Shown here: piece after piece, positions 1 to 57,702 of the stretch | Numbering within the stretch: position 1 is the first letter of the stretch | Layout of the letters: the number at the start of each line of letters is the position of its first letter | Assembly (NCBI GenBank): GCA_945946715.1 | Contig: CAMEWU010000001.1 | Location: forward strand, 1 to 57,702 | DNA from: an uncultured Clostridium sp. | Lineage (GTDB): Bacteria > Bacillota > Clostridia > Lachnospirales > Lachnospiraceae | Direction: 5' to 3' | Length of the DNA: 57,702 nucleotides | The notes under the pieces: generated by a model | Seen by the model: the letters and a program-made list of their open reading frames with translations, nothing else | Databases searched by the model: none | Told to the model about the DNA's origin: nothing | Position numbers and translations under genes: made by a program

Positions 1-340
1 AAAGGCGAGGCCTTTGAGGTGGCGTTCATGGAGAAGACGCAAGCTCGAAAGGCAAGCACTGTCTGCATGCAGACAAGGGCTTGAATGAGAGCTTATGTGA
101 GTGCAACGAACACCGAAAAGGCGAGGCCTTTGAGGTGGCGTTCATGGAGAAGACGCAAGCTCGAAAGGCAAGCACTGTCTGCATGCAGACAAGGGCTTGA
201 ATGAGAGCTTATGTGAGTGCAACGAACACCGAAAAGGCGAGGCCTTTGAGGTGGCGTTCATGGAGAAGACGCAAGCTCGAAAGGCAAAGAGGCGAGGCCT
301 TTGAGGTGGCGTTCATGGAAAAGAAACACAGGGCGTGAGA
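1..340. repeat. 116-bp tandem repeat array: identical full units at 5-120 and 121-236, truncated units starting at 237 and 292. The array runs off the left window edge.
   Basis: Direct comparison shows units 5-120 and 121-236 are identical. The same 5' unit segment (GCGAGGCCTTTGAGGTGGCGTTCATGGA) recurs at 237 and 292. Confidence 0.9.
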
Positions 341-347
341 GGAACAT

Positions 348-3300
348 ATGAAAAAGAAACTTACAAGTATGCAAATTATCTGTCGAATATTTGGTCTGGC
401 ATTCCTTTTTGTATGCCTTTATTTTGCTTTGGGCGAATGTTTTCTGCCGGATGAACAGGCAGAATATGAACCTTGTGAGGTGTTTCAAGCGGACTGGGAA
501 TGGGTAAAGGAAGACGGAACCAGAGAAGCGATTGCTATACCGGGACAATGTGATGCCCAGCGGAACGAGACAGTTACCATTGAGACAACACTTCCGGAAG
601 ATGTAGAACAAGGTATGTATTTGTGTTTCCGGAGTTCAAAGCAGGATATGCGGATTTTTGTTGATGGGAAGCTTCGTCAGGAATATTCTACAGAGGATAC
701 CCGACTGTTTGGTAGGAATAGTGCAGTTATTTATGTCTTTTTCAAACTGGAAGGGGAGGATGCAGGAAAAACTCTGACTTTGGAAACACGGACAGATTCT
801 TCCTATTCCGGTATTTTTTATCCAATTTACTATGGGGAACGCATGGAAATCTGGAACAATTTCTTTGCTCAATATGGAGTAGAATTGATTGTTGCATTTC
901 TGACGCTTTTTTTGGGGATTATTAGTGTGATTGGCAGTCTTGCATTGCAAATGGTATATCATCAGGATATTCATTTACAGTATTTGGGCTGGGGTGTCTC
1001 TTTGGCAGCAATTTGGCTAATAATGAATTCTGTTTTTCGTCAAGTGATTTTTACAAATATATCTGTAGTTAATGATATGACATTCTTTATGATTATGCTT
1101 CTTCCACTTCCGTTTATGATTTATATGAATAGTGTTCAACAATGTCGCTACGAGAAGGCATATACAATTGACGGGATATTGATAATAGTCAATTTCTGTA
1201 TTTGTACATTTCTGCATATGGTGAATTGGAAAGATTTTGCGGACACAATCGTTATAATAGCTCTTTTCTGTGTTGGTTCTATTGGATTAATGGGAGTAAC
1301 TATCCTGATAGATATATGGAAAAAACATATTAAGGATTATCGATTAGAGGCCATTGGGGTCTTGGGTGCATCTCTGGCAGCAGTATTGCAGATTGTGTTA
1401 TATTTTGTACGGGTAATCCAATTCAGTGGTACTATTTTGGCAATTGGCTTAATTTTTCTTCTGGTTACAGCAGTGGTTAAAACTATTCATAGCATTGTTG
1501 CCATGGAACAGGATAAGCAAAAAGCAATTCTATCCAGTGAAGCAAAAGCAAGATTTCTTGCAAATATGTCTCATGAAATTCGAACGCCGATTAATGCAGT
1601 GCTTGGTATGGATGCCATGATTCTTCGGGAATGTAAGGATATGCAGATTAAGGAATATGCCTTAGATATTCAGAATGCAGGACAGAATCTGCTGGCATTG
1701 GTAAATGATATTCTGGATTTATCCAAAGTGGAATCTGGTAAAATGGAATTGATTCCGGTGGAATATGATGTGAGCAGTATGGTACATGATATTACCAATA
1801 TGATTACCGTAAAAGCACAGGATAAAGACTTGGAGTTGAAAGTACAGGTGAATCCGAATCTGCCATCTCGTTTGTATGGAGATGAGGTTCGTATTCGTCA
1901 GATTTTGATTAATATATTGAACAATGCTGTAAAGTATACTCATGAAGGTAGCGTAGAACTTCGGATTGATGGACAGGTAGAAGAAGAACAGGTTCGGCTG
2001 GAATGCTCGGTAACAGATACAGGAATTGGTATTAAGGAAGAAGATTTACCAAAGCTGTTCGCAGAATTTGAACGGATTGAGGAACAAAAGAATCAAATGA
2101 TTGAGGGAACAGGACTTGGAATGAGTATTACTGCCAAGCTGTTAAACTTGATGGGAAGTAAACTTCAAGTGGAGAGCGTTTATGGAGAGGGTTCCCGGTT
2201 TTTCTTTGAATTGGATCAGTTGATTGTTGATCATAAGCCAATTGGAAATTTAGAGGAACGAATCCGGCAGCAGAGTATTGATTATGCATATCAGGCAGCA
2301 TTTACAGCACCAGAGGCAAGGCTATTAGTGGTAGATGATAATGTAGTAAATTTGAAAGTGTTTGTGAACCTATTAAAAGAAACACAGGTAAAAATAGATG
2401 CTGTTAGTAGCGGGCAGGAATGCTTGGATCTGGTAATAGACAAGCATTATGATATGATATTCCTGGATCATATGATGCCGGATATGGATGGTATTGAGAC
2501 GTTGCATCGAATGAAAGAAATGTCTGATTATCCATGTAAAGACACGCCGGTGATTGTGCTGACTGCCAATGCTGTATCAGGTGCTAAAGAAATGTATTTA
2601 TCTGAAGGGTTTGATGGATTCCTTTCTAAGCCGATTATGCCGGACCGCTTGGAGAATTTGATTCGGCAGACGTTACCTCAGGAGTTGTTACGTTTTGAAA
2701 CAAAGTCTGGAGATGAGATAGAGCACAATAAGGATTTGGATGGCAAAGGCCAATCAACGCAACAGCAGACAACAGCAGATTTACCGTATATAGCAGGAAT
2801 TAATTGGAGCTGTGCATGGTTGCATTTGCCGGAAAGGGAACTTCTGTTGGAAACAGTTCGTGATTTCTATCGTTCCATTGATACAGAAGCTGATTGTTTG
2901 GAAGAATACTATAATGCGAAAGACCTTGATGCTTATCGGATTAAGGTTCATGCCATGAAGAGTTCTGCAGCTTTGATAGGTGCCACTTCACTGTCGGATA
3001 TGGCAAAAATGTTAGAATATGCTGCCAGAGATAAGCAGGAGAATGTTATAGATAATTCTACAGCCGTTTTTTTGGAAGAGTGGCGCAGATATAAAGAAAA
3101 GCTCAGTGTTCTTGTGAAGGAAGAGACAGATAAACAAGAAGTGAAAGATAACACAGTGATTTTGGCATATTTGGAAATGCTGAGATTCGCCATGGAAGAC
3201 ATGGATATTGATGGTGCCGACCAGGCAATGGAGCAGTTGAGGCAATATCAGTATCCTTTGGAAATACAGGCAATGATAGATGAGCTTAGTGGAGCTGTGA

Positions 3301-3413
3301 CAAATTTGGATAGTGAACAGGCTGCAATACTAATTGAAAAACTTATGAATCAATTCAGAGGAAATGAGGGAAAAAAGGATGAAGAAGATACTCTTGATTG
3401 GAAAACTAGATAA
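348..3413 (+). CDS. Hybrid sensor histidine kinase: N-terminal extracytoplasmic region, about 7 TM helices, then HisKA, HATPase_c, REC and Hpt domains
   Basis: H-box FLANMSHEIRTPINAV, N-box ILNNAVKYT, G-boxes DTGIGI and GTGLGMSI. Receiver LLVVDDN...FLDHMMPDMDG...SKP. Hpt-like HAMKSSAALIGA. Long hydrophobic block at aa ~175-385. RBS AGAGGAA lies before the ATG. Confidence 0.9.
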   Translation: MKKKLTSMQIICRIFGLAFLFVCLYFALGECFLPDEQAEYEPCEVFQADWEWVKEDGTREAIAIPGQCDAQRNETVTIETTLPEDVEQGMYLCFRSSKQDMRIFVDGKLRQEYSTEDTRLFGRNSAVIYVFFKLEGEDAGKTLTLETRTDSSYSGIFYPIYYGERMEIWNNFFAQYGVELIVAFLTLFLGIISVIGSLALQMVYHQDIHLQYLGWGVSLAAIWLIMNSVFRQVIFTNISVVNDMTFFMIMLLPLPFMIYMNSVQQCRYEKAYTIDGILIIVNFCICTFLHMVNWKDFADTIVIIALFCVGSIGLMGVTILIDIWKKHIKDYRLEAIGVLGASLAAVLQIVLYFVRVIQFSGTILAIGLIFLLVTAVVKTIHSIVAMEQDKQKAILSSEAKARFLANMSHEIRTPINAVLGMDAMILRECKDMQIKEYALDIQNAGQNLLALVNDILDLSKVESGKMELIPVEYDVSSMVHDITNMITVKAQDKDLELKVQVNPNLPSRLYGDEVRIRQILINILNNAVKYTHEGSVELRIDGQVEEEQVRLECSVTDTGIGIKEEDLPKLFAEFERIEEQKNQMIEGTGLGMSITAKLLNLMGSKLQVESVYGEGSRFFFELDQLIVDHKPIGNLEERIRQQSIDYAYQAAFTAPEARLLVVDDNVVNLKVFVNLLKETQVKIDAVSSGQECLDLVIDKHYDMIFLDHMMPDMDGIETLHRMKEMSDYPCKDTPVIVLTANAVSGAKEMYLSEGFDGFLSKPIMPDRLENLIRQTLPQELLRFETKSGDEIEHNKDLDGKGQSTQQQTTADLPYIAGINWSCAWLHLPERELLLETVRDFYRSIDTEADCLEEYYNAKDLDAYRIKVHAMKSSAALIGATSLSDMAKMLEYAARDKQENVIDNSTAVFLEEWRRYKEKLSVLVKEETDKQEVKDNTVILAYLEMLRFAMEDMDIDGADQAMEQLRQYQYPLEIQAMIDELSGAVTNLDSEQAAILIEKLMNQFRGNEGKKDEEDTLDWKTR

Positions 3414-4161
3414 AATTGTTCAGAATTTGAATGAAAGTTTGTCGGGAAAGTTTAATGTTCAATTATGCTCTGAATCTATTGAATTAGTGCGGGGAATGAT
3501 GAAAATTGCAAAGCCGGATATGGTCATTATTTGCAGTATTAATGAAAAAGATATTCAATCTGAGATTTTTCAATTGCTTAGCAGCAATGCTTATTCCTAT
3601 ATCCCGGTTCTGGTAGTTGGGACAAGGGAAGGCTGCGATAAGTTTCAGGAATATTATGAGAAATACCAATTTGAGTATTTGATTCGGCCGATTAGTAGGG
3701 AAACACTTTTAAAAAAGTGTCAGGAACGCCTCAAATTAGTTAAAGCATCTGAAAATGATAGAGCTTCGCAGATAAATAACGAACCGGAAGTAGAAAAGAA
3801 GAGGATTTTGATTGTAGATGACAGTGCTTTGTCATTAAGAAGTGCAAAGGCAATTCTGGATAAAAAGTTCAATGTTACTGTTGCAACTTCCGGTAAACAG
3901 GCCATGATAGCGTTACAGAAGAAACGACCGGATTTAATTCTTTTGGATTATGAGATGCCTGAGTGGGACGGAAAAACTACCTTAGAAAAAATCAGACAGG
4001 AAAAAGAGTTGCAGGATATCCCGGTAATTTTCTTAACGGGTGTGGCAGATAAAGAACACATTACAGCGGTATTACGATTAAATCCGGCAGGGTACTTTTT
4101 AAAACCATTGGAAAAGGAAAAACTGTTAGAAGCAGTTGACAAGATTTTTGGAGAAGGATGA
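3379..4161 (+). CDS. Stand-alone response regulator with a degenerate pseudo-receiver and a canonical receiver domain, no output domain
   Basis: The second half has ILIVDDS...LILLDYEMPEWDG...FLTG...LKP. The first half lacks the acidic pocket and phospho-Asp (LLIGK, MVIICS). Start chosen at MKKILL after GAGGGA; an alternative ATG lies at 3364. Confidence 0.8.
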   Translation: MKKILLIGKLDKIVQNLNESLSGKFNVQLCSESIELVRGMMKIAKPDMVIICSINEKDIQSEIFQLLSSNAYSYIPVLVVGTREGCDKFQEYYEKYQFEYLIRPISRETLLKKCQERLKLVKASENDRASQINNEPEVEKKRILIVDDSALSLRSAKAILDKKFNVTVATSGKQAMIALQKKRPDLILLDYEMPEWDGKTTLEKIRQEKELQDIPVIFLTGVADKEHITAVLRLNPAGYFLKPLEKEKLLEAVDKIFGEG

Positions 4162-6155
4162 AAATGGCAAATGGGAAGGTTACAATTAAACAGATTGCAG
4201 ATATGGCAGGAGTATCTATCGCAACGGTTTCTCATGTGATTAACAGAACCCGATATGTGAGTCCTGAATTGGTGGAACGAATTGAAAGGATTATTCGGGA
4301 AACTGGCTATTCAGAAAAGATTGTAGAGAAAGAGCGAAAACTAAAGGTAGGAAAAGCATCCATGATTGTTGCGGTATTTCCAAATGTCAGCAGTACTATT
4401 TATCGGGATATGGTAGATTATCTTCGGCAATTAATTACGGAGCAAGGATACCGCTTCTATGTGGCAGTTACGGGAAATGATAAGGAAGAGGAATGCCAAT
4501 TGCTGGAAGGACTGCTTTCTGAAAAAAAAATAGCAGGTATTCTTCATGTGCCGGTTAGTGAAGCGGCCTCCGATTATAAAATGTTGATTCAGTCAGGAGT
4601 GCCGTTTGTGTGCATGGAACGGAATCTGCTGGGAGAAGGTATTGATGCAGTAGAATTTCGGGATAGAGAAGGCATGTTTGCAGGAACAGAATATCTGTTA
4701 AAGTGTGGTCATCGGAATATTTTGTTGCTGAGGGAACAATCTCCCAGCACTACACGTGAAGAACGCACTCGGGGTTTTATAGAAGCGTTACAGCAGTACA
4801 ATATTAATGTGAATGATGCCAATATTGAAGATATTAATATAGGAAATGAGGATAAAAGCAGAATTGCTATTCAACGGGCACTGAATCGAATTATGCCTAC
4901 AGCAGTGATAACAAGTGGCAATCGGTTGACTTTGTATCTGATGAAGACGGTGCGTGATCTGGGTATAGAATGCCCTGAGGAATTGTCGGTAATTGGCTTC
5001 GGAGATGATAGTTGGAGTGAATTAACCTATCCTCCGCTTACTATATTAAAACGGGATGTGAAGGGATTATGCCAGCGGGCAACAGCTATGCTATTTGAGA
5101 AAATCAATGCAGGAAAAGTAATCATGGAAGATTGCTATGCAGATATTGAGTTGATAGTGCGAAAATCCACCAAAATGCTGGACAGTGGTCCATATGGTGA
5201 ACGAGCAGCAACACCGGATAGTATAGTTTTGACAAATGAAGAAAAAAAACAATTACGAAATGGACATTTTCGTGTGGCAATTTCGTTTCATTATACAGGT
5301 ACTGCATGGGCGGAACTTCATGAAAAGGGAATCCGGGATGAATTGGAACGATATGGAATAGATATAGTATCGGTAATGGATGCTCATTTTGACCCCAAAC
5401 TTCAGAATGTACAATTAGAAGGTTTACGGTTACAAAGGCCGGATGCTGTAATTGCGATTCCGGTAGATGATAAGGCAACGGCTGTAAAGTTTCAAGAATT
5501 ATCGGCAGTATCAAAACTGGTATTTTTGAGTAATGTTCCGGAAAAACTAAATAAGAACAATTACGTATCCTGTGTGTCAGTAAATGAATGGGAAAATGGT
5601 ACGAATACAGGCCGCCTTATGGGAGAGTATTTTAAGGAAAGAAAATCTGTAAAGGCAGGGTTTATTATTCATGGAGCTGCCTTTTCCGCAACTCGTTCCA
5701 GAGATTCTGCGGCAGAAAAAATCATACAGGATAACTACAAGAATATTGAAATAGTTACAGTACGCAATTTTGTCCAGATTGAAAACACCTATCAGGTGTG
5801 TAAGGAAGTTATGGAAATGCATCCGGAAATTGAAACGCTTTATATTAGTTGGGATCAACCGGCACTTCTGGCAATAAAAGCCTTGAAGGAATTGGGCAGA
5901 AGTGATGTGGCAGTATTTACAACGGACTTAGATAGAGATATTGCATATTGTATGGAAGAGGGCATTGTGCGGGGGATGAGTACCCAACGGCCATATGAAC
6001 AGGGTAGAACAGCAGCGTTAGTTGTGGCAAAGGCGCTGGTGAGCGATGGTATACCAAAATATGTGGGAGTGCAGCCGTATATTGTGGAAGGAAAGCAATT
6101 GAGGCGTGCATGGAAGGATATTTTTCATGAACCAATGCCGGAACGGTTGAAGTAG
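4158..6155 (+). CDS. LacI-family HTH regulator carrying two tandem periplasmic-binding-protein-type sugar-binding domains (665 aa)
   Basis: N-terminus is VTIKQIADMAGVSIATVSHVINRTRYVS (LacI HTH). The usual PBP1 core follows (aa ~65-340), then a second ribose-binding-protein-like domain (aa ~370-650). The ATG overlaps the stop of the upstream gene (ATGA). Confidence 0.8.
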   Translation: MKMANGKVTIKQIADMAGVSIATVSHVINRTRYVSPELVERIERIIRETGYSEKIVEKERKLKVGKASMIVAVFPNVSSTIYRDMVDYLRQLITEQGYRFYVAVTGNDKEEECQLLEGLLSEKKIAGILHVPVSEAASDYKMLIQSGVPFVCMERNLLGEGIDAVEFRDREGMFAGTEYLLKCGHRNILLLREQSPSTTREERTRGFIEALQQYNINVNDANIEDINIGNEDKSRIAIQRALNRIMPTAVITSGNRLTLYLMKTVRDLGIECPEELSVIGFGDDSWSELTYPPLTILKRDVKGLCQRATAMLFEKINAGKVIMEDCYADIELIVRKSTKMLDSGPYGERAATPDSIVLTNEEKKQLRNGHFRVAISFHYTGTAWAELHEKGIRDELERYGIDIVSVMDAHFDPKLQNVQLEGLRLQRPDAVIAIPVDDKATAVKFQELSAVSKLVFLSNVPEKLNKNNYVSCVSVNEWENGTNTGRLMGEYFKERKSVKAGFIIHGAAFSATRSRDSAAEKIIQDNYKNIEIVTVRNFVQIENTYQVCKEVMEMHPEIETLYISWDQPALLAIKALKELGRSDVAVFTTDLDRDIAYCMEEGIVRGMSTQRPYEQGRTAALVVAKALVSDGIPKYVGVQPYIVEGKQLRRAWKDIFHEPMPERLK

Positions 6156-6175
6156 GGTTAATTGAATGGAGTTTT

Positions 6176-6210
6176 AAATGGGTTTGAAATTAGTTTCAAA
6201 CCCATTTTTT
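6176..6210 (+). terminator. Rho-independent terminator after the LacI-family gene
   Basis: AAATGGGTTTGAA-loop-TTCAAACCCATTT followed by a T-run. Confidence 0.75.
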
Positions 6211-6217
6211 ACGTAAA
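6208..6217. promoter_or_regulatory. TTTACGTAAA palindrome copy 1 (candidate LacI-type operator)
   Basis: Perfect 10-bp palindrome with central CG. One of four identical copies within 200 bp. Confidence 0.5.
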
Positions 6218-6237
6218 TAACCCATTTGATTTGATAA

Positions 6238-6247
6238 TTTACGTAAA
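6238..6247. promoter_or_regulatory. TTTACGTAAA palindrome copy 2
   Basis: Perfect palindrome, 30 bp centre-to-centre from copy 1. Confidence 0.5.
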
Positions 6248-6334
6248 AAAAAGAAAAGAATGAGTGAAATGAAAAAAGCTGGATACATATTTTGTATAAA
6301 TTTAACAAAAAACAAAGAGAATCAAGAAAGATTA

Positions 6335-6363
6335 TTGACATATTTCAACGCCTATTATATTAT
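6335..6363 (+). promoter_or_regulatory. Sigma-A-type promoter of the ABC/GH32/fructokinase operon
   Basis: TTGACA (6335-6340), 17-nt spacer, TATTAT (6358-6363). Confidence 0.55.
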
Positions 6364-6372
6364 TTACGTAAA
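6363..6372. promoter_or_regulatory. TTTACGTAAA palindrome copy 3, overlapping the -10/+1 region
   Basis: Perfect palindrome that begins at the last base of the -10 hexamer. Confidence 0.55.
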
Positions 6373-6396
6373 CAAAGGAGAAAACATATCATTAAA

Positions 6397-6406
6397 TTTA
6401 CGTAAA
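6397..6406. promoter_or_regulatory. TTTACGTAAA palindrome copy 4, in the 5' leader
   Basis: Perfect palindrome, 34 bp centre-to-centre from copy 3. Confidence 0.55.
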
Positions 6407-6486
6407 AAACCGGTTATGATGTGTAATGGATAATAAATCCTTTGAAGCAAAAAAATACCCCAACATATTTTAAGGAGGACGATGAT

Positions 6487-7488
6487 ATGAAGAAATTTAA
6501 GAAATTAGTTGCATTAGGTATTAGCTTATGTATGGCTGTTGGGATGCTGGCAGGTTGTGGAGCATCTGGCAGTGGTGACGCAAATGGTAACGGTGGTGAG
6601 ACACAGAATTCAGATTCAGGTCTTTCTTTTGCATTCTGCACCAATACATTAAACAATACATTTCAGAGTTCAATTGACGCAAAGTTAAGCGAGCTATGTG
6701 AGGAGAATGGTATTTCTTATACCTGCCTTGACCCTGATTATGATTTGAATAAGCAGTTGAGCCAGTTATCTGATGTTGCAAACAGTGGATATGATGCAGT
6801 TTTTATTATTCCGGTTGATTCCGCAGGTATTACCTCTGGTCTTGCAGAAATTCATGATGCAGGCATTCCAATTTTTAATGTAGATACTGCGGTTATTGAT
6901 GATGACATTGAGAATTTTGTAACTATGTTCGTTGGCACCAATGCTTATATGGCAGGCGAACTGGTTGGCGAGCAGATGGCTAAGGATTATCCAGATGGAG
7001 CTGACATAGCAATTTTAGACTTCCCTTCCAATGAGAGCTGTGTTGATCGTGTAAATGGTTTTATGGCTGGTCTTGGTGATAATGCAGATAAGTTTAACAT
7101 TGTTGCACAGCAGGATGGTGAAGCAGCACTGGATGCTTCTATGGGACTTGCAGAAGATATTATTATTGCAAACCCTGATATTGATGCATTCTTCTGTATC
7201 AATGACCCTTCTGCATTAGGTGCCGCTGCCGCAGTAAAAGCAGCAAACAGAACCGGAGAAATTGGTGTATATAGCATTGATGCTTCTCCGGATGGAAAGC
7301 AGGCTTTGTTAGATGGCGAGTTTTCGGCAGTAGCTGCTCAGGTTCCGTTACAGATTGCTGAATATTCATTTAATGAAGCAATGAACTATTTGAATGGTGA
7401 TACTGAAATTGAAGAAAAGAAGGTTTACTTAGATTCTCACTTAGTATTAGAGGATGAAGCAAAGGAAACTATTGATAGCTGGCAGTAA
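6487..7488 (+). CDS. Sugar ABC transporter substrate-binding lipoprotein (PBP type 1, CUT2-like)
   Basis: Signal peptide with lipobox MLAGCG and a Gly/Ser/Asn linker, then a ribose-binding-protein-like fold. AAGGAGG lies 9 nt upstream of the ATG at 6487; the ORF track start at 6442 is probably too early. Confidence 0.85.
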   Translation: MKKFKKLVALGISLCMAVGMLAGCGASGSGDANGNGGETQNSDSGLSFAFCTNTLNNTFQSSIDAKLSELCEENGISYTCLDPDYDLNKQLSQLSDVANSGYDAVFIIPVDSAGITSGLAEIHDAGIPIFNVDTAVIDDDIENFVTMFVGTNAYMAGELVGEQMAKDYPDGADIAILDFPSNESCVDRVNGFMAGLGDNADKFNIVAQQDGEAALDASMGLAEDIIIANPDIDAFFCINDPSALGAAAAVKAANRTGEIGVYSIDASPDGKQALLDGEFSAVAAQVPLQIAEYSFNEAMNYLNGDTEIEEKKVYLDSHLVLEDEAKETIDSWQ

Positions 7489-7501
7489 GAAGAACTGGAT
7501 G

Positions 7502-7532
7502 GATGCACTGTAGAGAAATCATACAGTGCATC
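7502..7532 (+). promoter_or_regulatory. Intercistronic stem-loop after the binding-protein gene
   Basis: 11-bp perfect stem GATGCACTGTA / TACAGTGCATC with a 9-nt loop and no T-run. Confidence 0.5.
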
Positions 7533-7555
7533 TGTCAGAATAAAGGAGGTTCAAT

Positions 7556-9055
7556 ATGGGACAAACAGTTCTGGAAATGATAGGAATAAAGAAAAGCTTT
7601 TCTGGAATCTATGCGCTTGCTGGTATTGATTTCAGTCTGGAACAGGGGGAGGTTCATGCATTATTAGGTGAAAATGGTGCGGGAAAGTCCACGTTGATTA
7701 AGGTTTTGGGTGGTATCTATCAGCCTGATGAAGGCACAATTAAGATTCAGGGAAAAGAAGTAAAAATTAATGGTGTCCCAGCAGCAAGAGAAAACGGAAT
7801 TGGAATTATTCACCAGGAAATAGTGCTGGTTCCATATTTGACCGTTGCACAGAATTTATTTCTTGGGCGGGAAATTAAAACCTCAATTGGCACCATTGAT
7901 TTTAAGGAACAAAACAGAAGGGCAGAAGAGATGATTGCCTCTCTGGGAGTTGGAATTAAAGCAGATTCGGTAGTAGAAACATTAACCATCGCTCAGCAAC
8001 AAATGGTTGAAATTGTTAAGGCAGTATCCTTTAATGCGAATATTATAGTTATGGATGAACCGACATCTTCGTTGTCAAATGAAGAAGTGGAACAACTATT
8101 CCAAATCATTGAAAATCTGCAGAAAAAGCAAGTTAGCATTATTTACATATCCCACAGAATGGAAGAGTTGTTCCGTATTTCTGACCGGGTCACAATTATC
8201 CGGGATGGCAAATATGTAGGAACCAGAAAAACCAGCGAAACCAATCCGAATGAACTGGTGGCTATGATGGTTGGACGGGATTTGGAAAGCTTTTACGCAA
8301 GGGACTATTGCGATATGGAAAAAGCAGAAGTTGCAATGAGTGTAAAGGGATTAACCTGTGATGGAACATTTGAAGATGTAAGCTTTGATGTTCATAAGGG
8401 TGAGATATTAGGCTTCTCCGGTTTGGTTGGTGCCGGAAGAAGCGAGATAATGGAAAGTATTTTTGGAGCCCGCCCATATACGAAGGGTGAAGTATACTTA
8501 AAGGGTGAAAAGGTACATTTTAAGAATCCGATGCAGGCAATTAAGGCTGGTGTAGCATTAGTGCCTGAAGACAGAAAGAAACAGGGCTTGGTTCTTGGTA
8601 ACAGTGTTGCATTTAACATGACCTTGTCCTCGTTGCGGTTCTACATGAATGGAATTGCAATTAGTGAAAAGAAGCGAAAAGCAGTAATTGATGAATTTTC
8701 ACAGAAGTTACGATTGAAAGCGGCTTCTCCTGATATCGAAGCAGGCAGCTTGTCTGGTGGTAATCAGCAGAAGGTAGTGCTGGGGAAATGGCTGGCAACA
8801 AAGCCGGAGGTTTTGATTTTAGATGAGCCAACCAGAGGTGTAGATGTAAATGCTAAATTTGAAATCTATACCACCATTAACGAGCTGGCAAAACAAGGAA
8901 TAGCAATTATTATGATTTCCAGTGAATTGCCGGAGATTATCAATATGTGTGACAACGTATGCGTTGTAAGAGCCGGGAAACTGGTAGGAAAGTTGAAGAA
9001 GGACGAATTGACGCAGGAAGAAATTATGAAATATGCTGCAGGAGGAGTTGAATAA
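7556..9055 (+). CDS. Sugar ABC transporter ATP-binding protein with duplicated ABC domains (RbsA/MglA type)
   Basis: Walker A GENGAGKST, second-domain signature LSGGNQQK, Walker B ILDEPT. 499 aa, typical of CUT2 ATPases. Confidence 0.9.
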   Translation: MGQTVLEMIGIKKSFSGIYALAGIDFSLEQGEVHALLGENGAGKSTLIKVLGGIYQPDEGTIKIQGKEVKINGVPAARENGIGIIHQEIVLVPYLTVAQNLFLGREIKTSIGTIDFKEQNRRAEEMIASLGVGIKADSVVETLTIAQQQMVEIVKAVSFNANIIVMDEPTSSLSNEEVEQLFQIIENLQKKQVSIIYISHRMEELFRISDRVTIIRDGKYVGTRKTSETNPNELVAMMVGRDLESFYARDYCDMEKAEVAMSVKGLTCDGTFEDVSFDVHKGEILGFSGLVGAGRSEIMESIFGARPYTKGEVYLKGEKVHFKNPMQAIKAGVALVPEDRKKQGLVLGNSVAFNMTLSSLRFYMNGIAISEKKRKAVIDEFSQKLRLKAASPDIEAGSLSGGNQQKVVLGKWLATKPEVLILDEPTRGVDVNAKFEIYTTINELAKQGIAIIMISSELPEIINMCDNVCVVRAGKLVGKLKKDELTQEEIMKYAAGGVE

Positions 9056-9056
9056 T

Positions 9057-10067
9057 ATGAGTGAAAACAAGAAAAAATCAGTGCTGGTAAATAATCCGGT
9101 GGTAAATATGTTTCGTGGCAACATTGGAATTGTTATGGTACTGATTCTTATGTGCATTATTATATCATTTGCCACAGATAAGTTTTTAACCGGAACGAAC
9201 ATTATTTCTGTTTTAAGACAGATATCTATCAATACTTTTATTGCACTTGGTATGACTTTGGTTATTATTTTGGGTCATATAGATTTGTCTGTAGGTGCAA
9301 TTGTAGCTATGAGTGGTACATTGACAGTCGGATTTATTGTAAATCAAGGACTCCCAATTTGGCTTGCCATTGTATTAGGTTTGTTGATTGGTACAGCAAC
9401 CGGCTTTATCAGTGGATTTGTGGTTTCAACTTTTAAAGTGCCGGCATTTATTATCACAATGGCAATGATGAATATAGCAAGTGGCATTGCATATGTATAT
9501 TCCGGTGGGCAGTCTACCCGTATTACGAATGAATTCTTTATTAACATTGGTACTGGATATTTATTCAAGGTTATTCCACTTCCGGTAGTATATATGGTAA
9601 TTTTGATTGCAATCTTTGTGTTCTTATTGAACAAAACAAAGTTTGGTACATACGTTTATGCCATAGGTGGTAATCGAGAAGCTGCAAGGCTTTCCGGTGT
9701 TCCAATTAAGAAGGTAGAAATTATCGTGTTTACCCTTTCGGGATTTTTGTCCGCATTTGCAGGCTTGGTGCTTTGCTCTAGAATGTATTCCGGCCAGCCT
9801 TCCGTTGGTAGCGGTTACGAATTGGATGCTATTGCAGCCTGTGTTCTTGGTGGTACATCTATGTCAGGTGGTAAGGGACGAATCAGTGGTACAGTATTCG
9901 GTGCCATTGTAATTGGTATCATTTCCAATGGTTTGAATCTGATTGGTGTAAGCTCTTACTGGCAATTGATTATCAAGGGTCTGATTATTGCATGTGCAGT
10001 ATTACTTGATGTGCAGAAGGGAAAACTTAGTGGTTTGAAAAAGAAGTTTGTAAAGAAGAACGCATAG
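9057..10067 (+). CDS. Sugar ABC transporter permease (RbsC-like)
   Basis: Polytopic membrane protein with a GGTSMSGGKG motif region. GGAGG RBS before the ATG at 9057. Confidence 0.85.
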   Translation: MSENKKKSVLVNNPVVNMFRGNIGIVMVLILMCIIISFATDKFLTGTNIISVLRQISINTFIALGMTLVIILGHIDLSVGAIVAMSGTLTVGFIVNQGLPIWLAIVLGLLIGTATGFISGFVVSTFKVPAFIITMAMMNIASGIAYVYSGGQSTRITNEFFINIGTGYLFKVIPLPVVYMVILIAIFVFLLNKTKFGTYVYAIGGNREAARLSGVPIKKVEIIVFTLSGFLSAFAGLVLCSRMYSGQPSVGSGYELDAIAACVLGGTSMSGGKGRISGTVFGAIVIGIISNGLNLIGVSSYWQLIIKGLIIACAVLLDVQKGKLSGLKKKFVKKNA

Positions 10068-10128
10068 TAGGATAACAATAATTTGAGGGAAAGGAAAGCA
10101 TTCAGTGGAATGCCGCAGGGATAAATAG

Positions 10129-11604
10129 ATGGATATTTTTCGTAAGATGTCTTTTGCTGATTCAACGGGTGATGCCATTCCGTTTTATCACGAAGGTAAG
10201 TATCATATATTTTCATTAACACCGCCACCGGGAACCACAGTGTATCCGGCAAGGCTTCGTACAACCTGGAGTCACAGTGTATCTGAAGATTTGGTGCATT
10301 GGGAGGAACTTCCTACTGCAATTTACCCGGGCGAAGGAACTGAACCGGATGCCTCTGGTGTCTGGACTGGTTCAGTTATCTATGGTGAAGGTAAATATCA
10401 TGCATTTTATACCGGATATTCTTTACAGTGTGAATACCAGCAAACCATTTGTCATGCCACCAGTGAAGATGGAATTACATGGACAAAGGATGCATCGAAT
10501 CCGGTTATTACACCGATGATTGAATTGTATGAGAAGTTGGACTGGAGAGATCCATATGTATTCTATAATGATGAGGATAAGTGCTATTGGATTCTGATTT
10601 CGGCCAGAAGATTGGATATGCCAATAACCAGAAGAGGATGTATCGTATTATATCGTTCGAAGGATTTGGCCAATTGGGAATATTATGGTCCATTGTATTC
10701 TCCGGGACATACCAATTGTCCGGAATGCCCGGAAATGTATAAGATAGGAGATACCTGGTATTTGTCATATTCCAGATTCTCAGAATTTGTAAATACTATT
10801 TATCGGGTATCAAAATCACCGTTTGGTCCTTGGACAAAGCCAAAGAAGGATGGTATTGGTGGCAGAAGATTTTATGCCGCAAAATCTATGCAGGACGATG
10901 CAGGGCGTCGTTTCTATTTCGCATGGGCACATGACCGGGCAGATGCTTGTGATACTGGTGAGTGGTATTGGGGCGGCGCTTTTTGCGTTCCCCATGAAGT
11001 GGTAGCTGATGAGAATGGTGAGCTGAATGTGAAACTGCCAAAGGAATATGAAGATATGTTTCAAAATCCTATAGACTGGCACTACGAACCAATCATGGGA
11101 CAGGCAAAACAATATGGCAGTACAACAATAGAAATGGATTCTGTAAGCACGTGTACATATGGCTTTTTGCAGCATTCTGAAAAGAAATTCTTATTGAAAT
11201 TAAAAGCGTTATCAAGAGAAAGCTATGACCACTTTGGAGTATTGCTAAAATCAGATAAAGAAGCAAGCGGATGTTTACTTTTGGAATTTGATGTGGCAAT
11301 GCAGAGGGTATCACTTTTGAATCTGCCAATGGGAGTAGACCCATTCTGGGAAGCTTCCTGTCAGGCGGTGCCAAAGGCAACCGATCCGGGGCCGGATGGA
11401 GTGCGGGTATGTGAAAAAACCTTCTGTATCATAGATGGTAAACCAATTGATATAAAGATTATCGTAGACCATGATATGATAGAAGTTTTTATCGGAGAAC
11501 AGGTAGCATTTACTTATCGTATCTATGAAGAAGCTCAATTTGAATGTGGATTGCTGGCACAAGACTCTAAGGTGGAATTCTACGATATAGAAATAAAAAA
11601 GTAG
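10129..11604 (+). CDS. Glycoside hydrolase family 32 beta-fructofuranosidase/fructanase, cytoplasmic (no signal peptide)
   Basis: WRDPYVF (RDP motif) and NCPECPEMY (EC motif). The N-terminal block DAIPFYHEGKYHIF replaces the usual WMNDPNG...YHLFYQ block. Confidence 0.8.
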   Translation: MDIFRKMSFADSTGDAIPFYHEGKYHIFSLTPPPGTTVYPARLRTTWSHSVSEDLVHWEELPTAIYPGEGTEPDASGVWTGSVIYGEGKYHAFYTGYSLQCEYQQTICHATSEDGITWTKDASNPVITPMIELYEKLDWRDPYVFYNDEDKCYWILISARRLDMPITRRGCIVLYRSKDLANWEYYGPLYSPGHTNCPECPEMYKIGDTWYLSYSRFSEFVNTIYRVSKSPFGPWTKPKKDGIGGRRFYAAKSMQDDAGRRFYFAWAHDRADACDTGEWYWGGAFCVPHEVVADENGELNVKLPKEYEDMFQNPIDWHYEPIMGQAKQYGSTTIEMDSVSTCTYGFLQHSEKKFLLKLKALSRESYDHFGVLLKSDKEASGCLLLEFDVAMQRVSLLNLPMGVDPFWEASCQAVPKATDPGPDGVRVCEKTFCIIDGKPIDIKIIVDHDMIEVFIGEQVAFTYRIYEEAQFECGLLAQDSKVEFYDIEIKK

Positions 11605-11619
11605 AAGGTGGTGACGCAT

Positions 11620-12591
11620 ATGGATAAAAAATATGATGTTGTCGCACTTGGAGAATTGTTAATTGATTTTACCCCCGCAGGAATCTCAGAAGGTAACATG
11701 CTCCTGTTTGAACGGAATCCGGGTGGAGCACCGGTAAATATGTTGACAGCAGTGACTAAAAATGGGTTTCATACCGCTTTTGTTGGGAAAGTGGGAAATG
11801 ATATGCATGGAATCTTTCTAAGAGATACTGCACAAAAAATAGGAATTGATGTCAGTGGATTAATTATGGCTGATGATGTTTTTACTACGCTGGCTTTTGT
11901 GGGACTTTCAGAGCAGGGTGAACGAACATTTTCGTTTGCAAGAAAACCGGGTGCAGATACCCGAATTTGTTTTCGGGAAGTCCCTGTGGAGATGTTACAA
12001 AGCACGAAAATCCTTCACATAGGTTCTCTTTCATTGACAGATGAACCAGCACGCACAACCACATTTCAAGCTGTGCGTGCAGCCAAAGAAGCCGGTGCAG
12101 TCATTTCCTATGATCCGAATTATCGGGCTCCGCTTTGGGAAAGTGAGGAGGAAGCTGCAGAACGAATGAAATCTCTTCTTCAGTATGTGGATATGATAAA
12201 GATTTCAGATGAAGAAACAAGACTTCTGACTCCTTTTCAAGAACCAAAGGAAGCAGCAGAGTATTTGTTGATGAAGGGTATCAAGGTGGTTGCTGTAACG
12301 TTAGGAAAGGATGGTGCTTTGATTGCCAGTCCCAAAGGACATGCAATTGTTCCGGGATATTCTAGCCGGGTAACAGATACCACAGGTGCAGGAGATTCTT
12401 TCTGGGGAGGTTTTATTTCCAGATATCTTTCTTATGAAGAAAAACCAGAGGAATTGACCCTGGAGCAGTTACAGGAATGTGCATTATATGGCAATGCAAC
12501 TGCCAGTTTATGTGTAGAAAAACGAGGTGGTATACCAAGCATACCGGATAAGCAGGCGGTGGAAGAACGCTTAAATGTAATGATAAAATAG
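11620..12591 (+). CDS. PfkB-family fructokinase
   Basis: GGAPVN and TTGAGDSFWGG motifs. RBS GAAGGTGG before the ATG at 11620. Confidence 0.8.
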   Translation: MDKKYDVVALGELLIDFTPAGISEGNMLLFERNPGGAPVNMLTAVTKNGFHTAFVGKVGNDMHGIFLRDTAQKIGIDVSGLIMADDVFTTLAFVGLSEQGERTFSFARKPGADTRICFREVPVEMLQSTKILHIGSLSLTDEPARTTTFQAVRAAKEAGAVISYDPNYRAPLWESEEEAAERMKSLLQYVDMIKISDEETRLLTPFQEPKEAAEYLLMKGIKVVAVTLGKDGALIASPKGHAIVPGYSSRVTDTTGAGDSFWGGFISRYLSYEEKPEELTLEQLQECALYGNATASLCVEKRGGIPSIPDKQAVEERLNVMIK

Positions 12592-12660
12592 GTATCATAA
12601 CGATATAAATTAACATACAAATATATGGTAAACCAATATATGAGTAGAAATAGATGAGTG

Positions 12661-12699
12661 AAAAACCGTCCGGGTAAAGTTGTTCCAGACGGTTTTTTC
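12661..12699 (+). terminator. Rho-independent terminator of the fructan operon
   Basis: AAAAACCGTC...GACGGTTTTTT hairpin. Confidence 0.7.
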
Positions 12700-12739
12700 T
12701 ATTCGGCTCAAAGCAAAAATAAGAATATACGATGTTGGT

Positions 12740-12767
12740 TTGAAAATATTAATTGAGGTGTTATAAT
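12740..12767 (+). promoter_or_regulatory. Extended -10 promoter
   Basis: TTGAAA, 16-nt spacer ending in TGT, then TATAAT. Confidence 0.5.
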
Positions 12768-12812
12768 AGGCGTGAATAAAGGATTAAAGAGAATAAGAGG
12801 AGATAGTCTGAT

Positions 12813-13463
12813 ATGAAGTATGAACTGGTTATATTTGACATGGATGGAACAATTCTGGATACATTAGATGATTTGGCAGACAGTTTGAATTATGCACTGA
12901 TACAATCCGGGATGCCAACCCGTACCCGGACAGAGGTATGCAATTTTGTGGGAAATGGAATTCGAAAATTGATAGAACGGGGTGTGCCATCTGGAAGTAC
13001 AGAGGAACAAATAAAGGGAGTACATGCTATTTTCACAGAATATTATAAAGTGCATTGTGTAGATAAGACTCAGCCATATTCTGGAATTCTGGAATTGATA
13101 CAGACCCTTCGGGTAGCAGGTATTAAGACGGCAGTGGTATCCAATAAAGCCGATTATGGAGTGCAGGAATTATGTGAACAGTATTTTGATGGCATGTTTG
13201 ATGCAGCCGTAGGGGAACGTCCTAATGTTCGGAAGAAACCGGCACCGGATTCGGTCAATGAGGTATTAAAGCAATTAGGCGTGGATAGAACCCATGCTTT
13301 GTATGTTGGAGATTCAGACGTGGATATTGAAACTGCCAAACAGGCAGAGATGGATTGTGTGTCTGTACTCTGGGGATTCCGTGATCGAGAATTCTTACTT
13401 GCACATGGTGCCAAGGATATGATTTCTCAACCACAGGAATTGTTATCCAGAGTGTTGGATTAA
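12813..13463 (+). CDS. HAD-family phosphatase (phosphoglycolate phosphatase-like)
   Basis: FDMDGTILDT, VSNK, KKPAPD and GDSDVDIETA motifs. Confidence 0.8.
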   Translation: MKYELVIFDMDGTILDTLDDLADSLNYALIQSGMPTRTRTEVCNFVGNGIRKLIERGVPSGSTEEQIKGVHAIFTEYYKVHCVDKTQPYSGILELIQTLRVAGIKTAVVSNKADYGVQELCEQYFDGMFDAAVGERPNVRKKPAPDSVNEVLKQLGVDRTHALYVGDSDVDIETAKQAEMDCVSVLWGFRDREFLLAHGAKDMISQPQELLSRVLD

Positions 13464-14876
13464 TTATATCGTTTCAACCTTAATGGTATTGGTGTTGCCA
13501 CTCTTACCATTTATCTGACCGCCGGTTAGTACCACATTATCACCATCCTGTAGGTTGAAGACTGCCTTTGCCTTTTGAACAGCATGGTAGAAGACAACTT
13601 CAACGGAAGGGAAGGATTCACTTAAGACAGGAGTTACACCCCAGCTCATATTCAGTTTTCTCCATGCACGTTCCGATGTGGTCATTCCGATAATGTCTAC
13701 CGGACAACGGAACCGGCTGACCATGCGGGCGGTGCCGCCGGTAATGGAACTGACTACAATGCATTTTGCTTTCACATCAATTGCCATGGCACAGGTTGCA
13801 TGTGAAATGGCATCCAGATTGCTGTGAATTTCGAATTCTGTTGAGGTAAACCAATGATGGTAGTCGATTCTCTGTTCTGTAAATTCTGCGATTTCAGCCA
13901 TGTTCTTTACAGCGGCTACCGGATGCTTTCCGGCAGCGGTTTCACCGGATAACATAACAGCAGAAGAACCATCATATACCGCATTAGCTACGTCAGAAAT
14001 CTCGGCACGGGTCGGACGCGGGTTCTGAATCATAGATTCCAGCATTTCTGTAGCAGTAATGACACGCTTGCCAAGAAGACGACATTTTTGAATCAGGTAT
14101 TTCTGAATAGAAGGAACTTCCATGAATGGAATTTCCACACCTAAATCGCCCCGGGCAATCATAATACCATCTGCCAGTTCACAGATTTCGTCAATATGGT
14201 CTACGCCGGAACGATTTTCAATTTTTGCAATCACATCAATATCAGAACCACCATTTTCATCCAAAAAATCCCGTAATGCCTGCATATCTGCTTTTGTAGA
14301 AACAAAGGAAGCTGCTACAAAATCTACATCATTTTCAATACCAAACAGCAGATCTGCTTTATCCTGTTCACTTAAGTAATCATGTTCCAGCACACGATTT
14401 GGAAAGTTCATGCTCTTTTGATTGGATAGAACACCACCGGATAAAACAGTACAAATTGCATTATTACCTTCCAGTTTATCTACTTGAAATTCAACCAATC
14501 CATTGTTTACCAGGATGGTATCTCCTACGGAAAGATCTTCAATCAAGTGCTTATAAGTAACCGATACTCTTGTTTCATCGCCAATCACTTCATCTGTAGT
14601 GAAGGTAAAGGTATCCCCTTCTGTAAGAGTAATCTTACCATCTTTGAAGGTGCGGATTCGATATTCCGGTCCCTTGGTATCCAGCATAATGGCAATGGGA
14701 AGATTTAAGCTTTCCCGAACCTGCTTGATTAAGTTGATTTTTTTCTGGTGGTCCTCATGGGTGCCATGAGAGAAATTCAGCCGGGCAACATTCATACCCG
14801 CTTTACACATTTCTGTTAAAGTTTCTACATTCTCACAGGCAGGACCTATGGTACAAATAATTTTCGTTTTACGCAT
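13464..14876 (-). CDS. pyk: Pyruvate kinase
   Basis: MRKTKIICTIGPA, NFSHG, MIARGDLGVEIP and MLSGETA motifs. 470 aa. Confidence 0.95.
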   Translation of the reverse strand: MRKTKIICTIGPACENVETLTEMCKAGMNVARLNFSHGTHEDHQKKINLIKQVRESLNLPIAIMLDTKGPEYRIRTFKDGKITLTEGDTFTFTTDEVIGDETRVSVTYKHLIEDLSVGDTILVNNGLVEFQVDKLEGNNAICTVLSGGVLSNQKSMNFPNRVLEHDYLSEQDKADLLFGIENDVDFVAASFVSTKADMQALRDFLDENGGSDIDVIAKIENRSGVDHIDEICELADGIMIARGDLGVEIPFMEVPSIQKYLIQKCRLLGKRVITATEMLESMIQNPRPTRAEISDVANAVYDGSSAVMLSGETAAGKHPVAAVKNMAEIAEFTEQRIDYHHWFTSTEFEIHSNLDAISHATCAMAIDVKAKCIVVSSITGGTARMVSRFRCPVDIIGMTTSERAWRKLNMSWGVTPVLSESFPSVEVVFYHAVQKAKAVFNLQDGDNVVLTGGQINGKSGNTNTIKVETI

Positions 14877-14897
14877 GGTTGTTCTCCTTATATTAGA

Positions 14898-15026
14898 TTA
14901 TTTTTCTTCATTGCTTTTGTTTTTATCGGAAGTATCGCCGCTTCCATGATTGTCTCCCCACCAGGCAAAAAAGCCTACGATTAAGACAATTATAACCATT
15001 ATAATAACTAAAATATCCTTAAACAT
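14898..15026 (-). CDS. Possible 42-aa single-TM peptide (MFKDILVIIMVIIVLIVGFFAWWGDNHGSGDTSDKNKSNEEK)
   Basis: ATG-to-TAA ORF below the ORF-track size cutoff. It has a hydrophobic core followed by a polar tail. No homology is claimed. Confidence 0.3.
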   Translation of the reverse strand: MFKDILVIIMVIIVLIVGFFAWWGDNHGSGDTSDKNKSNEEK

Positions 15027-15087
15027 TCATTACCCTTTCTGTTTCGAAAAACACACTTGTGAATACACAGAAAGAGACTTGTGAAAT

Positions 15088-15582
15088 TCACAAGTAAAGT
15101 CTTAGTGCATCAACTGATAATGAAAGGGATTTTTCGCCATCCTGATGATGTATATAACTTATTATCTCCAAAATATACAACAAGGGAAGAGATAAAATGA
15201 AAATCCATATAAATAATAAGTTGATTTGATAAATATCAGATGATATGGCATTGTATAATCCAAAGCAGGATTGAACACTTCTGTTTCTTAGCAAGTGCAA
15301 CAGAGATTCAGATGGACGTACTTGATTAATACCAGTAGTTTGATAGAATAAATCTGCCACAGACCGTTGAGAAGCCGCCGGTATGGAGTGGGTGCTTTCT
15401 TCTGAAGAAACAGAAGATGTTTTTATGTATTCTAAGGAGGAATCCATTAAAATATACTGTTGATAAGCTCCCCAGAGTAATAAAATTAAAACAAATAAAA
15501 TAATTCCCGGTTTATTCTGTTTGATTCGATTCAATGTTCTCACCTCATCCCATATACTAGCAAAACATGGTAAAGGATTCAA
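15088..15582 (-). CDS. Hypothetical membrane protein (start uncertain; possible TTG start near 15534 after GAGGTG)
   Basis: ORF downstream of, and co-oriented with, the 4Fe-4S gene. Predicted TM segments near the N- and C-termini. No recognisable motif. Confidence 0.4.
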   Translation of the reverse strand: MNPLPCFASIWDEVRTLNRIKQNKPGIILFVLILLLWGAYQQYILMDSSLEYIKTSSVSSEESTHSIPAASQRSVADLFYQTTGINQVRPSESLLHLLRNRSVQSCFGLYNAISSDIYQINLLFIWIFILSLPLLYILEIISYIHHQDGEKSLSLSVDALRLYL

Positions 15583-15605
15583 TATATGGAGTTGTAAATT
15601 TTACT

Positions 15606-16448
15606 TCATTTTTGCGTAAAATCATTTTGTGTTGTCTTGTGATGTATTAATTTTGTATGCTTAAATGAAATAGCACAGGCATGGCAATGCTTTGAACATT
15701 CCCCGCACTGAATACATTCATGATCTCCAACCTTCTTGACGTCCATCTTACAGTGATGGACACAAGCGTTACAATGGTCGCATTTCTCTTTGTCCACCGA
15801 TACACCAAACAGGGCAAATCGGTTAAAGAGAGAATAGATGGCACCAAGAGGGCAGATAAATCGACAAAAGCTGCGGAATATAAATATGGCAGAGATTGCC
15901 ACTATAATCAATAATACGATTTTCCATATATATAGATTCCCAATCAGGGTCTGCAACTGTTGGTTTCCTGCAACCAAGGGGATACCTGCCTCTAATGTGC
16001 CTGCCGGGCAGATATACTTACAGAATCCGGGTTCAAGCAGAAGAATTGGAATTAGAATAGCAAATACTACTAAAATGATATATTTCAGATAAGAAAGCAA
16101 CCGCGTAAAACGGTTCTTTTTTAGTTTTGGCGTTGGTATTTTATATAATAAGTCCTGAATCAGTCCAAAGGGACAGAGAAAACCACAGATGACACGTCCC
16201 AACAGAATTCCGAATAACAGCAGTATGCCTAAGATGTAATAGGGAAATTTATATTTGCTGGAAACCAATGCAGATTGCAGGCTTCCAAGAGGGCAGGAGG
16301 CTAATGCTCCGGGACAGGAATAGCAGTTTAGTCCGGGAACACAGACACCTTTTATGGGTCCCTGATAAATGGTCCCTTTTGCAAAGCCTACAAAGTTACA
16401 GTTATATAAAATTGCACAAATCACTTGAATGAGTTTTCGTTTGTTCAT
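15606..16448 (-). CDS. Membrane-bound 4Fe-4S binding protein (NapH/MauN-like)
   Basis: CYSCPGALASCP N-terminal motif, several TM helices, and two ferredoxin motifs CDHCNACVHHC and CIQCGECSKHC. Confidence 0.8.
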   Translation of the reverse strand: MNKRKLIQVICAILYNCNFVGFAKGTIYQGPIKGVCVPGLNCYSCPGALASCPLGSLQSALVSSKYKFPYYILGILLLFGILLGRVICGFLCPFGLIQDLLYKIPTPKLKKNRFTRLLSYLKYIILVVFAILIPILLLEPGFCKYICPAGTLEAGIPLVAGNQQLQTLIGNLYIWKIVLLIIVAISAIFIFRSFCRFICPLGAIYSLFNRFALFGVSVDKEKCDHCNACVHHCKMDVKKVGDHECIQCGECSKHCHACAISFKHTKLIHHKTTQNDFTQK

Positions 16449-16449
16449 G

Positions 16450-16617
16450 TTATCCTATACCTATACATTCCAGACAAATGCGAATTGCTTTCGCCATTGT
16501 ATCGTGAAAACCGCCTTTGTCAAGACCGATTACAATGAAGGCAATTGCTGTTAAGAATATTGCGAAAAAAAGTATTGTTTGTTTATGGTTCTTAAAATAG
16601 TTTTTTAACCATGTCAT
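16450..16617 (-). CDS. 55-aa small membrane protein with a C-terminal CxxC (CD1871A-like family)
   Basis: Hand-translated ORF MTWLKNYFKNHKQTILFFAIFLTAIAFIVIGLDKGGFHDTMAKAIRICLECIGIG. Its stop lies 1 nt before the start codon of the 4Fe-4S gene. Below the ORF-track cutoff. Confidence 0.6.
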   Translation of the reverse strand: MTWLKNYFKNHKQTILFFAIFLTAIAFIVIGLDKGGFHDTMAKAIRICLECIGIG

Positions 16618-16662
16618 ATTGCAACCTCTGAAAATAATTACATGATACTATGTTATCTTAGA

Positions 16663-17322
16663 CTATTGCTGTAAGGCGGTATCAATAATAGACTTGAATT
16701 GACGATATTGTCCATCTGCACCGCCACCACCTAAAAATGTAATCCGTACAGAACCATCTGTATCTATAATCAGTGTATATGGGATACCTTCACTAGGATA
16801 TAATTCACTGATGGAACCGTCCACATCATAAGCAATTGGAAATGTATAACCGTTATTCTGAATAAATTGATTGACGGTGTTCTCATCTTCCATATAGTTG
16901 ATGGCGAGAATATATACTTCATCGCCATATTCACTATTTAATCGTTCAAATGCCGGCATTTCTTCCACGCACGGTCCACACCAGGTCGCCCAAAAGTTTA
17001 GTAGTATAACACTGCCTCTATGTTCAGAAAGAGTAAATGAACTGCCATCTGCCAGAGTAGCAGTAAAGTCAGGTGCAAGGTTCTGATTGATTGGTTCATC
17101 ATTTCTGTCATTGGTATCTTTTTGGCTGGAATCGGAAGCGTTTCCCCAACCGGACTCATTCTCAGGAACGGTAGCATCATTAGTAGTTCCCCAATCCATT
17201 GCATTTTCGGTGATACTAGTGTTGGCAGCAGTTGTCTGCTCTGAATTATCTGTAAGGGAACAACCGCTCAGAAAGCATATGCTTGCAAATATACAACATG
17301 CAATTATAAGATTTTGTTTCAT
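16663..17322 (-). CDS. TlpA-family thiol:disulfide oxidoreductase lipoprotein
   Basis: Lipobox FLSGCS, a low-complexity linker, and the thioredoxin motif WATWCGPC. Confidence 0.85.
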   Translation of the reverse strand: MKQNLIIACCIFASICFLSGCSLTDNSEQTTAANTSITENAMDWGTTNDATVPENESGWGNASDSSQKDTNDRNDEPINQNLAPDFTATLADGSSFTLSEHRGSVILLNFWATWCGPCVEEMPAFERLNSEYGDEVYILAINYMEDENTVNQFIQNNGYTFPIAYDVDGSISELYPSEGIPYTLIIDTDGSVRITFLGGGGADGQYRQFKSIIDTALQQ

Positions 17323-17531
17323 AATAAATAGACACCCTCCTCTTTTTTGAAGTCGATAATTCTATTCTACGTTGTTTCTGGAAGGGTGTCAATGTGACAT
17401 ATAATTGATTGAAAAAATCGGACGCTTGTGATAAAATAACAATATTAAAGTTTTAAATGAAACAGTGAGAAGGAAAGAAGAAAAATGTACATGGGCAATC
17501 AAAAGATGAAACAAGGGGAGATGGATACATT

Positions 17532-19625
17532 ATGAAGACAATTAGAGCAAAAGTAGTTTTCTTGGTAGCAATCTGTGCAGTGGTATCAACACTGATTAAT
17601 GGTACATTTAGTTATCAGGGCGCAGCAAAAGTCATAAATCAGGATGCAGAAGATATGATGACTATGAAGTGTGAAAATGGCAGCCAGGAAATCAATGCAA
17701 CCTTAAAACAGGTGGAACAGTCTGTAAATACACTGGCAAAACTGGCAGAGGAATCATTAACCGATTTAAAATCCTTTAAAACCAGTGACGAGTATGTGCA
17801 GGAGTATACGAAAGCCTTAGAGCCAATTGCATTAGAATCAGCCAATAATACGGAAGGGGCACTTACTTATTACATACGGTATAATCCGGAATTTACAAAT
17901 CCAACTTCTGGTATTTTTGCAACAAGAGATTCTGCGGATTCAGAATTCAAACAGTTGACTCCAACAGATTTTAGTATATATGACCCAAGTGATTTAGAGC
18001 ATGTTGGCTGGTATTACATACCGGTACAAAATGGAACGGCCACCTGGATGGATCCATATTTGAATTCCAATATTAATGTGTATATGATTTCTTATGTAGT
18101 GCCTATTTATGTAAATGGTGAATCTATTGGTATTGTTGGTATGGATATTGACTTTAGTCAGATTGAAGCGATTGCCGGAGATACAACCGTTTATGATGCC
18201 GGAGCATCCTTTATTGTGAATTCCGGAAATCAGATTATGTATCACAAGGAACTGGAATTCGGAACGGATCTTAACAATACAGATAATGGGATTTCTACAG
18301 ATTTGGTAAATGGATTAAATGACAGTAGCAATGAGAAAACAGGAATTGTTTATAGTTATAAGGGTGTGAAAAAGGTTGGTGTTTATCAGGAACTTGTAAA
18401 TGGCATGAAATTTGTTTTGACAGCACCAAAAGAGGAAATTCGGGATCATGCTTCAACTGTTTTGACAATGAACATGATTGCAATGTGTATTGCTCTTTTG
18501 TTCTCCATTGCACTTGGATTCTTTATGAGTGTAAGTATTTCGTCTCCGATTAAACAGGTAACAGAAATCGTGCGTAAGATTGCAGATCTGAATCTTTGTC
18601 GGGATGAGCGGATTGATTATTTAAGTCGTATGAAAGATGAGACCGGAGCTATGTCTCGAGCAGTACAGGAAATGAATGACCGCTTAATGGATATGGTACA
18701 GCAGTTAGAAGAGACCGGTTTAGTGGTTTTGGAGAATGCAGAACAGTTAAAAGGTAGTTCAGATGATGTCAGTGAGATGTGTAGTGATAATTCTGCTACA
18801 ACAGAAGAACTGGCAGCTGCAATGGAAGAGTCTTCTGCTACAGCAGCCAGCATTACCCAGAATATTGAGACGGTAAATGAAAATGCCAGAGAAATCATGA
18901 CATTATCACAAAGTGGAGAGACAGATTCTCAGCAGATATTGGAACGGGCACAAATGTTAAGTAATACAACGATGGAATCTGCAGAACGTACCCGGACTAT
19001 GTATGAGCAGGTAAGACAACAGACAGGAGAAGCGATTGAGAAATCAAAAGCTGTTGACCGAATTAATGAATTAACACAGACTATTTTGCAGATTTCTGCT
19101 CAGACCAATTTACTGGCATTAAATGCATCCATTGAAGCAGCAAGAGCTGGAGAGTCAGGTCGGGGATTTGCTGTTGTAGCGGACGAAATTGGCAATTTGG
19201 CAAGTCAAACTCAGAATACAGTAAATGATATAGATATTATTATTAAAGAAGTATATGAGGCAGTCAGCAGCATGGCAGATTGTTTGAATACCTCAACTGA
19301 GTTTTTGGAAGAAACCGTACTGGAAGATTACAATAAATTCATGAAGGTAAGTGAACAGTACGCAGAAGATGCAGGCAATTATGAGGCAAGTATGAAAGAG
19401 ATAGGAGAAGCGGTACGTACGCTGGGGTCTGCAATCGGAGAAATTACAGAAGCAATGGAAGGCATCAGTAAGATGACAGAAGAGTCGGCAGAGGGTATTT
19501 CAATTATTGCAGAGAAGACATCTGCTATTGTACAGAAGATGAATGACGAAGAGGAGCTGGTAGCAGCTAACCGGGAAAAGGCACAGAAGTTAGGTGACAT
19601 TGTTGGAAATTTCACCCTCGAATAA
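17532..19625 (+). CDS. Methyl-accepting chemotaxis protein with a dCache-type sensor
   Basis: N-terminal TM, Cache-like WMDPY...GIVGMDIDF block, second TM, HAMP, and the conserved signalling hairpin [27 protein letters not shown]. Confidence 0.9.
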
Positions 19626-19732
19626 GTTGGAAATCTTACAGACTTATGGAAAATGTCGTTTATTTTGACAAAAATTATAATATAGTGTATAGTGAATTTA
19701 CCTAATGTGATATAGATGAAGGGAGAATTATT

Positions 19733-20029
19733 ATGAGCGACAATTTTAACAACGATTACACGTATGATGCATCTGTGCAACCTGTACAGGAAGAAAAGAA
19801 GGGTATGTCAATTGCCTCATTAGTATTGGGATGTGTTGGTATACTTGCATGGTGTTTGCCACTTCTTGGTTATCCGGTAACAATCGCTGGTATTGTTCTT
19901 GGTATCATTGGTATGAAGAAGGGTGGAAAGACTCTGGCAATCATTGGTATCATCTTATCTGCAATATTCTTAATTGCAACGCTGATTAACTCTATTGCAG
20001 GAGTTATGTTAGCAGTACAAAACTTCTAG
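19733..20029 (+). CDS. Small DUF4190-like membrane protein
   Basis: Polar N-terminus followed by two TM helices with GIVLGIIGMKKG. GAAGGGAG RBS. Confidence 0.5.
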   Translation: MSDNFNNDYTYDASVQPVQEEKKGMSIASLVLGCVGILAWCLPLLGYPVTIAGIVLGIIGMKKGGKTLAIIGIILSAIFLIATLINSIAGVMLAVQNF

Positions 20030-20041
20030 AACTTAATTTAG

Positions 20042-20092
20042 AGGCTGTTGCTTTTGCGAACAAAAATTCGTAAAGCGACAGCCTTATTTTTT
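20042..20092 (+). terminator. Rho-independent terminator
   Basis: AGGCTGTTGC...GCGACAGCCT stem followed by a T-run. Confidence 0.7.
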
Positions 20093-20313
20093 CTTTTTTG
20101 ACTCAAGAAACATTTTTAAGGGCATATCGGTCATTAGAACGCTATGACGGAAGTTGTAAAACAGATAAGGAATCAAATGTTGCTAGTACTTTCAATTAAA
20201 ACAATTGCATTAAATGCTTTTTGATTCTTGTAGAATATAATAAATATAAAAAATGTAAAAAATAATTGAAAAATGTTCTGGCGTGATGTATAATAGATGA
20301 AAGCAGGCTGGTA

Positions 20314-21135
20314 TTGGAATTGATTTTAGAGAAACCGGTGAAAGCGGTGAGCGTTCGAGCAGAACGAACTGTTTTATTCAATTCCGATTTTCGAAGTGTT
20401 CGATTGGACATTTTTGCTACCGATGAATTAGCAGTAGATTATAATTTAGAAATGCAAAATGAAGATGAAGGAAACCTTCCGAAGCGTAGTCGTTATCATC
20501 AGGCAGAAATTGATGTAGCATCTTTAAAACCAGGTGAAGATTTTAACGACTTGAAACCAAGTATCATAGTTTTTATATGTACCTTTGATCCTTTTGGAAA
20601 AAATGCATATCGATACACCTTTGAGCAACGTTGTACTGAGTATGATTTTGCATTGGGTGATGAAACAAAACGGATTTTTTTGAATACAAAAGGTAAAAAT
20701 GATAACGAAGTTTCACAAGAATTAAAATGGTTTCTAAAGTATGTAGAGAATTCCACAGATGGCTATGTAGACCAGGTGGAAAGCACTAAGATACGTCAAC
20801 TTCACGAAAGAGTTAAAGAGCTGAAAAGAAGCCGAAAATTGGAGGAACGCTATATGCATTTTGAAGAATTGTTAGAAAGGGAATTGAAAAAGGGGTTCGA
20901 AAAAGGCATTAAGCAAGGCATTGAACAAGGCATTGAAAAAGGCATTGAGCAAGGCATTGAACAAGGTATTGAACAAGGTATTGAGCAAGGTGTGAAAAAA
21001 GGTCAAGTAATGGAGCGCAAAAGACTCTTTACCTTAATTTCCCGTATGGCTTCCAATGGTGAAAGTGAACTTATTTCTAAATTAAGTGAAAATGAAGAAT
21101 TTTATGAGACAATGCTGGAAAAGTATAATCTGTAG
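20314..21135 (+). CDS. Rpn/YhgA-like PD-(D/E)XK nuclease ('putative transposase') family protein, apparently 5'-truncated, with a (G-I/V-E/K-Q/K) repeat
   Basis: LPKRSRYHQAEID...IVFICTFDPFGKN...RIFLNTKG core. The frame is closed by TGA at 20284, and only a TTG start without an SD is available. The usual ~35 N-terminal residues are absent. Confidence 0.6.
   Translation: MELILEKPVKAVSVRAERTVLFNSDFRSVRLDIFATDELAVDYNLEMQNEDEGNLPKRSRYHQAEIDVASLKPGEDFNDLKPSIIVFICTFDPFGKNAYRYTFEQRCTEYDFALGDETKRIFLNTKGKNDNEVSQELKWFLKYVENSTDGYVDQVESTKIRQLHERVKELKRSRKLEERYMHFEELLERELKKGFEKGIKQGIEQGIEKGIEQGIEQGIEQGIEQGVKKGQVMERKRLFTLISRMASNGESELISKLSENEEFYETMLEKYNL
20893..21000 (+). repeat. 12-bp in-frame tandem repeat (~9 units, GGCATTGAACAA-like) encoding GIEQ/GIEK/GIKQ
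   Basis: Read directly from GGCATTAAGCAAGGCATTGAACAAGGCATTGAAAAAGGCATTGAGCAA... Confidence 0.9.
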
Positions 21136-21405
21136 ATTCTAAATAATTCAAATGGAGTATTGTTATACTTCGTCGAGAAATTTCAAAAACAGTATCAAAT
21201 AATTTCAACATGATTTTATGGCACAAAGGATATTGTTCTGCTAAAAATAATACCTTAATAATAGAATAATTATTTGCTAACTAACTGTACGCAGGGATAG
21301 GTGTGTATGGTCTTTTTTGTTGTATAAATTGGGAATAACTGCTCATACTTTTAGAGTCAAGAAAAGTTCATTGAAGGATTAATTTCAATAAAATGGAGCA
21401 TAAGT

Positions 21406-22500
21406 ATGAAAGAGAAACAGTTACCCATTATCAATAAAAGTGGTTACTATGAGATTCGATTGGAGAGCATTGGTGGCCTTGGGGCAAATCTATGTGGAAA
21501 AATGATAGGGGAACTGGGACTGAAATATTTAGGGTTAAACAGTGCCAGTTTTTCCAGCTATGGTTCTGAGAAAACCGGAACACCGGTAAAGGCTTTTATC
21601 CGCTTTAGTGATTCAGAAAAAGAAATCCGCATTCATTCTCCTGTAGTGGAGCCCCATTTGCTTGGTATTTTTCACGAGGCATTGCTAAGTAATCCTTCTA
21701 CATTGGAAGGCTGTCAGCAAAATACTCAAATTGTGGTTAATACCGGGGAGTCGGGAGAGGCATTAATTAAAAAATATGGAATTTCCTTAGAAGAAATTCA
21801 TATAATACCGGCGCAACAAATCGCAATGGAGACCCATTCCCGTATTAACGTGGTCATGCTTGGAGCAATGGCAAAGGTTATGGGTTTTATCCCGCTTGAT
21901 GCAGTAAATAAAATATGTGAGAAGACATTAGGAAAAAAATATCCGGATGCGCTGACCGGCAATCTGGAGGGAATCCGAAGAGGATATGAGGAGGTGGTTA
22001 TGTATTCTCATAAGGGTAAAACGGAAAAGAGTATGGGAATACAGAAAGAAGCAGAAATTCCCCAATGGGGCTATGAGACTGCACCGATTGGGGGAATTAA
22101 CCCATTATATGGAAATAGTGTAACATCGGATGTTTCTCCTTCCCGTCAAGGCTTTATTCCTGTCTTTATTCCCGAACGATGCATTAACTGTGGACTGTGT
22201 GATTCTACATGCCCGGATATGGTTTTTCAGTTTCAAAAGGGAGAATATAAAGGAAGAGAAATGATGATAAATAAGGGTCTGGATTACTATCATTGTAAGG
22301 GCTGTCTTCGCTGTGTGGAAGTATGTCCGGTGCAGGCACTGGTTCGTGGTGTGGAAACGGAATATCCGGAGAAGCCTTGGTTTCTGCCGAATCAGGAAAT
22401 GATAAGAAAACCGGAAGATTATGAGAAGACGGGAGCGGACAGTTATATCACATCGGAATCGTATTTGACAGAAAAACGGATGGAAGGCGGTGAGGTATAG
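21406..22500 (+). CDS. 2-oxoacid:ferredoxin oxidoreductase, fused gamma + delta (2x[4Fe-4S]) subunits
   Basis: N-terminal POR-gamma-like domain. C-terminal CINCGLCDSTCP and CKGCLRCVEVCP motifs. Confidence 0.8.
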   Translation: MKEKQLPIINKSGYYEIRLESIGGLGANLCGKMIGELGLKYLGLNSASFSSYGSEKTGTPVKAFIRFSDSEKEIRIHSPVVEPHLLGIFHEALLSNPSTLEGCQQNTQIVVNTGESGEALIKKYGISLEEIHIIPAQQIAMETHSRINVVMLGAMAKVMGFIPLDAVNKICEKTLGKKYPDALTGNLEGIRRGYEEVVMYSHKGKTEKSMGIQKEAEIPQWGYETAPIGGINPLYGNSVTSDVSPSRQGFIPVFIPERCINCGLCDSTCPDMVFQFQKGEYKGREMMINKGLDYYHCKGCLRCVEVCPVQALVRGVETEYPEKPWFLPNQEMIRKPEDYEKTGADSYITSESYLTEKRMEGGEV

Positions 22501-22502
22501 AC

Positions 22503-24740
22503 ATGAAAGAACAAATCATGGAATATGCCAGTGGAAATGAAATGGCAGCCATAGCAGTACAACAGATTGGCTATGATTTAATGGGGTATTATCCCATTAC
22601 ACCCTCTACACAAATCGCAGAGAATCTGGACGCTATGCGGGCTGCCGGAGAGACAGATTTGATTATGATTGCGGCAGAAGGAGAACACAGTGCTGCAGGT
22701 ATCTGTTATGGTGCCTCTGTGGGTGGTGGACGAGTGTTCAATGCAACCAGTGCCAATGGCTTGCTGTATGCCATAGAGCAGTTGCCTGTACAGTCAGGTA
22801 CCCGTTACCCTATGGTCATGAATGTGGCATGTCGAACGGTATCCGGTCCCTTATCAATTAAAGGAGACCACAGTGATATCATGTATATGCTAAATGCAGG
22901 CTGGATTATTTTCTTTGCCCATACGGTACAGGAGGTATATGATTTCAATATTCTGGCACTGAAATTAGCAGAGCAGGTACGCCTTCCGGCAGTAGTTGCA
23001 TTTGACGGTTTTTTTACCAGTCATCAAAAACGGCGGTGTTATCGTTTTGCAGAGGAGAAGGTTATACGGGACTTTCTTGGTGAAAAGAAAGAAACTTATC
23101 CTTTTTTTGATTTTGAACACCCGATTACTGTAGGCTCTTATATGAATGAGCCGGATTTGATTAACAATCGTTATCAATTACATTTGGCTATGGAGAAGGC
23201 TCGGAATGCCTTGCCGACCTTGTTTCAGGAGTACCGGAATTTATCAGGCAGAGAGTATGCACAGATAGAGACATACCGATGTGAAGATGCAGAAACCATA
23301 TTGATTTTGTTAGGTTCTTCCTATGATACTTCAATAGAAGCAGTAGAACAAATGAGAAAACAAGGCGAAGCCGTTGGCGTGCTGACACTTCATTTGTTGC
23401 GTCCGTTTCCGGCTAAGGAGTTGTGGGATGCTTGTAAAAATGCAGCCTGCCTTGTAGTAGCAGACCGACAGGACAGTTATGGAGCAGAAGGCGGAAATCT
23501 TTCTATGGAGGTACGGGCAGTAATGCAGCGGTACGGTGGGCAGGCAAAGATTAAGAACCTGATTTACGGCTTGGGTGGAAAAGACTTCTTTGTGGAGGAT
23601 GCAGTAAAAATGTTCCGCTGGACCAAGGAAGAAAAAGAGGACTTCTGTTATTATGGAGTGACACCAGGGAGAGAAGAGGAAAGATCCAGTCGAGGTGGGG
23701 AGGGACTTCCCTATTTTCCACCATTGACGCCAGACAGAACGAAACTGGGACTGACACAGGCAGTTGAAACTGGGGATGGATTTACAGTAAAGGGTGGAAC
23801 ACTGAATGCTACGACTGCTATGCCGAAACGAATTGCACCGGGGCATGGTGCCTGCCCGGGATGTGGAATACCGGTAAATCTGAATCTGTTGTTGCGGGCA
23901 ATCGAAGATCCGGTAGTGCTGTTATTCCAAACCGGATGCGGGATGATTGTCACAACACCATATCCGAAGACCAGTTTTAAAGTTCCATATGTCCACAATT
24001 TATTTCAAAATGGGGCGGCAACTTTAAGTGGTTTGGCAGAAATCTGTTATCGGAAGCAGAAAAAAGGGGAACTTCCACCGGGAGAGATATTATTTATCAT
24101 GGTTAGTGGAGATGGGGGCATGGATATCGGTATGGGTGCAGCGTTAGGAACTGCTTTGCGAGGACATCATTTACTGCTTTTTGAGTATGATAATGGAGGT
24201 TATATGAATACAGGTTACCAGTTATCCTATTCCACGCCCAAGGGTGCCAGGAGCTCCACCTCACATGTAGGAAAAGAACAATATGGAAAGACCTTCTTTC
24301 ATAAAGATATGCCCCAGCTCATGGCAGCGGCTAATATTCCTTATGTAGCTACAGTAGCAGAATCCAATCCGATGGATTTTATGAAGAAGGCGGCAAAGGC
24401 GGCGGCATATGCAAAGCAGAAAGGAGTTGCCTATGTAAAAGCGTTATCCGCCTGTCCGTTGAACTGGAATGATAAACCGTCAACGGAACGAAAGGTTATT
24501 GAAGCAGCCGTTGATTGTTGTTATTTTCCTCTGTATGAAGTAGAACAGGGTAAGACAAAATTAAGCTATGACCCGGAGAAGACAGGAAAGAAACGTCCGG
24601 TCTTGGAATGGCTGTCCATGATGGGACGCACAAAGCATCTGGCAAAAGAAGAATATACGGAAATCGTGGAAGAAATACAGATAGAAGTAGACCATCGATA
24701 CAGGCGGTTAAAGGAACGGGCAGAGCATCCGTTGTTATAA
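22503..24740 (+). CDS. 2-oxoacid:ferredoxin oxidoreductase, fused alpha + beta (TPP-binding) subunits
   Basis: The alpha-type N-terminus (GNEMAA...YPITPST) and the beta-type CPGCG and SGDGG TPP motifs occur in one 745-aa ORF. The start lies 2 nt after the upstream stop. Confidence 0.8.
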   Translation: MKEQIMEYASGNEMAAIAVQQIGYDLMGYYPITPSTQIAENLDAMRAAGETDLIMIAAEGEHSAAGICYGASVGGGRVFNATSANGLLYAIEQLPVQSGTRYPMVMNVACRTVSGPLSIKGDHSDIMYMLNAGWIIFFAHTVQEVYDFNILALKLAEQVRLPAVVAFDGFFTSHQKRRCYRFAEEKVIRDFLGEKKETYPFFDFEHPITVGSYMNEPDLINNRYQLHLAMEKARNALPTLFQEYRNLSGREYAQIETYRCEDAETILILLGSSYDTSIEAVEQMRKQGEAVGVLTLHLLRPFPAKELWDACKNAACLVVADRQDSYGAEGGNLSMEVRAVMQRYGGQAKIKNLIYGLGGKDFFVEDAVKMFRWTKEEKEDFCYYGVTPGREEERSSRGGEGLPYFPPLTPDRTKLGLTQAVETGDGFTVKGGTLNATTAMPKRIAPGHGACPGCGIPVNLNLLLRAIEDPVVLLFQTGCGMIVTTPYPKTSFKVPYVHNLFQNGAATLSGLAEICYRKQKKGELPPGEILFIMVSGDGGMDIGMGAALGTALRGHHLLLFEYDNGGYMNTGYQLSYSTPKGARSSTSHVGKEQYGKTFFHKDMPQLMAAANIPYVATVAESNPMDFMKKAAKAAAYAKQKGVAYVKALSACPLNWNDKPSTERKVIEAAVDCCYFPLYEVEQGKTKLSYDPEKTGKKRPVLEWLSMMGRTKHLAKEEYTEIVEEIQIEVDHRYRRLKERAEHPLL

Positions 24741-24781
24741 CGGAGAACAATGATATATTAATAGGAAAGGAATAGAATCGT

Positions 24782-25390
24782 ATGGCAGTTGATTTTAAGA
24801 ACAGTGAAACAAAGGATAACTTAATGCGGGCATTTGCAGGAGAGAGTCAGGCACGGAATCGTTATACCTTTGGTGCTTCACAGGCTATGAAGGAGAAACA
24901 GCAGGCAATAGCACAGGTATTTATCTATACGGCAAATCAGGAAAAAGAGCATGCGGAGATTTTTTATAAGCATTTGAAAGAGTTGGGAGGAGAAACCATT
25001 CATGTAGATGGTGGCTATCCGGTAGATATTACCGATGATTTGGCAGAATTGCTTCGTATGGCTCAACACAATGAATACGAGGAACATGACGATGTATATA
25101 AACGATTTGGAGATAAAGCTAAAGAAGAAGGATTTCTAAAGGTAGCAGCTTCCTTCCATATGATAGCAGAGATTGAAAAGTATCATGGTGATCGGTTTGG
25201 ACGGTTTGCTGAATGGTTGGAAAATAATAAGCTTCATGTATCATCAGTAAGCACAGGATGGATTTGCCTGAATTGCGGATACATTTATGAGGGAGAAGCA
25301 GCACCGGAGAAGTGCCCGGTCTGTGATCATGACAAGGGATACTTTATTCGGCTGGAATTATCACCATTTGCCGGGGATTGCAAGGAATAG
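24782..25390 (+). CDS. rbr: Rubrerythrin
   Basis: FAGESQARNRY and EEHAEIF-type di-iron ligand motifs. C-terminal rubredoxin-like CLNCG...CPVC. Confidence 0.9.
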   Translation: MAVDFKNSETKDNLMRAFAGESQARNRYTFGASQAMKEKQQAIAQVFIYTANQEKEHAEIFYKHLKELGGETIHVDGGYPVDITDDLAELLRMAQHNEYEEHDDVYKRFGDKAKEEGFLKVAASFHMIAEIEKYHGDRFGRFAEWLENNKLHVSSVSTGWICLNCGYIYEGEAAPEKCPVCDHDKGYFIRLELSPFAGDCKE

Positions 25391-25420
25391 ATGTTTGTTA
25401 GATGGTAAGGCAGAAAAATA

Positions 25421-25454
25421 ACAGAGGAACAGCCTTTGACGGTTGTTCCTCTGT
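25421..25454. terminator. Bidirectional terminator between convergent genes
   Basis: 14-bp stem ACAGAGGAACAGCC / GGTTGTTCCTCTGT, with an A-run upstream and a T-rich tail downstream. Confidence 0.7.
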
Positions 25455-25471
25455 CTTTAATCTTACTTCAT

Positions 25472-26449
25472 TTAGTAATTTTCCAGCAGGGATTTATAAA
25501 ATTCACAATAATCCTTCCGATTTTCGGCGGTAAAGGACATTGCCTCCCTTGGATGACGATTTAACTGACCGGTAAACATATATTGCAGGTCATATCCCCA
25601 AACAATACCGGATTCTTTCAGTGGAATCATATATTTTTCAATGAAGATTAATAAGCTGTATAAGCTGTATCTTGGGTTCTTCAGGAAGCCAAGAAGCAGT
25701 TCCATAGCACAGTTGCCGGCACCTCTGCCCATGCCCTGTGCTGTTGCGTCCAGATAGGAAACACCATATGAAAGAGTTTCGATGGTATTGGCAAATGCAA
25801 GATTCTGGTTGTTGTGTGCGTGGAATCCTACCTTTTTGCCGGTTTTCTCTGCATAGGATAAATAAGTTCTGGCAAGCTCTGCCGCATTTTCCGGATACAG
25901 AGAACCATAACTATCTACTAAGTAAATGACATCAACATTTGTGTTGCAGAGCATTTCCAAAGCTTCTTCCACCTGATTGGTATTTGCCTGAGAAATTGCC
26001 ATGATATTACAGGTGGTTTCATAACCCAGATCATGGAAATATTCAATCATTTCGATAGCTGCCGGTATCTGATGAATATAGCAGGCTACCCGAACCATAT
26101 CGATGACACTTTCGCTCTTTGGAAGGAAATCTGTTTTGAAATCACATCTTCCTACATCCGCCATAACCGCAATCTTCATATCAGAAATGTTATCACCAAC
26201 AATGGAACGGATGTCTTCTTCGTTGCAGAATTTCCACTTTCCAAAATCTGCTTCATTAAATAAAGTCTTGCTTGCCTTATAACCAAATTCCATATAGTCA
26301 ACGCCGCTTTTAATATTGGTTTTATAAAGCTCGCGTACAAATTCATCTGTAAATTCAAAATTGTTACATAATCCACCGTCGCGGATGGTAGCATCCAGTA
26401 CCTTTATATCATCCCGGACACTCATTAAATTACCTTTTCTTGTTTCCAT
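25472..26449 (-). CDS. HMGL-like (DRE-TIM) aldolase / pyruvate carboxyltransferase-domain protein
   Basis: VLDATIRDGG N-terminal motif and HAHNN metal-ligand motif. AGGAG RBS. Confidence 0.65.
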   Translation of the reverse strand: METRKGNLMSVRDDIKVLDATIRDGGLCNNFEFTDEFVRELYKTNIKSGVDYMEFGYKASKTLFNEADFGKWKFCNEEDIRSIVGDNISDMKIAVMADVGRCDFKTDFLPKSESVIDMVRVACYIHQIPAAIEMIEYFHDLGYETTCNIMAISQANTNQVEEALEMLCNTNVDVIYLVDSYGSLYPENAAELARTYLSYAEKTGKKVGFHAHNNQNLAFANTIETLSYGVSYLDATAQGMGRGAGNCAMELLLGFLKNPRYSLYSLLIFIEKYMIPLKESGIVWGYDLQYMFTGQLNRHPREAMSFTAENRKDYCEFYKSLLENY

Positions 26450-26480
26450 TTTTCAATCTCCTGTAAAAACATTTTATGAT

Positions 26481-26514
26481 GCTCTGTTGCTTTAATGCGA
26501 TAAAGCAACAGAGC
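26481..26514 (-). promoter_or_regulatory. 14-bp-stem hairpin in the 5' leader of the aldolase gene (terminator/attenuator-like)
   Basis: GCTCTGTTGCTTTA / TAAAGCAACAGAGC. It lies between the predicted promoter and the RBS. On the transcript it is followed by ATCATAAAATGTTTTT. Confidence 0.45.
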
Positions 26515-26523
26515 GATGATTGC

Positions 26524-26552
26524 ATTGTAACACTATTGTATGGGTTTGTCAA
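26524..26552 (-). promoter_or_regulatory. Sigma-A-type promoter for the aldolase gene
   Basis: On the minus strand: TTGACA, 17 nt, TACAAT. Confidence 0.55.
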
Positions 26553-26565
26553 ATGGGAAATATGA

Positions 26566-27007
<442 letters not shown>

Positions 27008-27038
27008 ATGCCAAAAATTCCTGTGTAATAGGATTTTG

Positions 27039-27108
27039 GGTACCCATGTAGGGTACGTTTTTCTCCACGCCCCCTTTGTTGGATAGGTTATCCGGCAGAG
27101 GGGGTTTT
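27039..27108 (+). terminator. Two tandem terminator hairpins after the GH1 remnant
   Basis: GTACCC-ATGTA-GGGTAC+GTTTTT and CCCCCTTTG...CAGAGGGGG+TTTTT. Confidence 0.65.
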
Positions 27109-27144
27109 TAAAGTTTTCATGAGTTAAGAATCAAGGAAACTATG

Positions 27145-27173
27145 TTGACATAAATAGAATGGTGCAATACTAT
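27145..27173 (+). promoter_or_regulatory. Sigma-A-type promoter
   Basis: TTGACA, 17 nt, TACTAT. Confidence 0.5.
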
Positions 27174-27227
27174 ATATTTAATTACTGAAAAGCATTGGGG
27201 AGTTGAATAGAACGAAGGAGGCATTTT

Positions 27228-28184
27228 ATGGAATATATTAATATGCAGGGTATCCAAATTCCGCCATGTATGATTGGCACCTGGGCATGGGGCGGAGGTA
27301 TGAATGGATCCAAAATGGTATTTGGACAATCCTATGAGGAAGAACAATTGAAAAGTACCTTCCGGTGTGCCTATGATGCAGGATTTAACATGTGGGATAC
27401 GGCAGAAGTATATGGCATGGGAAATGCAGAAAAACTATTAGGTACATTTATTCAGAATACTCCGGTTATTATTTCCACTAAACATATGCCGGGAAAGAAG
27501 TTTAAGGCAGGAGCAATGGAAAGCTCCTTGACGGGGAGCTGTGAGCGATTGGGGATTGATGCACCGGATTTGTACTGGATTCATTTGCCGAATCGGGTAG
27601 AGGAAAACGTGACCGCGGCCGTTCAATTGTTAAAGGAAGGGAAAATAAAAGCGCTGGGTGTATCCAACTATTCCTTACAACAGATAGAGCAGGCAGATGC
27701 CATGCTGCAAAAGGAAGGGTTTCATCTGGCGGCTGTGCAGAATCATTTCAGTTTGCTATCCAGAGGAGCAGAGCAGCAGGCAATTATTGACTGGTGTCAG
27801 GAACGTGAAGTAGTGTATTTCTCATACATGGTTTTAGAACAGGGTGCTTTGACCGGACGGTACGATGAAAAACATCATTTTAAGACATTCTCCTTACGGG
27901 GATTGCAGTTCGGCAAGAAGAAGTTTCGTAAGATTCAGCCTCTATTGGATTATGAAAAAGAATTGGGCAAAAAGTATCAGGTGGATACATCCCAGATACC
28001 CATTGCCTGGGCAATTGCAAGGCATACAGTGCCGATTGTTGGACTGACAAAGCCACAGCATGCAGAACAGTTGAAAACAGTTTTGAATGTGAATTTAACG
28101 GAAGAGGAATTAGGTCGGTTGGAGCAATTGGCAGAGGAATCCGGTGTAGTAATTAAAGGGACGTGGGAACCGAAAGTTAAGTAA
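27228..28184 (+). CDS. Aldo/keto reductase
   Basis: MWDTAEVYG..., LGVSNY and NHFSLL motifs. GAAGGAGG RBS. Confidence 0.85.
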   Translation: MEYINMQGIQIPPCMIGTWAWGGGMNGSKMVFGQSYEEEQLKSTFRCAYDAGFNMWDTAEVYGMGNAEKLLGTFIQNTPVIISTKHMPGKKFKAGAMESSLTGSCERLGIDAPDLYWIHLPNRVEENVTAAVQLLKEGKIKALGVSNYSLQQIEQADAMLQKEGFHLAAVQNHFSLLSRGAEQQAIIDWCQEREVVYFSYMVLEQGALTGRYDEKHHFKTFSLRGLQFGKKKFRKIQPLLDYEKELGKKYQVDTSQIPIAWAIARHTVPIVGLTKPQHAEQLKTVLNVNLTEEELGRLEQLAEESGVVIKGTWEPKVK

Positions 28185-28205
28185 AATTAGGTAAATAAAG
28201 TTTTG

Positions 28206-28247
28206 AGAGAGCAATTCAAGAAAATAATTGAGTTGCTCTCTTTATTA
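28206..28247 (+). terminator. Rho-independent terminator
   Basis: AGAGAGCAA...TTGCTCTCT followed by a T-rich tail. Confidence 0.65.
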
Positions 28248-28420
28248 TTGATTACAATATAGATGAACGCTATTTTTTTAAAAACAACATGAAAATTGTT
28301 TAAAACAAACAAAAGGGTGAAAAAGTAATCAGTAATTATTAATATTTTCAACAGGAAAAACTTATGGTATGATTAAGTAAAATTAAGTAACAAAGAATAG
28401 TAAAAAGAAAGTAAAGAATA

Positions 28421-31396
28421 ATGAAGACGAGAAGAAAGAGAAAAAATTTTCAAAGTATTGTTATTGGAATGTCTATATTGGTAATGGCATGTGGACTATG
28501 GGGAGAAGGCCAATGCTCCTATGCACAGGCATCGAGGGAAACGACAATGGTGGACCAAATCATCATTGATGATTTTGAGGATGGAACGACTAGTGGCTGG
28601 GCAACATTAACAGGTTGGGACTATGATGGGGATGTTGGTATTACGGCTGTAGAATGGAATGGAGAAAATGTATTAAAATTAGATTTGGATTATACCGGCA
28701 AGGAAGAAGTTAGTTGGAGTGAAGCAAAGATTAAAAAGGATTTTTCTTCACCATATAGAATTTCCTCGTATAATTATTTGACCGTTGATATATATTATCC
28801 GGCAGAATTAAATGTAAACAATCTGGGAATGAAATTCTTTGCTAATGATGCAATAGACAAGGATGTATCAATTGAAGAAATCGAGACACTCAGTAATGGA
28901 TGGAAGAAAGGAATAGCAGCATTGAAGTTTTCACCGTCATCGAAACCACTTGGAAATTTGATACTGGGTATAGTAGGAAAAAATACAGGTTTTGTTGGCT
29001 CTGTGTATATTGATAACATTGTTTTAGGTCAATATAATGAGACTGGTGATTATGTTGACATTACATCTGTTCCGAATGCCACAGGAACACAGGCAAACCT
29101 TACCGGAATGCCTACGGAAGTAAAGTTGGCCGATGATTCAGCAACAGCAGAAACAATAAGATTGTATAGTTATTTGACTGCTCTTTCTGCGAATGATCAG
29201 GTGTTGTTTGGGCATGAAAATGATTATAACAAGAAGGTTTCTCAGACCGCATCCGAAGGTGATGTGAAGGAACTGACAGGAAGCTTAAGTGGTATATATG
29301 GTATTGATACCTTATCCATTTCAGGAGCTGAGCTTGGATTAACTGACTCAGAAGAGGCGATGAATACAGCAGTAGCGAACAGTCTGGCAGCAGCAAATCA
29401 GGGTTCTATTATAACCTTATCTGCACATATGCCGAATTTTACGAGTAATAAGATTACCGAGAATTCGGACGGTACATATAATTTTACTGCTTGTGATTTT
29501 GCTGAGTCGAAGGATTTAAACAACAACTGTGCAGAACAGATATTGCCTGGCGGAGCATATAATGCACAGTTCAATTCATATTTGGATATGATTGCAGAAT
29601 ATGCATTAAGATTACAGGATGAAGATGTACCAATTCTATTCCGACCATTTCATGAGAATAATGGCGGATGGTTCTGGTGGGGCTCCGGTACCGGTGTGGA
29701 AACTTACAAGAGTATTTATCGATATACAGAAGAATACTTAGGAGAAAAGGGAGTACATAATATGTTGTATGTATACTCTCCAAATGGACCTTTTACCAGT
29801 GAAAGTAAATATCTGGAACGGTATCCCGGAGATGAATATGTAGATATCTTAGCCTTTGATTATTATGACGATTATAATACTTATCCGGCAACTTCTGATG
29901 GAAGCTTTTACGATAGCTTAAAAACGTCCTGTCAGGTAGTATCTGGAATTGCTGTTCAAAAAGGAAAGCTGGCAGCTATTTCGGAAACCGGTGTCAGAGT
30001 CATGAAAAAGGATGGTTCTGATAATGAAGGACTGTTAATGACCGGAAATCCTGTGGCACAGAGTATAACCGGGAAAAACTGGTATCAGGAAGTAAGTGAA
30101 ATCGCAAATGAAGCTGGAATGCCTTATTATCTGGTATGGGCTAATTTTGGTGATACTAATTTCTATGTACCATATAAATACAACCATACTACGGGACAAG
30201 AAATGGTTAACGAATTCATAGACTTCTATAATTCGGATACATCCATATTTGCAGATGGAACTAATTTTTACTATGATTCTACATCCGTTACGGCAACATC
30301 TTATACCAATGCTTATGGATATATGATTGCACCATTTGACGGAGCAGTTATTAAAGATGCTACAGTATTGAGTGGAAGTGTTAAAAACGGAACTGATGTA
30401 AATTTCGTAATTACCAATCCGGATACCGGAAAGACATTACCATTGCCGGGTGTAATGCAATCAGAAACAAACGACACGACTACAATTTCGAATCAATATA
30501 CAGCAGAATTAAGCAAAGCACAGTTGGAAGAGCTTGGTAAGACAGACTCAGCAACCATTGAATTGAGATCAGGAGATACTTCGATTGCTATTTTGAGAAA
30601 TGTCAGCCTTGGAAAGGACAAGGATAAGGCACCGGCAAACATCATTGATAATTTTGAATTCTATGCAGGAAGTGAAAGCTTGTTACAAAGTACACATACT
30701 GAGAATTCTGCAGGCGGGTGTACTTCTGAATTCCTGTTGGATACTGAGAATAAATCTGACGGCAATTATGGCGGTGGATTCCATTATCAATTGGAAACTA
30801 CTGGAAGCGAGGTGTGGACTGGTCAGATTCTGGCATTAGAAAATCAGGATTACTCTGCATATAACGCTATCGAGATGTGGGTGAAACCGGATGGAAAGGC
30901 TCAGAAGTTTGTAGTACAGTTTACAGATGCGTCCGGTGAAGAATTCGAAGTGTATCTGACGAATTTCGTAAAGGGGACAGAGGCACAATATGTAATCATT
31001 CCATTCTCCTCTTTTGTAGGGAAGCAGGGAGGAACATTGGATACATCTAGATTAACAAAGTTTGCTGTATGGTGTAATTCAATTATTCCAGAGAATCATA
31101 CCGGAACATGGAAAGTAGATTCTACAATCTATATGGATGGAATCCAAGGAATAGAAGTGTCGGAAGAAACATTGAGTCAGGTGGATGAAGACGGATTGAT
31201 TTTTAGCGATACTTCATTTGCGAATCAAGAGGGTACGGCATCAACAACGGATTCTTCCGATGATGGTACCTCGACTCAAAATAATTCTAAGATTGTAGGT
31301 AAAGTTTTACTTTGTCTCGCTATTGTAATTGTAGTAGCGACTATAATATTTGGCATCATAGGTTTGAAAAGAAAAAATAATCAAAAGAAGAAATAA
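28421..31396 (+). CDS. Secreted GH26 beta-mannanase with flanking carbohydrate-binding-like domains and a C-terminal TM anchor
   Basis: Signal peptide. GH26 motifs FRPFHENNGGWFWWG (acid/base) and AAISETG (nucleophile). C-terminal hydrophobic helix followed by KRKNNQKKK. Confidence 0.8.
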   Translation: MKTRRKRKNFQSIVIGMSILVMACGLWGEGQCSYAQASRETTMVDQIIIDDFEDGTTSGWATLTGWDYDGDVGITAVEWNGENVLKLDLDYTGKEEVSWSEAKIKKDFSSPYRISSYNYLTVDIYYPAELNVNNLGMKFFANDAIDKDVSIEEIETLSNGWKKGIAALKFSPSSKPLGNLILGIVGKNTGFVGSVYIDNIVLGQYNETGDYVDITSVPNATGTQANLTGMPTEVKLADDSATAETIRLYSYLTALSANDQVLFGHENDYNKKVSQTASEGDVKELTGSLSGIYGIDTLSISGAELGLTDSEEAMNTAVANSLAAANQGSIITLSAHMPNFTSNKITENSDGTYNFTACDFAESKDLNNNCAEQILPGGAYNAQFNSYLDMIAEYALRLQDEDVPILFRPFHENNGGWFWWGSGTGVETYKSIYRYTEEYLGEKGVHNMLYVYSPNGPFTSESKYLERYPGDEYVDILAFDYYDDYNTYPATSDGSFYDSLKTSCQVVSGIAVQKGKLAAISETGVRVMKKDGSDNEGLLMTGNPVAQSITGKNWYQEVSEIANEAGMPYYLVWANFGDTNFYVPYKYNHTTGQEMVNEFIDFYNSDTSIFADGTNFYYDSTSVTATSYTNAYGYMIAPFDGAVIKDATVLSGSVKNGTDVNFVITNPDTGKTLPLPGVMQSETNDTTTISNQYTAELSKAQLEELGKTDSATIELRSGDTSIAILRNVSLGKDKDKAPANIIDNFEFYAGSESLLQSTHTENSAGGCTSEFLLDTENKSDGNYGGGFHYQLETTGSEVWTGQILALENQDYSAYNAIEMWVKPDGKAQKFVVQFTDASGEEFEVYLTNFVKGTEAQYVIIPFSSFVGKQGGTLDTSRLTKFAVWCNSIIPENHTGTWKVDSTIYMDGIQGIEVSEETLSQVDEDGLIFSDTSFANQEGTASTTDSSDDGTSTQNNSKIVGKVLLCLAIVIVVATIIFGIIGLKRKNNQKKK

Positions 31397-31423
31397 CCAT
31401 TAAAATGTGTGTGTGTGTGAAAA

Positions 31424-31449
31424 GGCAGTCTGGCAGCAGGCTGTCTTTT
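31424..31449 (+). terminator. Rho-independent terminator
   Basis: GGCAGTCTG-GCAG-CAGGCTGTC followed by TTTT. Confidence 0.55.
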
Positions 31450-31510
31450 CTAATGCATTAGCACGCTTCCTATGATATAATAGTTGTAATGTAATACGGA
31501 GGTGATAGAT

Positions 31511-31894
31511 ATGGGATTTGCAATTTTTTTATTAATATGTAATCTGTTAATTCCTATCATTATGTTGGGGATCGGTCTGATGTTTGAAAAGACATCGCCG
31601 GGAAAAATCAATCATTTCTACGGATACCGAACCAAAATGTCCATGTTAAATCAAGACACATGGACGTTTGCACATTCTTATTGTGGACGGTTATGGAAGA
31701 AAATCGGAATCATCATGCTTCCATTATCCATACTTGCCAGCCTTCCTATGTTCTGGATGAAGAGTGATGATGGACAGGGAATCCTTACATGTGTGATTGA
31801 AGGTCTTCAGATTGTAATCCTACTGGTATCCATTTATCCGGTGGAACGGGCATTAAAGCAGAATTTTGATGAAAAAGGTAATCGAAAATCATAA
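31511..31894 (+). CDS. SdpI/YhfL-family membrane protein
   Basis: NHFYGYRT...WTFAH motif and 4 TM segments. GGAGGTG RBS before the ATG at 31511. Confidence 0.6.
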   Translation: MGFAIFLLICNLLIPIIMLGIGLMFEKTSPGKINHFYGYRTKMSMLNQDTWTFAHSYCGRLWKKIGIIMLPLSILASLPMFWMKSDDGQGILTCVIEGLQIVILLVSIYPVERALKQNFDEKGNRKS

Positions 31895-31899
31895 ATCTG

Positions 31900-32583
31900 T
31901 TATAACAATTCCCTTATCTGGTTTAAGTTCTGAATCGTGTAGTGGATAGGAAGGTTATCGATGTTTTCTTTGCCTTCCGGATTGTACCAGCAACACTGTA
32001 TTCCGACATGGACACCGCCCAGCATATCGCTGGAGAGAGAATCACCAACAATCAAAATTTCGTCTTTGGTATAGGTTCCAATGTGTTGCAATACATAGTC
32101 AAAAAATTCCCTGGCAGGTTTTTCATAGCCAATTTCATCGGATATAAATACACCATCTATCAGCGGAAGCAGGTTTGAACGTTCCAGCTTCCGCTTTTGT
32201 GCGACTAGGGCACCGTTGGTTACGATATATTGCTTAACACTTCCCTGAAGGGATTGAATTAATTCATATGCATGATCCAGAAAACAGATGGTATCTCCCA
32301 GACGTAGCTGATACTCCCTGTTAAAATCTGCGGCAATAGAGGCGTCCAGATGATAGGAGGATAAGAACTCCTCAAACCGTTGAACTAAAAGACGGGACTT
32401 GGTAATCTCACCAAGTTCCAAACGCTTCCAGTAATTATCATTCAAAGCAGAATATTCCAGAATCATTTCATCGGTACATTCTCCCAAATGAAACTTCTCA
32501 AAGCATTTCCGTATGGCATTGCGTTCCGCTGCTTTGAAATCTAAAATTGTTCCGTCCATATCCCATAGAATAACTTTTATCAT
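31900..32583 (-). CDS. HAD-family hydrolase, YjjG-like nucleotidase
   Basis: LWDMDGTILDF, YEKP and GDSLSSDMLGG motifs. Start chosen at MIKVILWD; the ORF track start at 32682 overlaps the upstream gene. Confidence 0.75.
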   Translation of the reverse strand: MIKVILWDMDGTILDFKAAERNAIRKCFEKFHLGECTDEMILEYSALNDNYWKRLELGEITKSRLLVQRFEEFLSSYHLDASIAADFNREYQLRLGDTICFLDHAYELIQSLQGSVKQYIVTNGALVAQKRKLERSNLLPLIDGVFISDEIGYEKPAREFFDYVLQHIGTYTKDEILIVGDSLSSDMLGGVHVGIQCCWYNPEGKENIDNLPIHYTIQNLNQIRELL

Positions 32584-32668
32584 ATAACCCTCTGTTTCTA
32601 AAACCATTTTATCCCTTAAAATAATATCTCTTAAATATGAAAAGATTTCGTTTATTCTATCAATGGTA

Positions 32669-33865
32669 TTAAGGTTTGTCAATGAGAAACCGGTCTGCCA
32701 GTAACAGCCAGTTTGCCCGGAAAAGACGCATAATCTGCCAGTACCCCATACCGTGTAACTGATACTCTTTTACCAGATTGAATTTTGCCTGCATACTGCG
32801 GACATCCTCAAACCATACTTCGTGGGCAATTCCGTTATTGGTATAAGTAAAGAAGGGAGACATGGCAGTTTCGTCAAATTGTATCTCGGCTCCATTGTTA
32901 GCGGCAATGGTAATAGCTTCAACATTCCCGATGGTAGTAGCTCTGGTCACTCCTTTTTCATAAGGTAAAGGCCAGTCATATCCATAATTGGGAATCCCCA
33001 GATTAATTTTTTCGTTGGGAATACGGGTAAGGGCATATTCTACTACCTGTCGGACGTTATTAATAGGAGCGACTGCCATTGGCTGGCTATAGGTATATCC
33101 CCATTCATAAGTCATTAATAAGACTTCGTCAGCGGCTTCCCCTAATAAAGCATAATCCTTCCCTTCATATAGCAGTCCGGGCTGGTCGTCACTGGTCTTG
33201 GGTGCCAGAGCAACGGTAACCGGATATCCAAGTTGATTGATTGCAGAGCGGACATCACGGACAAAGTCAGCAAATACAATCCTGTCCTGTGGCAGAATAT
33301 ATTCAAAATCAATGTCTACACCCTGAAATCCTTTTTCTAATACCGTAGATGTCAGATTCTCAATTAACGTTCTTTTCGTAACAGGATGATTGATGACTGC
33401 AGAAATCAGACTGTTATTAAAACGTCCGCTGGCATCAAAGGGGGTTAATGTCAGAAAGGGCGCGGTGCCATTAATCAAGGCGGCTTGAATCATGTAAGAA
33501 TCATCCACCATCGGTGGAATTAATTCACCTTCCATGGAAAATCCATAAGAAAAGACGGATAATCTGGATAAATATGGAAGGGTTTGGTTCAGAACCCATT
33601 GATTGATAAAGGGATAGGCATACCCATTTGTAACCACAAAACGGGAAGGCTGTATTGTGGAAGGAGTGGATAACAGTAATGCCTGCCCTATAACCAACGT
33701 GTATGGATAAATTAATTGGTTATTGTAAATGATAGTGTCTGCCCCAATCTGATAAGTGGCAGCTATGGAATTGACGGTGTCACCGGAAGCTACAATGTGG
33801 ATAGTCATAAAAGGGTCCGTTTCGCAGGTCTTATTCATTAGTATATGATAAAAATCTCTTAACAT
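32669..33865 (-). CDS. LysM-domain GH18 hydrolase (YaaH/SleL-like spore peptidoglycan hydrolase). True start probably internal, near 33808.
   Basis: LysM HIVASGDTVNSIAATYQ...NQL followed by the GH18 catalytic motif GVDIDFEY. Confidence 0.75.
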   Translation of the reverse strand: MLRDFYHILMNKTCETDPFMTIHIVASGDTVNSIAATYQIGADTIIYNNQLIYPYTLVIGQALLLSTPSTIQPSRFVVTNGYAYPFINQWVLNQTLPYLSRLSVFSYGFSMEGELIPPMVDDSYMIQAALINGTAPFLTLTPFDASGRFNNSLISAVINHPVTKRTLIENLTSTVLEKGFQGVDIDFEYILPQDRIVFADFVRDVRSAINQLGYPVTVALAPKTSDDQPGLLYEGKDYALLGEAADEVLLMTYEWGYTYSQPMAVAPINNVRQVVEYALTRIPNEKINLGIPNYGYDWPLPYEKGVTRATTIGNVEAITIAANNGAEIQFDETAMSPFFTYTNNGIAHEVWFEDVRSMQAKFNLVKEYQLHGMGYWQIMRLFRANWLLLADRFLIDKP

Positions 33866-33887
33866 TCAATTTTGACGGGGGTATACT
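33859..33887 (+). promoter_or_regulatory. Promoter of the T-box leader
   Basis: TTAACA, 17 nt, TATACT. Confidence 0.5.
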
Positions 33888-33910
33888 AGCAACCAGAAAA
33901 AGGAAAATAA

Positions 33911-34170
33911 ACCGATGAGCAAGAGGAGTAGGCAGGCATGAAGCACCCAGAGAGCCGTAGGTGGTGAGATTACGGCAGTGGATAACCTGGTGAATGGGCT
34001 TGCGAGGGTGGCTTGAAATCATGTAAAGCATGAGAGTAGATGTCAACGGGGTTCCTGCCGTTATCAGAAGGAGACATATGGAAGTATGTTCAGAGTGGGT
34101 ATAGATATACCAATTTGGGTGGTACCGCAGAAGTGTAAGCTTTTGTCCCTTAGTAGGGACAAATACCTTT
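33911..34170 (+). promoter_or_regulatory. T-box riboswitch leader with specifier codon UGG (tryptophan), including antiterminator and terminator
   Basis: K-turn GATGA...GA. Specifier loop AGTA / GAA-TGG-G (codon at 33995-33997). AG bulge AGAGAG and distal loop GGTGGTGAGA. T-box AATTTGGGTGGTACCGCAG (34113-34130). Terminator TTTGTCCCT-TAGT-AGGGACAAA. Confidence 0.85.
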
Positions 34171-34452
34171 AATATCTCCACAGCATCATCCATTGTAGTA
34201 TCTGCTTATGGCATTCCGGTAGCCAAGCATGGGAACCGAAGTGTGTCCAGCAAATGTGGTGATTATGGAAAAATCTACTGTGATGCCAATGGAAATAGCA
34301 CCGTTCACGAAGGCACTTGTGATTTCCCAAACTGCATGGGTTCTCATGTATATGCATGTACGACATGTGGAGGAGGAACAACTCCGGTTACCTGTGCAAG
34401 CTGCAATGGAAGTGGAAAGTGTAAGGTTTGTGGCGGAAGCGGAACACAGTAA
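34162..34452 (+). pseudogene. trpD: Chimeric relic ORF: 33 codons of trpD (34162-34260) fused in frame to a 63-codon Cys/Gly-rich tail
   Basis: [33 protein letters not shown] matches the TrpD signature NISTAS...[13 protein letters not shown]. There is no ATG or SD (only a GTG at 34243). The tail carries [15 protein letters not shown] and CKVCGGSG motifs. Confidence 0.6.
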
Positions 34453-34471
34453 CAGAAAGAAAATCAGATGA

Positions 34472-34527
34472 ATTACCGACTAAGTCATTGCCAATAATGG
34501 TAATGACTTAGTCGGTAATTGTTTTTT
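34472..34527 (+). terminator. Strong rho-independent terminator
   Basis: 18-bp stem ATTACCGACTAAGTCATT / AATGACTTAGTCGGTAAT followed by TGTTTTTT. Confidence 0.85.
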
Positions 34528-34609
34528 AAAAATCTCTTATATATAATGATTCTTGTGTGAAAACGAATGAGAGTTATTTATGAATATTAGTTATAGGAGT
34601 AAGGAAAGT

Positions 34610-36349
34610 ATGAAGTTCAACCAAAGACTAAATGAGTATATTGAGGAATTACAATGTTCTGCCAAAGAGCTGGCAGAAGCATCCCGGCTTTCAGCAACGG
34701 TTGTCAGCAGATACCGGACAGGTGAGCGTGTTCCGGCAGCAGACAGTGAACAGCTTCAGAAGCTGGTATCCGGTATTGTGAATGTGGCTCAAAGCAAAGG
34801 AAAGAATGAACTGGAAAAAGAAATCGTTTTTCAGGAATTGGCGGACACATTAAAAGAGAATGATTGGAATTATGATATATTTTTGAAGCATTTTAATGCA
34901 ATTATACTGGTTCTTAATATCAATATAGCTGAGATGGCAAGGGGAATTAATTACGATGCCTCCTATATCAGCCGGATTCGTTCCGGTCAGCGCCATCCTG
35001 CTAATATGGAGAATTTTATTGAAAACATTAGTCAATTTATTGTAAAAAGATATAATAAAACTACAGATTTAGAAATCGTAGCACCATTATTGAATGTAAG
35101 TGTAGCTGATATAGAAGCAGAACCAAGATATCTGGCAGCATTGCTGGAATGGTTTTATAGCGAAGAATCCTCACAAAAGAAGGATGATATCAGTGAGTTT
35201 TTGAAACAAGTAGATGAATTTGATTTAGATGAGTATATTAAGGCCATTCATTTTGATGAAATGAAAGTACCACCGGCTCTACCTGTTCAGTTACCAACTT
35301 CAAAGAATTATTATGGGCTGGAAGCTATGAAAACAGGAACTTTGGATTTCCTGAAAGCGACGGTAATGGCAAAAAGCATGGAAGATGTATATGTGTTGGA
35401 TGATACGCCTATCGCAGATAAAGCAAAAGACTCTGATTTTCCAAAAAAGTGGATGTTTGGCATTGCAATGGTGTTAAAGAAAGGCTTACATATCCACATG
35501 GTTCATAATTTAAACAGGCCATTTGAGGAAATGATGTTAGGTCTGGAAGCTTGGATACCCCTTTATATGACGGGACAGGTTTCTCCGTATTATTTAAAAG
35601 GAGTTCACAATCAGGTGTTTGGGCATTTTCTGTATACGTCAGGAGTTGCTGCCTTATCCGGGGAAAGTATTGCAGACTATCATGACCATGGGAAATATTA
35701 TTTGACGAAAAACCGGACAGAACTTTCGTATTACCGCCAACGTTCAAAAGATATTATCAGTCAGGCAAATCCGTTGATGGAGATATATCGAAAGGCAGAA
35801 GAAGATACATTTCAGGCGTTTTTGAATCGTGATGCATTAGAAGATGGCTCCCGGCATGAATTGTTGTCGGCATTGCCAATTTATACGATTTCAGATGATT
35901 TATTAGTGCGTATGCTTCAACGGAATGGGATAGATAATGAGGAGCAACAGCAAATCATACAGAAAGTCAATGAGTTAAAGCGTATTACAGAAGAGATTTT
36001 GAAAAAGAATCCAATCCGCACAGAGATTCCGGAACCTACCAAAAAGGAATTTCAAGAGCATCCCATGCGCTTGTCATTATCAGGGATATTCTATGAGCAG
36101 GAAATTGTTTATACTTATGAAGAGTATCTGGAACATCTGGAGCAGACGAAAACGTTTGCAGAAATTCAGAAGAACTATAGTTTGCAGCGAATGAAAGTGG
36201 AAGCGTTCCGAAATATCCAGATAACCATTCATGAAGGAAAATGGGCAATGGTATCCAAGAATAAATGTCCGGCAATACATTTTGTAATCCGGCATCCGAA
36301 GCTATGTAATGCATTAGAGAATATGGTAACACCAATGATAGAACCATAA
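34610..36349 (+). CDS. Large XRE-type helix-turn-helix protein (two HTH motifs), function unknown
   Basis: LQCSAKELAEASRLSATVVSRYRTGERVP and NIAEMARGINYDASYISRIRSGQRHP. Start chosen at MKFNQRLNEY after AGGAGTAAGGAAAG. Confidence 0.6.
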   Translation: MKFNQRLNEYIEELQCSAKELAEASRLSATVVSRYRTGERVPAADSEQLQKLVSGIVNVAQSKGKNELEKEIVFQELADTLKENDWNYDIFLKHFNAIILVLNINIAEMARGINYDASYISRIRSGQRHPANMENFIENISQFIVKRYNKTTDLEIVAPLLNVSVADIEAEPRYLAALLEWFYSEESSQKKDDISEFLKQVDEFDLDEYIKAIHFDEMKVPPALPVQLPTSKNYYGLEAMKTGTLDFLKATVMAKSMEDVYVLDDTPIADKAKDSDFPKKWMFGIAMVLKKGLHIHMVHNLNRPFEEMMLGLEAWIPLYMTGQVSPYYLKGVHNQVFGHFLYTSGVAALSGESIADYHDHGKYYLTKNRTELSYYRQRSKDIISQANPLMEIYRKAEEDTFQAFLNRDALEDGSRHELLSALPIYTISDDLLVRMLQRNGIDNEEQQQIIQKVNELKRITEEILKKNPIRTEIPEPTKKEFQEHPMRLSLSGIFYEQEIVYTYEEYLEHLEQTKTFAEIQKNYSLQRMKVEAFRNIQITIHEGKWAMVSKNKCPAIHFVIRHPKLCNALENMVTPMIEP

Positions 36350-36370
36350 CGTATATAGATTATGAAAATG

Positions 36371-36400
36371 AAAAAGGGCGTTCAATAGAACGCCCTTCTT
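36371..36400. terminator. Bidirectional terminator
   Basis: AAGGGCGTTC-AATA-GAACGCCCTT with A/T runs on both sides. Confidence 0.75.
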
Positions 36401-36420
36401 GTATGTGATGAATGATGTAC

Positions 36421-39400
36421 TTATTCTATCCATGCACCATCTTTATTCAAAGTATAACCGTCAATGACAGTATCATATGCCATTTCGCCGGACTCTTTCA
36501 GATAATACCAGGTTCCGCCATCATTGAACCAACCGGTCTTCATAGAACCGGAAGCATCCAGATAATACCAGTTATCATCCAACTTCAACCAGCCGGTCTT
36601 CATAGCACCGGACTCTGTGAGATAATACCAGGTTCCACCGTCGTTAATCCATCCCGTTGCCATAGCACCGGAATTGGTTAAGTAGTACCAGGTTCCACCG
36701 TTCTGAAGCCAACCGGTCTTCATTGCACCGGAAGCATCAAAGTAGAACCAGTCATTATTAATTTGCTTCCAGCCGGTTGCCATCCATCCGTCTGCATCAA
36801 AGTAATACCAGGTTCCGCCAATTCCCTTCCAAGTACTGGTTGGGTAAGTTGCGTCTGCATACTGATACCACCATTTGTTCCCGGACTGTTTCCAGCCTTC
36901 CTGTACCGGATTTTGAACCCAGGCTCCTGAAGAACCTACATAGCTTCCTCCAATCCAGGTAGATTCTGCCATTTTACCGTTGCTCTGGAAATAATACCAT
37001 GTACCGTTAATTAACTGCCAACCGGTCAACATTGCTCCTGAACTATCCAGATAATACCAGGTTCCGTCAATTTCCTGCCAGCCGGTTTGCATAACAGCAT
37101 CCTTGTTGAAATAATACCAGATGCTGTTGATTTCTTTCCAGTCTGTGACAGCAACGCCGGTATCATCTAAATAGTACCATGCGGTATCTTCTTCATACCA
37201 CTGGCTGGTAACGATTTTGCCATCCTTATATAAGACCTTGGTTCCGTCTTCCTTTACATACCATCCATTGTCCGGAATTGCCGGTGTTGGATCCGCCGGA
37301 GTTGAAGGTGTTGGATTCTCCGGAGTTGGAGGTGTTGGATCCGCCGGAGTTGGAGGTGTTGGATCTTTTTCTGTTGTTTTATAAGCAATTGCATATTTTG
37401 AAAAGCTGTCTGTTTTAAAGGTGACTGTCTTTGCAGCAGCATCGTATGTAGCAGAAATTACCTCATAAGTACCATCGTGCTTCTGGTGTACAATTTCAAC
37501 ATCATCCGGCAACTCTTCTGATACAGTCAGAGAAATGGTTGCTTCATTTGTTAAATCTGTAATTTCAGTCGACCATACATCCTCCTCGCTTCCTCTGTAT
37601 ACAACATTGTTAAGATTCAAATCAAGATATGAATCAATGGAATATCCATTGGCAGCGGTTGTAAAGCCGGAAACATCTGTGGCTGTAGGCTGAACATCAT
37701 CAACACTTAGAACCGCAGTACCCATTGAGAATTCATCTGCATTTTCAGCATTAATTCCGATGCTACCGGTTGAAATTGCCGTAGAGCTTGTAGCTACTTT
37801 ATCCTCTACCGGTGCACAAGTTGCACCAAGGTGACAGTTGCCATTTGCAATGGTAAATGTATATTCTGCAACCTTATCCGGATTCGAACCAAACGCACCA
37901 CCATTTGGACCAAATGTTACAACCTGATAACCATATCTAGGAACTAATCGTACGGTAAGCTTACCACCTGCAATCAGAGTTGCTTCACCACGGTTTGGAT
38001 CTTCACTAAAACTTAAGTAAGCGTGATTGGCATTATTCATATCTTCCAGGTTATCATATGTTATTGTCTGACCTGCTCTATCCTGATATGAAAAACTTAC
38101 GAATTCTACAAGTGTGTGATCCAGGAATTGATCCGAACCTGCATCTTCTTCCAGATTGGACCATAGGAAGTTACCGGTTGGGAAATATCGATTCTGCGCG
38201 TCAATCTGTTCCTCACTACAGGTAAATTCTATCATTATTTCTAATACTCCATCTGCCATACTGTCAGGTATCACAAAGGAAAGACCGCTTTCGGATACCA
38301 AATCATCACGATTTGGATTTCCAATTGTATCCCAATCAACATCAACGCCATTAAATTTCATTCCAAAATAATCTAATTCAAAACCATCATTTGGCTTTGC
38401 ATATATGGTGAATGTCTTTCCCGGTGTTAATGAAGAAGGGTAGGTTACATCATTCGCTGATATATCCGGATAATTGTATGTGTCATATTTGTATCCAACA
38501 GTTCCGTTGATAGCATTCCGCACCTGAAAATGGATTGCATCCGCTCCAGAACCATAAGTACTTTCTGAACCAATAATTTCCATATTTGCAGTAACATTAT
38601 AGGTATCAGCATATGGTACAGTCAGAATAAATGATATTGTCTGAGACTGACCATTCAAATCCATGGCTTCAAGAATATCCCATTCACGAGTAGCTTCATT
38701 GGAACCCGGGATCTGACTTGAGTAATCTACGCCATTAATTTTAATTTCAGTATATCGCATATTAATTTGATTCACGAATTCAAATTCTACTGCATGAGAT
38801 CCTCCTACCTTTGGAGTAGCTGGATCCGCTGCATTATATGGATAAGTAACGAAAGGTTTTTGCGTAACAATATCCATTTGAGATCCTTCATCATAAGAAC
38901 GCTCCTGTGCATCTGCCCCGTTTATGTAATAAATTGCAGTAACAGGGAGACCGGCACCATCATGTAAATCTGTACCGCTAAAATGAATAGTGGAAGTTTT
39001 ATTTCCATCAAAATTGTATTCTTTCGATGCACCAGAGCCAGCGTGGCCACCGCCACCAGGCTGAGGGTCATTGCCACCATTGTCAGAACCAAAGCCAAAT
39101 TCTACTTCAAAGCTGGAATTTGCAACGGTACGTCCTTCATCCAATAAATCAGATAAATCAATTGTTACGCCATCGTTGCCTGTAAAACTTTCTGCTTCAT
39201 TGCCGGTTGTGCTATACTTACTTGCACCATTCACCCGAACGTTGACTCCTCTTCCTGCGTCAAGAGTATAGCCGCCATTTGGTTCGAATTTAAGTGTGAT
39301 GTTATTTGATGCACTTACATTCACTGAAGCATAGGAATTGGTTTCCGCTGTCTCAGCCACCATTGTAAAGTTCGAATCACCATCCAGCTTGTACCATATA

Positions 39401-39897
39401 TGACCGCCGGTCACTGCATTATCTTGACACTTAAAAGAAACTGTGCCTGGTTCTGCAGGCTGAGGGTCACCACCGCCACCGCCAGCACCGTTGTCAACTC
39501 CAAACTCTACATCATTAAGCGCTGTATTACTTGTGATGGCATAGCCCGCTTCGCTAATAAGAGCATTCTTGATTGTGCTCTCAGAATCGGTTTCAAGTAA
39601 ATTAGTATCGCCCTGTTTTAGTTGAATACCGGTCCAATCAACCTTATAACCCCCATTTGGAACAATTCTTACGGCAACCGCAGTCTGTGTGCCTTCGGTG
39701 TAATCTGTCCATCCAGAATTGTCAGTTGCTTTGTACTGCACCGTACCTTCCCCTTTATCAGCTTCACTCCGAAAAGTAACGGATAGGGTGACGACTTCTG
39801 CATGTACAGGAACAATTGGCTGACTACTCATAATAATGGAAAAAGCCATTAAAGCACTGAGAAGTCCCGCCAGTTTTCGTTTGACCTTTAACTTCAT
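36421..39897 (-). CDS. 1158-aa secreted surface protein: repeated beta-rich modules, a Pro/Thr linker, and ~13 C-terminal choline-binding-type cell-wall-binding repeats
   Basis: Signal peptide MKLKVKRKLAGLLSALMAFSII. Recurring PNGGY-x-(L/V)D modules. PTPPTPADPTPPTPENPTPSTPADPTP linker. GW-x4-G-x-WYY-x3-SGAM-x-TGW repeats. Confidence 0.85.
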   Translation of the reverse strand: MKLKVKRKLAGLLSALMAFSIIMSSQPIVPVHAEVVTLSVTFRSEADKGEGTVQYKATDNSGWTDYTEGTQTAVAVRIVPNGGYKVDWTGIQLKQGDTNLLETDSESTIKNALISEAGYAITSNTALNDVEFGVDNGAGGGGGDPQPAEPGTVSFKCQDNAVTGGHIWYKLDGDSNFTMVAETAETNSYASVNVSASNNITLKFEPNGGYTLDAGRGVNVRVNGASKYSTTGNEAESFTGNDGVTIDLSDLLDEGRTVANSSFEVEFGFGSDNGGNDPQPGGGGHAGSGASKEYNFDGNKTSTIHFSGTDLHDGAGLPVTAIYYINGADAQERSYDEGSQMDIVTQKPFVTYPYNAADPATPKVGGSHAVEFEFVNQINMRYTEIKINGVDYSSQIPGSNEATREWDILEAMDLNGQSQTISFILTVPYADTYNVTANMEIIGSESTYGSGADAIHFQVRNAINGTVGYKYDTYNYPDISANDVTYPSSLTPGKTFTIYAKPNDGFELDYFGMKFNGVDVDWDTIGNPNRDDLVSESGLSFVIPDSMADGVLEIMIEFTCSEEQIDAQNRYFPTGNFLWSNLEEDAGSDQFLDHTLVEFVSFSYQDRAGQTITYDNLEDMNNANHAYLSFSEDPNRGEATLIAGGKLTVRLVPRYGYQVVTFGPNGGAFGSNPDKVAEYTFTIANGNCHLGATCAPVEDKVATSSTAISTGSIGINAENADEFSMGTAVLSVDDVQPTATDVSGFTTAANGYSIDSYLDLNLNNVVYRGSEEDVWSTEITDLTNEATISLTVSEELPDDVEIVHQKHDGTYEVISATYDAAAKTVTFKTDSFSKYAIAYKTTEKDPTPPTPADPTPPTPENPTPSTPADPTPAIPDNGWYVKEDGTKVLYKDGKIVTSQWYEEDTAWYYLDDTGVAVTDWKEINSIWYYFNKDAVMQTGWQEIDGTWYYLDSSGAMLTGWQLINGTWYYFQSNGKMAESTWIGGSYVGSSGAWVQNPVQEGWKQSGNKWWYQYADATYPTSTWKGIGGTWYYFDADGWMATGWKQINNDWFYFDASGAMKTGWLQNGGTWYYLTNSGAMATGWINDGGTWYYLTESGAMKTGWLKLDDNWYYLDASGSMKTGWFNDGGTWYYLKESGEMAYDTVIDGYTLNKDGAWIE
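36424..37250 (-). repeat. Coding repeats: ~20-aa cell-wall-binding (CW_binding_1-like) units
   Basis: Periodic TGW...GTWYY... in translation and ~60-nt periodicity in the DNA. Confidence 0.85.
37283..37365 (-). repeat. 24-bp tandem repeat (~3.4 units) encoding the PTPPTPAD linker
   Basis: GGTGTTGGATCCGCCGGAGTTGGA-type units read on the plus strand. Confidence 0.9.
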
Positions 39898-40067
39898 TTA
39901 ATCACTCTCCTTGTTTATTTTTGTTCATCAATAATAATGACATACTATTATTACAAACTACCTATATCTTACCAAAATCCTTATTTTTCAACTATATTTT
40001 TACCGTTAATGGCATTGACAAATCTGGCAATTCTGTTATCATGATACAGCATGGAAGGAAGGTTTTT

Positions 40068-41495
40068 ATGAAACAGGCAAAAGGCTTACATTACTTAAAA
40101 CAAACATTTATCGGAGACCGGGCATTTTATAAGATGGTATTATCCATTGTGGTTCCTATTATCATACAGAATGGCATTACGAACTTTGTCAGTCTGTTAG
40201 ATAATATTATGGTTGGACAGATTGGAACGGAACAGATGTCAGGAGTTGCCATTGTAAACCAACTGATTTTTGTATATAATCTGTGTATTTTTGGTGGCTT
40301 GGCCGGTGCGGGTATCTTTACTGCACAGTATTTTGGACAGAAGGATCAGGAAGGTATCCGTCATACGTTCCGCTATAAGATTTGGATGGCATTAATCTTA
40401 ACCATAACAGCCATTCTCATATTTCTTATATTAGGAGAATCATTGATTCAGATGTATCTCAACGGAAGCAATGACGGTGGCAATCTGGAACTGGCACTGG
40501 AATATGGGCGACAGTACATGAATATTATGCTGATAGGATTGCCTCCGTTTATGATGGTACAGATTTATGCCAGCACCCTTCGGGAGTGTGGTGAGACTAA
40601 GGTGCCGATGAAAGCCGGAATTACAGCAGTCATGGTAAACCTTGTATTTAATTATCTGCTGATTTACGGAAAATTCGGACTGCCGAAATTAGGGGTAGCC
40701 GGTGCTGCAATAGCAACCGTATTATCCAGATATGTAGAAGCAGTGATTGTGATTATGTGGACCCATCGGCATCCGGAGAAGAACCTATATATTACCGGCA
40801 TATACCGTACATTACAAGTGCCATGGCATCTGGCAAAGAAGTATTTTATAAAGGGAATGCCGTTGCTGGTAAATGAGACGCTTTGGGCATCGGGAATGGC
40901 GGTTCTGACTCAGTGTTATTCCCTTCGGGGGCTAAGTGTGGTTGCCGGGCTAAATATTGCCAATACCATTAATAATGTCTTTAATGTTGTATTTATCGCC
41001 ATGGGAGATGCCATTGCCATTGTGATTGGACAACTGCTGGGAGCAGGGAAAATGAAAGAGGCCAGAGATTCGGATAATAAGATGATTGCCTTTTCCATAT
41101 TCAGTTGTATTATTATTGCGGGAATTATGCTGTTGATTTCCCCGTTGTTTCCACAGCTTTATAATACCACAGAGCAGGCGAGAACTTTAGCCAGACAGAT
41201 TATGATGGTACAGGCAATATTTATGCCGCAGGCTGCTTTTATGCATGCCGCATATTTTACCTTGCGTTCCGGGGGAAAAACTCTGGTTACGTTCTTATTT
41301 GACAGTGTATTTGTCTGGTGCGTCAGTGTGCCGATTGCTTATATCTTAAGCCGGTATACGGACTTGTATGTTGTCTGGATTCTGGTTGCTGTGCAGATAG
41401 GAGATTGGATTAAATGTCTGATTGGTTTTATTCTGGTGAAGAAAGGTGTCTGGATTCAGAATATTGTAGGTGGAGAGATAGAAAAATCAAAGTAA
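40068..41495 (+). CDS. MATE-family efflux transporter
   Basis: 12-TM profile with typical MATE N-terminus (P-x-I-x-QN...LLDNIMVGQ-G). RBS GGAAGGAAGG before the ATG at 40068; the ORF track start at 39921 is a non-ATG extension. Confidence 0.85.
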   Translation: MKQAKGLHYLKQTFIGDRAFYKMVLSIVVPIIIQNGITNFVSLLDNIMVGQIGTEQMSGVAIVNQLIFVYNLCIFGGLAGAGIFTAQYFGQKDQEGIRHTFRYKIWMALILTITAILIFLILGESLIQMYLNGSNDGGNLELALEYGRQYMNIMLIGLPPFMMVQIYASTLRECGETKVPMKAGITAVMVNLVFNYLLIYGKFGLPKLGVAGAAIATVLSRYVEAVIVIMWTHRHPEKNLYITGIYRTLQVPWHLAKKYFIKGMPLLVNETLWASGMAVLTQCYSLRGLSVVAGLNIANTINNVFNVVFIAMGDAIAIVIGQLLGAGKMKEARDSDNKMIAFSIFSCIIIAGIMLLISPLFPQLYNTTEQARTLARQIMMVQAIFMPQAAFMHAAYFTLRSGGKTLVTFLFDSVFVWCVSVPIAYILSRYTDLYVVWILVAVQIGDWIKCLIGFILVKKGVWIQNIVGGEIEKSK

Positions 41496-41510
41496 GGGAC
41501 CGGAATGCAG

Positions 41511-41545
41511 AAGGAGACAGAACCTCTATGAGGAACTGTCTCCTT
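41511..41545. terminator. Hairpin between convergent genes, overlapping the last codons of the minus-strand gene
   Basis: AAGGAGACAG-15 nt-CTGTCTCCTT. Confidence 0.5.
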
Positions 41546-44042
41546 CAGTGTGATAGGGACGTTTTCTTCGCTGAATATATACTATCATGCCGGCACCAAG
41601 AAGAAGTCCCAATAGGGATACTATGCTACCGGTCAGCAGATGAGGATATACAATGTGTAATGTAACCTGTGGTTCATCTATGACCAGTAGATTATTTTCG
41701 TTATGAATGGCTTGCTGTGTCCGGAAATTATCCTGAAAAGCAAGGGTAGTATTTACCGGTACCTTTTCGCTTTCAATGATTATGGTATTTCCCTCCATAG
41801 AAATAGAAATTGGAATTATTTCCCGGTTCGGTATCTGGCTGTATTTTAATTGAAAACAGTCATCTAAGATACTCCATAAGTCCGGATTGTCTGTGTTCAT
41901 GGCAAAGTAAGCCAGGTTCAGACCCAGATAGTATATGTTTTCGTTGGAAGAGTCATAGCTTAAAAATGGTATAATTTCTCCGCCTTCATTGATATAACCT
42001 AAGACCTGATCCGGTTCATTGGTATATCCGGTAAGCCATTCCTCAGAACCTTCCGGAAACTGTCCTGCAGCAATGCTGTCATTCTTGTAGTGGAGATTCG
42101 GAAAAGTATGGGTCAAAGTAATGGTGTCCTGTGTTATTCCCAAAAAGGTCTTTTCCATCCGCCCATTTTCCGGAATGTGGGCACAGTCAATAACAATTCG
42201 TGTACCCTGATTTGCTACCGTTTGTAGCAGGGATTCTGCTTCTTTTTGATTGTGATAGGAGAATCCACTTAAAAACAAAGTATCATATGCGGTTAATTCT
42301 TCCACAGAATAATCGTCGATATAATTGGACATCCCGGTTGTAAAAGTCGGATAATAAATGGACAAGGCGGCTCCGTATTCTCCGATGGTAAGGCCGGAAT
42401 ATTCAGTTGCTACACCAAAGGTTTCCGGTGTGCTGGCTTGGAATAAGTAGGTGGCCTCAGTTTCTTCAATTAACTCATATCCACAGGCTTTTGCAGCATC
42501 CAGCAGCTGTTTCTCCTGATGAACAAGAGATTTTCGAACCATTACGGCATCATCTCCTAATTCAATGCTGCGGTCGAACACATAGAGATATTCTTCCCGT
42601 TCCAAAGCTTCATTTACCAGCATAATATTCTGAGCAGTAGCAGCTCCCTGCCAAGCCCATCCAAAGGTATAATCTACAGCATCGTCACCGGTTACCATGC
42701 TCCAGGATGGATAAGAACCAAAGCTGCTTAAGTCCATTAAACTCCCCCGCTGTTGAACATGTTCTTTTAATAATAGGCTGTCTGTTTTAGCAACTTCTGG
42801 AGCCGGTGTATAGTATCGGGGCAGACAAGCCAGTGAAACAGCACTGTCTGCAATCATCAAAGACATAAATAGGATGGCATATTTCTTTCTTAATGTGTTC
42901 CATTCCAGCAGAGACAACAAGAAACAGGCATAAGCAAGAGCATTAAAGCGGGTCATCCAAAGAAATTCTCCCAAAGGAATATGTCTGGTAACCGTAGCTG
43001 CTGCCGGGGTAGTACCCAGCAGGACAAGTAGTGCAAAACAGAAACCGGCTTTCTGTTTTTTATTTGCCAGTAAAATACCCAATATGGTTATAATCAGAAT
43101 AGATATTCCAAAGTAATATGTGTCCGCCACACCGGTCACCCGGTTTTCAGGATTCAGGGAAGTAGTCAAAGAAAAGGTCAGCAGGTCATGAACCTGTGAG
43201 CTGGAATCACCCATAGAAAGCATACCCCCTGACAAGGCAGGAATAAACCAGATACCGGCTATCAGGATTCCGATTACCATAGCGGTCAAAGCTTCGATAT
43301 CTTGTTGGAAATGACGGTTTAAGAATCCGTCAAAGCATAAGAACAGAAAGCATCCGATTCCTACAATGGCAGTAAACATCAGATGGGTAAAGGTCATAAG
43401 GCTCATGGTCAGCATTAATCCAATAAGACCGGAACGCTGTTGCTTCCGGATGTATCTCCAAAGGAAATAGATTACATAAGGAATCCATACAGATGTCAGA
43501 ATTCGCGGCATATTTCCTTCACAGAAAAATACCCGGATATTATCCGGCAGGAAGGTCCAGAGCAAAGCACAGCCAATGGCAATCACAGGACGCTTACTAT
43601 CCTTTCCCATAAGGAGAAACGGAAAACCGCCGAGGAAGCAGACACAGCCTGCAAACAGATAATAGGCATGTAGAATATCGCCTCCGGTTATCCATTGAAG
43701 CAATGCCATAAAGTAATAAGCCAGTGGTGGCCAGTAACGGTAAAGTTGGATGCCATTATACCACTGAGGAGAATACAGGGGATACCAGTCACCAGCCAGA
43801 ATATGATCATACATATACTTGGATTTATACATATGTCCCCAGACATCATTACCGGAAGGCTCCCAGTGGTTCAACCACAAAAAGGCAGTGAAAGTCATGG
43901 CGGTAAGCAGTAGAAGACCTGCACCAATCCAGAAGAGCAGAGTGGCTTTCTTTTCTATGCTTGGTTGTGTTTGTTTTGGTTGTATTGGTTTCATAGGTTT
44001 TGTCCTCCATGTAACGGATACAGGTACATTAATCATCTTCAA
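41526..44042 (-). CDS. 838-aa polytopic membrane protein (GT-C-like N-terminal half, extracytoplasmic C-terminal half, terminal TM + RRKR); exosortase-G-locus-associated
   Basis: More than 10 predicted TM helices in aa 30-400, a soluble region, and the terminal segment LLTGSIVSLLGLLLGAGMIVYIQRRKRP. The ORF overlaps the upstream gene in the same operon. Confidence 0.6.
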   Translation of the reverse strand: MKMINVPVSVTWRTKPMKPIQPKQTQPSIEKKATLLFWIGAGLLLLTAMTFTAFLWLNHWEPSGNDVWGHMYKSKYMYDHILAGDWYPLYSPQWYNGIQLYRYWPPLAYYFMALLQWITGGDILHAYYLFAGCVCFLGGFPFLLMGKDSKRPVIAIGCALLWTFLPDNIRVFFCEGNMPRILTSVWIPYVIYFLWRYIRKQQRSGLIGLMLTMSLMTFTHLMFTAIVGIGCFLFLCFDGFLNRHFQQDIEALTAMVIGILIAGIWFIPALSGGMLSMGDSSSQVHDLLTFSLTTSLNPENRVTGVADTYYFGISILIITILGILLANKKQKAGFCFALLVLLGTTPAAATVTRHIPLGEFLWMTRFNALAYACFLLSLLEWNTLRKKYAILFMSLMIADSAVSLACLPRYYTPAPEVAKTDSLLLKEHVQQRGSLMDLSSFGSYPSWSMVTGDDAVDYTFGWAWQGAATAQNIMLVNEALEREEYLYVFDRSIELGDDAVMVRKSLVHQEKQLLDAAKACGYELIEETEATYLFQASTPETFGVATEYSGLTIGEYGAALSIYYPTFTTGMSNYIDDYSVEELTAYDTLFLSGFSYHNQKEAESLLQTVANQGTRIVIDCAHIPENGRMEKTFLGITQDTITLTHTFPNLHYKNDSIAAGQFPEGSEEWLTGYTNEPDQVLGYINEGGEIIPFLSYDSSNENIYYLGLNLAYFAMNTDNPDLWSILDDCFQLKYSQIPNREIIPISISMEGNTIIIESEKVPVNTTLAFQDNFRTQQAIHNENNLLVIDEPQVTLHIVYPHLLTGSIVSLLGLLLGAGMIVYIQRRKRPYHTEGDSSS

Positions 44043-45108
44043 TCATACTGATGACATAGGAACGGGAAGGGGTTTCACTCATTTCCATCATAAGGAATAA
44101 CCAGCCCTCTTCATTTAAAATGGTACTAAGCTGTTCTTTAAAATAATCACAGCAGTTTTCCAGTGTAGGATTAATGATATCGAAAGGAGGACATTCATTT
44201 AAATCCTTATCCTGATATTGATCCATAAAAGCCTCAATTTTCTTTTCCAAATCCGTGAACTGAATAAAATTCTGTTGCATCTTAATCACATGGAGTGTAA
44301 TTTCCCAGGTGTGAGGATGCATGGCACCCAGTACGCCATTAATATAAATGGCATGTCGGGCATTTAAGTAAAACTTGAATTTATACTGTTTATACCGATT
44401 ACTTTTGCCACTGTGGTGAATGGTAATGGAGGTGTCTTCACCATCCGGTTTGGCTGTATTCTCTAATCGTTCGAATTCCTGATTGCGTTCCAATAGTTCT
44501 TTCTGTGTTTGGGTAAGAAGCCGTTCTGTTTTGGTCCAGGCACCGGATAGGGCAGTGACAGCACCAATTGCCAGAAGCAGCAGGACCGCAAAAAGCAGAA
44601 TGATATATACCTCATAGGTAGTAATACTACCTGTAGATAAAAACTGGGAGCGGTCTGTAATCATTCCTACGGTATAGGTATCAGCTCCTACATTAAAATC
44701 GGTGGTAGTAAGTATTCCATTTTGTGCCTTCAGGTTTTCAAAGAAGGATGCCCGGTCTTTCAAAGTGGTTAGCGACTGGGTGGTTGACAGGTTTTTGGCA
44801 AAGATAACCTGCTCATTCTGAATCAGGAAGGTCCAGCTTCCCCCGGAAACAGGCACATGGGTAGACAGATATTCCACGACCTCTTCGGAAGAAGCACCTG
44901 TTTCATACATGGTAAAAAGGGTATCTGAAAGCTGATTACAGTACTGCTGCTGTGTATTGGTATCCCGGGTCACGTAACTGTTGGTAATTCCATTCAGAAT
45001 AGTAAGTAACAGAACAATGGAAGCAACGGTTACCAGTATAATAGTAAGGATTATGGTGGTCAAACGACTGGCAGGATGCTGTTGCCAGTGGAAGGTTTTC
45101 TTATTCAT
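44029..45108 (-). CDS. Membrane protein with TM / extracytoplasmic domain / TM / coiled coil and a C-terminal 6-pyruvoyl-tetrahydropterin-synthase (PTPS)-related domain
   Basis: TM segments at aa ~17-37 and ~178-200. C-terminal FKFYLNARHAIY...MHPHTWEITLHV resembles the PTPS/QueD His-ligand pattern. Confidence 0.6.
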   Translation of the reverse strand: MNKKTFHWQQHPASRLTTIILTIILVTVASIVLLLTILNGITNSYVTRDTNTQQQYCNQLSDTLFTMYETGASSEEVVEYLSTHVPVSGGSWTFLIQNEQVIFAKNLSTTQSLTTLKDRASFFENLKAQNGILTTTDFNVGADTYTVGMITDRSQFLSTGSITTYEVYIILLFAVLLLLAIGAVTALSGAWTKTERLLTQTQKELLERNQEFERLENTAKPDGEDTSITIHHSGKSNRYKQYKFKFYLNARHAIYINGVLGAMHPHTWEITLHVIKMQQNFIQFTDLEKKIEAFMDQYQDKDLNECPPFDIINPTLENCCDYFKEQLSTILNEEGWLFLMMEMSETPSRSYVISMIEDD

Positions 45109-46486
45109 CTGTATTTACCTCCGATTTCCATTTCTGAAGCTGCCGACGGATTCCTTGAAAATCATGTCGGATAACATTACAAAAAGCAGCCCATTCCTCT
45201 GAGAAATTCTTCATTTTCCAGCTCTGCGTTCCTTTAATGGCATTAATGATGCCGGCAAAGCGAAACCAGAATATCATAAAATTATAAAGAGGCAGCAGGG
45301 CAATCAAATACCATTTTCTGGCATAATAGCGTTGTAACTGTTTCTCTTTTGATAAAAACATCAGAATGCAGATATAAAGCAAAAGAGTAGAAAACACATA
45401 TAACAGGTACATGATGATAACGGATTTTACAATCAGCATAATAGGATAATTAATAAATGCAAGGCATATTAAAGCAAAATACCAAATCATCCGGGGAAAT
45501 GCAAAGGTATGGTCATACATCAGTAAGCGAATGACAAAATCGGATAAGAAGCCTTTGCCAAAAAACATACCACGTCCCTTAAACATATGCATGACTTCAA
45601 TTTCTCCCCGTTGCCAACGCTGGCGCTGGATATAAAGACGGTTCAAGTCTTCAATAGGGTCAACAAAGAAATATGCATCTTCACATAATGCCACCTGTTC
45701 CTTCAAGGTGTCCCGAATCTGGAAGGTTACATGTGTATCCTCACAAATAGTATCTGTATTATATAGCTGTGTTTTTAAAATGGCTGACTTTCGAAAGGCA
45801 GAAAAGGCACCGGATAGAGTAAATATGCTGTTAAACTCTGATTGAAAATTCCGTCCGGCTAAAAAGGCCTGACAGTATTCGAAGAATTCCAGCTTCCGCA
45901 GCAGACGGAGAGGAAAAGATTTAGTTTCATCAATCATTTCCGGATTTGTCATAATGGTACCGGTCAGACAGTCAATGGTATCTTCCTCTTCAAATCGGCG
46001 CACCATATTGTACAGGGCTTCCGGATGCAGAACTCCATCACTGTCGATGTGAATAATGTATTTTCCATAGCTGTTAAATAAAGCCAGATTTAATGCTTTG
46101 GATTTCCCCTGCTCCGAATTCATCCAGGTGATAGTTAGCTCAGGGAAGTCCTCCTGGCATTGACAATATACCTGAAAGCTGTCATCGGTACTTTCATTAT
46201 TGACTAACATAATATAAATCAGTTTACTGTCATAGGTAGAATCATTTATGGATTTGATGCATGCATAAAGCGTCTCGGCAGAGTTATATACCGGAATAAT
46301 CAGTGTAATTTCCGGGCAATACTGCAATTCTTCCTCTTTTTTTCTGAAGATTCTACGCTTCAGCAAAATAAAAAAGTCAAAAACAGTGGGAATAATTTCC
46401 ATTACAATGGGAATGATAACCCATGCCATCCAAAAGAGAATCGGACTATGCAATAAATCATTCATGAATGTCATATCGGAATGCAC
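45101..46486 (-). CDS. Processive family-2 glycosyltransferase (PgaC/cellulose-synthase-like), exosortase-G-associated type
   Basis: IIPVYN, HIDSDG (DxD) and QRQRWQRG (Q-x-x-RW) motifs, with N- and C-terminal TM helices. Exact start uncertain (ATGs at 46486, 46474, 46465). Confidence 0.8.
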   Translation of the reverse strand: MHSDMTFMNDLLHSPILFWMAWVIIPIVMEIIPTVFDFFILLKRRIFRKKEEELQYCPEITLIIPVYNSAETLYACIKSINDSTYDSKLIYIMLVNNESTDDSFQVYCQCQEDFPELTITWMNSEQGKSKALNLALFNSYGKYIIHIDSDGVLHPEALYNMVRRFEEEDTIDCLTGTIMTNPEMIDETKSFPLRLLRKLEFFEYCQAFLAGRNFQSEFNSIFTLSGAFSAFRKSAILKTQLYNTDTICEDTHVTFQIRDTLKEQVALCEDAYFFVDPIEDLNRLYIQRQRWQRGEIEVMHMFKGRGMFFGKGFLSDFVIRLLMYDHTFAFPRMIWYFALICLAFINYPIMLIVKSVIIMYLLYVFSTLLLYICILMFLSKEKQLQRYYARKWYLIALLPLYNFMIFWFRFAGIINAIKGTQSWKMKNFSEEWAAFCNVIRHDFQGIRRQLQKWKSEVNTDE

Positions 46487-47054
46487 CTACTTTCTGTCGA
46501 ATTACTTGTGCTTTGGTAAATACATAGAAGTACAAGGCAATTGTGCAGGCATAGAACACCAGTCTTCCTACAAATGAATGTGCAAAAAAGTATAGACCTT
46601 CCCCACCCCAGTAAATCATTTGACAAATGATAAAGATACGCAGAACATTTGCCATAAAAATGCTAAAGATTCCAATGACACTGATGACAATCTTTTCATA
46701 ATACTGATAGGCTGGGAAAAACCAAAGAAGTGCCAGAAATGCGAAGGTCTCAATAATACCGGAACACTCAAAATCTACATAAAGAGAAAGATTCGTACTG
46801 CCTCTGGAAATAAATAAAAGCCCTTTTTCAAAATAGGAAGAATAAGTACCGGTTATTTCTCCCAATAAGCCGGATACGGCAGCAATCGCATTCTGCATAG
46901 GGGCAAGCAGAATCGGTTGCAATACTATGATTGCAATCGTAAAGAGTCCTGCACTTCCAATGGTAAAAAACCAGAAATCCAGCTTGGCACGTTTTAAAAC
47001 AGTCAAAATGTAAACCCATACTATAGTTATCAGGATAATAATCCAATTAATCAT
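46458..47054 (-). CDS. xrtG: Exosortase-family transpeptidase, Gram-positive type (XrtG-like)
   Basis: 198-aa polytopic protein with the exosortase signature residues: DFECSGIIE (Cys), ANVLRIF (Arg) and FAHSFVG (His). Confidence 0.7.
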   Translation of the reverse strand: MINWIIILITIVWVYILTVLKRAKLDFWFFTIGSAGLFTIAIIVLQPILLAPMQNAIAAVSGLLGEITGTYSSYFEKGLLFISRGSTNLSLYVDFECSGIIETFAFLALLWFFPAYQYYEKIVISVIGIFSIFMANVLRIFIICQMIYWGGEGLYFFAHSFVGRLVFYACTIALYFYVFTKAQVIRQKVGAFRYDIHE

Positions 47055-47799
47055 ATTGTGTTACCCTTCTCTTTTTATAGGTAAAATACCCTATGACACA
47101 ACAGGTAAGAGCAGCCAGAACACCAAGCAAAGGTCCGGTAGATGTGCCAACCCATGTAACGCCTTCTGCACCAATATTCGGATTCGTGATAGTGATAGAA
47201 CCTACATTACTGATATTCATACCGGTAAGACGGGCAAAGTCATCTAAACGGAATGCAAATTCGATTTCATCTCCCTTTGTATCCGGTTGGTGATTCTGAT
47301 CGTATATGGTAATCGCTGCCTGACTGTCACAATACTTGGTGTAATCAATAATCACGCCCATATTGGTGTAAATTCCTTCCGGCAGAGAACGCATTTCATT
47401 ATTATAGTAATCCCAGTCAATACTGCCGTCTTCATGAACCGGATAGATACCCAGTGCATGAGACTGACCGTTAATGGTAATAGTCATTTGCTGAACCTGA
47501 ATCTGTGAAGTATACAAATCATTCATGGAAAAATGTACATAGACCATTTCTCCATCGGTATAAATCTGCCCTTTGTGTACACTTTCAGCATTATTAGAGG
47601 AATAAGTAATATTCGTAACCGGATAAGCAGACCAGTCATCATAATATCCATCAATCTGTATTCCGGAAGATACTTGAAGCAGTTCATCTTCAGCTGTAGC
47701 ACCATAAGCATAGATAGAACCAAAGCCGGTGTAGAATAGAAACCCTAAGCTGAGAAAAAATGTTGCAAAACGTTTTATATGATTGTTATGTTTCATCAT
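47047..47799 (-). CDS. Secreted protein with a C-terminal sorting-signal-like tail (Firmicu-CTERM-type candidate XrtG substrate)
   Basis: Signal peptide. The C-terminus is VGTSTGP, then the TM helix LLGVLAALTCCVIGYFTY, then KKRR. Its stop overlaps the xrtG start. Confidence 0.6.
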   Translation of the reverse strand: MMKHNNHIKRFATFFLSLGFLFYTGFGSIYAYGATAEDELLQVSSGIQIDGYYDDWSAYPVTNITYSSNNAESVHKGQIYTDGEMVYVHFSMNDLYTSQIQVQQMTITINGQSHALGIYPVHEDGSIDWDYYNNEMRSLPEGIYTNMGVIIDYTKYCDSQAAITIYDQNHQPDTKGDEIEFAFRLDDFARLTGMNISNVGSITITNPNIGAEGVTWVGTSTGPLLGVLAALTCCVIGYFTYKKRRVTQYD

Positions 47800-47832
47800 T
47801 CATCACTCCTGTTCTGATGGTATGTCATTTCT

Positions 47833-48246
47833 TTATTCATCCTGTACTTGTGAAAGGTCGGTTATATCCCGGTAAGAAGCCGGTAAATGAATTCGGCTGG
47901 ATACCTGATAGATACTTAGTGGTGTTGTATAAATATCCAATTGATACAGATTCACACCAATTTCATAAAGGGAAGTCTTTAAGTCCTCAAAAAATACGTC
48001 CCCGATGTTTTCCATATTTGGAACCAGAGTTTGAAATGCAGGTATGTCATTTAGGACACAATGCTCATACTGATTCAAATACTGTGTTACGATTTTATCA
48101 ATATCAAAAAACATAATTTGTTCTGTCTGCTGTTCTTTACTTACATATATTGTGATAGTAAAGGTATGTTGGTGTTGATGTTCTTTTTTATAATCAAAAC
48201 TATGTGTAGCATTAAAACGGTACTGGTATTTATAATACTTCTGCAT
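47833..48246 (-). CDS. Small PTPS-related protein (first gene of the exosortase operon)
   Basis: YRFNATHSF...HQHQHTFTITIYV shows a His pattern of the T-fold PTPS/QueD type. GAGGTG RBS before MQKYYKY; the ORF track start at 48267 is an extension. Confidence 0.6.
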   Translation of the reverse strand: MQKYYKYQYRFNATHSFDYKKEHQHQHTFTITIYVSKEQQTEQIMFFDIDKIVTQYLNQYEHCVLNDIPAFQTLVPNMENIGDVFFEDLKTSLYEIGVNLYQLDIYTTPLSIYQVSSRIHLPASYRDITDLSQVQDE

Positions 48247-48467
48247 AAAAAGCACCTCAAATATCATTTTCTATCGTAGGATACTATAATACTTTTTTGT
48301 CGAATTTTCATTGTAAATTTATGTTGTTTTATGTAAAATCTAACAGTTAAATAAAATTTTATAATTGATTTTATGGTTGTATATGATATCGGCAGGGTAA
48401 AATTAAAAAAATAGACAGAATACCATACATTTAAATGTTATTTTAGTGGCTCAAAGTTACTAGTCGT

Positions 48468-48496
48468 TTGACAAAGAATAGGGAAGTTGATACTAT
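48468..48496 (+). promoter_or_regulatory. Sigma-A-type promoter
   Basis: TTGACA, 17 nt, TACTAT. Confidence 0.5.
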
Positions 48497-48533
48497 GATG
48501 TTATAACTTGTAAATAATAAGGAGGAAGAGAAA

Positions 48534-48920
48534 ATGTATTTATCAGATTATGAATCAATGGAGATGGTATTAGGAGGATTAGGTGTTGCAGTCTACATAA
48601 TTGCAATGGTAATTTCATTAGCTGTTTCAGTACTTACAATTATTGCATTATGGAAACTGTTTGTTAAAGCGGGACAGCCGGGCTGGGCATCCATTATTCC
48701 TGTTTATAACTGCTGTTGTCTGGCTGATATCGGATTTGGAAATAAGTGGCTTGGACTTCTTTCATTAATTCCTGGTGCAGGCGGTATCTTTATGATGATT
48801 GTTTGGTTCCTGGTTGCTAAAAACTTTGGTAAAGGCACCGGATTTAGTATCTGTACGGTATTGTTTACACCGATTTGTTTGATGATTCTGGCATTTGGAA
48901 GTTCAGAATACGTAGGCTAA
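48534..48920 (+). CDS. DUF5684-like small membrane protein
   Basis: LWKLFVKAGQPGWASIIPVYN motif and 3-4 TM segments. AAGGAGG RBS. Confidence 0.5.
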   Translation: MYLSDYESMEMVLGGLGVAVYIIAMVISLAVSVLTIIALWKLFVKAGQPGWASIIPVYNCCCLADIGFGNKWLGLLSLIPGAGGIFMMIVWFLVAKNFGKGTGFSICTVLFTPICLMILAFGSSEYVG

Positions 48921-48939
48921 CTAGGAAAGGGTGACACGA

Positions 48940-49359
48940 TTGAAGAAGTTTCTGGAAGAATTTAAAAAGTTCATTATGAAAGGCAATGCCTTAGATCTGG
49001 CAGTGGGTGTTATTATCGGTGGCGCATTTACTTCAATTGTAAATTCATTAAATGCAGATATTATTACACCAATCCTTGCAATCTTTGGAGGAATCGATTT
49101 TTCTAATCTGACCGTAAAGCTTGGTCAAGGGGATTTGGCACCTGTATTGACATATGGTAATTTTATTACAGCAGTTATCAACTTTTTAATTACAGCCTTT
49201 GTTATTTTCTGCATGATTAAGGTGATTAATGGTGTTGGTGATAAGTTCAAAAAGAAAAAAGAAGAGAAGCCAACTACAAAGAAATGTCCATACTGTAAGA
49301 GCGAGATTGCAATCGATGCAACCAGATGTCCGCATTGTACATCCGAGTTGGAGAAGTAA
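48940..49359 (+). CDS. mscL: Large-conductance mechanosensitive channel MscL with a C-terminal zinc-ribbon extension
   Basis: FIMKGNALDLAVGVIIGGAFTSIV. C-terminal CPYC-x12-CPHC. Probable TTG start at 48940 (a GTG at 48931 overlaps the RBS). Confidence 0.85.
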   Translation: MKKFLEEFKKFIMKGNALDLAVGVIIGGAFTSIVNSLNADIITPILAIFGGIDFSNLTVKLGQGDLAPVLTYGNFITAVINFLITAFVIFCMIKVINGVGDKFKKKKEEKPTTKKCPYCKSEIAIDATRCPHCTSELEK

Positions 49360-49376
49360 GAGAAGAATCAAATATA

Positions 49377-49419
49377 AAAGAAACCATTTTCGAACTAAAA
49401 TTCGTCAATGGTTTCTTTT
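49377..49419. terminator. Bidirectional terminator
   Basis: AAAGAAACCATT...AATGGTTTCTTT. Confidence 0.75.
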
Positions 49420-49456
49420 GATTTAAAGATTACTTAAGCATTATTTCATTAGAATT

Positions 49457-49918
49457 CTAAATCTGTTTAATTAAGTTCACCATTTCAATAGCAGACAATG
49501 CACAGTCATAGCCCTTATTTCCGGCTTTGGTACCGGCACGTTCAATTGCCTGTTCAATACTATCCGTGGTTACAACACCGAATAATACCGGAACCTCTGA
49601 TTGTAAAGAAACCTGTGCGATTCCCTTGGATACCTCATTACATACATAATCATAATGACTGGTAGCTCCGCGAATAACAGCACCTACACAGATGACTGCA
49701 TCATACTTACCGGATTTTGCCATTTTTTCAGCAATCAATGGGATTTCAAAGGCACCCGGTACCCAGGCAGTGGTAATGTCTTCTTCCTTAACACCATGAC
49801 GTACCAAACCATCAATAGCACCACCTAATAATTTGCTGGTAATGAATTCGTTAAAACGGGATGCAACGATTCCTACCTTCATGTCCTGTGCAACTAATTT
49901 TCCTTCTAAAGTGTTCAT
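49457..49918 (-). CDS. ribH: 6,7-dimethyl-8-ribityllumazine synthase
   Basis: [21 protein letters not shown] and THYDYV motifs. Confidence 0.95.
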
Positions 49919-49941
49919 TATAAAATCCTCCTTACAATATG

Positions 49942-50856
49942 TTATTTATTATAATTATTTAAATGAGTATCTATATAATCCATAAATGGTTTCTTACTGA
50001 CTTGCTCTTGGTTGTTTTTGTACCAGTCATATGCTTCCTGTAAACCATCGAATAATGGCTTTGTATCAGGTATGAATTGGAGTTGCTTTGTTACATCAAG
50101 ATAGTATTCATAATCATAGAAACTAAAATATTTTCGTTGGTCTATATCTTCGAATACAGATATGAATTCCACTGGTTTGTTTACAATACCATAGCAAAGT
50201 TCCACCCATTCACGAATGGAAACGGTCTCTTGGTTTCCTACATTAAAAATATGCTGATAAGGCTTGGCGTCTAAGATGGCATCTATAAATCGGCATAAAT
50301 CATGGACGTGGAAAAACTGCAATTGCATTTCTCCGTTTTCAGGCAGATAGAATTTTCGGTTTTCCAAAGCACAGTCAAAAACAAATGCTTCTCTGTAAAT
50401 ATCATTCATGGGACCATATAAATATGGTGGACGAAGAATGTAAGCATTGGGATTCCTATCTAAAAGTGCCTGTTCTGCTTCAATCTTATCCGTTCCATAT
50501 TTGCCCCAATATTTATTAGCCCCTACTTGGGTTGCTTCTGTAAATGGCTGTAGAGAATACTCAGGATATACAGCACTGGAGCTGATGAGAACATATTCAT
50601 CATAGCTTCCTAAGGCATCAAGTAACAAATCAACGTCTTTGGCAGTATAGGCAGTAACATCAATTACAGCATCGAAATGAAAAGGACGAAGAACATCACC
50701 TAAATGATTCCTGTCTGCCTGAATCAGCTTTGCTCCTGCAGATTGTGGTCTGCTGTTTCTGTTGAGTACATAAACATCATAGCCTTTGGCAATATAGTAT
50801 TCTGCTACATATCTGCTGACAAATACAGTTCCGCCGGTTACAAGGATTGTTGGCAT
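49942..50856 (-). CDS. NAD-dependent epimerase/dehydratase (SDR) family protein, inserted between ribBA and ribH
   Basis: N-terminal Rossmann motif [11 protein letters not shown] and a Y-x3-K region (YGTDK). AGGAGG RBS. Lies 23 nt upstream of the ribH start. Confidence 0.7.
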
Positions 50857-50877
50857 CTATAGTTCCTCCTGTTATTG

Positions 50878-51474
50878 TAAATTATGGTTTAACACAATAA
50901 CCTTCAACCGCGGTTCCGAGGATATAGGTCTGCACGAGACGCGTTAATCGCACTTCGTGCTCACGGGTAGTGCACTGACGTGCACGTAGGTCGTAAGGAA
51001 TCCTCCCACTTCGTGGGTCCCTCCTTGCGACAAGATACACTCCTGCCAGCACGTAGCGGTACGTAAGGCTGTGCATTAACATGTACAAAGATTGTTTATA
51101 TCTAAGCACAGCCTAAGGACCGACGTGCTTCTAGGGCCTCGTGCGGACCTATATCCTCAAACCGCTGTGTTAGAAATCGTCAAAAATCATAATTTATAGT
51201 GTGGCAAGTAGTAAGGCTCCGCGAGAATTATAGTAATTTTAACTTGCGCGGAGCGGTACTATTTACTCCAATATAAATTATGGGTTTTACCAGAGTAGAT
51301 GTTCGGCGGATGAATCTATATGCTTGATGCAGGCTCTAAAAGTACGTCGGTACTTGGATTGCGTTTTTTGCAATCCTATGTACCGCTACGTACTGACCGA
51401 AGCGAAAGCGGGTCTGCATTAAGCATATAGATTCGAAGCCGAATGGTATACTGGTGCGTTAAACCATAATTTAT
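50878..51474 (+). ncRNA. Unclassified ~600-nt GC-rich, densely self-complementary noncoding element: module 1 at 50878-51196, hairpin at 51216-51254, module 2 at 51274-51474. Structured RNA(s) or a MITE-like insertion; strand assignment tentative.
   Basis: Each module is closed by an inverted pair of the motif TAAATTATGGTTT. Two 21-bp helices (50918-50938/51138-51158 and 51312-51332/51414-51434) each carry one G-T pair that is a wobble only on the plus strand. GAAA tetraloop hairpin at 51402-51409 and several local hairpins. Confidence 0.45.
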
Positions 51475-51485
51475 CAAACCATAAT

Positions 51486-52697
51486 TTATTTACCCAGATG
51501 CGAAAAAATATGCCCCATCTTTTCTTCCTTGGTTTTCATATAAAAAGCATCATATTTTTGTACCGGAACTTCAATTGGTACACGCTCTTTAATCTGCAAT
51601 CCATAACCATCCAGTCCGTATATTTTACTTGGATTATTGGTCAGCAGACGTAATTCCTTGATACCTAAATCCCGAAGAATCTGGGCTCCTACCCAGTATT
51701 CCCGAAGGTCTGGTGCGAAGCCTAAGTCTAAGTTGGCTTCTACAGTATCTCGCCCTTTTTCCTGTAGCTCATAGGCTTTCAATTTATTGATTAATCCGAT
51801 ACCCCGGCCTTCCTGTCGCATATACAGAAGTACGCCCCGGCCTTCCTTTTCAATCTGTCGCAAAGCACTGGCTAATTGCTGTCCGCAGTCACAACGCAGG
51901 GAGCCGAATACATCTCCGGTTAAGCATTCAGAATGAACCCGGCAAAGCACATCCATGCCGTCGCCGATATCGCCCTTCACCAAAGCAATATGGTGTTCGC
52001 CGGTAATATCACTGACATAGCCATATGCCTTGAAGGTTCCGTATTCCGTTGGAAGATTTACTTCTGCTTCCCGACTGACATGTTTTTCGTGGAGACGGCA
52101 GTAATCCTGTAAGTCTTTGATGGTAATAAATGCAATGTTGTGTTCCTTTGCAATTTCAATTAATTCCGGTGTACGCATCATATGTCCGTCCTCTGCCATG
52201 ATTTCACAGCAAAGGCCGCAAGGTTTCAAACCTGCCAGTCGCATTAGGTCTACCGTTGCTTCTGTATGCCCGTTTCGAACCAGAACACCGCCGGATCTGG
52301 CAACCAGAGGAAACATATGTCCCGGTCTGCGGAAATCACTTGGTTTTGCGTCATCGGCAACTGCATTCATTGCAGTAATGGAACGTTCATATGCAGAAAT
52401 ACCCGTAGTGGTATCTATATGGTCGATACTGACGGTAAAAGCAGTGCAGTGATTGTCCGTATTCTCTGATACCATCTGAGGGACATTCAGTTTGTCAGCC
52501 AGTTCTTTTGACATTGGCATACAGATTAAGCCTTTGCCATGAACAGCCATGAAGTTAACATTTTCGCCGGTAGCAAACTCAGCAGCACAGATAAAATCCC
52601 CTTCATTTTCCCGGTCAGGGTCATCGGTACAGAGAATAATCTTTCCGGCACGTAGTTCGTCTAATGCATGTTCTATGGTTGAGAATTCAAACTCCAT
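51486..52697 (-). CDS. ribBA: Bifunctional 3,4-dihydroxy-2-butanone-4-phosphate synthase / GTP cyclohydrolase II
   Basis: [14 protein letters not shown], and CDCG...GRGIGL motifs. Confidence 0.95.
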
Positions 52698-52764
52698 AGT
52701 AAATTCCTCCTAACTATATTTGAATGATTTGATTTTGAATGGAAGTCTTTTGTATAAATTTTAT

Positions 52765-53442
52765 TTAAAATCCATGTTCCCGTAAGAAGTCCATGGTAAT
52801 ACCGCCGGAAGTATGCGTGTTAGAAGCAGTTTCATCCAAAGCAGGTGTTCCGGTGTAGGGGAGTAGCAGCTTTTCTACATACTTTCCAATCACATCATTT
52901 TCCAGATTTACCATATCTCCGGGCTTCCGTTTTAAAAGAGTAGTTTCTTCTCCGGTATGGGGAATAATAGACACCTTAAATACGGATTCATTTACATATG
53001 CCACTGTTAAACTGATACCATCAATGGCAATGGAACCTTTATTTACAATCAGGTGCAGGATAGAAGCAGGAGCCTGAATGGTTACCCAAACAGCATTACC
53101 TTCCGGTTCTAACGCCTGAATAGTTCCGGTGCCATCAATATGACCACTGACGATATGTCCGCCAAAGCGTCCGTCTGCCGCCATGGCACGTTCCAGATTC
53201 ACACTGGCACCAATGGGCAGGCTGCCCAAATTAGTTTTTCGTAAGGTCTCTGCCATGACATCTGCTACAAAACTGTCTCCTTGCAGCTTGGTTACAGTAA
53301 GGCAGACACCATTTACTGCGATGCTGTCGCCGATATTCGTTCCTTCCAGCACTTTTTTAGCTTTGATTTCAATAAAACCGGAGGTCTGGTGACCAATAAT
53401 TTTTTTTACCGTTCCGGTTTCTTCTATAATGCCTGTAAACAT
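52765..53442 (-). CDS. ribE: Riboflavin synthase
   Basis: MFTGIIEETG start and duplicated GDS-AVNGVCLT / GSIAIDGISLT repeats. Confidence 0.95.
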   Translation of the reverse strand: MFTGIIEETGTVKKIIGHQTSGFIEIKAKKVLEGTNIGDSIAVNGVCLTVTKLQGDSFVADVMAETLRKTNLGSLPIGASVNLERAMAADGRFGGHIVSGHIDGTGTIQALEPEGNAVWVTIQAPASILHLIVNKGSIAIDGISLTVAYVNESVFKVSIIPHTGEETTLLKRKPGDMVNLENDVIGKYVEKLLLPYTGTPALDETASNTHTSGGITMDFLREHGF

Positions 53443-53481
53443 AATGATAGGTTCTCCTTTCTGCAAAGGTTAAAAATACAC

Positions 53482-54573
53482 TTAGGAAATACAGTCATAT
53501 TCCAGCAGAACATCATTACCAAAGGTCTGAACCTTCGGATTGGTGAGTTTGAAGCTGTCAGCAACCGCCTGAATGCCACTGCCACTAACGGGAGTAAATC
53601 GGTTGATGCCGCCGAAAATCTGTGCACCGACATAAGCATATACATGGTGTACCTGTCTTTCTGCTATAAATGCAGCATTTATGGTACCACCACCTTCTAC
53701 TAAGATACCGTCAATATCCTGTTGTCCTAATTTCTGTAATAAATCTGCAATGTCAATGGTTCCGTCTTTTTCTTTTATAAATAATACTTGTACTCCTTTC
53801 GCTTCTAAAGCCGCCTGTTTATTCTGTGGATCATCTACACAGGCAACAATCACAGGAGCCTGCTTGGTAGTGTTGCATATCTGACAGTCCAGAGGAATAC
53901 GCAAGTGGCTGTCACAGACAATTCGCACCGGATTCCTGCCTTCCGGAATACGACAGGTTAAAAGAGGGTTGTCCTGCAATACGGTGCCGATTCCAACCAG
54001 AATCCCTTTGTAGTAATTCCGCAGCTGGTGTACATGATTTCTTGCCGGTTCTCCGGTAATCCATTGGGATTCTCCGGAATTGACTGCGATTTTGCCATCT
54101 GCAGTCATGGCATATTTTAAAGCCACATAGGGTTCCTTGTTCCGGATATAATGAAAAAAGACCGGATTCAATGTATCACATTCATCACGAAGAAAATCTT
54201 CTACGACTTCAATTCCTGCTTCACGAAGGATAGCAGCGCCCTTGCCGGACACCTTGGGATTCGGATCTCTGGAGCCAATAACTACCTTTGCCAGCTTATG
54301 TTCGATAATAGCCTCTGTGCAGGGAGGTGTTTTGCCATAATGACAGCAGGGTTCCAGTGTCACATAAATGGTTGCTCCCTCTGCTGATTCCTTACAATTT
54401 GCCAGTGCATTTCGTTCCGCATGGAGTCCACCGATATATTGGTGATAACCTTCTCCAATGATTTTATCATTTTTTACAATCACAGCACCTACCATAGGGT
54501 TAGGATTGGTTTTTCCTACGGCCAGTGCAGCAAGCTCTATGGCACGTCGCATATATGCTTCTTCTTTCATCAC
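53482..54573 (-). CDS. ribD: Bifunctional diaminohydroxyphosphoribosylaminopyrimidine deaminase / 5-amino-6-(5-phosphoribosylamino)uracil reductase
   Basis: HAERNAL and LEPCCHYGKTPPC deaminase motifs plus a C-terminal reductase domain. Confidence 0.95.
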   Translation of the reverse strand: MMKEEAYMRRAIELAALAVGKTNPNPMVGAVIVKNDKIIGEGYHQYIGGLHAERNALANCKESAEGATIYVTLEPCCHYGKTPPCTEAIIEHKLAKVVIGSRDPNPKVSGKGAAILREAGIEVVEDFLRDECDTLNPVFFHYIRNKEPYVALKYAMTADGKIAVNSGESQWITGEPARNHVHQLRNYYKGILVGIGTVLQDNPLLTCRIPEGRNPVRIVCDSHLRIPLDCQICNTTKQAPVIVACVDDPQNKQAALEAKGVQVLFIKEKDGTIDIADLLQKLGQQDIDGILVEGGGTINAAFIAERQVHHVYAYVGAQIFGGINRFTPVSGSGIQAVADSFKLTNPKVQTFGNDVLLEYDCIS

Positions 54574-55136
54574 GGCACCTCCCGGGAAATGGACTCTATA
54601 TAATTTTTTGTATGTGTCATAATAACAGATAAATTAGTAATGTCTTTAAAAGCATCGCCGGTTTCCAGGGAATGATTTCCGCCCTCGGTGATAAAAAGAG
54701 GAAGACCATGCTCCTCACAGCCTTGTATTACAATATCGGTTGATACCCACGGGTCATTGGTTCCGGTAAATACAATACCTTCCGTTCCCATGAAATCAAA
54801 GGAAGCAGCCACAGGGGTGTAATATACATGATAAGTGGTCAACGGATGCTCTTTTGTATAAGCAGCTGCAACAGCCGTTCCTACACTCTTGGAAATAAAC
54901 AGAATATCACTATAACCGGAAAAATCAATCTTGCTTAAGATGTCTTCTGTCTGAGATAGAGCAGTTAAGAAGGCTTTCTTCATTTTGTCCGGCGAACCCT
55001 TGATATCACGTTCAAAGGGACCATAGGTGACTTCCATTATCTCAAAGCCATATTCTTTTGCCAGCTTCTTGCTATAATATAGAAGTGGCTTATCGGTATG
55101 ATAACCAATTCCCGGAAAAATAACAGCTAATTTCAT
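54570..55136 (-). CDS. Small alpha/beta-hydrolase-fold protein, first gene of the FMN-riboswitch-controlled rib operon
   Basis: Candidate triad FISKSVG (Ser), GTNDPW (Asp) and GGNHS (His). Its stop overlaps the ribD ATG (ATGA). Confidence 0.6.
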   Translation of the reverse strand: MKLAVIFPGIGYHTDKPLLYYSKKLAKEYGFEIMEVTYGPFERDIKGSPDKMKKAFLTALSQTEDILSKIDFSGYSDILFISKSVGTAVAAAYTKEHPLTTYHVYYTPVAASFDFMGTEGIVFTGTNDPWVSTDIVIQGCEEHGLPLFITEGGNHSLETGDAFKDITNLSVIMTHTKNYIESISREVP

Positions 55137-55254
55137 GTGAGCTACTCCTTTCTGAATTTCAGGATTTGTAGAACATTTGTAATTTGACGAAAGAGAGAAG
55201 TACGTTAAATTATAAAAGCCCTAATGCAAAATCAGGGCAAATGTACATAGAAAA

Positions 55255-55410
55255 TAAAAAACTGGAATACAGGGATTCCAGAGCATTCATTCTATCATCT
55301 TCTCTCATCCAGACTATACTGTCGGCTTCGGAATTACACCGAATCATGCCTTGTGGCTCGCGGGCTGTACCGCCGGTAGGGAATTACACCCTGCCCTGAA
55401 GAATCTTCAT
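55255..55410 (-). promoter_or_regulatory. FMN riboswitch (RFN element) with terminator
   Basis: Minus strand reads CAGGGCAGGGTGTAATTCCCTACCGGCGGTACAGCCCGCGAGCC...GATTCGGTGTAATTCCGAAGCCGACAGTATAGTCTGGATGAGAGAAG, then CTGGAATCCCTGTATTCCAG followed by TTTTTT. Confidence 0.95.
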
Positions 55411-55422
55411 TTTCTAGTGGAT

Positions 55423-55451
55423 ATTGTACTAGCATGTAAGAGGAAATGCAA
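55423..55451 (-). promoter_or_regulatory. rib operon promoter
   Basis: Minus strand: TTGCAT, 17 nt, TACAAT. Confidence 0.55.
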
Positions 55452-55488
55452 GAGAATTTTGTAAATATCTGTTTGCCGAAAAAAGTCG

Positions 55489-55516
55489 TTGCGATTTATA
55501 AATTATCTGCTATAAT
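55489..55516 (+). promoter_or_regulatory. Extended -10 promoter
   Basis: TTGCGA, 16-nt spacer ending in TGC, then TATAAT. Confidence 0.5.
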
Positions 55517-55555
55517 GATAAGAATAAATAATTATGTAAACTTGGAGGTGCCATT

Positions 55556-55819
55556 ATGGGATTTGTATCACTTATTTTATCCGTTGGTGGAATTGTAACT
55601 ACATTAATTTATCATGTAAATAGTAATATCATTCTGGGTATTATATCAGGAGTTTTGTTACTGGCTGCCATGTTGATTGGACAGTTCGATATGAAAAAGC
55701 AGGAGAAGAATGGCGGAATTAATACAGAAATGTTCAATCCGGGCATGCTGGGACATGGTATGGGTGGAACTGCACTCATTCTTATGATAGTCATGTTCAT
55801 TATTGACCGTATTGGTTAA
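55556..55819 (+). CDS. Small hypothetical membrane protein (87 aa)
   Basis: GGAGGTG RBS and three hydrophobic segments. No recognised motif. Confidence 0.5.
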   Translation: MGFVSLILSVGGIVTTLIYHVNSNIILGIISGVLLLAAMLIGQFDMKKQEKNGGINTEMFNPGMLGHGMGGTALILMIVMFIIDRIG

Positions 55820-55867
55820 AAATCAGAATATGCATGGCAGAATTATCGTTTTTAGAGGTATGATTTC

Positions 55868-56302
55868 ATGAATATAGAAGGTATTTTGAGAGGTGGTAAG
55901 TTTAAAAGACTTCTTGAAAAAACTATGGTAGATGCCAAAAGCAAAGCAGATTTGAATCGTTTGGAACTAGAAGTTATATATTTATTATTTCATTATGATG
56001 ATATAACAACTTTAACAGACATCTGCCGATATACACAAATGAATAAGGGACATATATCTACTACACTGGATAATCTGCAAAAGAAGGGCTATGTTATTTG
56101 CGAAAGAGACGAAAATGACCGCAGGTATGTAAAGTACCGGTTAACAGAAGCATCAGAACAGATTCGTATGGAAGTGGATGAATTGTGGAGCGAATTGCTT
56201 ACAAATATTGTATCTGGAATTGATGAGCATTCGCTGGAAGTGTTTAATCAAGTAGCAAAGCAGATTAATGATAACATAGACCGTTTGTTGGAAAATGAGT
56301 AA
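55868..56302 (+). CDS. MarR-family transcriptional regulator
   Basis: Winged-helix pattern LTDICRYTQMNKGHISTTLDNLQKKGYV...DRRYV. Confidence 0.65.
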   Translation: MNIEGILRGGKFKRLLEKTMVDAKSKADLNRLELEVIYLLFHYDDITTLTDICRYTQMNKGHISTTLDNLQKKGYVICERDENDRRYVKYRLTEASEQIRMEVDELWSELLTNIVSGIDEHSLEVFNQVAKQINDNIDRLLENE

Positions 56303-56305
56303 ACC

Positions 56306-56355
56306 GGGACTGTTACGGAAAGGTATGGTTACCTTGCGTAACAGTTCCTTTTTTA
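56306..56355 (+). terminator. Rho-independent terminator
   Basis: 12-bp stem GGGACTGTTACG / CGTAACAGTTCC followed by a T-run. Confidence 0.8.
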
Positions 56356-56401
56356 TAAATAAATGTTTAAAAATAGTTTCTATTTTTTTTATAAAAAAGG
56401 A

Positions 56402-56429
56402 TTGACATGTTGAAGATAGGTGCTATAAT
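56402..56429 (+). promoter_or_regulatory. groESL promoter (extended -10)
   Basis: TTGACA, 16-nt spacer ending in TGC, then TATAAT. Confidence 0.6.
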
Positions 56430-56504
56430 AAACTCAAACAAAAGGTTTGGAAACAAACTAATTCGAATATGCTTCTGAAGAAGCATATATTTTTTACAAA
56501 TGCA

Positions 56505-56531
56505 TTAGCACTCGTAGGTTAAGAGTGCTGA
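56505..56531 (+). promoter_or_regulatory. CIRCE operator (HrcA binding site)
   Basis: TTAGCACTC-N9-GAGTGCTGA, compared with the consensus TTAGCACTC-N9-GAGTGCTAA. Confidence 0.9.
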
Positions 56532-56558
56532 CAAAAAACAGAAAGCGAGGTAATTATT

Positions 56559-56846
56559 ATGCAATTGAAACCATTAGGAGATCGGGTTGTTTTAAAACAA
56601 CAGGAGGCAGAAGAAAAAACAAAGTCCGGAATTATTTTGCCGGATAGTGCAAAAGAAAAACCTCAGGCAGCAGTCGTTGTTTCCGTTGGACCTGGAACGG
56701 AGAAGAATGGCAAGAAAACAGAGATGCAGGTAAAGCCGGGAGATAAGGTTATTTATTCTCATTATTCCGGTACAGAAGTAAATCTGGAAGAGGAAGAATA
56801 CATTATCGTAAGCCAGGATGATATCATTGCAGTTGTAGAAGAATAA
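56559..56846 (+). CDS. groES: Co-chaperonin GroES
   Basis: LKPLGDRVVLK...GIILPDSAKEKPQ. Confidence 0.95.
   Translation: MQLKPLGDRVVLKQQEAEEKTKSGIILPDSAKEKPQAAVVVSVGPGTEKNGKKTEMQVKPGDKVIYSHYSGTEVNLEEEEYIIVSQDDIIAVVEE

Positions 56847-57702
<856 letters not shown>

Follow-up and report, generated by a model that had tools for sequence, protein, structure and literature searches.

A tryptophan T-box leader with trpD and lipoprotein gene relics as the very probable remains of a trpD-first operon lost stepwise in an uncultured Clostridium sp.

Flanked by genes for a GH18/LysM protein and an HTH protein, a T-box leader with its promoter, a piece of trpD and a piece of a lipoprotein gene follow one another in the window, by which we mean the whole 57.7-kb stretch of DNA analysed and in whose numbering all positions are given (Table 1). 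The leader matched Rfam RF00230 with 109.7 bits (E 2.1e-23), above the gathering score of 93 and across the whole model, and orthologous leaders scored 96.5-114 bits (L082, L089, L095, L098 and L099, described below). In the Rfam alignment, Stem I carries a K-turn, an AGUA/GAA specifier loop, an AG bulge (AGAGA) and a distal loop, and the T-box sequence belongs to an antiterminator with a UGGN bulge. GAA-UGG was invariant across seven aligned leaders preceding trp genes, with A or G as the next purine, and AAUUUGGGUGGUACCGCA (34112-34129) was identical in the window and in the intact allele of the species. The covariance model thus called the T-box and confirmed the UGG specifier proposed in the preliminary description. 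JGI metagenome contigs contained no exact match to a 27-mer taken from the T-box.

The earlier claim that all canonical T-box elements are present holds for this full-length leader with its specifier and breaks down at the terminator. Intact alleles possess a 13-bp terminator stem and a run of U5-7, continuing as ...AAAGGCTTTTTAT(A/T)TTTTT, whereas the 9-bp stem of the window is followed by UACCUUUAAU, and predicted stability is -15.4 kcal/mol compared to -24.0 and -21.5 kcal/mol in intact alleles. A competing terminator with full helix and U-tract, as belongs to a T-box leader, is therefore missing from the window, and in place of an amino-acid-related gene under its control, which is found in the conspecific L089, there are only relics lacking a start. 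The promoter is altered as well: G>A at 33861, present in every deletion allele, turns the -35 TTGACA of the intact allele (TTGACA-17-TATACT in L089) into TTAACA, L082 and L092 show a second promoter change (-10 TAAACT), and G33954A disrupts one Stem I pair in the L091 group. A further substitution 3' of the specifier codon, A33998G, is specific to the window; it was considered as damage and rejected, since G likewise occupies this position in the natural leader of L095, which argues that the change is harmless. Riboswitch and promoter had been described as undamaged, which is contradicted by the deletion of the lower terminator stem and U-tract and by the changed -35. Judged from its sequence, the leader of the window is damaged, with specifier and antiterminator intact and, since the terminator is truncated, regulated termination predicted to be compromised.

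Table 1. Features of the locus in window numbering, and deletion junctions of other alleles by contig.
Feature	Position or contig	Strand	Description
Leader promoter	33859-33887	+	Sigma-70-like; -35 TTAACA 33859-33864, 17-nt spacer, -10 TATACT 33882-33887
T-box leader RNA	33906-34153	+	Stem I, Stem II/IIA, Stem III, antiterminator; RF00230 model positions 1-219
Specifier loop	33992-33998		GAA-UGG-G; UGG codon at 33995-33997
T-box sequence	34112-34129		AATTTGGGTGGTACCGCA
Truncated terminator hairpin	34142-34163	+	TTTGTCCCT (34142-34150), loop TAGT, AGGGACAAA (34155-34163); lower 4 bp and U-tract missing
J1	34160-34163	+	Window only; CAAA (4 bp); AGGGACAAA/GGCTTTTT and GAGGCAAA/TACCTTT; 294 bp lost
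trpD relic	34162-34260	+	Codons 86-118 of 335 (NTFNIST...SSKCG); from Pfam PF00591 and nt identity to conspecifics
J2	34251-34261	+	Window, L082, L092; 11-bp repeat CAAATGTGGTG; rest of trpD, trpCF, trpB and trpA lost
12-nt remnant	34262-34273	+	ATTATGGAAAAA; spacer between trpA and lipoprotein gene; J3 at its 3' end
J3	3' end of 34262-34273	+	Window only; ~1-nt overlap GGAAAAA/TCTACTG; ~761 bp lost
Lipoprotein 3' relic	34273-34452	+	59 codons and stop; CxxC-rich tail of 287-aa RsgI_M lipoprotein gene
Strong intrinsic terminator	34471-34528	+	23-bp arms, -35.6 kcal/mol; hairpin 34471-34520, then T6
Lipoprotein internal deletion	L082, L092		8-bp repeat GGCACTTG; out-of-frame segment lost
trpD::trpA fusion junction	L091, L093, L094		~8 bp GGTATGGT, by proxy from L095 trpA; trpD ~214 onward through most of trpA lost

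The 33-codon trpD relic matched Pfam Glycos_transf_3 (PF00591) at profile positions 16-49 of 253 with E 2.3e-13 and 50.8 bits (cut-off 27 bits), and its DNA is 100% identical to trpD codons 86-118 in L091 and L082 and 97% identical to the intact L089. As already recognised, this TrpD-like frame has no start codon; it opens straight from the T-box, with no in-frame ATG or RBS upstream, whereas trpD of L089 is preceded by the RBS AAAGGAGTG and a 6-nt spacer (AGTAAT) to its ATG. A full-length TrpD (~335 aa, TIGR01245; PF02885 and PF00591) is not encoded, the N-terminal helical domain and GTGGD having been deleted, and no further trp genes emerged when every sizeable ORF of the 57.7-kb window was scanned against Pfam, in agreement with the first reading of the sequence. 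When the 42-aa frame that includes the relic was used as a protein query, nothing beyond nine short TrpD fragments (57-77% identity) was retrieved, and this route to a donor was dropped.

The Cys-rich ORF that follows aligned by tblastn to residues 228-285 of a 287-aa ORF in L002 with 84% identity. The corresponding lipoprotein gene is intact (287 aa) in the conspecific contigs L091 and L093, in L091 as a complete separate gene with its own RBS and a match to PF23750 (RsgI_M, E 1.9e-14). Signal peptide with lipobox, RsgI_M domain and Cys-rich tail are not united in one ORF in the window, which keeps the last 58-59 codons and offers neither a start codon nor an RBS for them. The sole database homologue of the Cys-rich ORF, P0001, overlaps an RsgI_M gene of L081 at the 3' end of that gene, and the interpretation of the Cys-rich ORF as a real small gene was rejected because the full-length genes in L002 and L091 identify the piece in the window as a tail fragment. 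The lipoprotein relic lies in frame with the trpD relic, and this fusion is an accident of the deletions. The strong hairpin behind the relic is the lipoprotein gene's own terminator and precedes the promoter of the HTH gene; a homologous hairpin with compensatory stem changes is found upstream of the HTH gene in L001.

Looked up as exact sequences, each from two alternative starts, the GH18 and HTH proteins of the flanks gave no match. Homologues of the GH18/LysM protein formed a graded series, and the contigs carrying the 98-99% versions were compared. These contigs showed 95.8-98.1% nt identity to the window across 1.7-13 kb aligned, indicating that they belong to the same species, and four states of the locus were observed among them, namely intact, a trpD::trpA fusion, the J2 deletion and the window itself. 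In the intact state (L089, and L090 in part) the promoter, a T-box of 111.9 bits, the 13-bp terminator with U-tract and an RBS are followed by trpD (335 aa; TIGR01245, 412 bits), trpCF (466 aa, NF006945) and trpB (TIGR00263), within which the L089 contig stops. L089 shares 98% aa identity in GH18 and ~97% nt identity with the window, and its operon adjoins the same GH18/LysM gene, so that the comparison of synteny suggested earlier finds the promoter and T-box, followed by trpD, trpCF and trpB, at the exact site; in the species, this site lies between the divergently transcribed GH18/LysM gene and the lipoprotein gene. In the second state (three runs; contigs L091, L093 and L094) an intact leader precedes a 284-aa ORF in which trpD codons 1-~213 continue in frame into the final ~70 codons of trpA, followed by a small hairpin CCACATTTG...CAAATGTGG, the intact lipoprotein gene, the terminator and the HTH gene. 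The third state (L082, L092, and L083 in part) retains leader and terminator and joins trpD codons 1-118 to post-trpA sequence at J2; the lipoprotein gene of L082 and L092 additionally has an internal deletion that leaves the Cys-rich tail out of frame. The window combines J2 with J1 and J3. The intermediate alleles come from independent sequencing runs.

A T-box-controlled trp operon thus stood at the site, as the preliminary description had proposed; the part of that proposal naming trpEGDCFBA does not stand, as the operon starts at trpD without trpE/G. In L089 the terminator leads to the RBS and ATG of trpD and in L091 the 3' end of trpA leads directly to the next gene, so that trpE/G were never at this locus in the species. 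The option of a recent deletion is supported by the presence of the operon in a conspecific of ~97% nt identity and with intermediate alleles in other strains.

The junctions allow the lost pieces to be assigned. J1 connects the 3' arm of the terminator with codon 85/86 of trpD, and the lower four terminator pairs, the U-tract and RBS, and trpD from its start codon through codon 85 are lost. Of the two CAAATGTGGTG copies of J2, one sits in trpD codons 115-118 and the other within the 3' arm of the post-trpA hairpin (this second copy seen in L091, 1230-1330), and the deletion from an intact ancestor comprises ~4.1 kb when sized by proxy on the complete L095 operon. J3 removed the lipoprotein promoter and the first ~228 codons. 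Direct repeats of 4-11 bp were found at four of the five junctions (4, 11, 8 and ~8 bp), a pattern that would fit RecA-independent slippage or illegitimate recombination. The lipoprotein deletions of the window and of L082 are independent, since each retains sequence missing in the other.

Substitutions in the remaining trpD codons bear on the order of events. Within codons 1-118, the differences from L089 common to L091 and L082 are 9 synonymous and 0 non-synonymous, compared to 1 synonymous and 5 non-synonymous between L091 and L082 (hypergeometric calculation, 10/5005 = 0.002), and trpD of L091 additionally carries L168P and G178R at conserved TrpD positions. From these counts, the trpD remnants show relaxed selection and evolve as pseudogenes, and the sequences suggest that the dead alleles descend from an ancestor already inactive; given such an ancestor, J2 is probably nested on an L091-like allele. 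Between L091 and L082 the leader differs at 1 in 248 nt and the trpD remnant at 6 in 354 nt, too few substitutions to speak for or against constraint on the leader, and the difference is not significant.

From the leader, the relics, the junctions and the conspecific alleles, the region is very probably a non-functional remnant of a tRNA-Trp-sensing T-box operon trpD-trpCF-trpB-trpA that was lost by stepwise deletions. In such operons, uncharged tRNA-Trp base-pairs at two sites of the leader, the UGG specifier and the UGGU bulge in the antiterminator, by which the terminator is blocked and read-through into trpD takes place, and by analogy the intact allele would follow this established mechanism. 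The comparison of alleles shows three deletions in the lineage of the window: J2, between the CAAATGTGGTG copies from trpD codon 118 to just beyond trpA; J1, between CAAA in the 3' arm of the terminator and CAAA at codon 85 of trpD; and J3, which took the 5' 228 codons of the adjacent lipoprotein gene. Left over are a promoter with a weakened -35, a T-box without terminator base and U-tract, and 33 trpD and 59 lipoprotein codons lacking a translation start; any transcript would presumably be a ~0.6-kb non-coding RNA ending at the 34471-34528 hairpin, which would stop read-through to the HTH gene. We infer that the leader is nearly intact because the time for decay has been too short, and not because of retained function. 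As its score still exceeds the Rfam threshold and specifier and antiterminator are unchanged, some residual transcription or tRNA binding may nevertheless persist. On the sequences compared, the loss is best described as ordinary, recent and progressive, a case of gene loss caught midway and no new regulatory device.

The rival explanation that survives best, with a small chance of being correct, holds that operon loss is a segregating and possibly selected polymorphism and that the leader is selected as a free-standing tRNA-Trp-binding or -sensing RNA. If true, such an RNA would explain why every loss allele has a full-scoring leader despite the kilobases lost. A slightly smaller chance is given to the reading in which the orphan leader is selected as a regulator acting through Trp-dependent read-through on the HTH gene or the Cys-rich ORF, or as a tRNA-Trp-binding ncRNA. 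All seven deletion-allele contigs indeed keep an ordinary T-box score (~110 bits) after the loss of 3.6-4.9 kb of coding DNA, with specifier and antiterminator identical to the intact allele, but the proposed targets do not fit. Retention of the leader for the Cys-rich ORF, as raised before, fails because this ORF is a start-less 58-codon 3' piece of a 287-aa gene that is out of frame in L082 and L092 and complete with its own RBS in L091, and the HTH gene is separated from the relic by the -35.6 kcal/mol terminator with its T6. Moreover, every dead allele has a weakened -35, with a further hit to the -10 in L082, a Stem I pair is broken in L091 and the terminator of the window is truncated, all of which speak against a maintained leader.

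The window could also be chimeric or collapsed, with an L082-like allele or the complete operon in the true genome; J1 and J3 occur in the window alone, that is, in one assembly, and its source is possibly a metagenome assembly. Nevertheless, J2 and both flanks recur in three independent Logan assemblies, both flanks are collinear with conspecific contigs, and graph mis-joins are implausible as the overlaps at J1 (4 bp) and J3 (~1 bp) are far under any assembler k-mer, so misassembly is unlikely and its chance smaller again. Scarcely credible is a mobile or captured 678-bp mosaic cassette, either inserted with duplication of a 13-bp target site (TAAAAATCTCTTA, 33849 and 34527) or put together by template switching from distant loci. 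The gene order of L001 and L002 had first suggested such a cassette, and the idea was dropped after the conspecific alleles were found. The perfect direct repeat flanks the module, two matches with at most one mismatch occurred in only 5 of 100 shuffles and there is a synteny breakpoint towards L001/L002 and an 89% sister species. However, the left copy extends into the -35 region of the leader and also exists in the intact allele, as ...TCTCTTGACA, with the full operon between both copies, and the right copy belongs to the promoter region of the HTH gene (partly conserved in L001, one A shorter in L091), which led to rejection of a target-site duplication. Neither a transposase nor an integrase gene adjoins the locus, and simple deletion from a collinear ancestor explains every junction.

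The wider neighbourhood varies among relatives. L001 and L002, the closest relatives in the genome collection by the HTH gene, have the order ThiF-HTH-CBP-lipoprotein-PDDEXK-MATE and no T-box, and in the sister species with 89% GH18 identity (L084-L086) MATE adjoins GH18 without the 6.2-kb block of T-box, relics, HTH gene and choline-binding protein. In L095 (TrpD 91% identical) a complete T-box-trpD-trpCF-trpB-trpA operon has a PD-(D/E)XK-family gene on one side and DUF5684 with the rib operon on the other, and as this is another locus, the operon module has moved between loci in the clade. The T-box also stands immediately before trpD in L099, so that a trpD-first operon, shared by the species of the window, L095 and L099, is a feature of the clade, whereas L098 (TrpD 73% identical) has the classical T-box-trpE-trpG-trpD-C-F-B-A. 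This T-box-trpDCFBA type without trpEG may rely on anthranilate supplied by the community.

A partial trpDCFBA operon without trpEG reportedly occurs in Chlamydia caviae, in work by Xie, Bonner and Jensen in Genome Biology in 2002. It likewise begins at trpD and implies outside anthranilate or unlinked trpEG, but belongs to a different phylum and is under TrpR instead of a T-box. T-box-controlled trp operons are well known from Firmicutes, as in Lactococcus lactis and the clostridial trpEGDCFBA (van de Guchte, 1998; Gutierrez-Preciado, 2005; as listed in PMC2494555). The RF00230 leader, the UGG specifier and the downstream pathway are the same here, and L098 is of that type; in contrast, the leaders of the window species, L095 and L099 lead to trpD without trpE/G, and in the window the operon is deleted. 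A T-box call from an annotation pipeline is thus not equivalent to a regulated gene. Loss of trp genes and Trp auxotrophy are described for gut Firmicutes such as Roseburia inulinivorans A2-194 and Faecalibacterium and verified in some Lachnospiraceae and Ruminococcaceae (PMC7360928), and Trp auxotrophy is the one most often predicted, in 63.9% of human gut reference genomes (PMC10689445). The present case resembles these in that a gut Lachnospiraceae lineage has shed trp biosynthetic genes and differs in that the species is polymorphic and the scar, with leader, 33 codons and junction repeats, is legible, so that individual deletion steps can be reconstructed. The type of event is therefore known, and the allele series within one species is unusually complete, leading from the intact operon via the trpD::trpA fusion and a deeper deletion to the most eroded state in the window, as a clean natural record of the stepwise loss of a costly amino-acid pathway by a gut bacterium.

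Three of the conspecific deletion-allele contigs (L091, L093 and L094) carry an in-frame chimera of TrpD and TrpA, which still retains RBS and ATG behind an intact T-box and terminator; therefore, a useless fusion protein may still be produced in these strains under Trp limitation. The species is also polymorphic for the presence of a GH26 gene. The window, L091 and L092 carry it; L082, L089, L093 and L094 lack it, and in these four contigs the alignment skips from window position 28175 to 31499.

A perfect 13-bp direct repeat, TAAAAATCTCTTA, was found at window 33849-33861 and 34527-34539. An interpretation as target-site duplication was rejected. The two copies are located within the upstream parts of the T-box promoter and of the HTH-gene promoter, respectively. 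The repeat could reflect chance or an upstream element common to both promoters. The protein encoded by the HTH gene has two N-terminal HTH_3-like segments and a large uncharacterised C-terminal region; neither an NCBIfam model nor an assigned function was found for it, and at least 117 relatives with 40-81% identity are spread over Clostridia genomes.

Comparison of the window with L001 and L002, two relatives identified by their HTH gene, showed an inverted orientation of the choline-binding-repeat gene relative to the HTH gene and the lipoprotein gene on the opposite side of the latter, and local gene order has therefore been rearranged between the lineages. In L002, a PD-(D/E)XK 'transposase' gene adjoins the rearranged lipoprotein/MATE junction, and in L095, a relative with the trp operon at another locus, the end of such a gene (assigned by eye from its C-terminal sequence) lies directly 5' of the relocated T-box-trp operon. 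A connection of these genes with the rearrangements is speculative.

The rib operon of the window is preceded by an FMN riboswitch (RF00050, 114.7 bits, window 55293-55407, minus strand), and no Pfam match was obtained for its 188-aa ORF. The same rib genes adjoin the trp operon in L095.

Coordinates of features in the window and in related contigs
Feature	Contig	Position	Strand	Remarks
PD-(D/E)XK nuclease-family 'transposase' (PDDEXK_2, Rpn/YhgA-like)	window	20314-21135	+	
Same family	L002	16430-17374	-	
Same family	L095	1-307	+	gene end, family assigned by eye
GH26 (mannanase-family)	window	28421-31396	+	991 aa
HTH protein	window	34610-36349	+	579 aa
Choline-binding-repeat surface protein	window	36421-39897	-	1158 aa
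Choline-binding-repeat surface protein	L002	11893-15123	+	
Cluster	window	41526-48267	-	PTPS_related membrane protein, PTPS-domain proteins, GT2 glycosyltransferase, exosortase-EpsH-like protein
rib operon	window	49457-55136	-	188-aa ORF, ribD, ribE, ribBA, epimerase-family gene, ribH
TrpD(1-~213)::TrpA(C-terminal ~70 aa)	L091	2972-3826	-	284 aa; also L093, L094

In the sister species (L084, 89% identity of the GH18 protein), the PTPS/GT2/exosortase-EpsH-like cluster is conserved. The 6.2-kb block of the window that comprises the T-box, the relics and the genes for the HTH and choline-binding proteins is absent from L084 in its entirety, which may reflect an insertion in one lineage or a deletion in the other. 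In L084, the GH18 and MATE genes are directly adjacent with a spacer of 113 bp (window 33866-40007 versus L084 9889-10000).

Follow-up and report, generated by a model that had tools for sequence, protein, structure and literature searches.

The six-gene locus at 41526-48267, on the minus strand of the 57,702-nucleotide window (the whole stretch of DNA analyzed here), is a complete copy of the catalogued exosortase G (XrtG) gene cluster. Every model that defines the XrtG/Firmicu-CTERM system is matched above its curated cut-off in the described neighborhood, and the gene set travels together in other genomes, so the locus is a textbook instance of an already known system, defined bioinformatically in 2012, from which it shows no essential difference. 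The initial annotation, which had named this operon and proposed the models to be run, is thus correct, and the case is an ordinary one. The exosortase G / Firmicu-CTERM system was reportedly defined, within TIGRFAMs/NCBIfam, by Haft, Payne and Selengut (2012, J Bacteriol 194:36). The literature searched yielded no experiments on it, in keeping with the earlier remark that it has no experimentally defined product. As we read it, the system combines a synthase of a sugar polymer with a membrane enzyme that would trim one dedicated surface protein.

An ORF check of the sequence found all six of the claimed minus-strand open reading frames, which are co-directional. The first encodes PTPS1 (47833-48267), a protein of 144 amino acids if translated from the first ATG, or 137 if from the one at 48246, where the preceding Shine-Dalgarno sequence is better. 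There follow the Firmicu-CTERM protein (47047-47799, 250 amino acids), XrtG (46458-47054, 198 amino acids), an XrtG-associated membrane-embedded GT2 of the processive synthase type (45101-46486, 461 amino acids), a two-TM protein with a C-terminal PTPS-like domain, PTPS2 (44029-45108, 359 amino acids), and a PF10131 "PTPS_related" membrane protein that is a candidate GT-C-clan glycosyltransferase (41526-44042, 838 amino acids). The GT2 probably starts at ATG 46474, and the PF10131 protein probably at Met17 (43994), judging from the retention of this start in orthologues and the GGAGG ahead of it. The six genes had been described as overlapping and translationally coupled. At three junctions the genes do overlap, by 8 nt at both CTERM/XrtG and GT2/two-TM protein and by 17-29 nt at XrtG/GT2, but PTPS1 and the CTERM gene are separated by a 33-nt spacer, and the last junction depends on the start chosen, overlapping by 14 nt only with a TTG start and leaving a gap of about 34 nt from Met17. 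Upstream of the first gene, a consensus scan picked out a sigma-70-type promoter sequence, TTTACA-16-TACAAT (48310-48337, minus strand), which is a candidate only, as promoter-type matches in the region are not more numerous than the shuffled expectation.

XrtG, a polytopic exosortase-family Cys transpeptidase or protease with five predicted hydrophobic segments, scores 203.2 bits against TIGR03110 (cut-off 102.75), 53.8 bits against TIGR04178, the general exosortase/archaeosortase signature (cut-off 23), and 38.8 bits against PF09721. The ECSG, NVLRI and AHSFVG motifs that first drew attention to it are present, and the putative catalytic residues align as Cys97, Arg139 and His159, each invariant among 21 XrtG homologues with identities down to 54%. 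Its single predicted substrate, the 250-residue protein, matches TIGR04145 with 140.2 bits (cut-off 50) and consists of a signal peptide, a beta-sandwich ectodomain and a C-terminal sorting signal. This tripartite signal (residues 218-250; 47050-47148, minus strand) comprises GTSTGP, a TM helix and KKRR, and so contains the STGP, helix and basic cluster that had been read from the protein's end. In an alignment of 32 homologues G218 is invariant and T221 nearly so, and 62 of 77 substrate orthologues carry G[TS][SPT][TS][GAVSIT][PALIVFTM], mostly in the form G[TS][SPT][TS][GA][PA], with one such tail per locus. An AF2 model of the substrate (pLDDT 80) gave weak Foldseek matches to CBM9 and putative carbohydrate-binding proteins, grouped mainly around CBM9-like ones (E at least 0.013, TM about 0.3); the likeness of the ectodomain to CBM9 is a weak one. 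A polytopic enzyme with conserved Cys and Arg, a C-terminal signal of motif, helix and basic cluster, and a link to exopolysaccharide or glycosylation genes are all shared with PEP-CTERM/exosortase A (XrtA) and PGF-CTERM/archaeosortase A (ArtA). However, XrtG is much smaller, has one dedicated substrate per locus rather than dozens, has the motif G[TS][SP]T[GA]P rather than PEP or PGF, and belongs to a Gram-positive host with no outer membrane.

A scan of species genomes recovered 402 with a relative, and neighborhoods were counted in the best 80 loci from these genomes. In these the operon is conserved as a unit: all 80 have an adjacent GT2, 76 have the second PTPS-like domain, 73 the CTERM protein, 72 the first PTPS-like protein and 67 the GT-C protein. 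Absences fall mostly at contig ends. An adjacent GT-C gene is missing from at least three full-length loci. The co-occurrence of the genes spans families.

Beyond the identities of the genes, we infer every part of how the operon might work, and we regard the scheme as a whole as reasonably probable. The TIGR03111 GT2 would be a membrane-embedded processive synthase that takes a sugar from a cytoplasmic nucleotide-sugar, polymerizes it and extrudes the resulting chain, with the two-TM protein, translationally coupled just downstream, as its partner or regulator. On the outer face, the PF10131 GT-C protein would most likely decorate the exported polymer with sugars taken from a lipid-phosphate donor, and less likely transfer them to the sorted protein instead. 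The 250-residue protein would be exported by Sec and then held by its C-terminal helix, where XrtG, whose invariant Cys, Arg and His would lie at the outer leaflet, would cut at the GTSTGP motif and transfer the new C-terminus to a glycan or lipid acceptor. As a result, a possibly glycan-binding beta-sandwich may be incorporated in the polymer layer. The two PTPS-like domains would be cytoplasmic zinc-binding T-fold modules rather than pterin synthases, and they probably associate with each other and tie the GT-C protein and the two-TM protein together. For these domains a ligand-binding or regulatory role is favored over a catalytic one, although the invariant zinc triad (77 of 77 sequences) fits catalysis equally well.

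The two-TM protein has a small extracytoplasmic domain, a cytoplasmic coiled coil and, at its C-terminus, PTPS2 (residues 241-358; 44035-44388, minus strand); in its AF2 model (pLDDT 82) the order is TM1, an alpha/beta ectodomain, TM2, a long helix and the T-fold. The N-terminal 210 residues are homologous to the two-TM protein of other loci, which in most loci and lineages carries a degenerate GGDEF-like domain whose I-site RxxD is not conserved. This domain is absent from the window's own protein. In the window's clade (L001-L010) PTPS2 has replaced the GGDEF-like domain that most other XrtG loci have at this place.

PTPS1 is a small cytoplasmic PTPS-related (T-fold) protein, with 87.5 bits against TIGR03112 (cut-off 69.35) and 62.4 bits against PF01242. 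PTPS2 scores 145.5 bits over residues 242-353 against the same TIGR03112 cut-off, and its fold matches QueD/PTPS by Foldseek (TM 0.65-0.73). The new detail concerns the active site, which the initial annotation had proposed to check: in the alignments both domains keep the zinc-binding His triad, but the catalytic Cys and the Asp-His pair of PTPS/QueD are absent from both. Compared with 6-pyruvoyl-tetrahydropterin synthase and QueD (T-fold, COG0720), the fold, the three zinc histidines and the NPT(L/S)EN helix cap are retained. In PTPS1 the histidines are H22, H32 and H34, the Cys position is Lys28, the Asp-His position is variable and the pterin-anchoring Glu is replaced by Thr114. PTPS2 has H252, H264 and H266 in 77 of 77 sequences and keeps the anchoring Glu (E345, 75 of 77), with Leu at the Cys position and Gln-Asp/Asn in place of Asp-His. 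Exactly one domain of each of two paralogue types occurs in 60 of 77 loci. Elsewhere PTPS-like domains occur as fusions with the GT-C protein or the two-TM protein or as a tandem pair, and once joined to a histidine-kinase core; in the known systems compared here, no fusion of GT-C and PTPS-like domains was found.

It is possible, though we rather doubt it, that these domains are not sensing or scaffolding modules and instead work as zinc-dependent enzymes on a cytoplasmic or lipid-linked sugar precursor, in the manner of ArnD between ArnC and ArnT. Consistent with such a role are the conservation of the type-2 triad and Glu, the presence of the triad in 56-59 of 65 type-1 domains, and direct fusion to the GT-C protein in about 10 lineages. 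Nevertheless, the nucleophile and general acid/base of the known family are gone, the triad has been lost from type-1 domains in several lineages, and the fusion positions are typical of signaling modules (at the output end of the sensor-like two-TM protein, beside the GGDEF-like domain and ahead of the histidine-kinase core).

The 838-residue protein had been described as a GT-C-like giant, and it does match PF10131 (523.6 bits), a family placed in Pfam clan CL0111, GT-C, by published HHpred analysis (PMC7801869). Its N-terminal half contains multiple TM segments, its ectodomain comprises about 390 amino acids, and there is a final TM helix. All 64 sequences compared have Asp66, which lies in the first extracytoplasmic loop. 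A profile search for the GT-C fold against the PDB and one YfhO sequence gave no significant match. Membrane proteins of the GT-C clan that carry an invariant acidic residue in their first outer loop also occur in CsbB/GtcA/YfhO, GtrABC and ArnC/ArnT (PMC8035078, PMC5836110, PMC7389260). As in those systems, related XrtG loci add a small GT-A glycosyltransferase (a GT2 in 26 of 80, with polyprenyl-phosphate sugar synthases as best matches), a GtrA-family protein (13 of 80) or YfhO (one), and the small GT2 and GtrA flippase suggest that the GT-C enzyme draws on lipid-linked sugar donors. The window has the GT-C component only; because it has no small GT2, GtrA gene or GGDEF-like domain, the donor pathway and the regulation proposed above are drawn from relatives.

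A different target for the GT-C enzyme is conceivable but unlikely, namely the sorted Firmicu-CTERM protein itself, which would be O-glycosylated (compare Pmt and PgfS/PgfM) in an operon that builds a glycoprotein, the GT2 polymer being separate. HHpred relates PF10131 to protein mannosyltransferases and STT3 (PMC7801869), PgfS and AglJ are among the proteins that the accessory small GT2s resemble, and N-terminal extensions of 100 amino acids or more occur in 28 of 77 substrate orthologues, 9 of them Ser/Thr-rich. However, a Ser/Thr-rich region is absent from the window's substrate and most orthologues, and the GT-C protein has its own large ectodomain, like polymer-modifying GT-C enzymes.

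The GT2 scores 661.8 bits against TIGR03111 (cut-off 363.95) and has TM segments on both sides of its GT-A domain. The DxD and QRQRW motifs noted previously are present as D148-S-D150 and Q287-RQRW291, and D101, D148xD150, E249-D250 and Q287xxRW291 are kept by 95% or more of a set of 68 (67 orthologues and the window protein). This is the motif set of cellulose, PNAG and chitin-oligomer synthases; by HMM, the best characterized relatives of the GT2 are PgaC/IcaA and NodC. A membrane GT2 with D, DxD, ED and QxxRW, followed by a membrane partner, is likewise found in IcaAD/PgaCD (PNAG), Listeria PssC/PssE (PMC4125290) and B. subtilis YdaK-YdaM (PMC5422440). PssE and YdaK end in a degenerate GGDEF-like domain, as do the partners in most XrtG loci, but the latter are without the RxxD I-site and the window's protein has its PTPS-like domain there. 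That the locus is a plain PNAG (ica/pga-type) biofilm polysaccharide operon, its other genes incidental, is very improbable: PgaC/IcaA is the next-best GT2 model and matches over nearly the full length, but at 129 bits it falls far under the equivalog cut-off of 422, HMM searches of the locus found no IcaB/PgaB deacetylase, IcaD or IcaC/PgaD, and the neighboring genes co-occur in 67-80 of the best 80 loci, across families.

It is scarcely credible that the PTPS-like genes truly serve pterin or queuosine biosynthesis and sit here by chance, for although the Pfam PTPS domain exceeds its gathering cut-off on both (62 and 51 bits for PTPS1 and PTPS2) and the fold agrees, they reach only 36 and 25 bits against a QueD cut-off of 89 and, for PTPS1 only, 32.5 against 125.5 with the PTPS/QueD subfamily model, the catalytic residues are absent family-wide, and these domains show tight linkage to XrtG loci and occur in fusions with membrane proteins. 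The subfamily is small, with 542 representatives at 50% identity among 1.84 billion.

The minus-strand operon at 41526-48267 carries the gene set of the exosortase G (XrtG) system: the cut-off of every defining NCBIfam model was exceeded, as was that of PF10131, and the initial annotation, which had proposed a complete XrtG-type exosortase operon here, is confirmed in its observation and supported in its interpretation. The exosortase itself scores 203.2 bits against TIGR03110 (cut-off 102.75), aligned over positions 5-189 of its 198 amino acids, and 53.8 bits against the exosortase/archaeosortase signature TIGR04178 (cut-off 23) in the NCBIfam scan. Its homologues in the protein database are already named 'exosortase family protein XrtG', and the NCBI pipeline names the system automatically. 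The exosortase G system has reportedly been defined computationally (Haft et al. 2012, J Bacteriol 194:36). The finding is correct and already known as a kind, and the window holds a standard copy that is not special as an instance. It had also been held that this system has no experimentally defined product, and no experimental characterization of it was found in the literature searched, where it is only mentioned in passing in an L. plantarum transcriptome (PMC12854382) and appears, again in passing, in an L. brevis gene list.

All six co-directional minus-strand genes are present in the ORF list where they had been placed. In order, they encode the small PTPS-like protein PTPS1 (47833-48267), the 250-aa Firmicu-CTERM substrate (47047-47799), the 198-aa XrtG (46458-47054), a 461-aa GT2 (45101-46486), a 359-aa two-TM protein (44029-45108) and an 838-aa GT-C protein (41526-44042). 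The length of 137 aa first given for PTPS1 fits an ATG at 48246, whose ribosome-binding site is better than that of the upstream ATG. The motifs on which the original reading relied are legible in the translations: the 198-aa protein shows ECSG, NVLRI and AHSFVG, the 461-aa protein has DSD and QRQRW, and the 250-aa protein closes with GTSTGP, then a hydrophobic helix, then KKRR. The description of the six genes as overlapping holds with certainty for only three of the five places where they meet, with overlaps of 8 nt, 17-29 nt and 8 nt. The PTPS1 and CTERM genes are separated by a 33-nt spacer, and the GT-C gene by a gap of about 34 nt if it begins at Met17. This start is the probable one: orthologues conserve Met17, and GGAGG stands before it.

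The catalytic Cys, Arg and His suggested for XrtG correspond to Cys97, Arg139 and His159, which are invariant across 21 homologues down to 54% identity. Judged from the positive-inside rule and from hydropathy segments, these residues would lie near the outer leaflet, and the GTSTGP of the substrate would sit at the same level. An XrtG profile gave zero matches among PDB sequences, and the protein thus has no solved relative that is detectable by sequence.

The substrate scores 140.2 bits against the Firmicu-CTERM model TIGR04145 (cut-off 50), and its tail of GTSTGP, helix and KKRR is encoded next to XrtG. An alignment of 32 CTERM homologues reveals a common ectodomain followed by NPNIG..G....G[TS][SP]T[GA]P, after which come a helix and a Lys/Arg cluster. 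Of 77 orthologues, 62 carry the sorting motif when it is counted as G[TS][SPT][TS][GAVSIT][PALIVFTM], mostly in the form G[TS][SPT][TS][GA][PA]. There is one such protein per locus, and in the window no Firmicu-CTERM-like tail was found beyond that of the 250-aa protein. Its AF2 model (pLDDT 80) is a beta-sandwich that Foldseek relates best to a putative carbohydrate-binding protein (4jpq), to CBM9 modules and to DOMON-like subunits, in every case with E >= 0.013 and TM of about 0.3, such that the predicted likeness to CBM9 and other carbohydrate-binding proteins is suggestive only. Elsewhere in the window, at 28421-31396 on the plus strand, lies a gene for a 991-aa GH26 mannanase that has a CBM11-like region and terminates in GTSTQNNSKIVGK, followed by a TM helix and KRKNNQKKK. 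Its 'GTSTQ' before the C-terminal helix resembles the Firmicu-CTERM motif, a resemblance that is probably due to chance because the GTST lies nine residues from the helix and the NPNIG domain is absent.

The GT2 scores 661.8 bits against the model for the XrtG-associated glycosyltransferase, TIGR03111 (cut-off 363.95). Its motifs D101, D148xD150, E249-D250 and Q287RQRW291 are conserved at 95% or more in 68 sequences (67 orthologues and the window protein), and hydrophobic segments at 11-41 and 327-374 flank the GT-A domain, with more conserved hydrophobic stretches to about residue 415. The best characterized relatives by HMM are PgaC/IcaA, matched over nearly the full length, and NodC, which raises the question of a PNAG synthase. 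However, the GT2 reaches only 129.4 bits against the PgaC/IcaA equivalog cut-off of 422.3, and no PNAG partner genes (IcaD/PgaD, deacetylase) were found within the operon. The conserved motifs, the flanking membrane segments and the sub-cut-off score thus argue for an enzyme of the processive type, with the motif set of BcsA, PgaC, NodC and HAS, and not for a PNAG synthase as judged by family membership. Compared with PDB sequences, the protein is matched in its GT-A half alone, and no membrane synthase was found.

The 838-aa protein, first described as GT-C-like, scores 523.6 bits against PF10131, 'PTPS_related' (cut-off 26.4). This family belongs to the GT-C clan CL0111, with HHpred E-values of about 1e-15 to PMT/STT3-type families (PMC7801869). 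GT-C enzymes have a conserved acidic residue (DxD or a modified form) in the first outer loop; here that loop, directly after TM1 (33-51), holds Asp66, which never varies in 64 of 64 sequences, along with Gly64 and His70. The candidate enzyme has an ectodomain of about 390 aa before its last TM helix. A profile of the protein found no GT-C match among PDB sequences, and its hhalign comparison with a single YfhO sequence, from related locus L062, was not significant (E 0.083).

In a survey of one genome per species from 185,579 species, a relative is encoded by 402. The best 80 loci from these 402 genomes are mostly from Lachnospiraceae, Coprococcus, Eubacterium, Saccharofermentans, Oscillospiraceae and Ruminiclostridium, and the nearest relative is a Lachnospiraceae MAG at 87% identity, which places the window in Lachnospiraceae. 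When the six window proteins were compared by tblastn with these best 80 loci, XrtG and an adjacent GT2 were found in all 80, the second PTPS-like domain in 76, the CTERM protein in 73, the first PTPS-like protein in 72 and the GT-C protein in 67, with missing components mostly at loci that lie at contig ends. Clustering of all ORFs yielded the same core, and the operon is thus conserved as a unit, in two gene orders. Three Lachnospiraceae-type operons come from MAGs labeled Bacteroidales (L002), Bifidobacterium catenulatum (L029) and Alistipes (L050), labels that likely reflect bin contamination or mislabeling. At least three complete XrtG operons (L010, L027 and L032) have no adjoining PF10131 gene, and L027 continues instead with genes for a TetR regulator and for an ABC/FtsX transporter; the GT-C gene is therefore not strictly obligatory in cis. 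Other genes are added in some of the best 80 loci from the 402 genomes, namely a small GT2 in 26, a GtrA-family protein in 13 and YfhO in one. The best matches of the small GT2, all below cut-off, are the polyprenyl-phosphate sugar synthases PpgS, AglJ, PgfS and ArnC. Expanded loci (L057:11920-12699, 13895-14332 and 17315-19981; L062:13163-15811) carry additions of this kind: the small GT2, the GtrA-family protein, a second PF10131 paralogue or YfhO. [quoted passage not shown] No YfhO gene was found in the window either.

The presence of PTPS-like proteins in such an operon had been flagged as unexplained, and this puzzle is narrowed by their residues and fusions. Both domains exceed the PTPS-related model TIGR03112 (cut-off 69.35), with 87.5 bits for PTPS1 and 145.5 bits for PTPS2, the C-terminal domain of the 359-aa protein. 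They represent two paralogue types, with exactly one domain of each in 60 of 77 loci, and the subfamily is small, with 542 representatives at 50% identity in a set of 1.84 billion proteins. Alignment to solved PTPS and QueD proteins gave a mixed answer as to whether the residues of the parent enzymes are kept: the zinc-binding histidines are retained in both domains (H22, H32 and H34 in PTPS1; H252, H264 and H266 in PTPS2), but the catalytic Cys and the Asp-His relay are not. The His triad is present in 56-59 of 65 type-1 and 77 of 77 type-2 domains. The position of the catalytic Cys is occupied by Lys28 in PTPS1 and Leu260 in PTPS2, and Cys is absent from the common residues there in both types. 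In place of the Asp-His pair, PTPS2 has Gln-Asp/Asn, and the window PTPS1 has a Glu-His that is not conserved across its type. The ring-anchoring Glu is retained in 75 of 77 PTPS2 domains; most PTPS1 domains have Glu or Asp at this site and the window PTPS1 has Thr. Against the QueD equivalog TIGR03367 (cut-off 89.25) the two domains score only 36.2 and 25.5 bits, and against the PTPS/QueD model TIGR00039 (cut-off 125.5) PTPS1 scores only 32.5 bits, and the predicted PTPS2 domain superposes on QueD/PTPS with TM of 0.65-0.73. From the lost catalytic residues, the kept histidines, the sub-cut-off scores and the fold match, we infer that both are T-fold metal-binding domains and not pterin synthases.

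Gene fusions offer a view of the partners of these domains. In about 10 lineages the GT-C protein begins with a PTPS-like domain (980-1145 aa; PF01242 and PF10131), as in related loci L062:5862-8804, L066:6177-9176 and L073:6023-9292 (980-1089 aa), and 10 PTPS/PF10131 fusion proteins of 765-1145 aa occur among the best 150 representatives. Such fusions connect the GT-C protein with the small PTPS-like protein in Rosetta-stone fashion, and are probably the reason for the Pfam name 'PTPS_related'. Tandem PTPS-like domains in single chains (database proteins P0273, P0281, P0300, P0313 and P0329) suggest an association between the operon's two paralogues. An apparent fusion with HTH_Crp (P0242) is likely an assembly chimera, since P0241 has exactly the same N-terminus.

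PTPS2 is joined to the two-TM protein in the clade of the window (L001-L010). For the window protein, AF2 (pLDDT 82) predicts TM1, a small alpha/beta ectodomain with only weak SPFH/FliL/PAS-like matches, TM2 and then a long cytoplasmic helix that leads to an output domain, a layout like that of a membrane sensor. In most other loci the two-TM protein has a gene of its own directly after GT2 (66 loci, 356-403 aa), and its C-terminal domain resembles diguanylate cyclases (profile versus PDB, E 4e-4; 6 of 22 members match PF00990, best 2e-9). Examples from the loci numbered L011-L079 are L013:12940-14037, L057:12713-13870 and L061:3118-4329. The window clade has exchanged this GGDEF-like domain for the PTPS-like one, and the window's two-TM protein has no GGDEF-like domain. 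A triple fusion of two-TM, GGDEF-like and PTPS2 parts is also seen. On a 2.2-kb metagenomic contig (L081:1094-2155), PTPS2 is joined to a HisKA-HATPase core directly after a two-TM/GGDEF-like gene, a single-contig case that could be real or an assembly artefact. The GGDEF-like domain might be read as a c-di-GMP receptor of the PssE/YdaK type; its motifs are degenerate (for example KGRF, SATEF and NNEF), and this reading is weakened because the RxxD of the I-site is not conserved. Separately, four Coprococcus loci (L014:16121-17614, L016:16106-17626, L032:13536-15029 and L033:3950-5470) contain a diguanylate cyclase gene whose product, about 500 aa long, keeps its GGDEF motif intact. In L016 and L032, the two loci inspected, this gene follows the operon directly. 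Its presence hints at c-di-GMP control in that Coprococcus lineage.

Now that it is shown what the parts are and that they are inherited together, a working scheme can be proposed. [quoted passage not shown] XrtG would cut its single substrate at GTSTGP and hand it over to an acceptor that is either a glycan or a lipid. The fusions most likely place the PTPS-like domains at the membrane with the GT-C and two-TM proteins, where the pair may act as a cytoplasmic zinc-binding hub that joins the two. For the role of this pair we favor ligand sensing, tentatively, over a catalytic function, which is doubtful, or a purely structural one. A broader reading, in which the system builds a covalent protein-glycan conjugate and the PTPS-like pair also represents an unrecognized class of cytoplasmic zinc-dependent sensors, is improbable when both parts are taken together. 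Under it, XrtG would put the cleaved C-terminus of its single CBM9-like substrate on the nascent GT2 polymer, or use it as a primer or cap, and the PTPS-like pair would gate the activity of the synthase and the GT-C enzyme by binding a ligand that resembles guanine or a pterin, holding the place of PilZ or degenerate GGDEF domains in other synthase systems.

Exosortases are widespread, and to our knowledge the chemistry has been defined for none in bacteria. XrtG is the smallest version of the enzyme. Because it is paired with one substrate and one synthase, and occurs without an outer membrane in abundant gut Firmicutes, this small version is a convenient model for learning what exosortases attach their substrates to.

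The operon is flanked by a convergent MATE gene on one side and a divergent DUF5684/MscL pair on the other, and no conservation of the flanks was found in relatives. No riboswitch or leader near 48268-48530 matched at Rfam gathering thresholds, and promoter and terminator scans gave match counts no higher than the shuffled expectation. Near the operon, at 36421-39897 on the minus strand, lies a gene for a 1158-aa secreted protein with many choline-binding (cell-wall-binding) repeats and Pro/Thr-rich linkers, which is co-conserved with the operon in 0 of 80 loci. The only Rfam matches within the window are a T-box and an FMN riboswitch, both away from the operon. The T-box leader (33906-34153, plus strand, 110 bits) is followed by no aminoacyl-tRNA synthetase or amino-acid gene; about 430 nt on is a gene (34580-36349, plus strand) for a 589-aa protein whose sole match is an N-terminal HTH_3, an unusual pairing. 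The FMN riboswitch (55293-55407) precedes a riboflavin operon (49457-55407, minus strand) in which a gene for an NAD-dependent epimerase/dehydratase (49942-50856) lies between ribBA and ribH.

Follow-up and report, generated by a model that had tools for sequence, protein, structure and literature searches.

Two inverted members of a dispersed structured-repeat family between ribBA and an epimerase gene in a Lachnospiraceae rib operon

What kind of element separates two genes of a rib operon with about 600 nt of folded, non-coding DNA? The question is raised by positions 50878-51474 of a 57,702-nt stretch from an uncultured Clostridium sp. of the Lachnospiraceae (the window, that is, the whole stretch of DNA analysed). 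The host operon lies on the minus strand. The upstream flanking gene is ribBA (51486-52697, minus strand), an open reading frame (ORF) with Pfam matches to DHBP_synthase and GTP_cyclohydro2. The downstream ORF encodes an NAD-dependent epimerase (49942-50856, minus strand; Pfam Epimerase) and is followed by ribH (49457-49918, minus strand; Pfam DMRL_synthase). The element occupies the whole gap, from the ribBA stop codon (51486-51488) to the ribosome-binding site of the epimerase gene, which starts at 50856. Because it is sited between these two genes, the composite is transcribed within the riboswitch-controlled rib mRNA, which must read through it.

A first-pass annotation had proposed three identities: one large ornate RNA, two foldback elements resembling MITEs, or an intron/ribozyme remnant. 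The RNA would be read from the plus strand, in antisense to the rib operon. We find that the region consists of two homologous units of a repeat family that is dispersed in Lachnospiraceae. The foldback pair was therefore the closest of the three, since the units are separate homologs that are found singly elsewhere, in many dispersed copies and with presence that varies between strains.

Anatomy of the composite

The motif TAAATTATGGTTT had been reported in five copies, and all five are present with at most one mismatch (50878+, 51184-, 51274+, 51461- and 51476-). No further site at this threshold occurs in the 57.7-kb window. The last copy (51476-51488, minus strand) indeed overlaps the ribBA stop codon; it belongs to a 15-nt tandem duplication, ATAAATTATGGTTTG / ATAAATTATGGTTTA, that is missing in the near-identical strain L009. 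The G+C content of the element is elevated (0.47-0.53, compared to 0.25-0.31 in the AT-rich intergenic region 48100-48500). The 75-aa ORF inside it, already doubted, has no Pfam match and is not kept in the homologous composite at locus L092.

Both halves are heavily paired. Module 1 (50878-51196) folds to -139.6 kcal/mol on the plus strand (z -10.7) and -138.3 kcal/mol on the minus strand (z -9.6). The corresponding values for module 2 (51274-51474) are -99.0 (z -11.5) and -79.1 kcal/mol (z -8.9), and none of the shuffled controls reached the fold energy of either module on either strand. The 21-bp helices described for the two modules are each 95% complementary (inverted repeats I5 and I6).

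Inverted repeats and covariance-model matches identify the modules as homologs in inverted orientation with a common core. Module 1 is a large family member, in which a terminal helix and the 21-bp rod surround a multi-branch junction; its favoured strand at family level (S, see below) is the minus strand. The three-way-junction core (51018-51150, minus strand; covariance model R1, 49.1 bits, E 6e-11) contains an inner rod, a bulged hairpin P4 with a lengthened tip, and larger hairpins at the P5 position. On the plus strand the region 51051-51126 reads ACGTAGCGGTAC...AAGGACCGACGT. A close homolog is found at an unrelated locus (L092, 3248-3560). Module 2 is a near-canonical member with S on the plus strand. 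Its core (51320-51425, plus strand; R1, 98 bits, E 4e-24) is supported by covariation and comprises an inner rod, the P4 hairpin ACGUCGGUAC-UU-stem-loop-UAU-GUACCG-CU-ACGU and the GNRA mini-hairpin GC-GAAA-GC (51402-51409). A homolog with a covarying rod is present at L004 (3770-3975). The complementary 12-mers reported between the modules (I4) exist because one conserved core sits in two inverted homologous modules.

The two units are arranged tail-to-tail, with the 5' ends of their favoured strands pointing at the hairpin GGCTCCGCG...CGCGGAGC (51216-51254, inverted repeat I1) of the inter-module spacer (51197-51273). This hairpin is also kept in L092, L004 and L053. The terminal repeats of the composite span 13-19 nt. 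The outer left repeat TAAATTATGGTTTAACACA (50878-50896, plus strand) pairs with the outer right repeat TGCGTTAAACCATAATTTA (51455-51473, plus strand) and closes the whole structure (inverted repeat I7, 19 nt, 95% complementary). On the rib mRNA, module 1 is present as S and module 2 as its antisense.

A conserved junction with a favoured strand

The shared core of the family is a three-way junction formed by a long variable rod, a conserved bulged hairpin and a GNRA mini-hairpin. The bulged hairpin has the form ACGUCGGUAC...GUACCG-CU-ACGU, carries a 2-nt bulge and includes an internal loop (UU/UAU) which, judging from the alignment, may resemble a tetraloop receptor. The mini-hairpin has the form C-GNRA-G. 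Alignment A2 has 89% of its cells paired (71% in shuffles) and scores 0.457 for covariation, compared to 0.14 in shuffles and at most 0.105 in slid controls. Double changes occur in 27 of the 29 pairs of alignment A4. A lack of covariation, or a match to a known Rfam family, had been named beforehand as removing the novelty of the element; we see very strong covariation, and Rfam contains no matching family.

The small loop is always GNRA on one strand, which we call S, and on that strand only. Stacked G·U pairs are more frequent on S than on the opposite strand (186 vs 102), A·C mismatches are rarer (53 vs 96), and S gives the more stable fold in 94 of 114 modules. The first-pass annotation had argued for a plus-strand RNA from four G-T pairs. 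All four are on the plus strand as named, but the argument holds for module 2 alone, since only there is the asymmetry seen in the full fold. The plus-strand fold of module 2 contains 9 G·U pairs and its minus-strand fold none, compared with 6 and 7, respectively, for module 1.

Signals of independent transcription are sparse. A -35/-10 scan of the window stayed at chance level, and the terminator signature was likewise not above background. Upstream of S, -10-like sequences are weakly enriched across the family (24-29 of 113, vs 14-17 of 113), while no enrichment of U-tracts was found following S. The combination of own promoter, intrinsic terminator and consistent orientation that defines an independent sRNA gene was not found.

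Rfam 15, which includes ROOL, GOLLD, OLE, HEARO, raiA, group I/II introns and small ribozymes, contains no family that matches the element. At gathering thresholds, the whole window yields an FMN riboswitch and a T-box alone, both away from the element. With the threshold relaxed to E <= 10, positions 50700-51650 give only chance matches of microRNA/snoRNA type (<=18 bits), and 18 other loci with more than 25 modules give no match at the modules.

Dispersal, pairing and alleles

An exact core pattern scan places the family at >=120 loci in >=79 genomes, nearly all of them Lachnospiraceae among the matches listed. Up to 11 copies were counted in one genome (a MAG, among the genome fragments examined). 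Units are about 135-320 nt long, with ends set by helix tracing, and most members are single modules of 135-200 nt. All copies are intergenic and none lies inside a credible gene. They adjoin unrelated housekeeping genes, with no conserved gene neighbourhood. Relative to the strand opposite S, and with E for the element, the flanking genes are arranged >E> in 34 cases, <E< in 30, convergently in 19 and divergently in 7. Orientation relative to the neighbouring genes is random, and local GC skew reveals no bias, with S on the G-rich strand at 46 loci and on the C-rich strand at 50.

The surroundings of the copies contain no recurrent mobility enzyme (947 ORFs clustered; Pfam search on 150 ORFs, 164 Pfam families). 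No transposase, recombinase or reverse transcriptase adjoins the copies or lies between them in the loci examined, and a phmmer search of the 0.97 Mb examined yielded no homolog of IS200 or RAYT. Wide (-,+) module pairs, considered as possible cargo transposons, flank ordinary single genes. The core pattern was not found in viral contigs, and BLAST against plasmids and phages gave no matches, so the family is chromosomal. Two metagenome scans, with the ribBA 3' end and with a 28-mer of module-1 type, returned no matches. Distant homologs of the epimerase are located outside rib operons and carry no modules, so they serve as negative controls only. Many metagenome contigs end inside the element.

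Close inverted pairs share one polarity in 14 of 14 cases, and five tandem pairs in the same orientation were also found (L015, L022, L040, L052 and L084). Within a genome, identity between copies whose flanks are unrelated reaches 92-96%. MAG RGIG8631 carries the whole composite again, at another locus, along with modules of the window type at two more loci (L053 and L059). Subfamily-specific ends, for example CCTTTTTACA...TGTAAAAAGG and ATTGCGAAACTC...GAGTTTCGCAAT, are kept at different loci. The 13-nt motif is confined to one subfamily and the ends of other subfamilies are unrelated to it. Around the copies we found no consistent flanking direct repeat that would mark a target-site duplication; a TA dinucleotide is inseparable from the TAAATT...AATTTA ends.

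The rib site itself is polymorphic, with three alleles among strains whose flanking proteins are 98-100% identical. The composite described here is present in the window and in L003, and another module type occupies the site in L001 and L002; the L001 allele is not an inverted form of the window composite. The third allele (L009) has a 35-nt gap, GATAAATTATGGTTTAACGCAATAACAGGAGG, in which the outer right terminal repeat is the sole piece of the composite that is kept, with 2 bp of shared microhomology. Since one terminal repeat is still present, L009 may have arisen by deletion instead of being a virgin target. In the L004 composite, the order of the modules is reversed relative to the genes and a different element takes the place of module 1.

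Nature and significance of the repeat family

REP, BIME and REPIN elements are palindromic repeats tagged by GTAG or CGTC (Bertels & Rainey 2011, PMC3116915; Di Nocera et al. 2013, PMC3733652). Like them, the present family is dispersed in many extragenic copies and forms hairpins, with a preference for sites between co-directional and convergent genes, where copies may adjoin or provide stop codons. Both also form inverted pairs of one dominant polarity, often heterodimers with a structured spacer, keep their pairing within genomes through compensatory changes, and differ in presence between strains. There is a likeness even to the tags, as the two strands of the core beside the stem read AC-GTAG-CGGTAC and A-CGTC-GGTAC. 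However, these bases are paired and covarying in the family, in contrast to the unpaired REP tag, and it is the strand lacking GTAG that is favoured. The unit is also of a different order, with a length of 135-320 nt and a three-way junction plus GNRA hairpin instead of a simple palindrome of 20-40 nt. Head-to-tail dimers are negligible for REPs, whereas five tandem pairs accompany the 14 inverted ones here. The copy numbers observed are lower, no RAYT gene was found with the family in the loci examined, and the hosts are Firmicutes, which are not mentioned in the survey of tagged REPs (PMC3733652).

Terminal inverted repeats around a short, non-coding, multi-copy unit are the hallmark of bacterial MITEs, and the family has them. 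Bacillus cereus bcr repeats are grouped with the bacterial MITEs as a close system. As in these elements, the copies are small, intergenic, often co-transcribed, stably folded and strain-polymorphic. Among reviewed MITEs are Correia, RUP and ERIC/IRU (PMC3184786). Unlike them, the family has neither a target-site duplication nor a parent IS with matching ends that we could find, conserves its internal junction while its terminal repeats vary by subfamily, and shows a clear single-strand asymmetry (G·U, GNRA). The first-pass annotation would have taken many near-identical dispersed copies, with target-site duplications and no transcript, as the sign of a plain MITE; many dispersed copies are indeed seen, but they are diverged and strongly covarying.

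A strand-specific structural constraint, conserved hairpins that are bulged and imperfect, and the apparent lack of target-site duplications are shared with PATEs, non-autonomous derivatives of IS200/IS605 that are moved as ssDNA by HUH Y1 transposases (PMC6006769). PATEs, however, carry a pair of subterminal hairpins and lack terminal inverted repeats, where the family has one central junction and closing inverted repeats. Their insertion is biased with the direction of replication, compared to 46 vs 50 for GC skew here, and no TnpA was found near the family copies.

A single ornate RNA of about 600 nt, read from the plus strand in antisense to the rib genes, would fit the better fold of the whole region on the plus strand (-276 vs -260 kcal/mol), the preservation of the composite as a unit in L092 and the absence of any Rfam match. 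Like OLE, ROOL, GOLLD, HEARO and raiA, the composite is GC-rich, multi-helix, non-coding, of similar size and found in Firmicutes, although none of their covariance models matches it. This proposal is highly improbable and already contradicted by the family data: the halves are inverted homologs with opposite favoured strands, most relatives are single modules in random orientation, and ornate RNAs are single-copy RNA genes, in contrast to two inverted units of a multi-copy repeat. Moreover, L004 has the order reversed with module 1 replaced, neither promoter nor terminator was found, and L009 lacks the region. A degenerate intron or self-cleaving ribozyme could explain a compact multi-helix junction with a GNRA loop inserted within an operon, yet neither the element (E <= 10) nor the other copies match an intron or ribozyme model, and the copies lie outside genes and tRNAs in both orientations, leaving this origin scarcely credible. 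The 13-nt motif might instead be the crossover site at which a recombinase exchanges or flips segments, as in invertons, attC-like or Xer-type systems. Different cassettes within the same motif-bearing boundaries in near-identical strains, the inversion of the L004 composite relative to the genes and the contigs that end within the element would agree with this. Integron attC sites carry the R''/R' cores RYYYAAC...GTTRRRY on every site and are served by an integron integrase. The outer pair GTTTAAC/GTTAAAC fits this consensus, but the inner ends, L004, L092 and other homologs do not, and no integrase or recombinase is encoded near the element in the window or beside other copies. The motif is limited to one subfamily, the L001 allele is no inversion of the composite and there is no internal promoter for a switch to act upon. 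We consider recombination of this kind very unlikely and have rejected the attC, Xer and inverton models, for which consistent core sites and a recombinase are missing.

A stronger rival is a functional S-strand RNA (protein-binding, structural or catalytic) of which the modules would be the genes or cis-elements, with a host-selected fold and dispersal as a secondary matter. The very strong covariation, the conserved junction, the GNRA loop and G·U asymmetry on the same strand, the weak -10-like enrichment upstream of S and the putative receptor-like UU/UAU loop all speak for it. Against it are the random orientation relative to flanking genes, the missing U-tract and promoter, copies that extend from a stop codon to the next ribosome-binding site inside operons, the variable copy number, the lack of a conserved gene neighbourhood, and the near-identical strain L009 that does without the element. 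On balance such an RNA seems unlikely, though it deserves more weight than the proposals above. We consider it probable that the dispersed structured-repeat family, two diverged and inverted members of which make up the region, is non-autonomous, REPIN/BIME/MITE-like mobile DNA. Several observations sit uneasily with mobile DNA. No mobility enzyme gene was found beside any copy, no clear target-site duplication could be made out, and the sole "empty" allele, L009, still has a terminal repeat. Subfamilies differ in their terminal repeats, which is unusual if one transposase serves all, and the copies seen per genome number tens at most, never hundreds. The junction, GNRA loop and receptor-like loop exceed any described REP or MITE in elaboration; with such a junction conserved across a whole bacterial family, a functional RNA would therefore fit too.

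Under our preferred interpretation, the element is most likely selfish mobile DNA that depends on the folding of one strand, analogous to REPINs/BIMEs or MITEs. Copies could be made through a single-stranded intermediate of S, either ssDNA or RNA, whose folded junction would be recognised by a trans-acting enzyme encoded elsewhere. At the rib locus, the composite would be a tolerated passenger, an mRNA-structure element at most, and would not act as a riboflavin regulator. It is also conceivable, if rather doubtful, that the S-strand fold is the active form of structured nucleic acids of a hitherto unrecognised class that have colonised the genomes of Lachnospiraceae. This class may be a widespread new functional or catalytic RNA, or it may be the intermediate of a seemingly protein-free mobile element that, like a bacterial SINE or retrozyme, is copied via RNA or ssDNA, with mobilising machinery of a new type. 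The copies have no transposase, RAYT or reverse transcriptase gene beside them, and their orientations are unlinked to replication or transcription.

Most known structured repeats of the REP/REPIN type come from Proteobacteria, with a few other phyla also represented, and to our knowledge no counterpart has been described in the dominant Firmicutes of gut and rumen. The family is widespread in Lachnospiraceae, resides inside core-metabolism operons, and combines an unusually elaborate fold with clear single-strand selection. It is uncatalogued: besides the lack of an Rfam match, our literature search found no published description of such a Lachnospiraceae repeat. The family also poses hazards for assembly and annotation, as the element interrupts contigs, attracts spurious ORF calls and may be confused with an "ornate RNA". 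A covariance model for the family would improve assembly and annotation on all three counts. With about 600 nt of very stable structure between ribBA and ribH, the element may influence the stoichiometry with which the operon is expressed. Cultured carriers of the family (Coprococcus ammoniilyticus H1_22, Kineothrix sp. MSJ-39, Butyrivibrio sp. WCD3002 and Lachnospiraceae bacteria NC2004 and XBB1006) give experimental access to it.

The rib-operon element as an inverted heterodimer

The element (50878-51474) occupies the entire interval from the ribBA stop codon (51486-51488) to the ribosome-binding site of a NAD-dependent epimerase gene (start 50856), in a minus-strand operon with the order FMN riboswitch (55293-55407), 188-aa ORF, ribD, ribE, ribBA, element, epimerase gene and ribH. 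The first-pass annotation described a GC-rich, heavily paired noncoding region, and these features hold. Five copies of TAAATTATGGTTT are present with at most one mismatch, and no further copies occur at that stringency in the 57.7 kb. Both 21-bp helices are found, each with 95% complementarity, and a 19-nt outer inverted pair joins 50878-50896 with 51455-51473. The GC content is 0.47-0.53, compared with about 0.25-0.31 in other intergenic DNA. Both modules reach z scores of -8.9 to -11.5 against shuffled controls (0 shuffles as good). The 75-aa ORF matches no Pfam family and lacks conservation in the closest homolog. An Rfam search of the element found no family, even at E <= 10.

The plus strand of module 1 (50878-51196) contains a core, ACGTAGCGGTAC-[stem-loop]-AAGGACCGACGT, which is present on the minus strand in module 2 (51274-51474). 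Because the two modules carry this core in opposite orientation, the element is, judged by its sequence, a heterodimer of one element type rather than the single RNA spanning both modules that was among the earlier candidates. The complementary 12-mers noted between the modules exist, but represent two halves of the conserved core in inverted copies instead of an inter-module pairing. Module 2 is near-canonical, and the GAAA tetraloop recognized there belongs to a GC-GAAA-GC hairpin, the GNRA mini-hairpin (P5) of the family core. Module 1 is larger than the canonical form: its P4 tip is longer, and additional hairpins occur where P5 would lie.

The 188-aa ORF (54570-55136, minus strand), the first gene after the FMN riboswitch and ahead of ribD, matches no Pfam family; in the related rib locus L004, ribD likewise follows a similar, unannotated ORF of ~183 aa. 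It might encode an uncharacterised riboflavin-related protein or transporter. The epimerase/dehydratase gene (49942-50856, minus strand) sits between ribBA and ribH only in the window's clade (window, L004 and L006), and the surroundings of its more distant homologs (70-75% identity; L130-L134) are unrelated. The window also contains a T-box leader (33906-34153, plus strand).

Conserved core and strand asymmetry

On the structurally favoured strand of the family (S), the unit typically measures 135-200 nt (median 151). Helix P3, ~25-35 bp long, differs wholly in sequence between copies and always keeps its pairing. The junction carries the conserved letters ..GACC-GU.. and ..C-N-GAGCG... P4 pairs ACGUCGGUAC with GUACCG-CU-ACGU and has a 2-nt bulge; next come a UU/UAU internal loop and a variable 7-bp stem, usually closed by a GUAYUUU loop. 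P5 is a mini-hairpin, G-C-[GNRA]-G-C. In an alignment of core copies (A2), 89% of cells are paired, compared with 71% after shuffling, and the covariation score of 0.457 (0.14 shuffled) was reached by 0 of 500 shuffles; slid controls gave at most 0.105. RNAalifold agrees with the core structure. When hits outside the exact core pattern are included, double compensatory changes occur in 27 of 29 pairs, even in the near-invariant P4 base, in an alignment that was fitted to the model and is thus biased toward the structure.

The P4 internal loop (51354-51381, plus strand; A2 columns 34-38 / 57-62) reads C-UU-AG / CU-UAU-G. It appears to resemble the 11-nt GAAA tetraloop receptor, U-AU-GG / CC-UAA-G, and could dock the GNRA loop of P5. 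At another locus (L019), two copies 96% identical to each other (1700-2100 and 4960-5360 of one contig) are each embedded in a larger ~330-nt unit bounded by an outer inverted repeat of 31 nt (CGTTTCACGGGGACAGGCTTTTTGTTTCACC). Additional nested rods are therefore a feature of some subfamilies.

The small loop is GNRA (GAAA, GAGA, GGGA, GCAA, GCGA) on S only. We also compared the strands by folding 114 modules in both senses. S has 186 stacked G·U pairs, against 102 on the opposite strand, and 53 single A·C mismatches against 96. S is more stable in 94 of the 114 modules, by a mean of 6.6 kcal/mol. As genomic orientation is random, mutational strand bias cannot account for the asymmetry, which indicates that selection acts on single-stranded S, as RNA or ssDNA. 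The earlier inference of a plus-strand RNA from G-T pairs stands for module 2, where S is the plus strand (G·U 9 vs 0), but not for module 1, where S is the minus strand by homology and the module's own G·U counts (6 and 7) do not discriminate between strands. By these sequence assignments, the rib mRNA carries the S sense of module 1 and the antisense of module 2.

Host range, placement and turnover

The exact core pattern, ACGTAGCGGTAC N{23,53} AAGNACCGACGT, matches at least 120 loci from at least 79 species-representative genomes, nearly all Lachnospiraceae among the matches listed. These include Acetatifactor, Agathobacter, Butyrivibrio, Coprococcus, Kineothrix, Eisenbergiella, Hungatella, Ca. 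Fimimorpha and many unnamed MAGs; none of the listed loci is a rib operon. The pattern had no match in viral contigs, and plasmid and phage collections showed no similarity to the family. A covariance model of the core (R1), built from 62 copies, recovers about 150 copies in the loci examined, including diverged partners missed by the exact pattern. Its score is 98 bits for module 2 and 49 bits for module 1, with no further match in the window and none in 31.7 kb of control Lachnospiraceae DNA. No Rfam family overlaps the modules in 18 other loci. Known RNAs at family loci are a T-box leader (L079, 3950-4161), a TwoAYGGAY RNA (L111, 5163-5327) and a 6S RNA that lies some 300 nt away from a module (L104, 5225-5413).

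Copies are intergenic, often extending from a stop codon to the next ribosome-binding site. Relative to the strand opposite S, flanking genes are co-directional in 34 cases, anti-directional in 30, convergent in 19 and divergent in 7; S is locally the G-rich strand in 46 loci and the C-rich one in 50. The neighbours are unrelated housekeeping genes (164 Pfam families from 150 adjacent ORFs, none more frequent than DegV with 4 occurrences), and no transposase, recombinase or RT recurs among these ORFs. IS200 and RAYT queries of approximate sequence had no homologs in the 0.97 Mb examined, and no promoter or terminator signature was detected at the copies. Copies in one genome with unrelated flanks reach 92-96% identity. 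Terminal inverted repeats are subfamily-specific and travel with the element (TAAATTAWGGTTTA in the window's clade, CCTTTTTACA in an Agathobacter clade, ATTGCGAAACTC in a Fimimorpha clade). Polarity is identical in the 14 close inverted pairs, whose S-strand 5' ends all point toward the centre; five pairs are tandem in the same orientation, and wide pairs merely flank ordinary genes. The complete module 1-spacer-module 2 composite recurs in MAG RGIG8631, flanked by genes for a dipeptidase and a DUF711-like protein, at ~78% identity and with covarying rods, and window-type modules occupy two further loci of this MAG (L053 and L059). At L053 (5425-5500), an ORF opening with a heavy-metal-associated motif (MEQYSVTGMSCAVCSTRV...) ends abruptly at a remnant module-1 end, spacer hairpin and module-2-type unit, which suggests element-associated truncation or rearrangement of a copper-ATPase/chaperone gene.

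Assemblies with flanking proteins 98-100% identical to those of the window show three states of the rib site. L003 carries the window's composite, L001 and L002 hold a different, L023-like module type inside the same boundaries, and L009 has a 35-nt gap in which only GATAAATTATGGTTTAACGC remains, an exact match to the outer right terminal repeat that meets the ribosome-binding site via a 2-bp microhomology. In the window, the terminal motif is duplicated in tandem over 15 nt (ATAAATTATGGTTTG / ATAAATTATGGTTTA) at the ribBA stop, which it overlaps (51461-51490). The duplication is absent from L009 (280-300), and RibBA ends in SHLGK in the window and SHLNR in L009; the duplicated motif could be the footprint of an earlier insertion or excision. 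The more distant L004 (73% epimerase identity) has a 567-nt occupant, in which a module-2-type unit adjoins the epimerase gene instead of ribBA, the spacer hairpin is the same, and a structured module unrecognised by R1 replaces module 1. In a species at 81% identity, a module-1-type end is found where the window has its own. The site has thus long been occupied, with fast-changing content. L009 may be a deletion remnant instead of a virgin target, and for this reason a target-site duplication cannot be stated.

A different GC-rich, strongly paired, ribBA-proximal module starting with AAATTTCGGTTTA is present in L004 (3436-3690), where R1 does not detect it, and in L002 (3838-3970, where it is like the flank of an L023-type module), and may represent a second structured repeat family with similar ends. 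Many metagenome contigs break inside the element: independent assemblies (L001, L002, L003, L005-L008; k = 31 to 141) end ~20-130 nt within it from either side, consistent with repeat- or heterogeneity-induced graph breaks. The element is therefore systematically under-assembled.

A probable selfish repeat, or a possible functional RNA

The best-supported interpretation, by analogy, is a family of non-autonomous selfish repeats comparable to REP/BIME/REPIN or MITE elements, whose propagation or persistence would need the folded S strand. REPs form inverted dimers of one polarity with a structured spacer, and the family's inverted pairs, unlike its five tandem ones, closely resemble them in this arrangement; the family is also like REPs in its heterodimers, preference for co-directional and convergent intergenic regions, overlap with stop codons and within-genome compensatory evolution (PMC3733652, PMC3116915, PMC6006769). 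GTAG/CGTC-like letters also flank its conserved stem. Membership among the REPs is nevertheless not supported: unit size and shape differ and there is no unpaired tag, and no RAYT was found in the 0.97 Mb examined. Of the marks of a classical MITE, neither a target-site duplication nor a parent IS was found in the loci examined. An IS200/IS605-type ssDNA mechanism is disfavoured because there is no replication bias.

The main rival is that S encodes a functional RNA. While the GNRA loop, the putative receptor-like UU/UAU loop and the depth of conservation speak for it, it is made unlikely by the random orientation of the copies, the missing transcription signals and the finding that a strain can dispense with the element. 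It is similarly unlikely that S represents either a novel functional RNA or an intermediate in a mobilisation mechanism of a new kind. At the rib site, the rib mRNA most likely carries the element as a tolerated passenger.

Our literature search found no published description of the family, nor is there an Rfam family. It may still lie unrecognised in microbiome RNA surveys, whose candidates without a name run into the thousands (PMC8040213). The family is a structured dispersed bacterial repeat, a newly described variant of that known type. It is notable for the three-way-junction core, the strand asymmetry, the lack of any partner enzyme in the sequence examined and its hosts, which are dominant gut and rumen Firmicutes.
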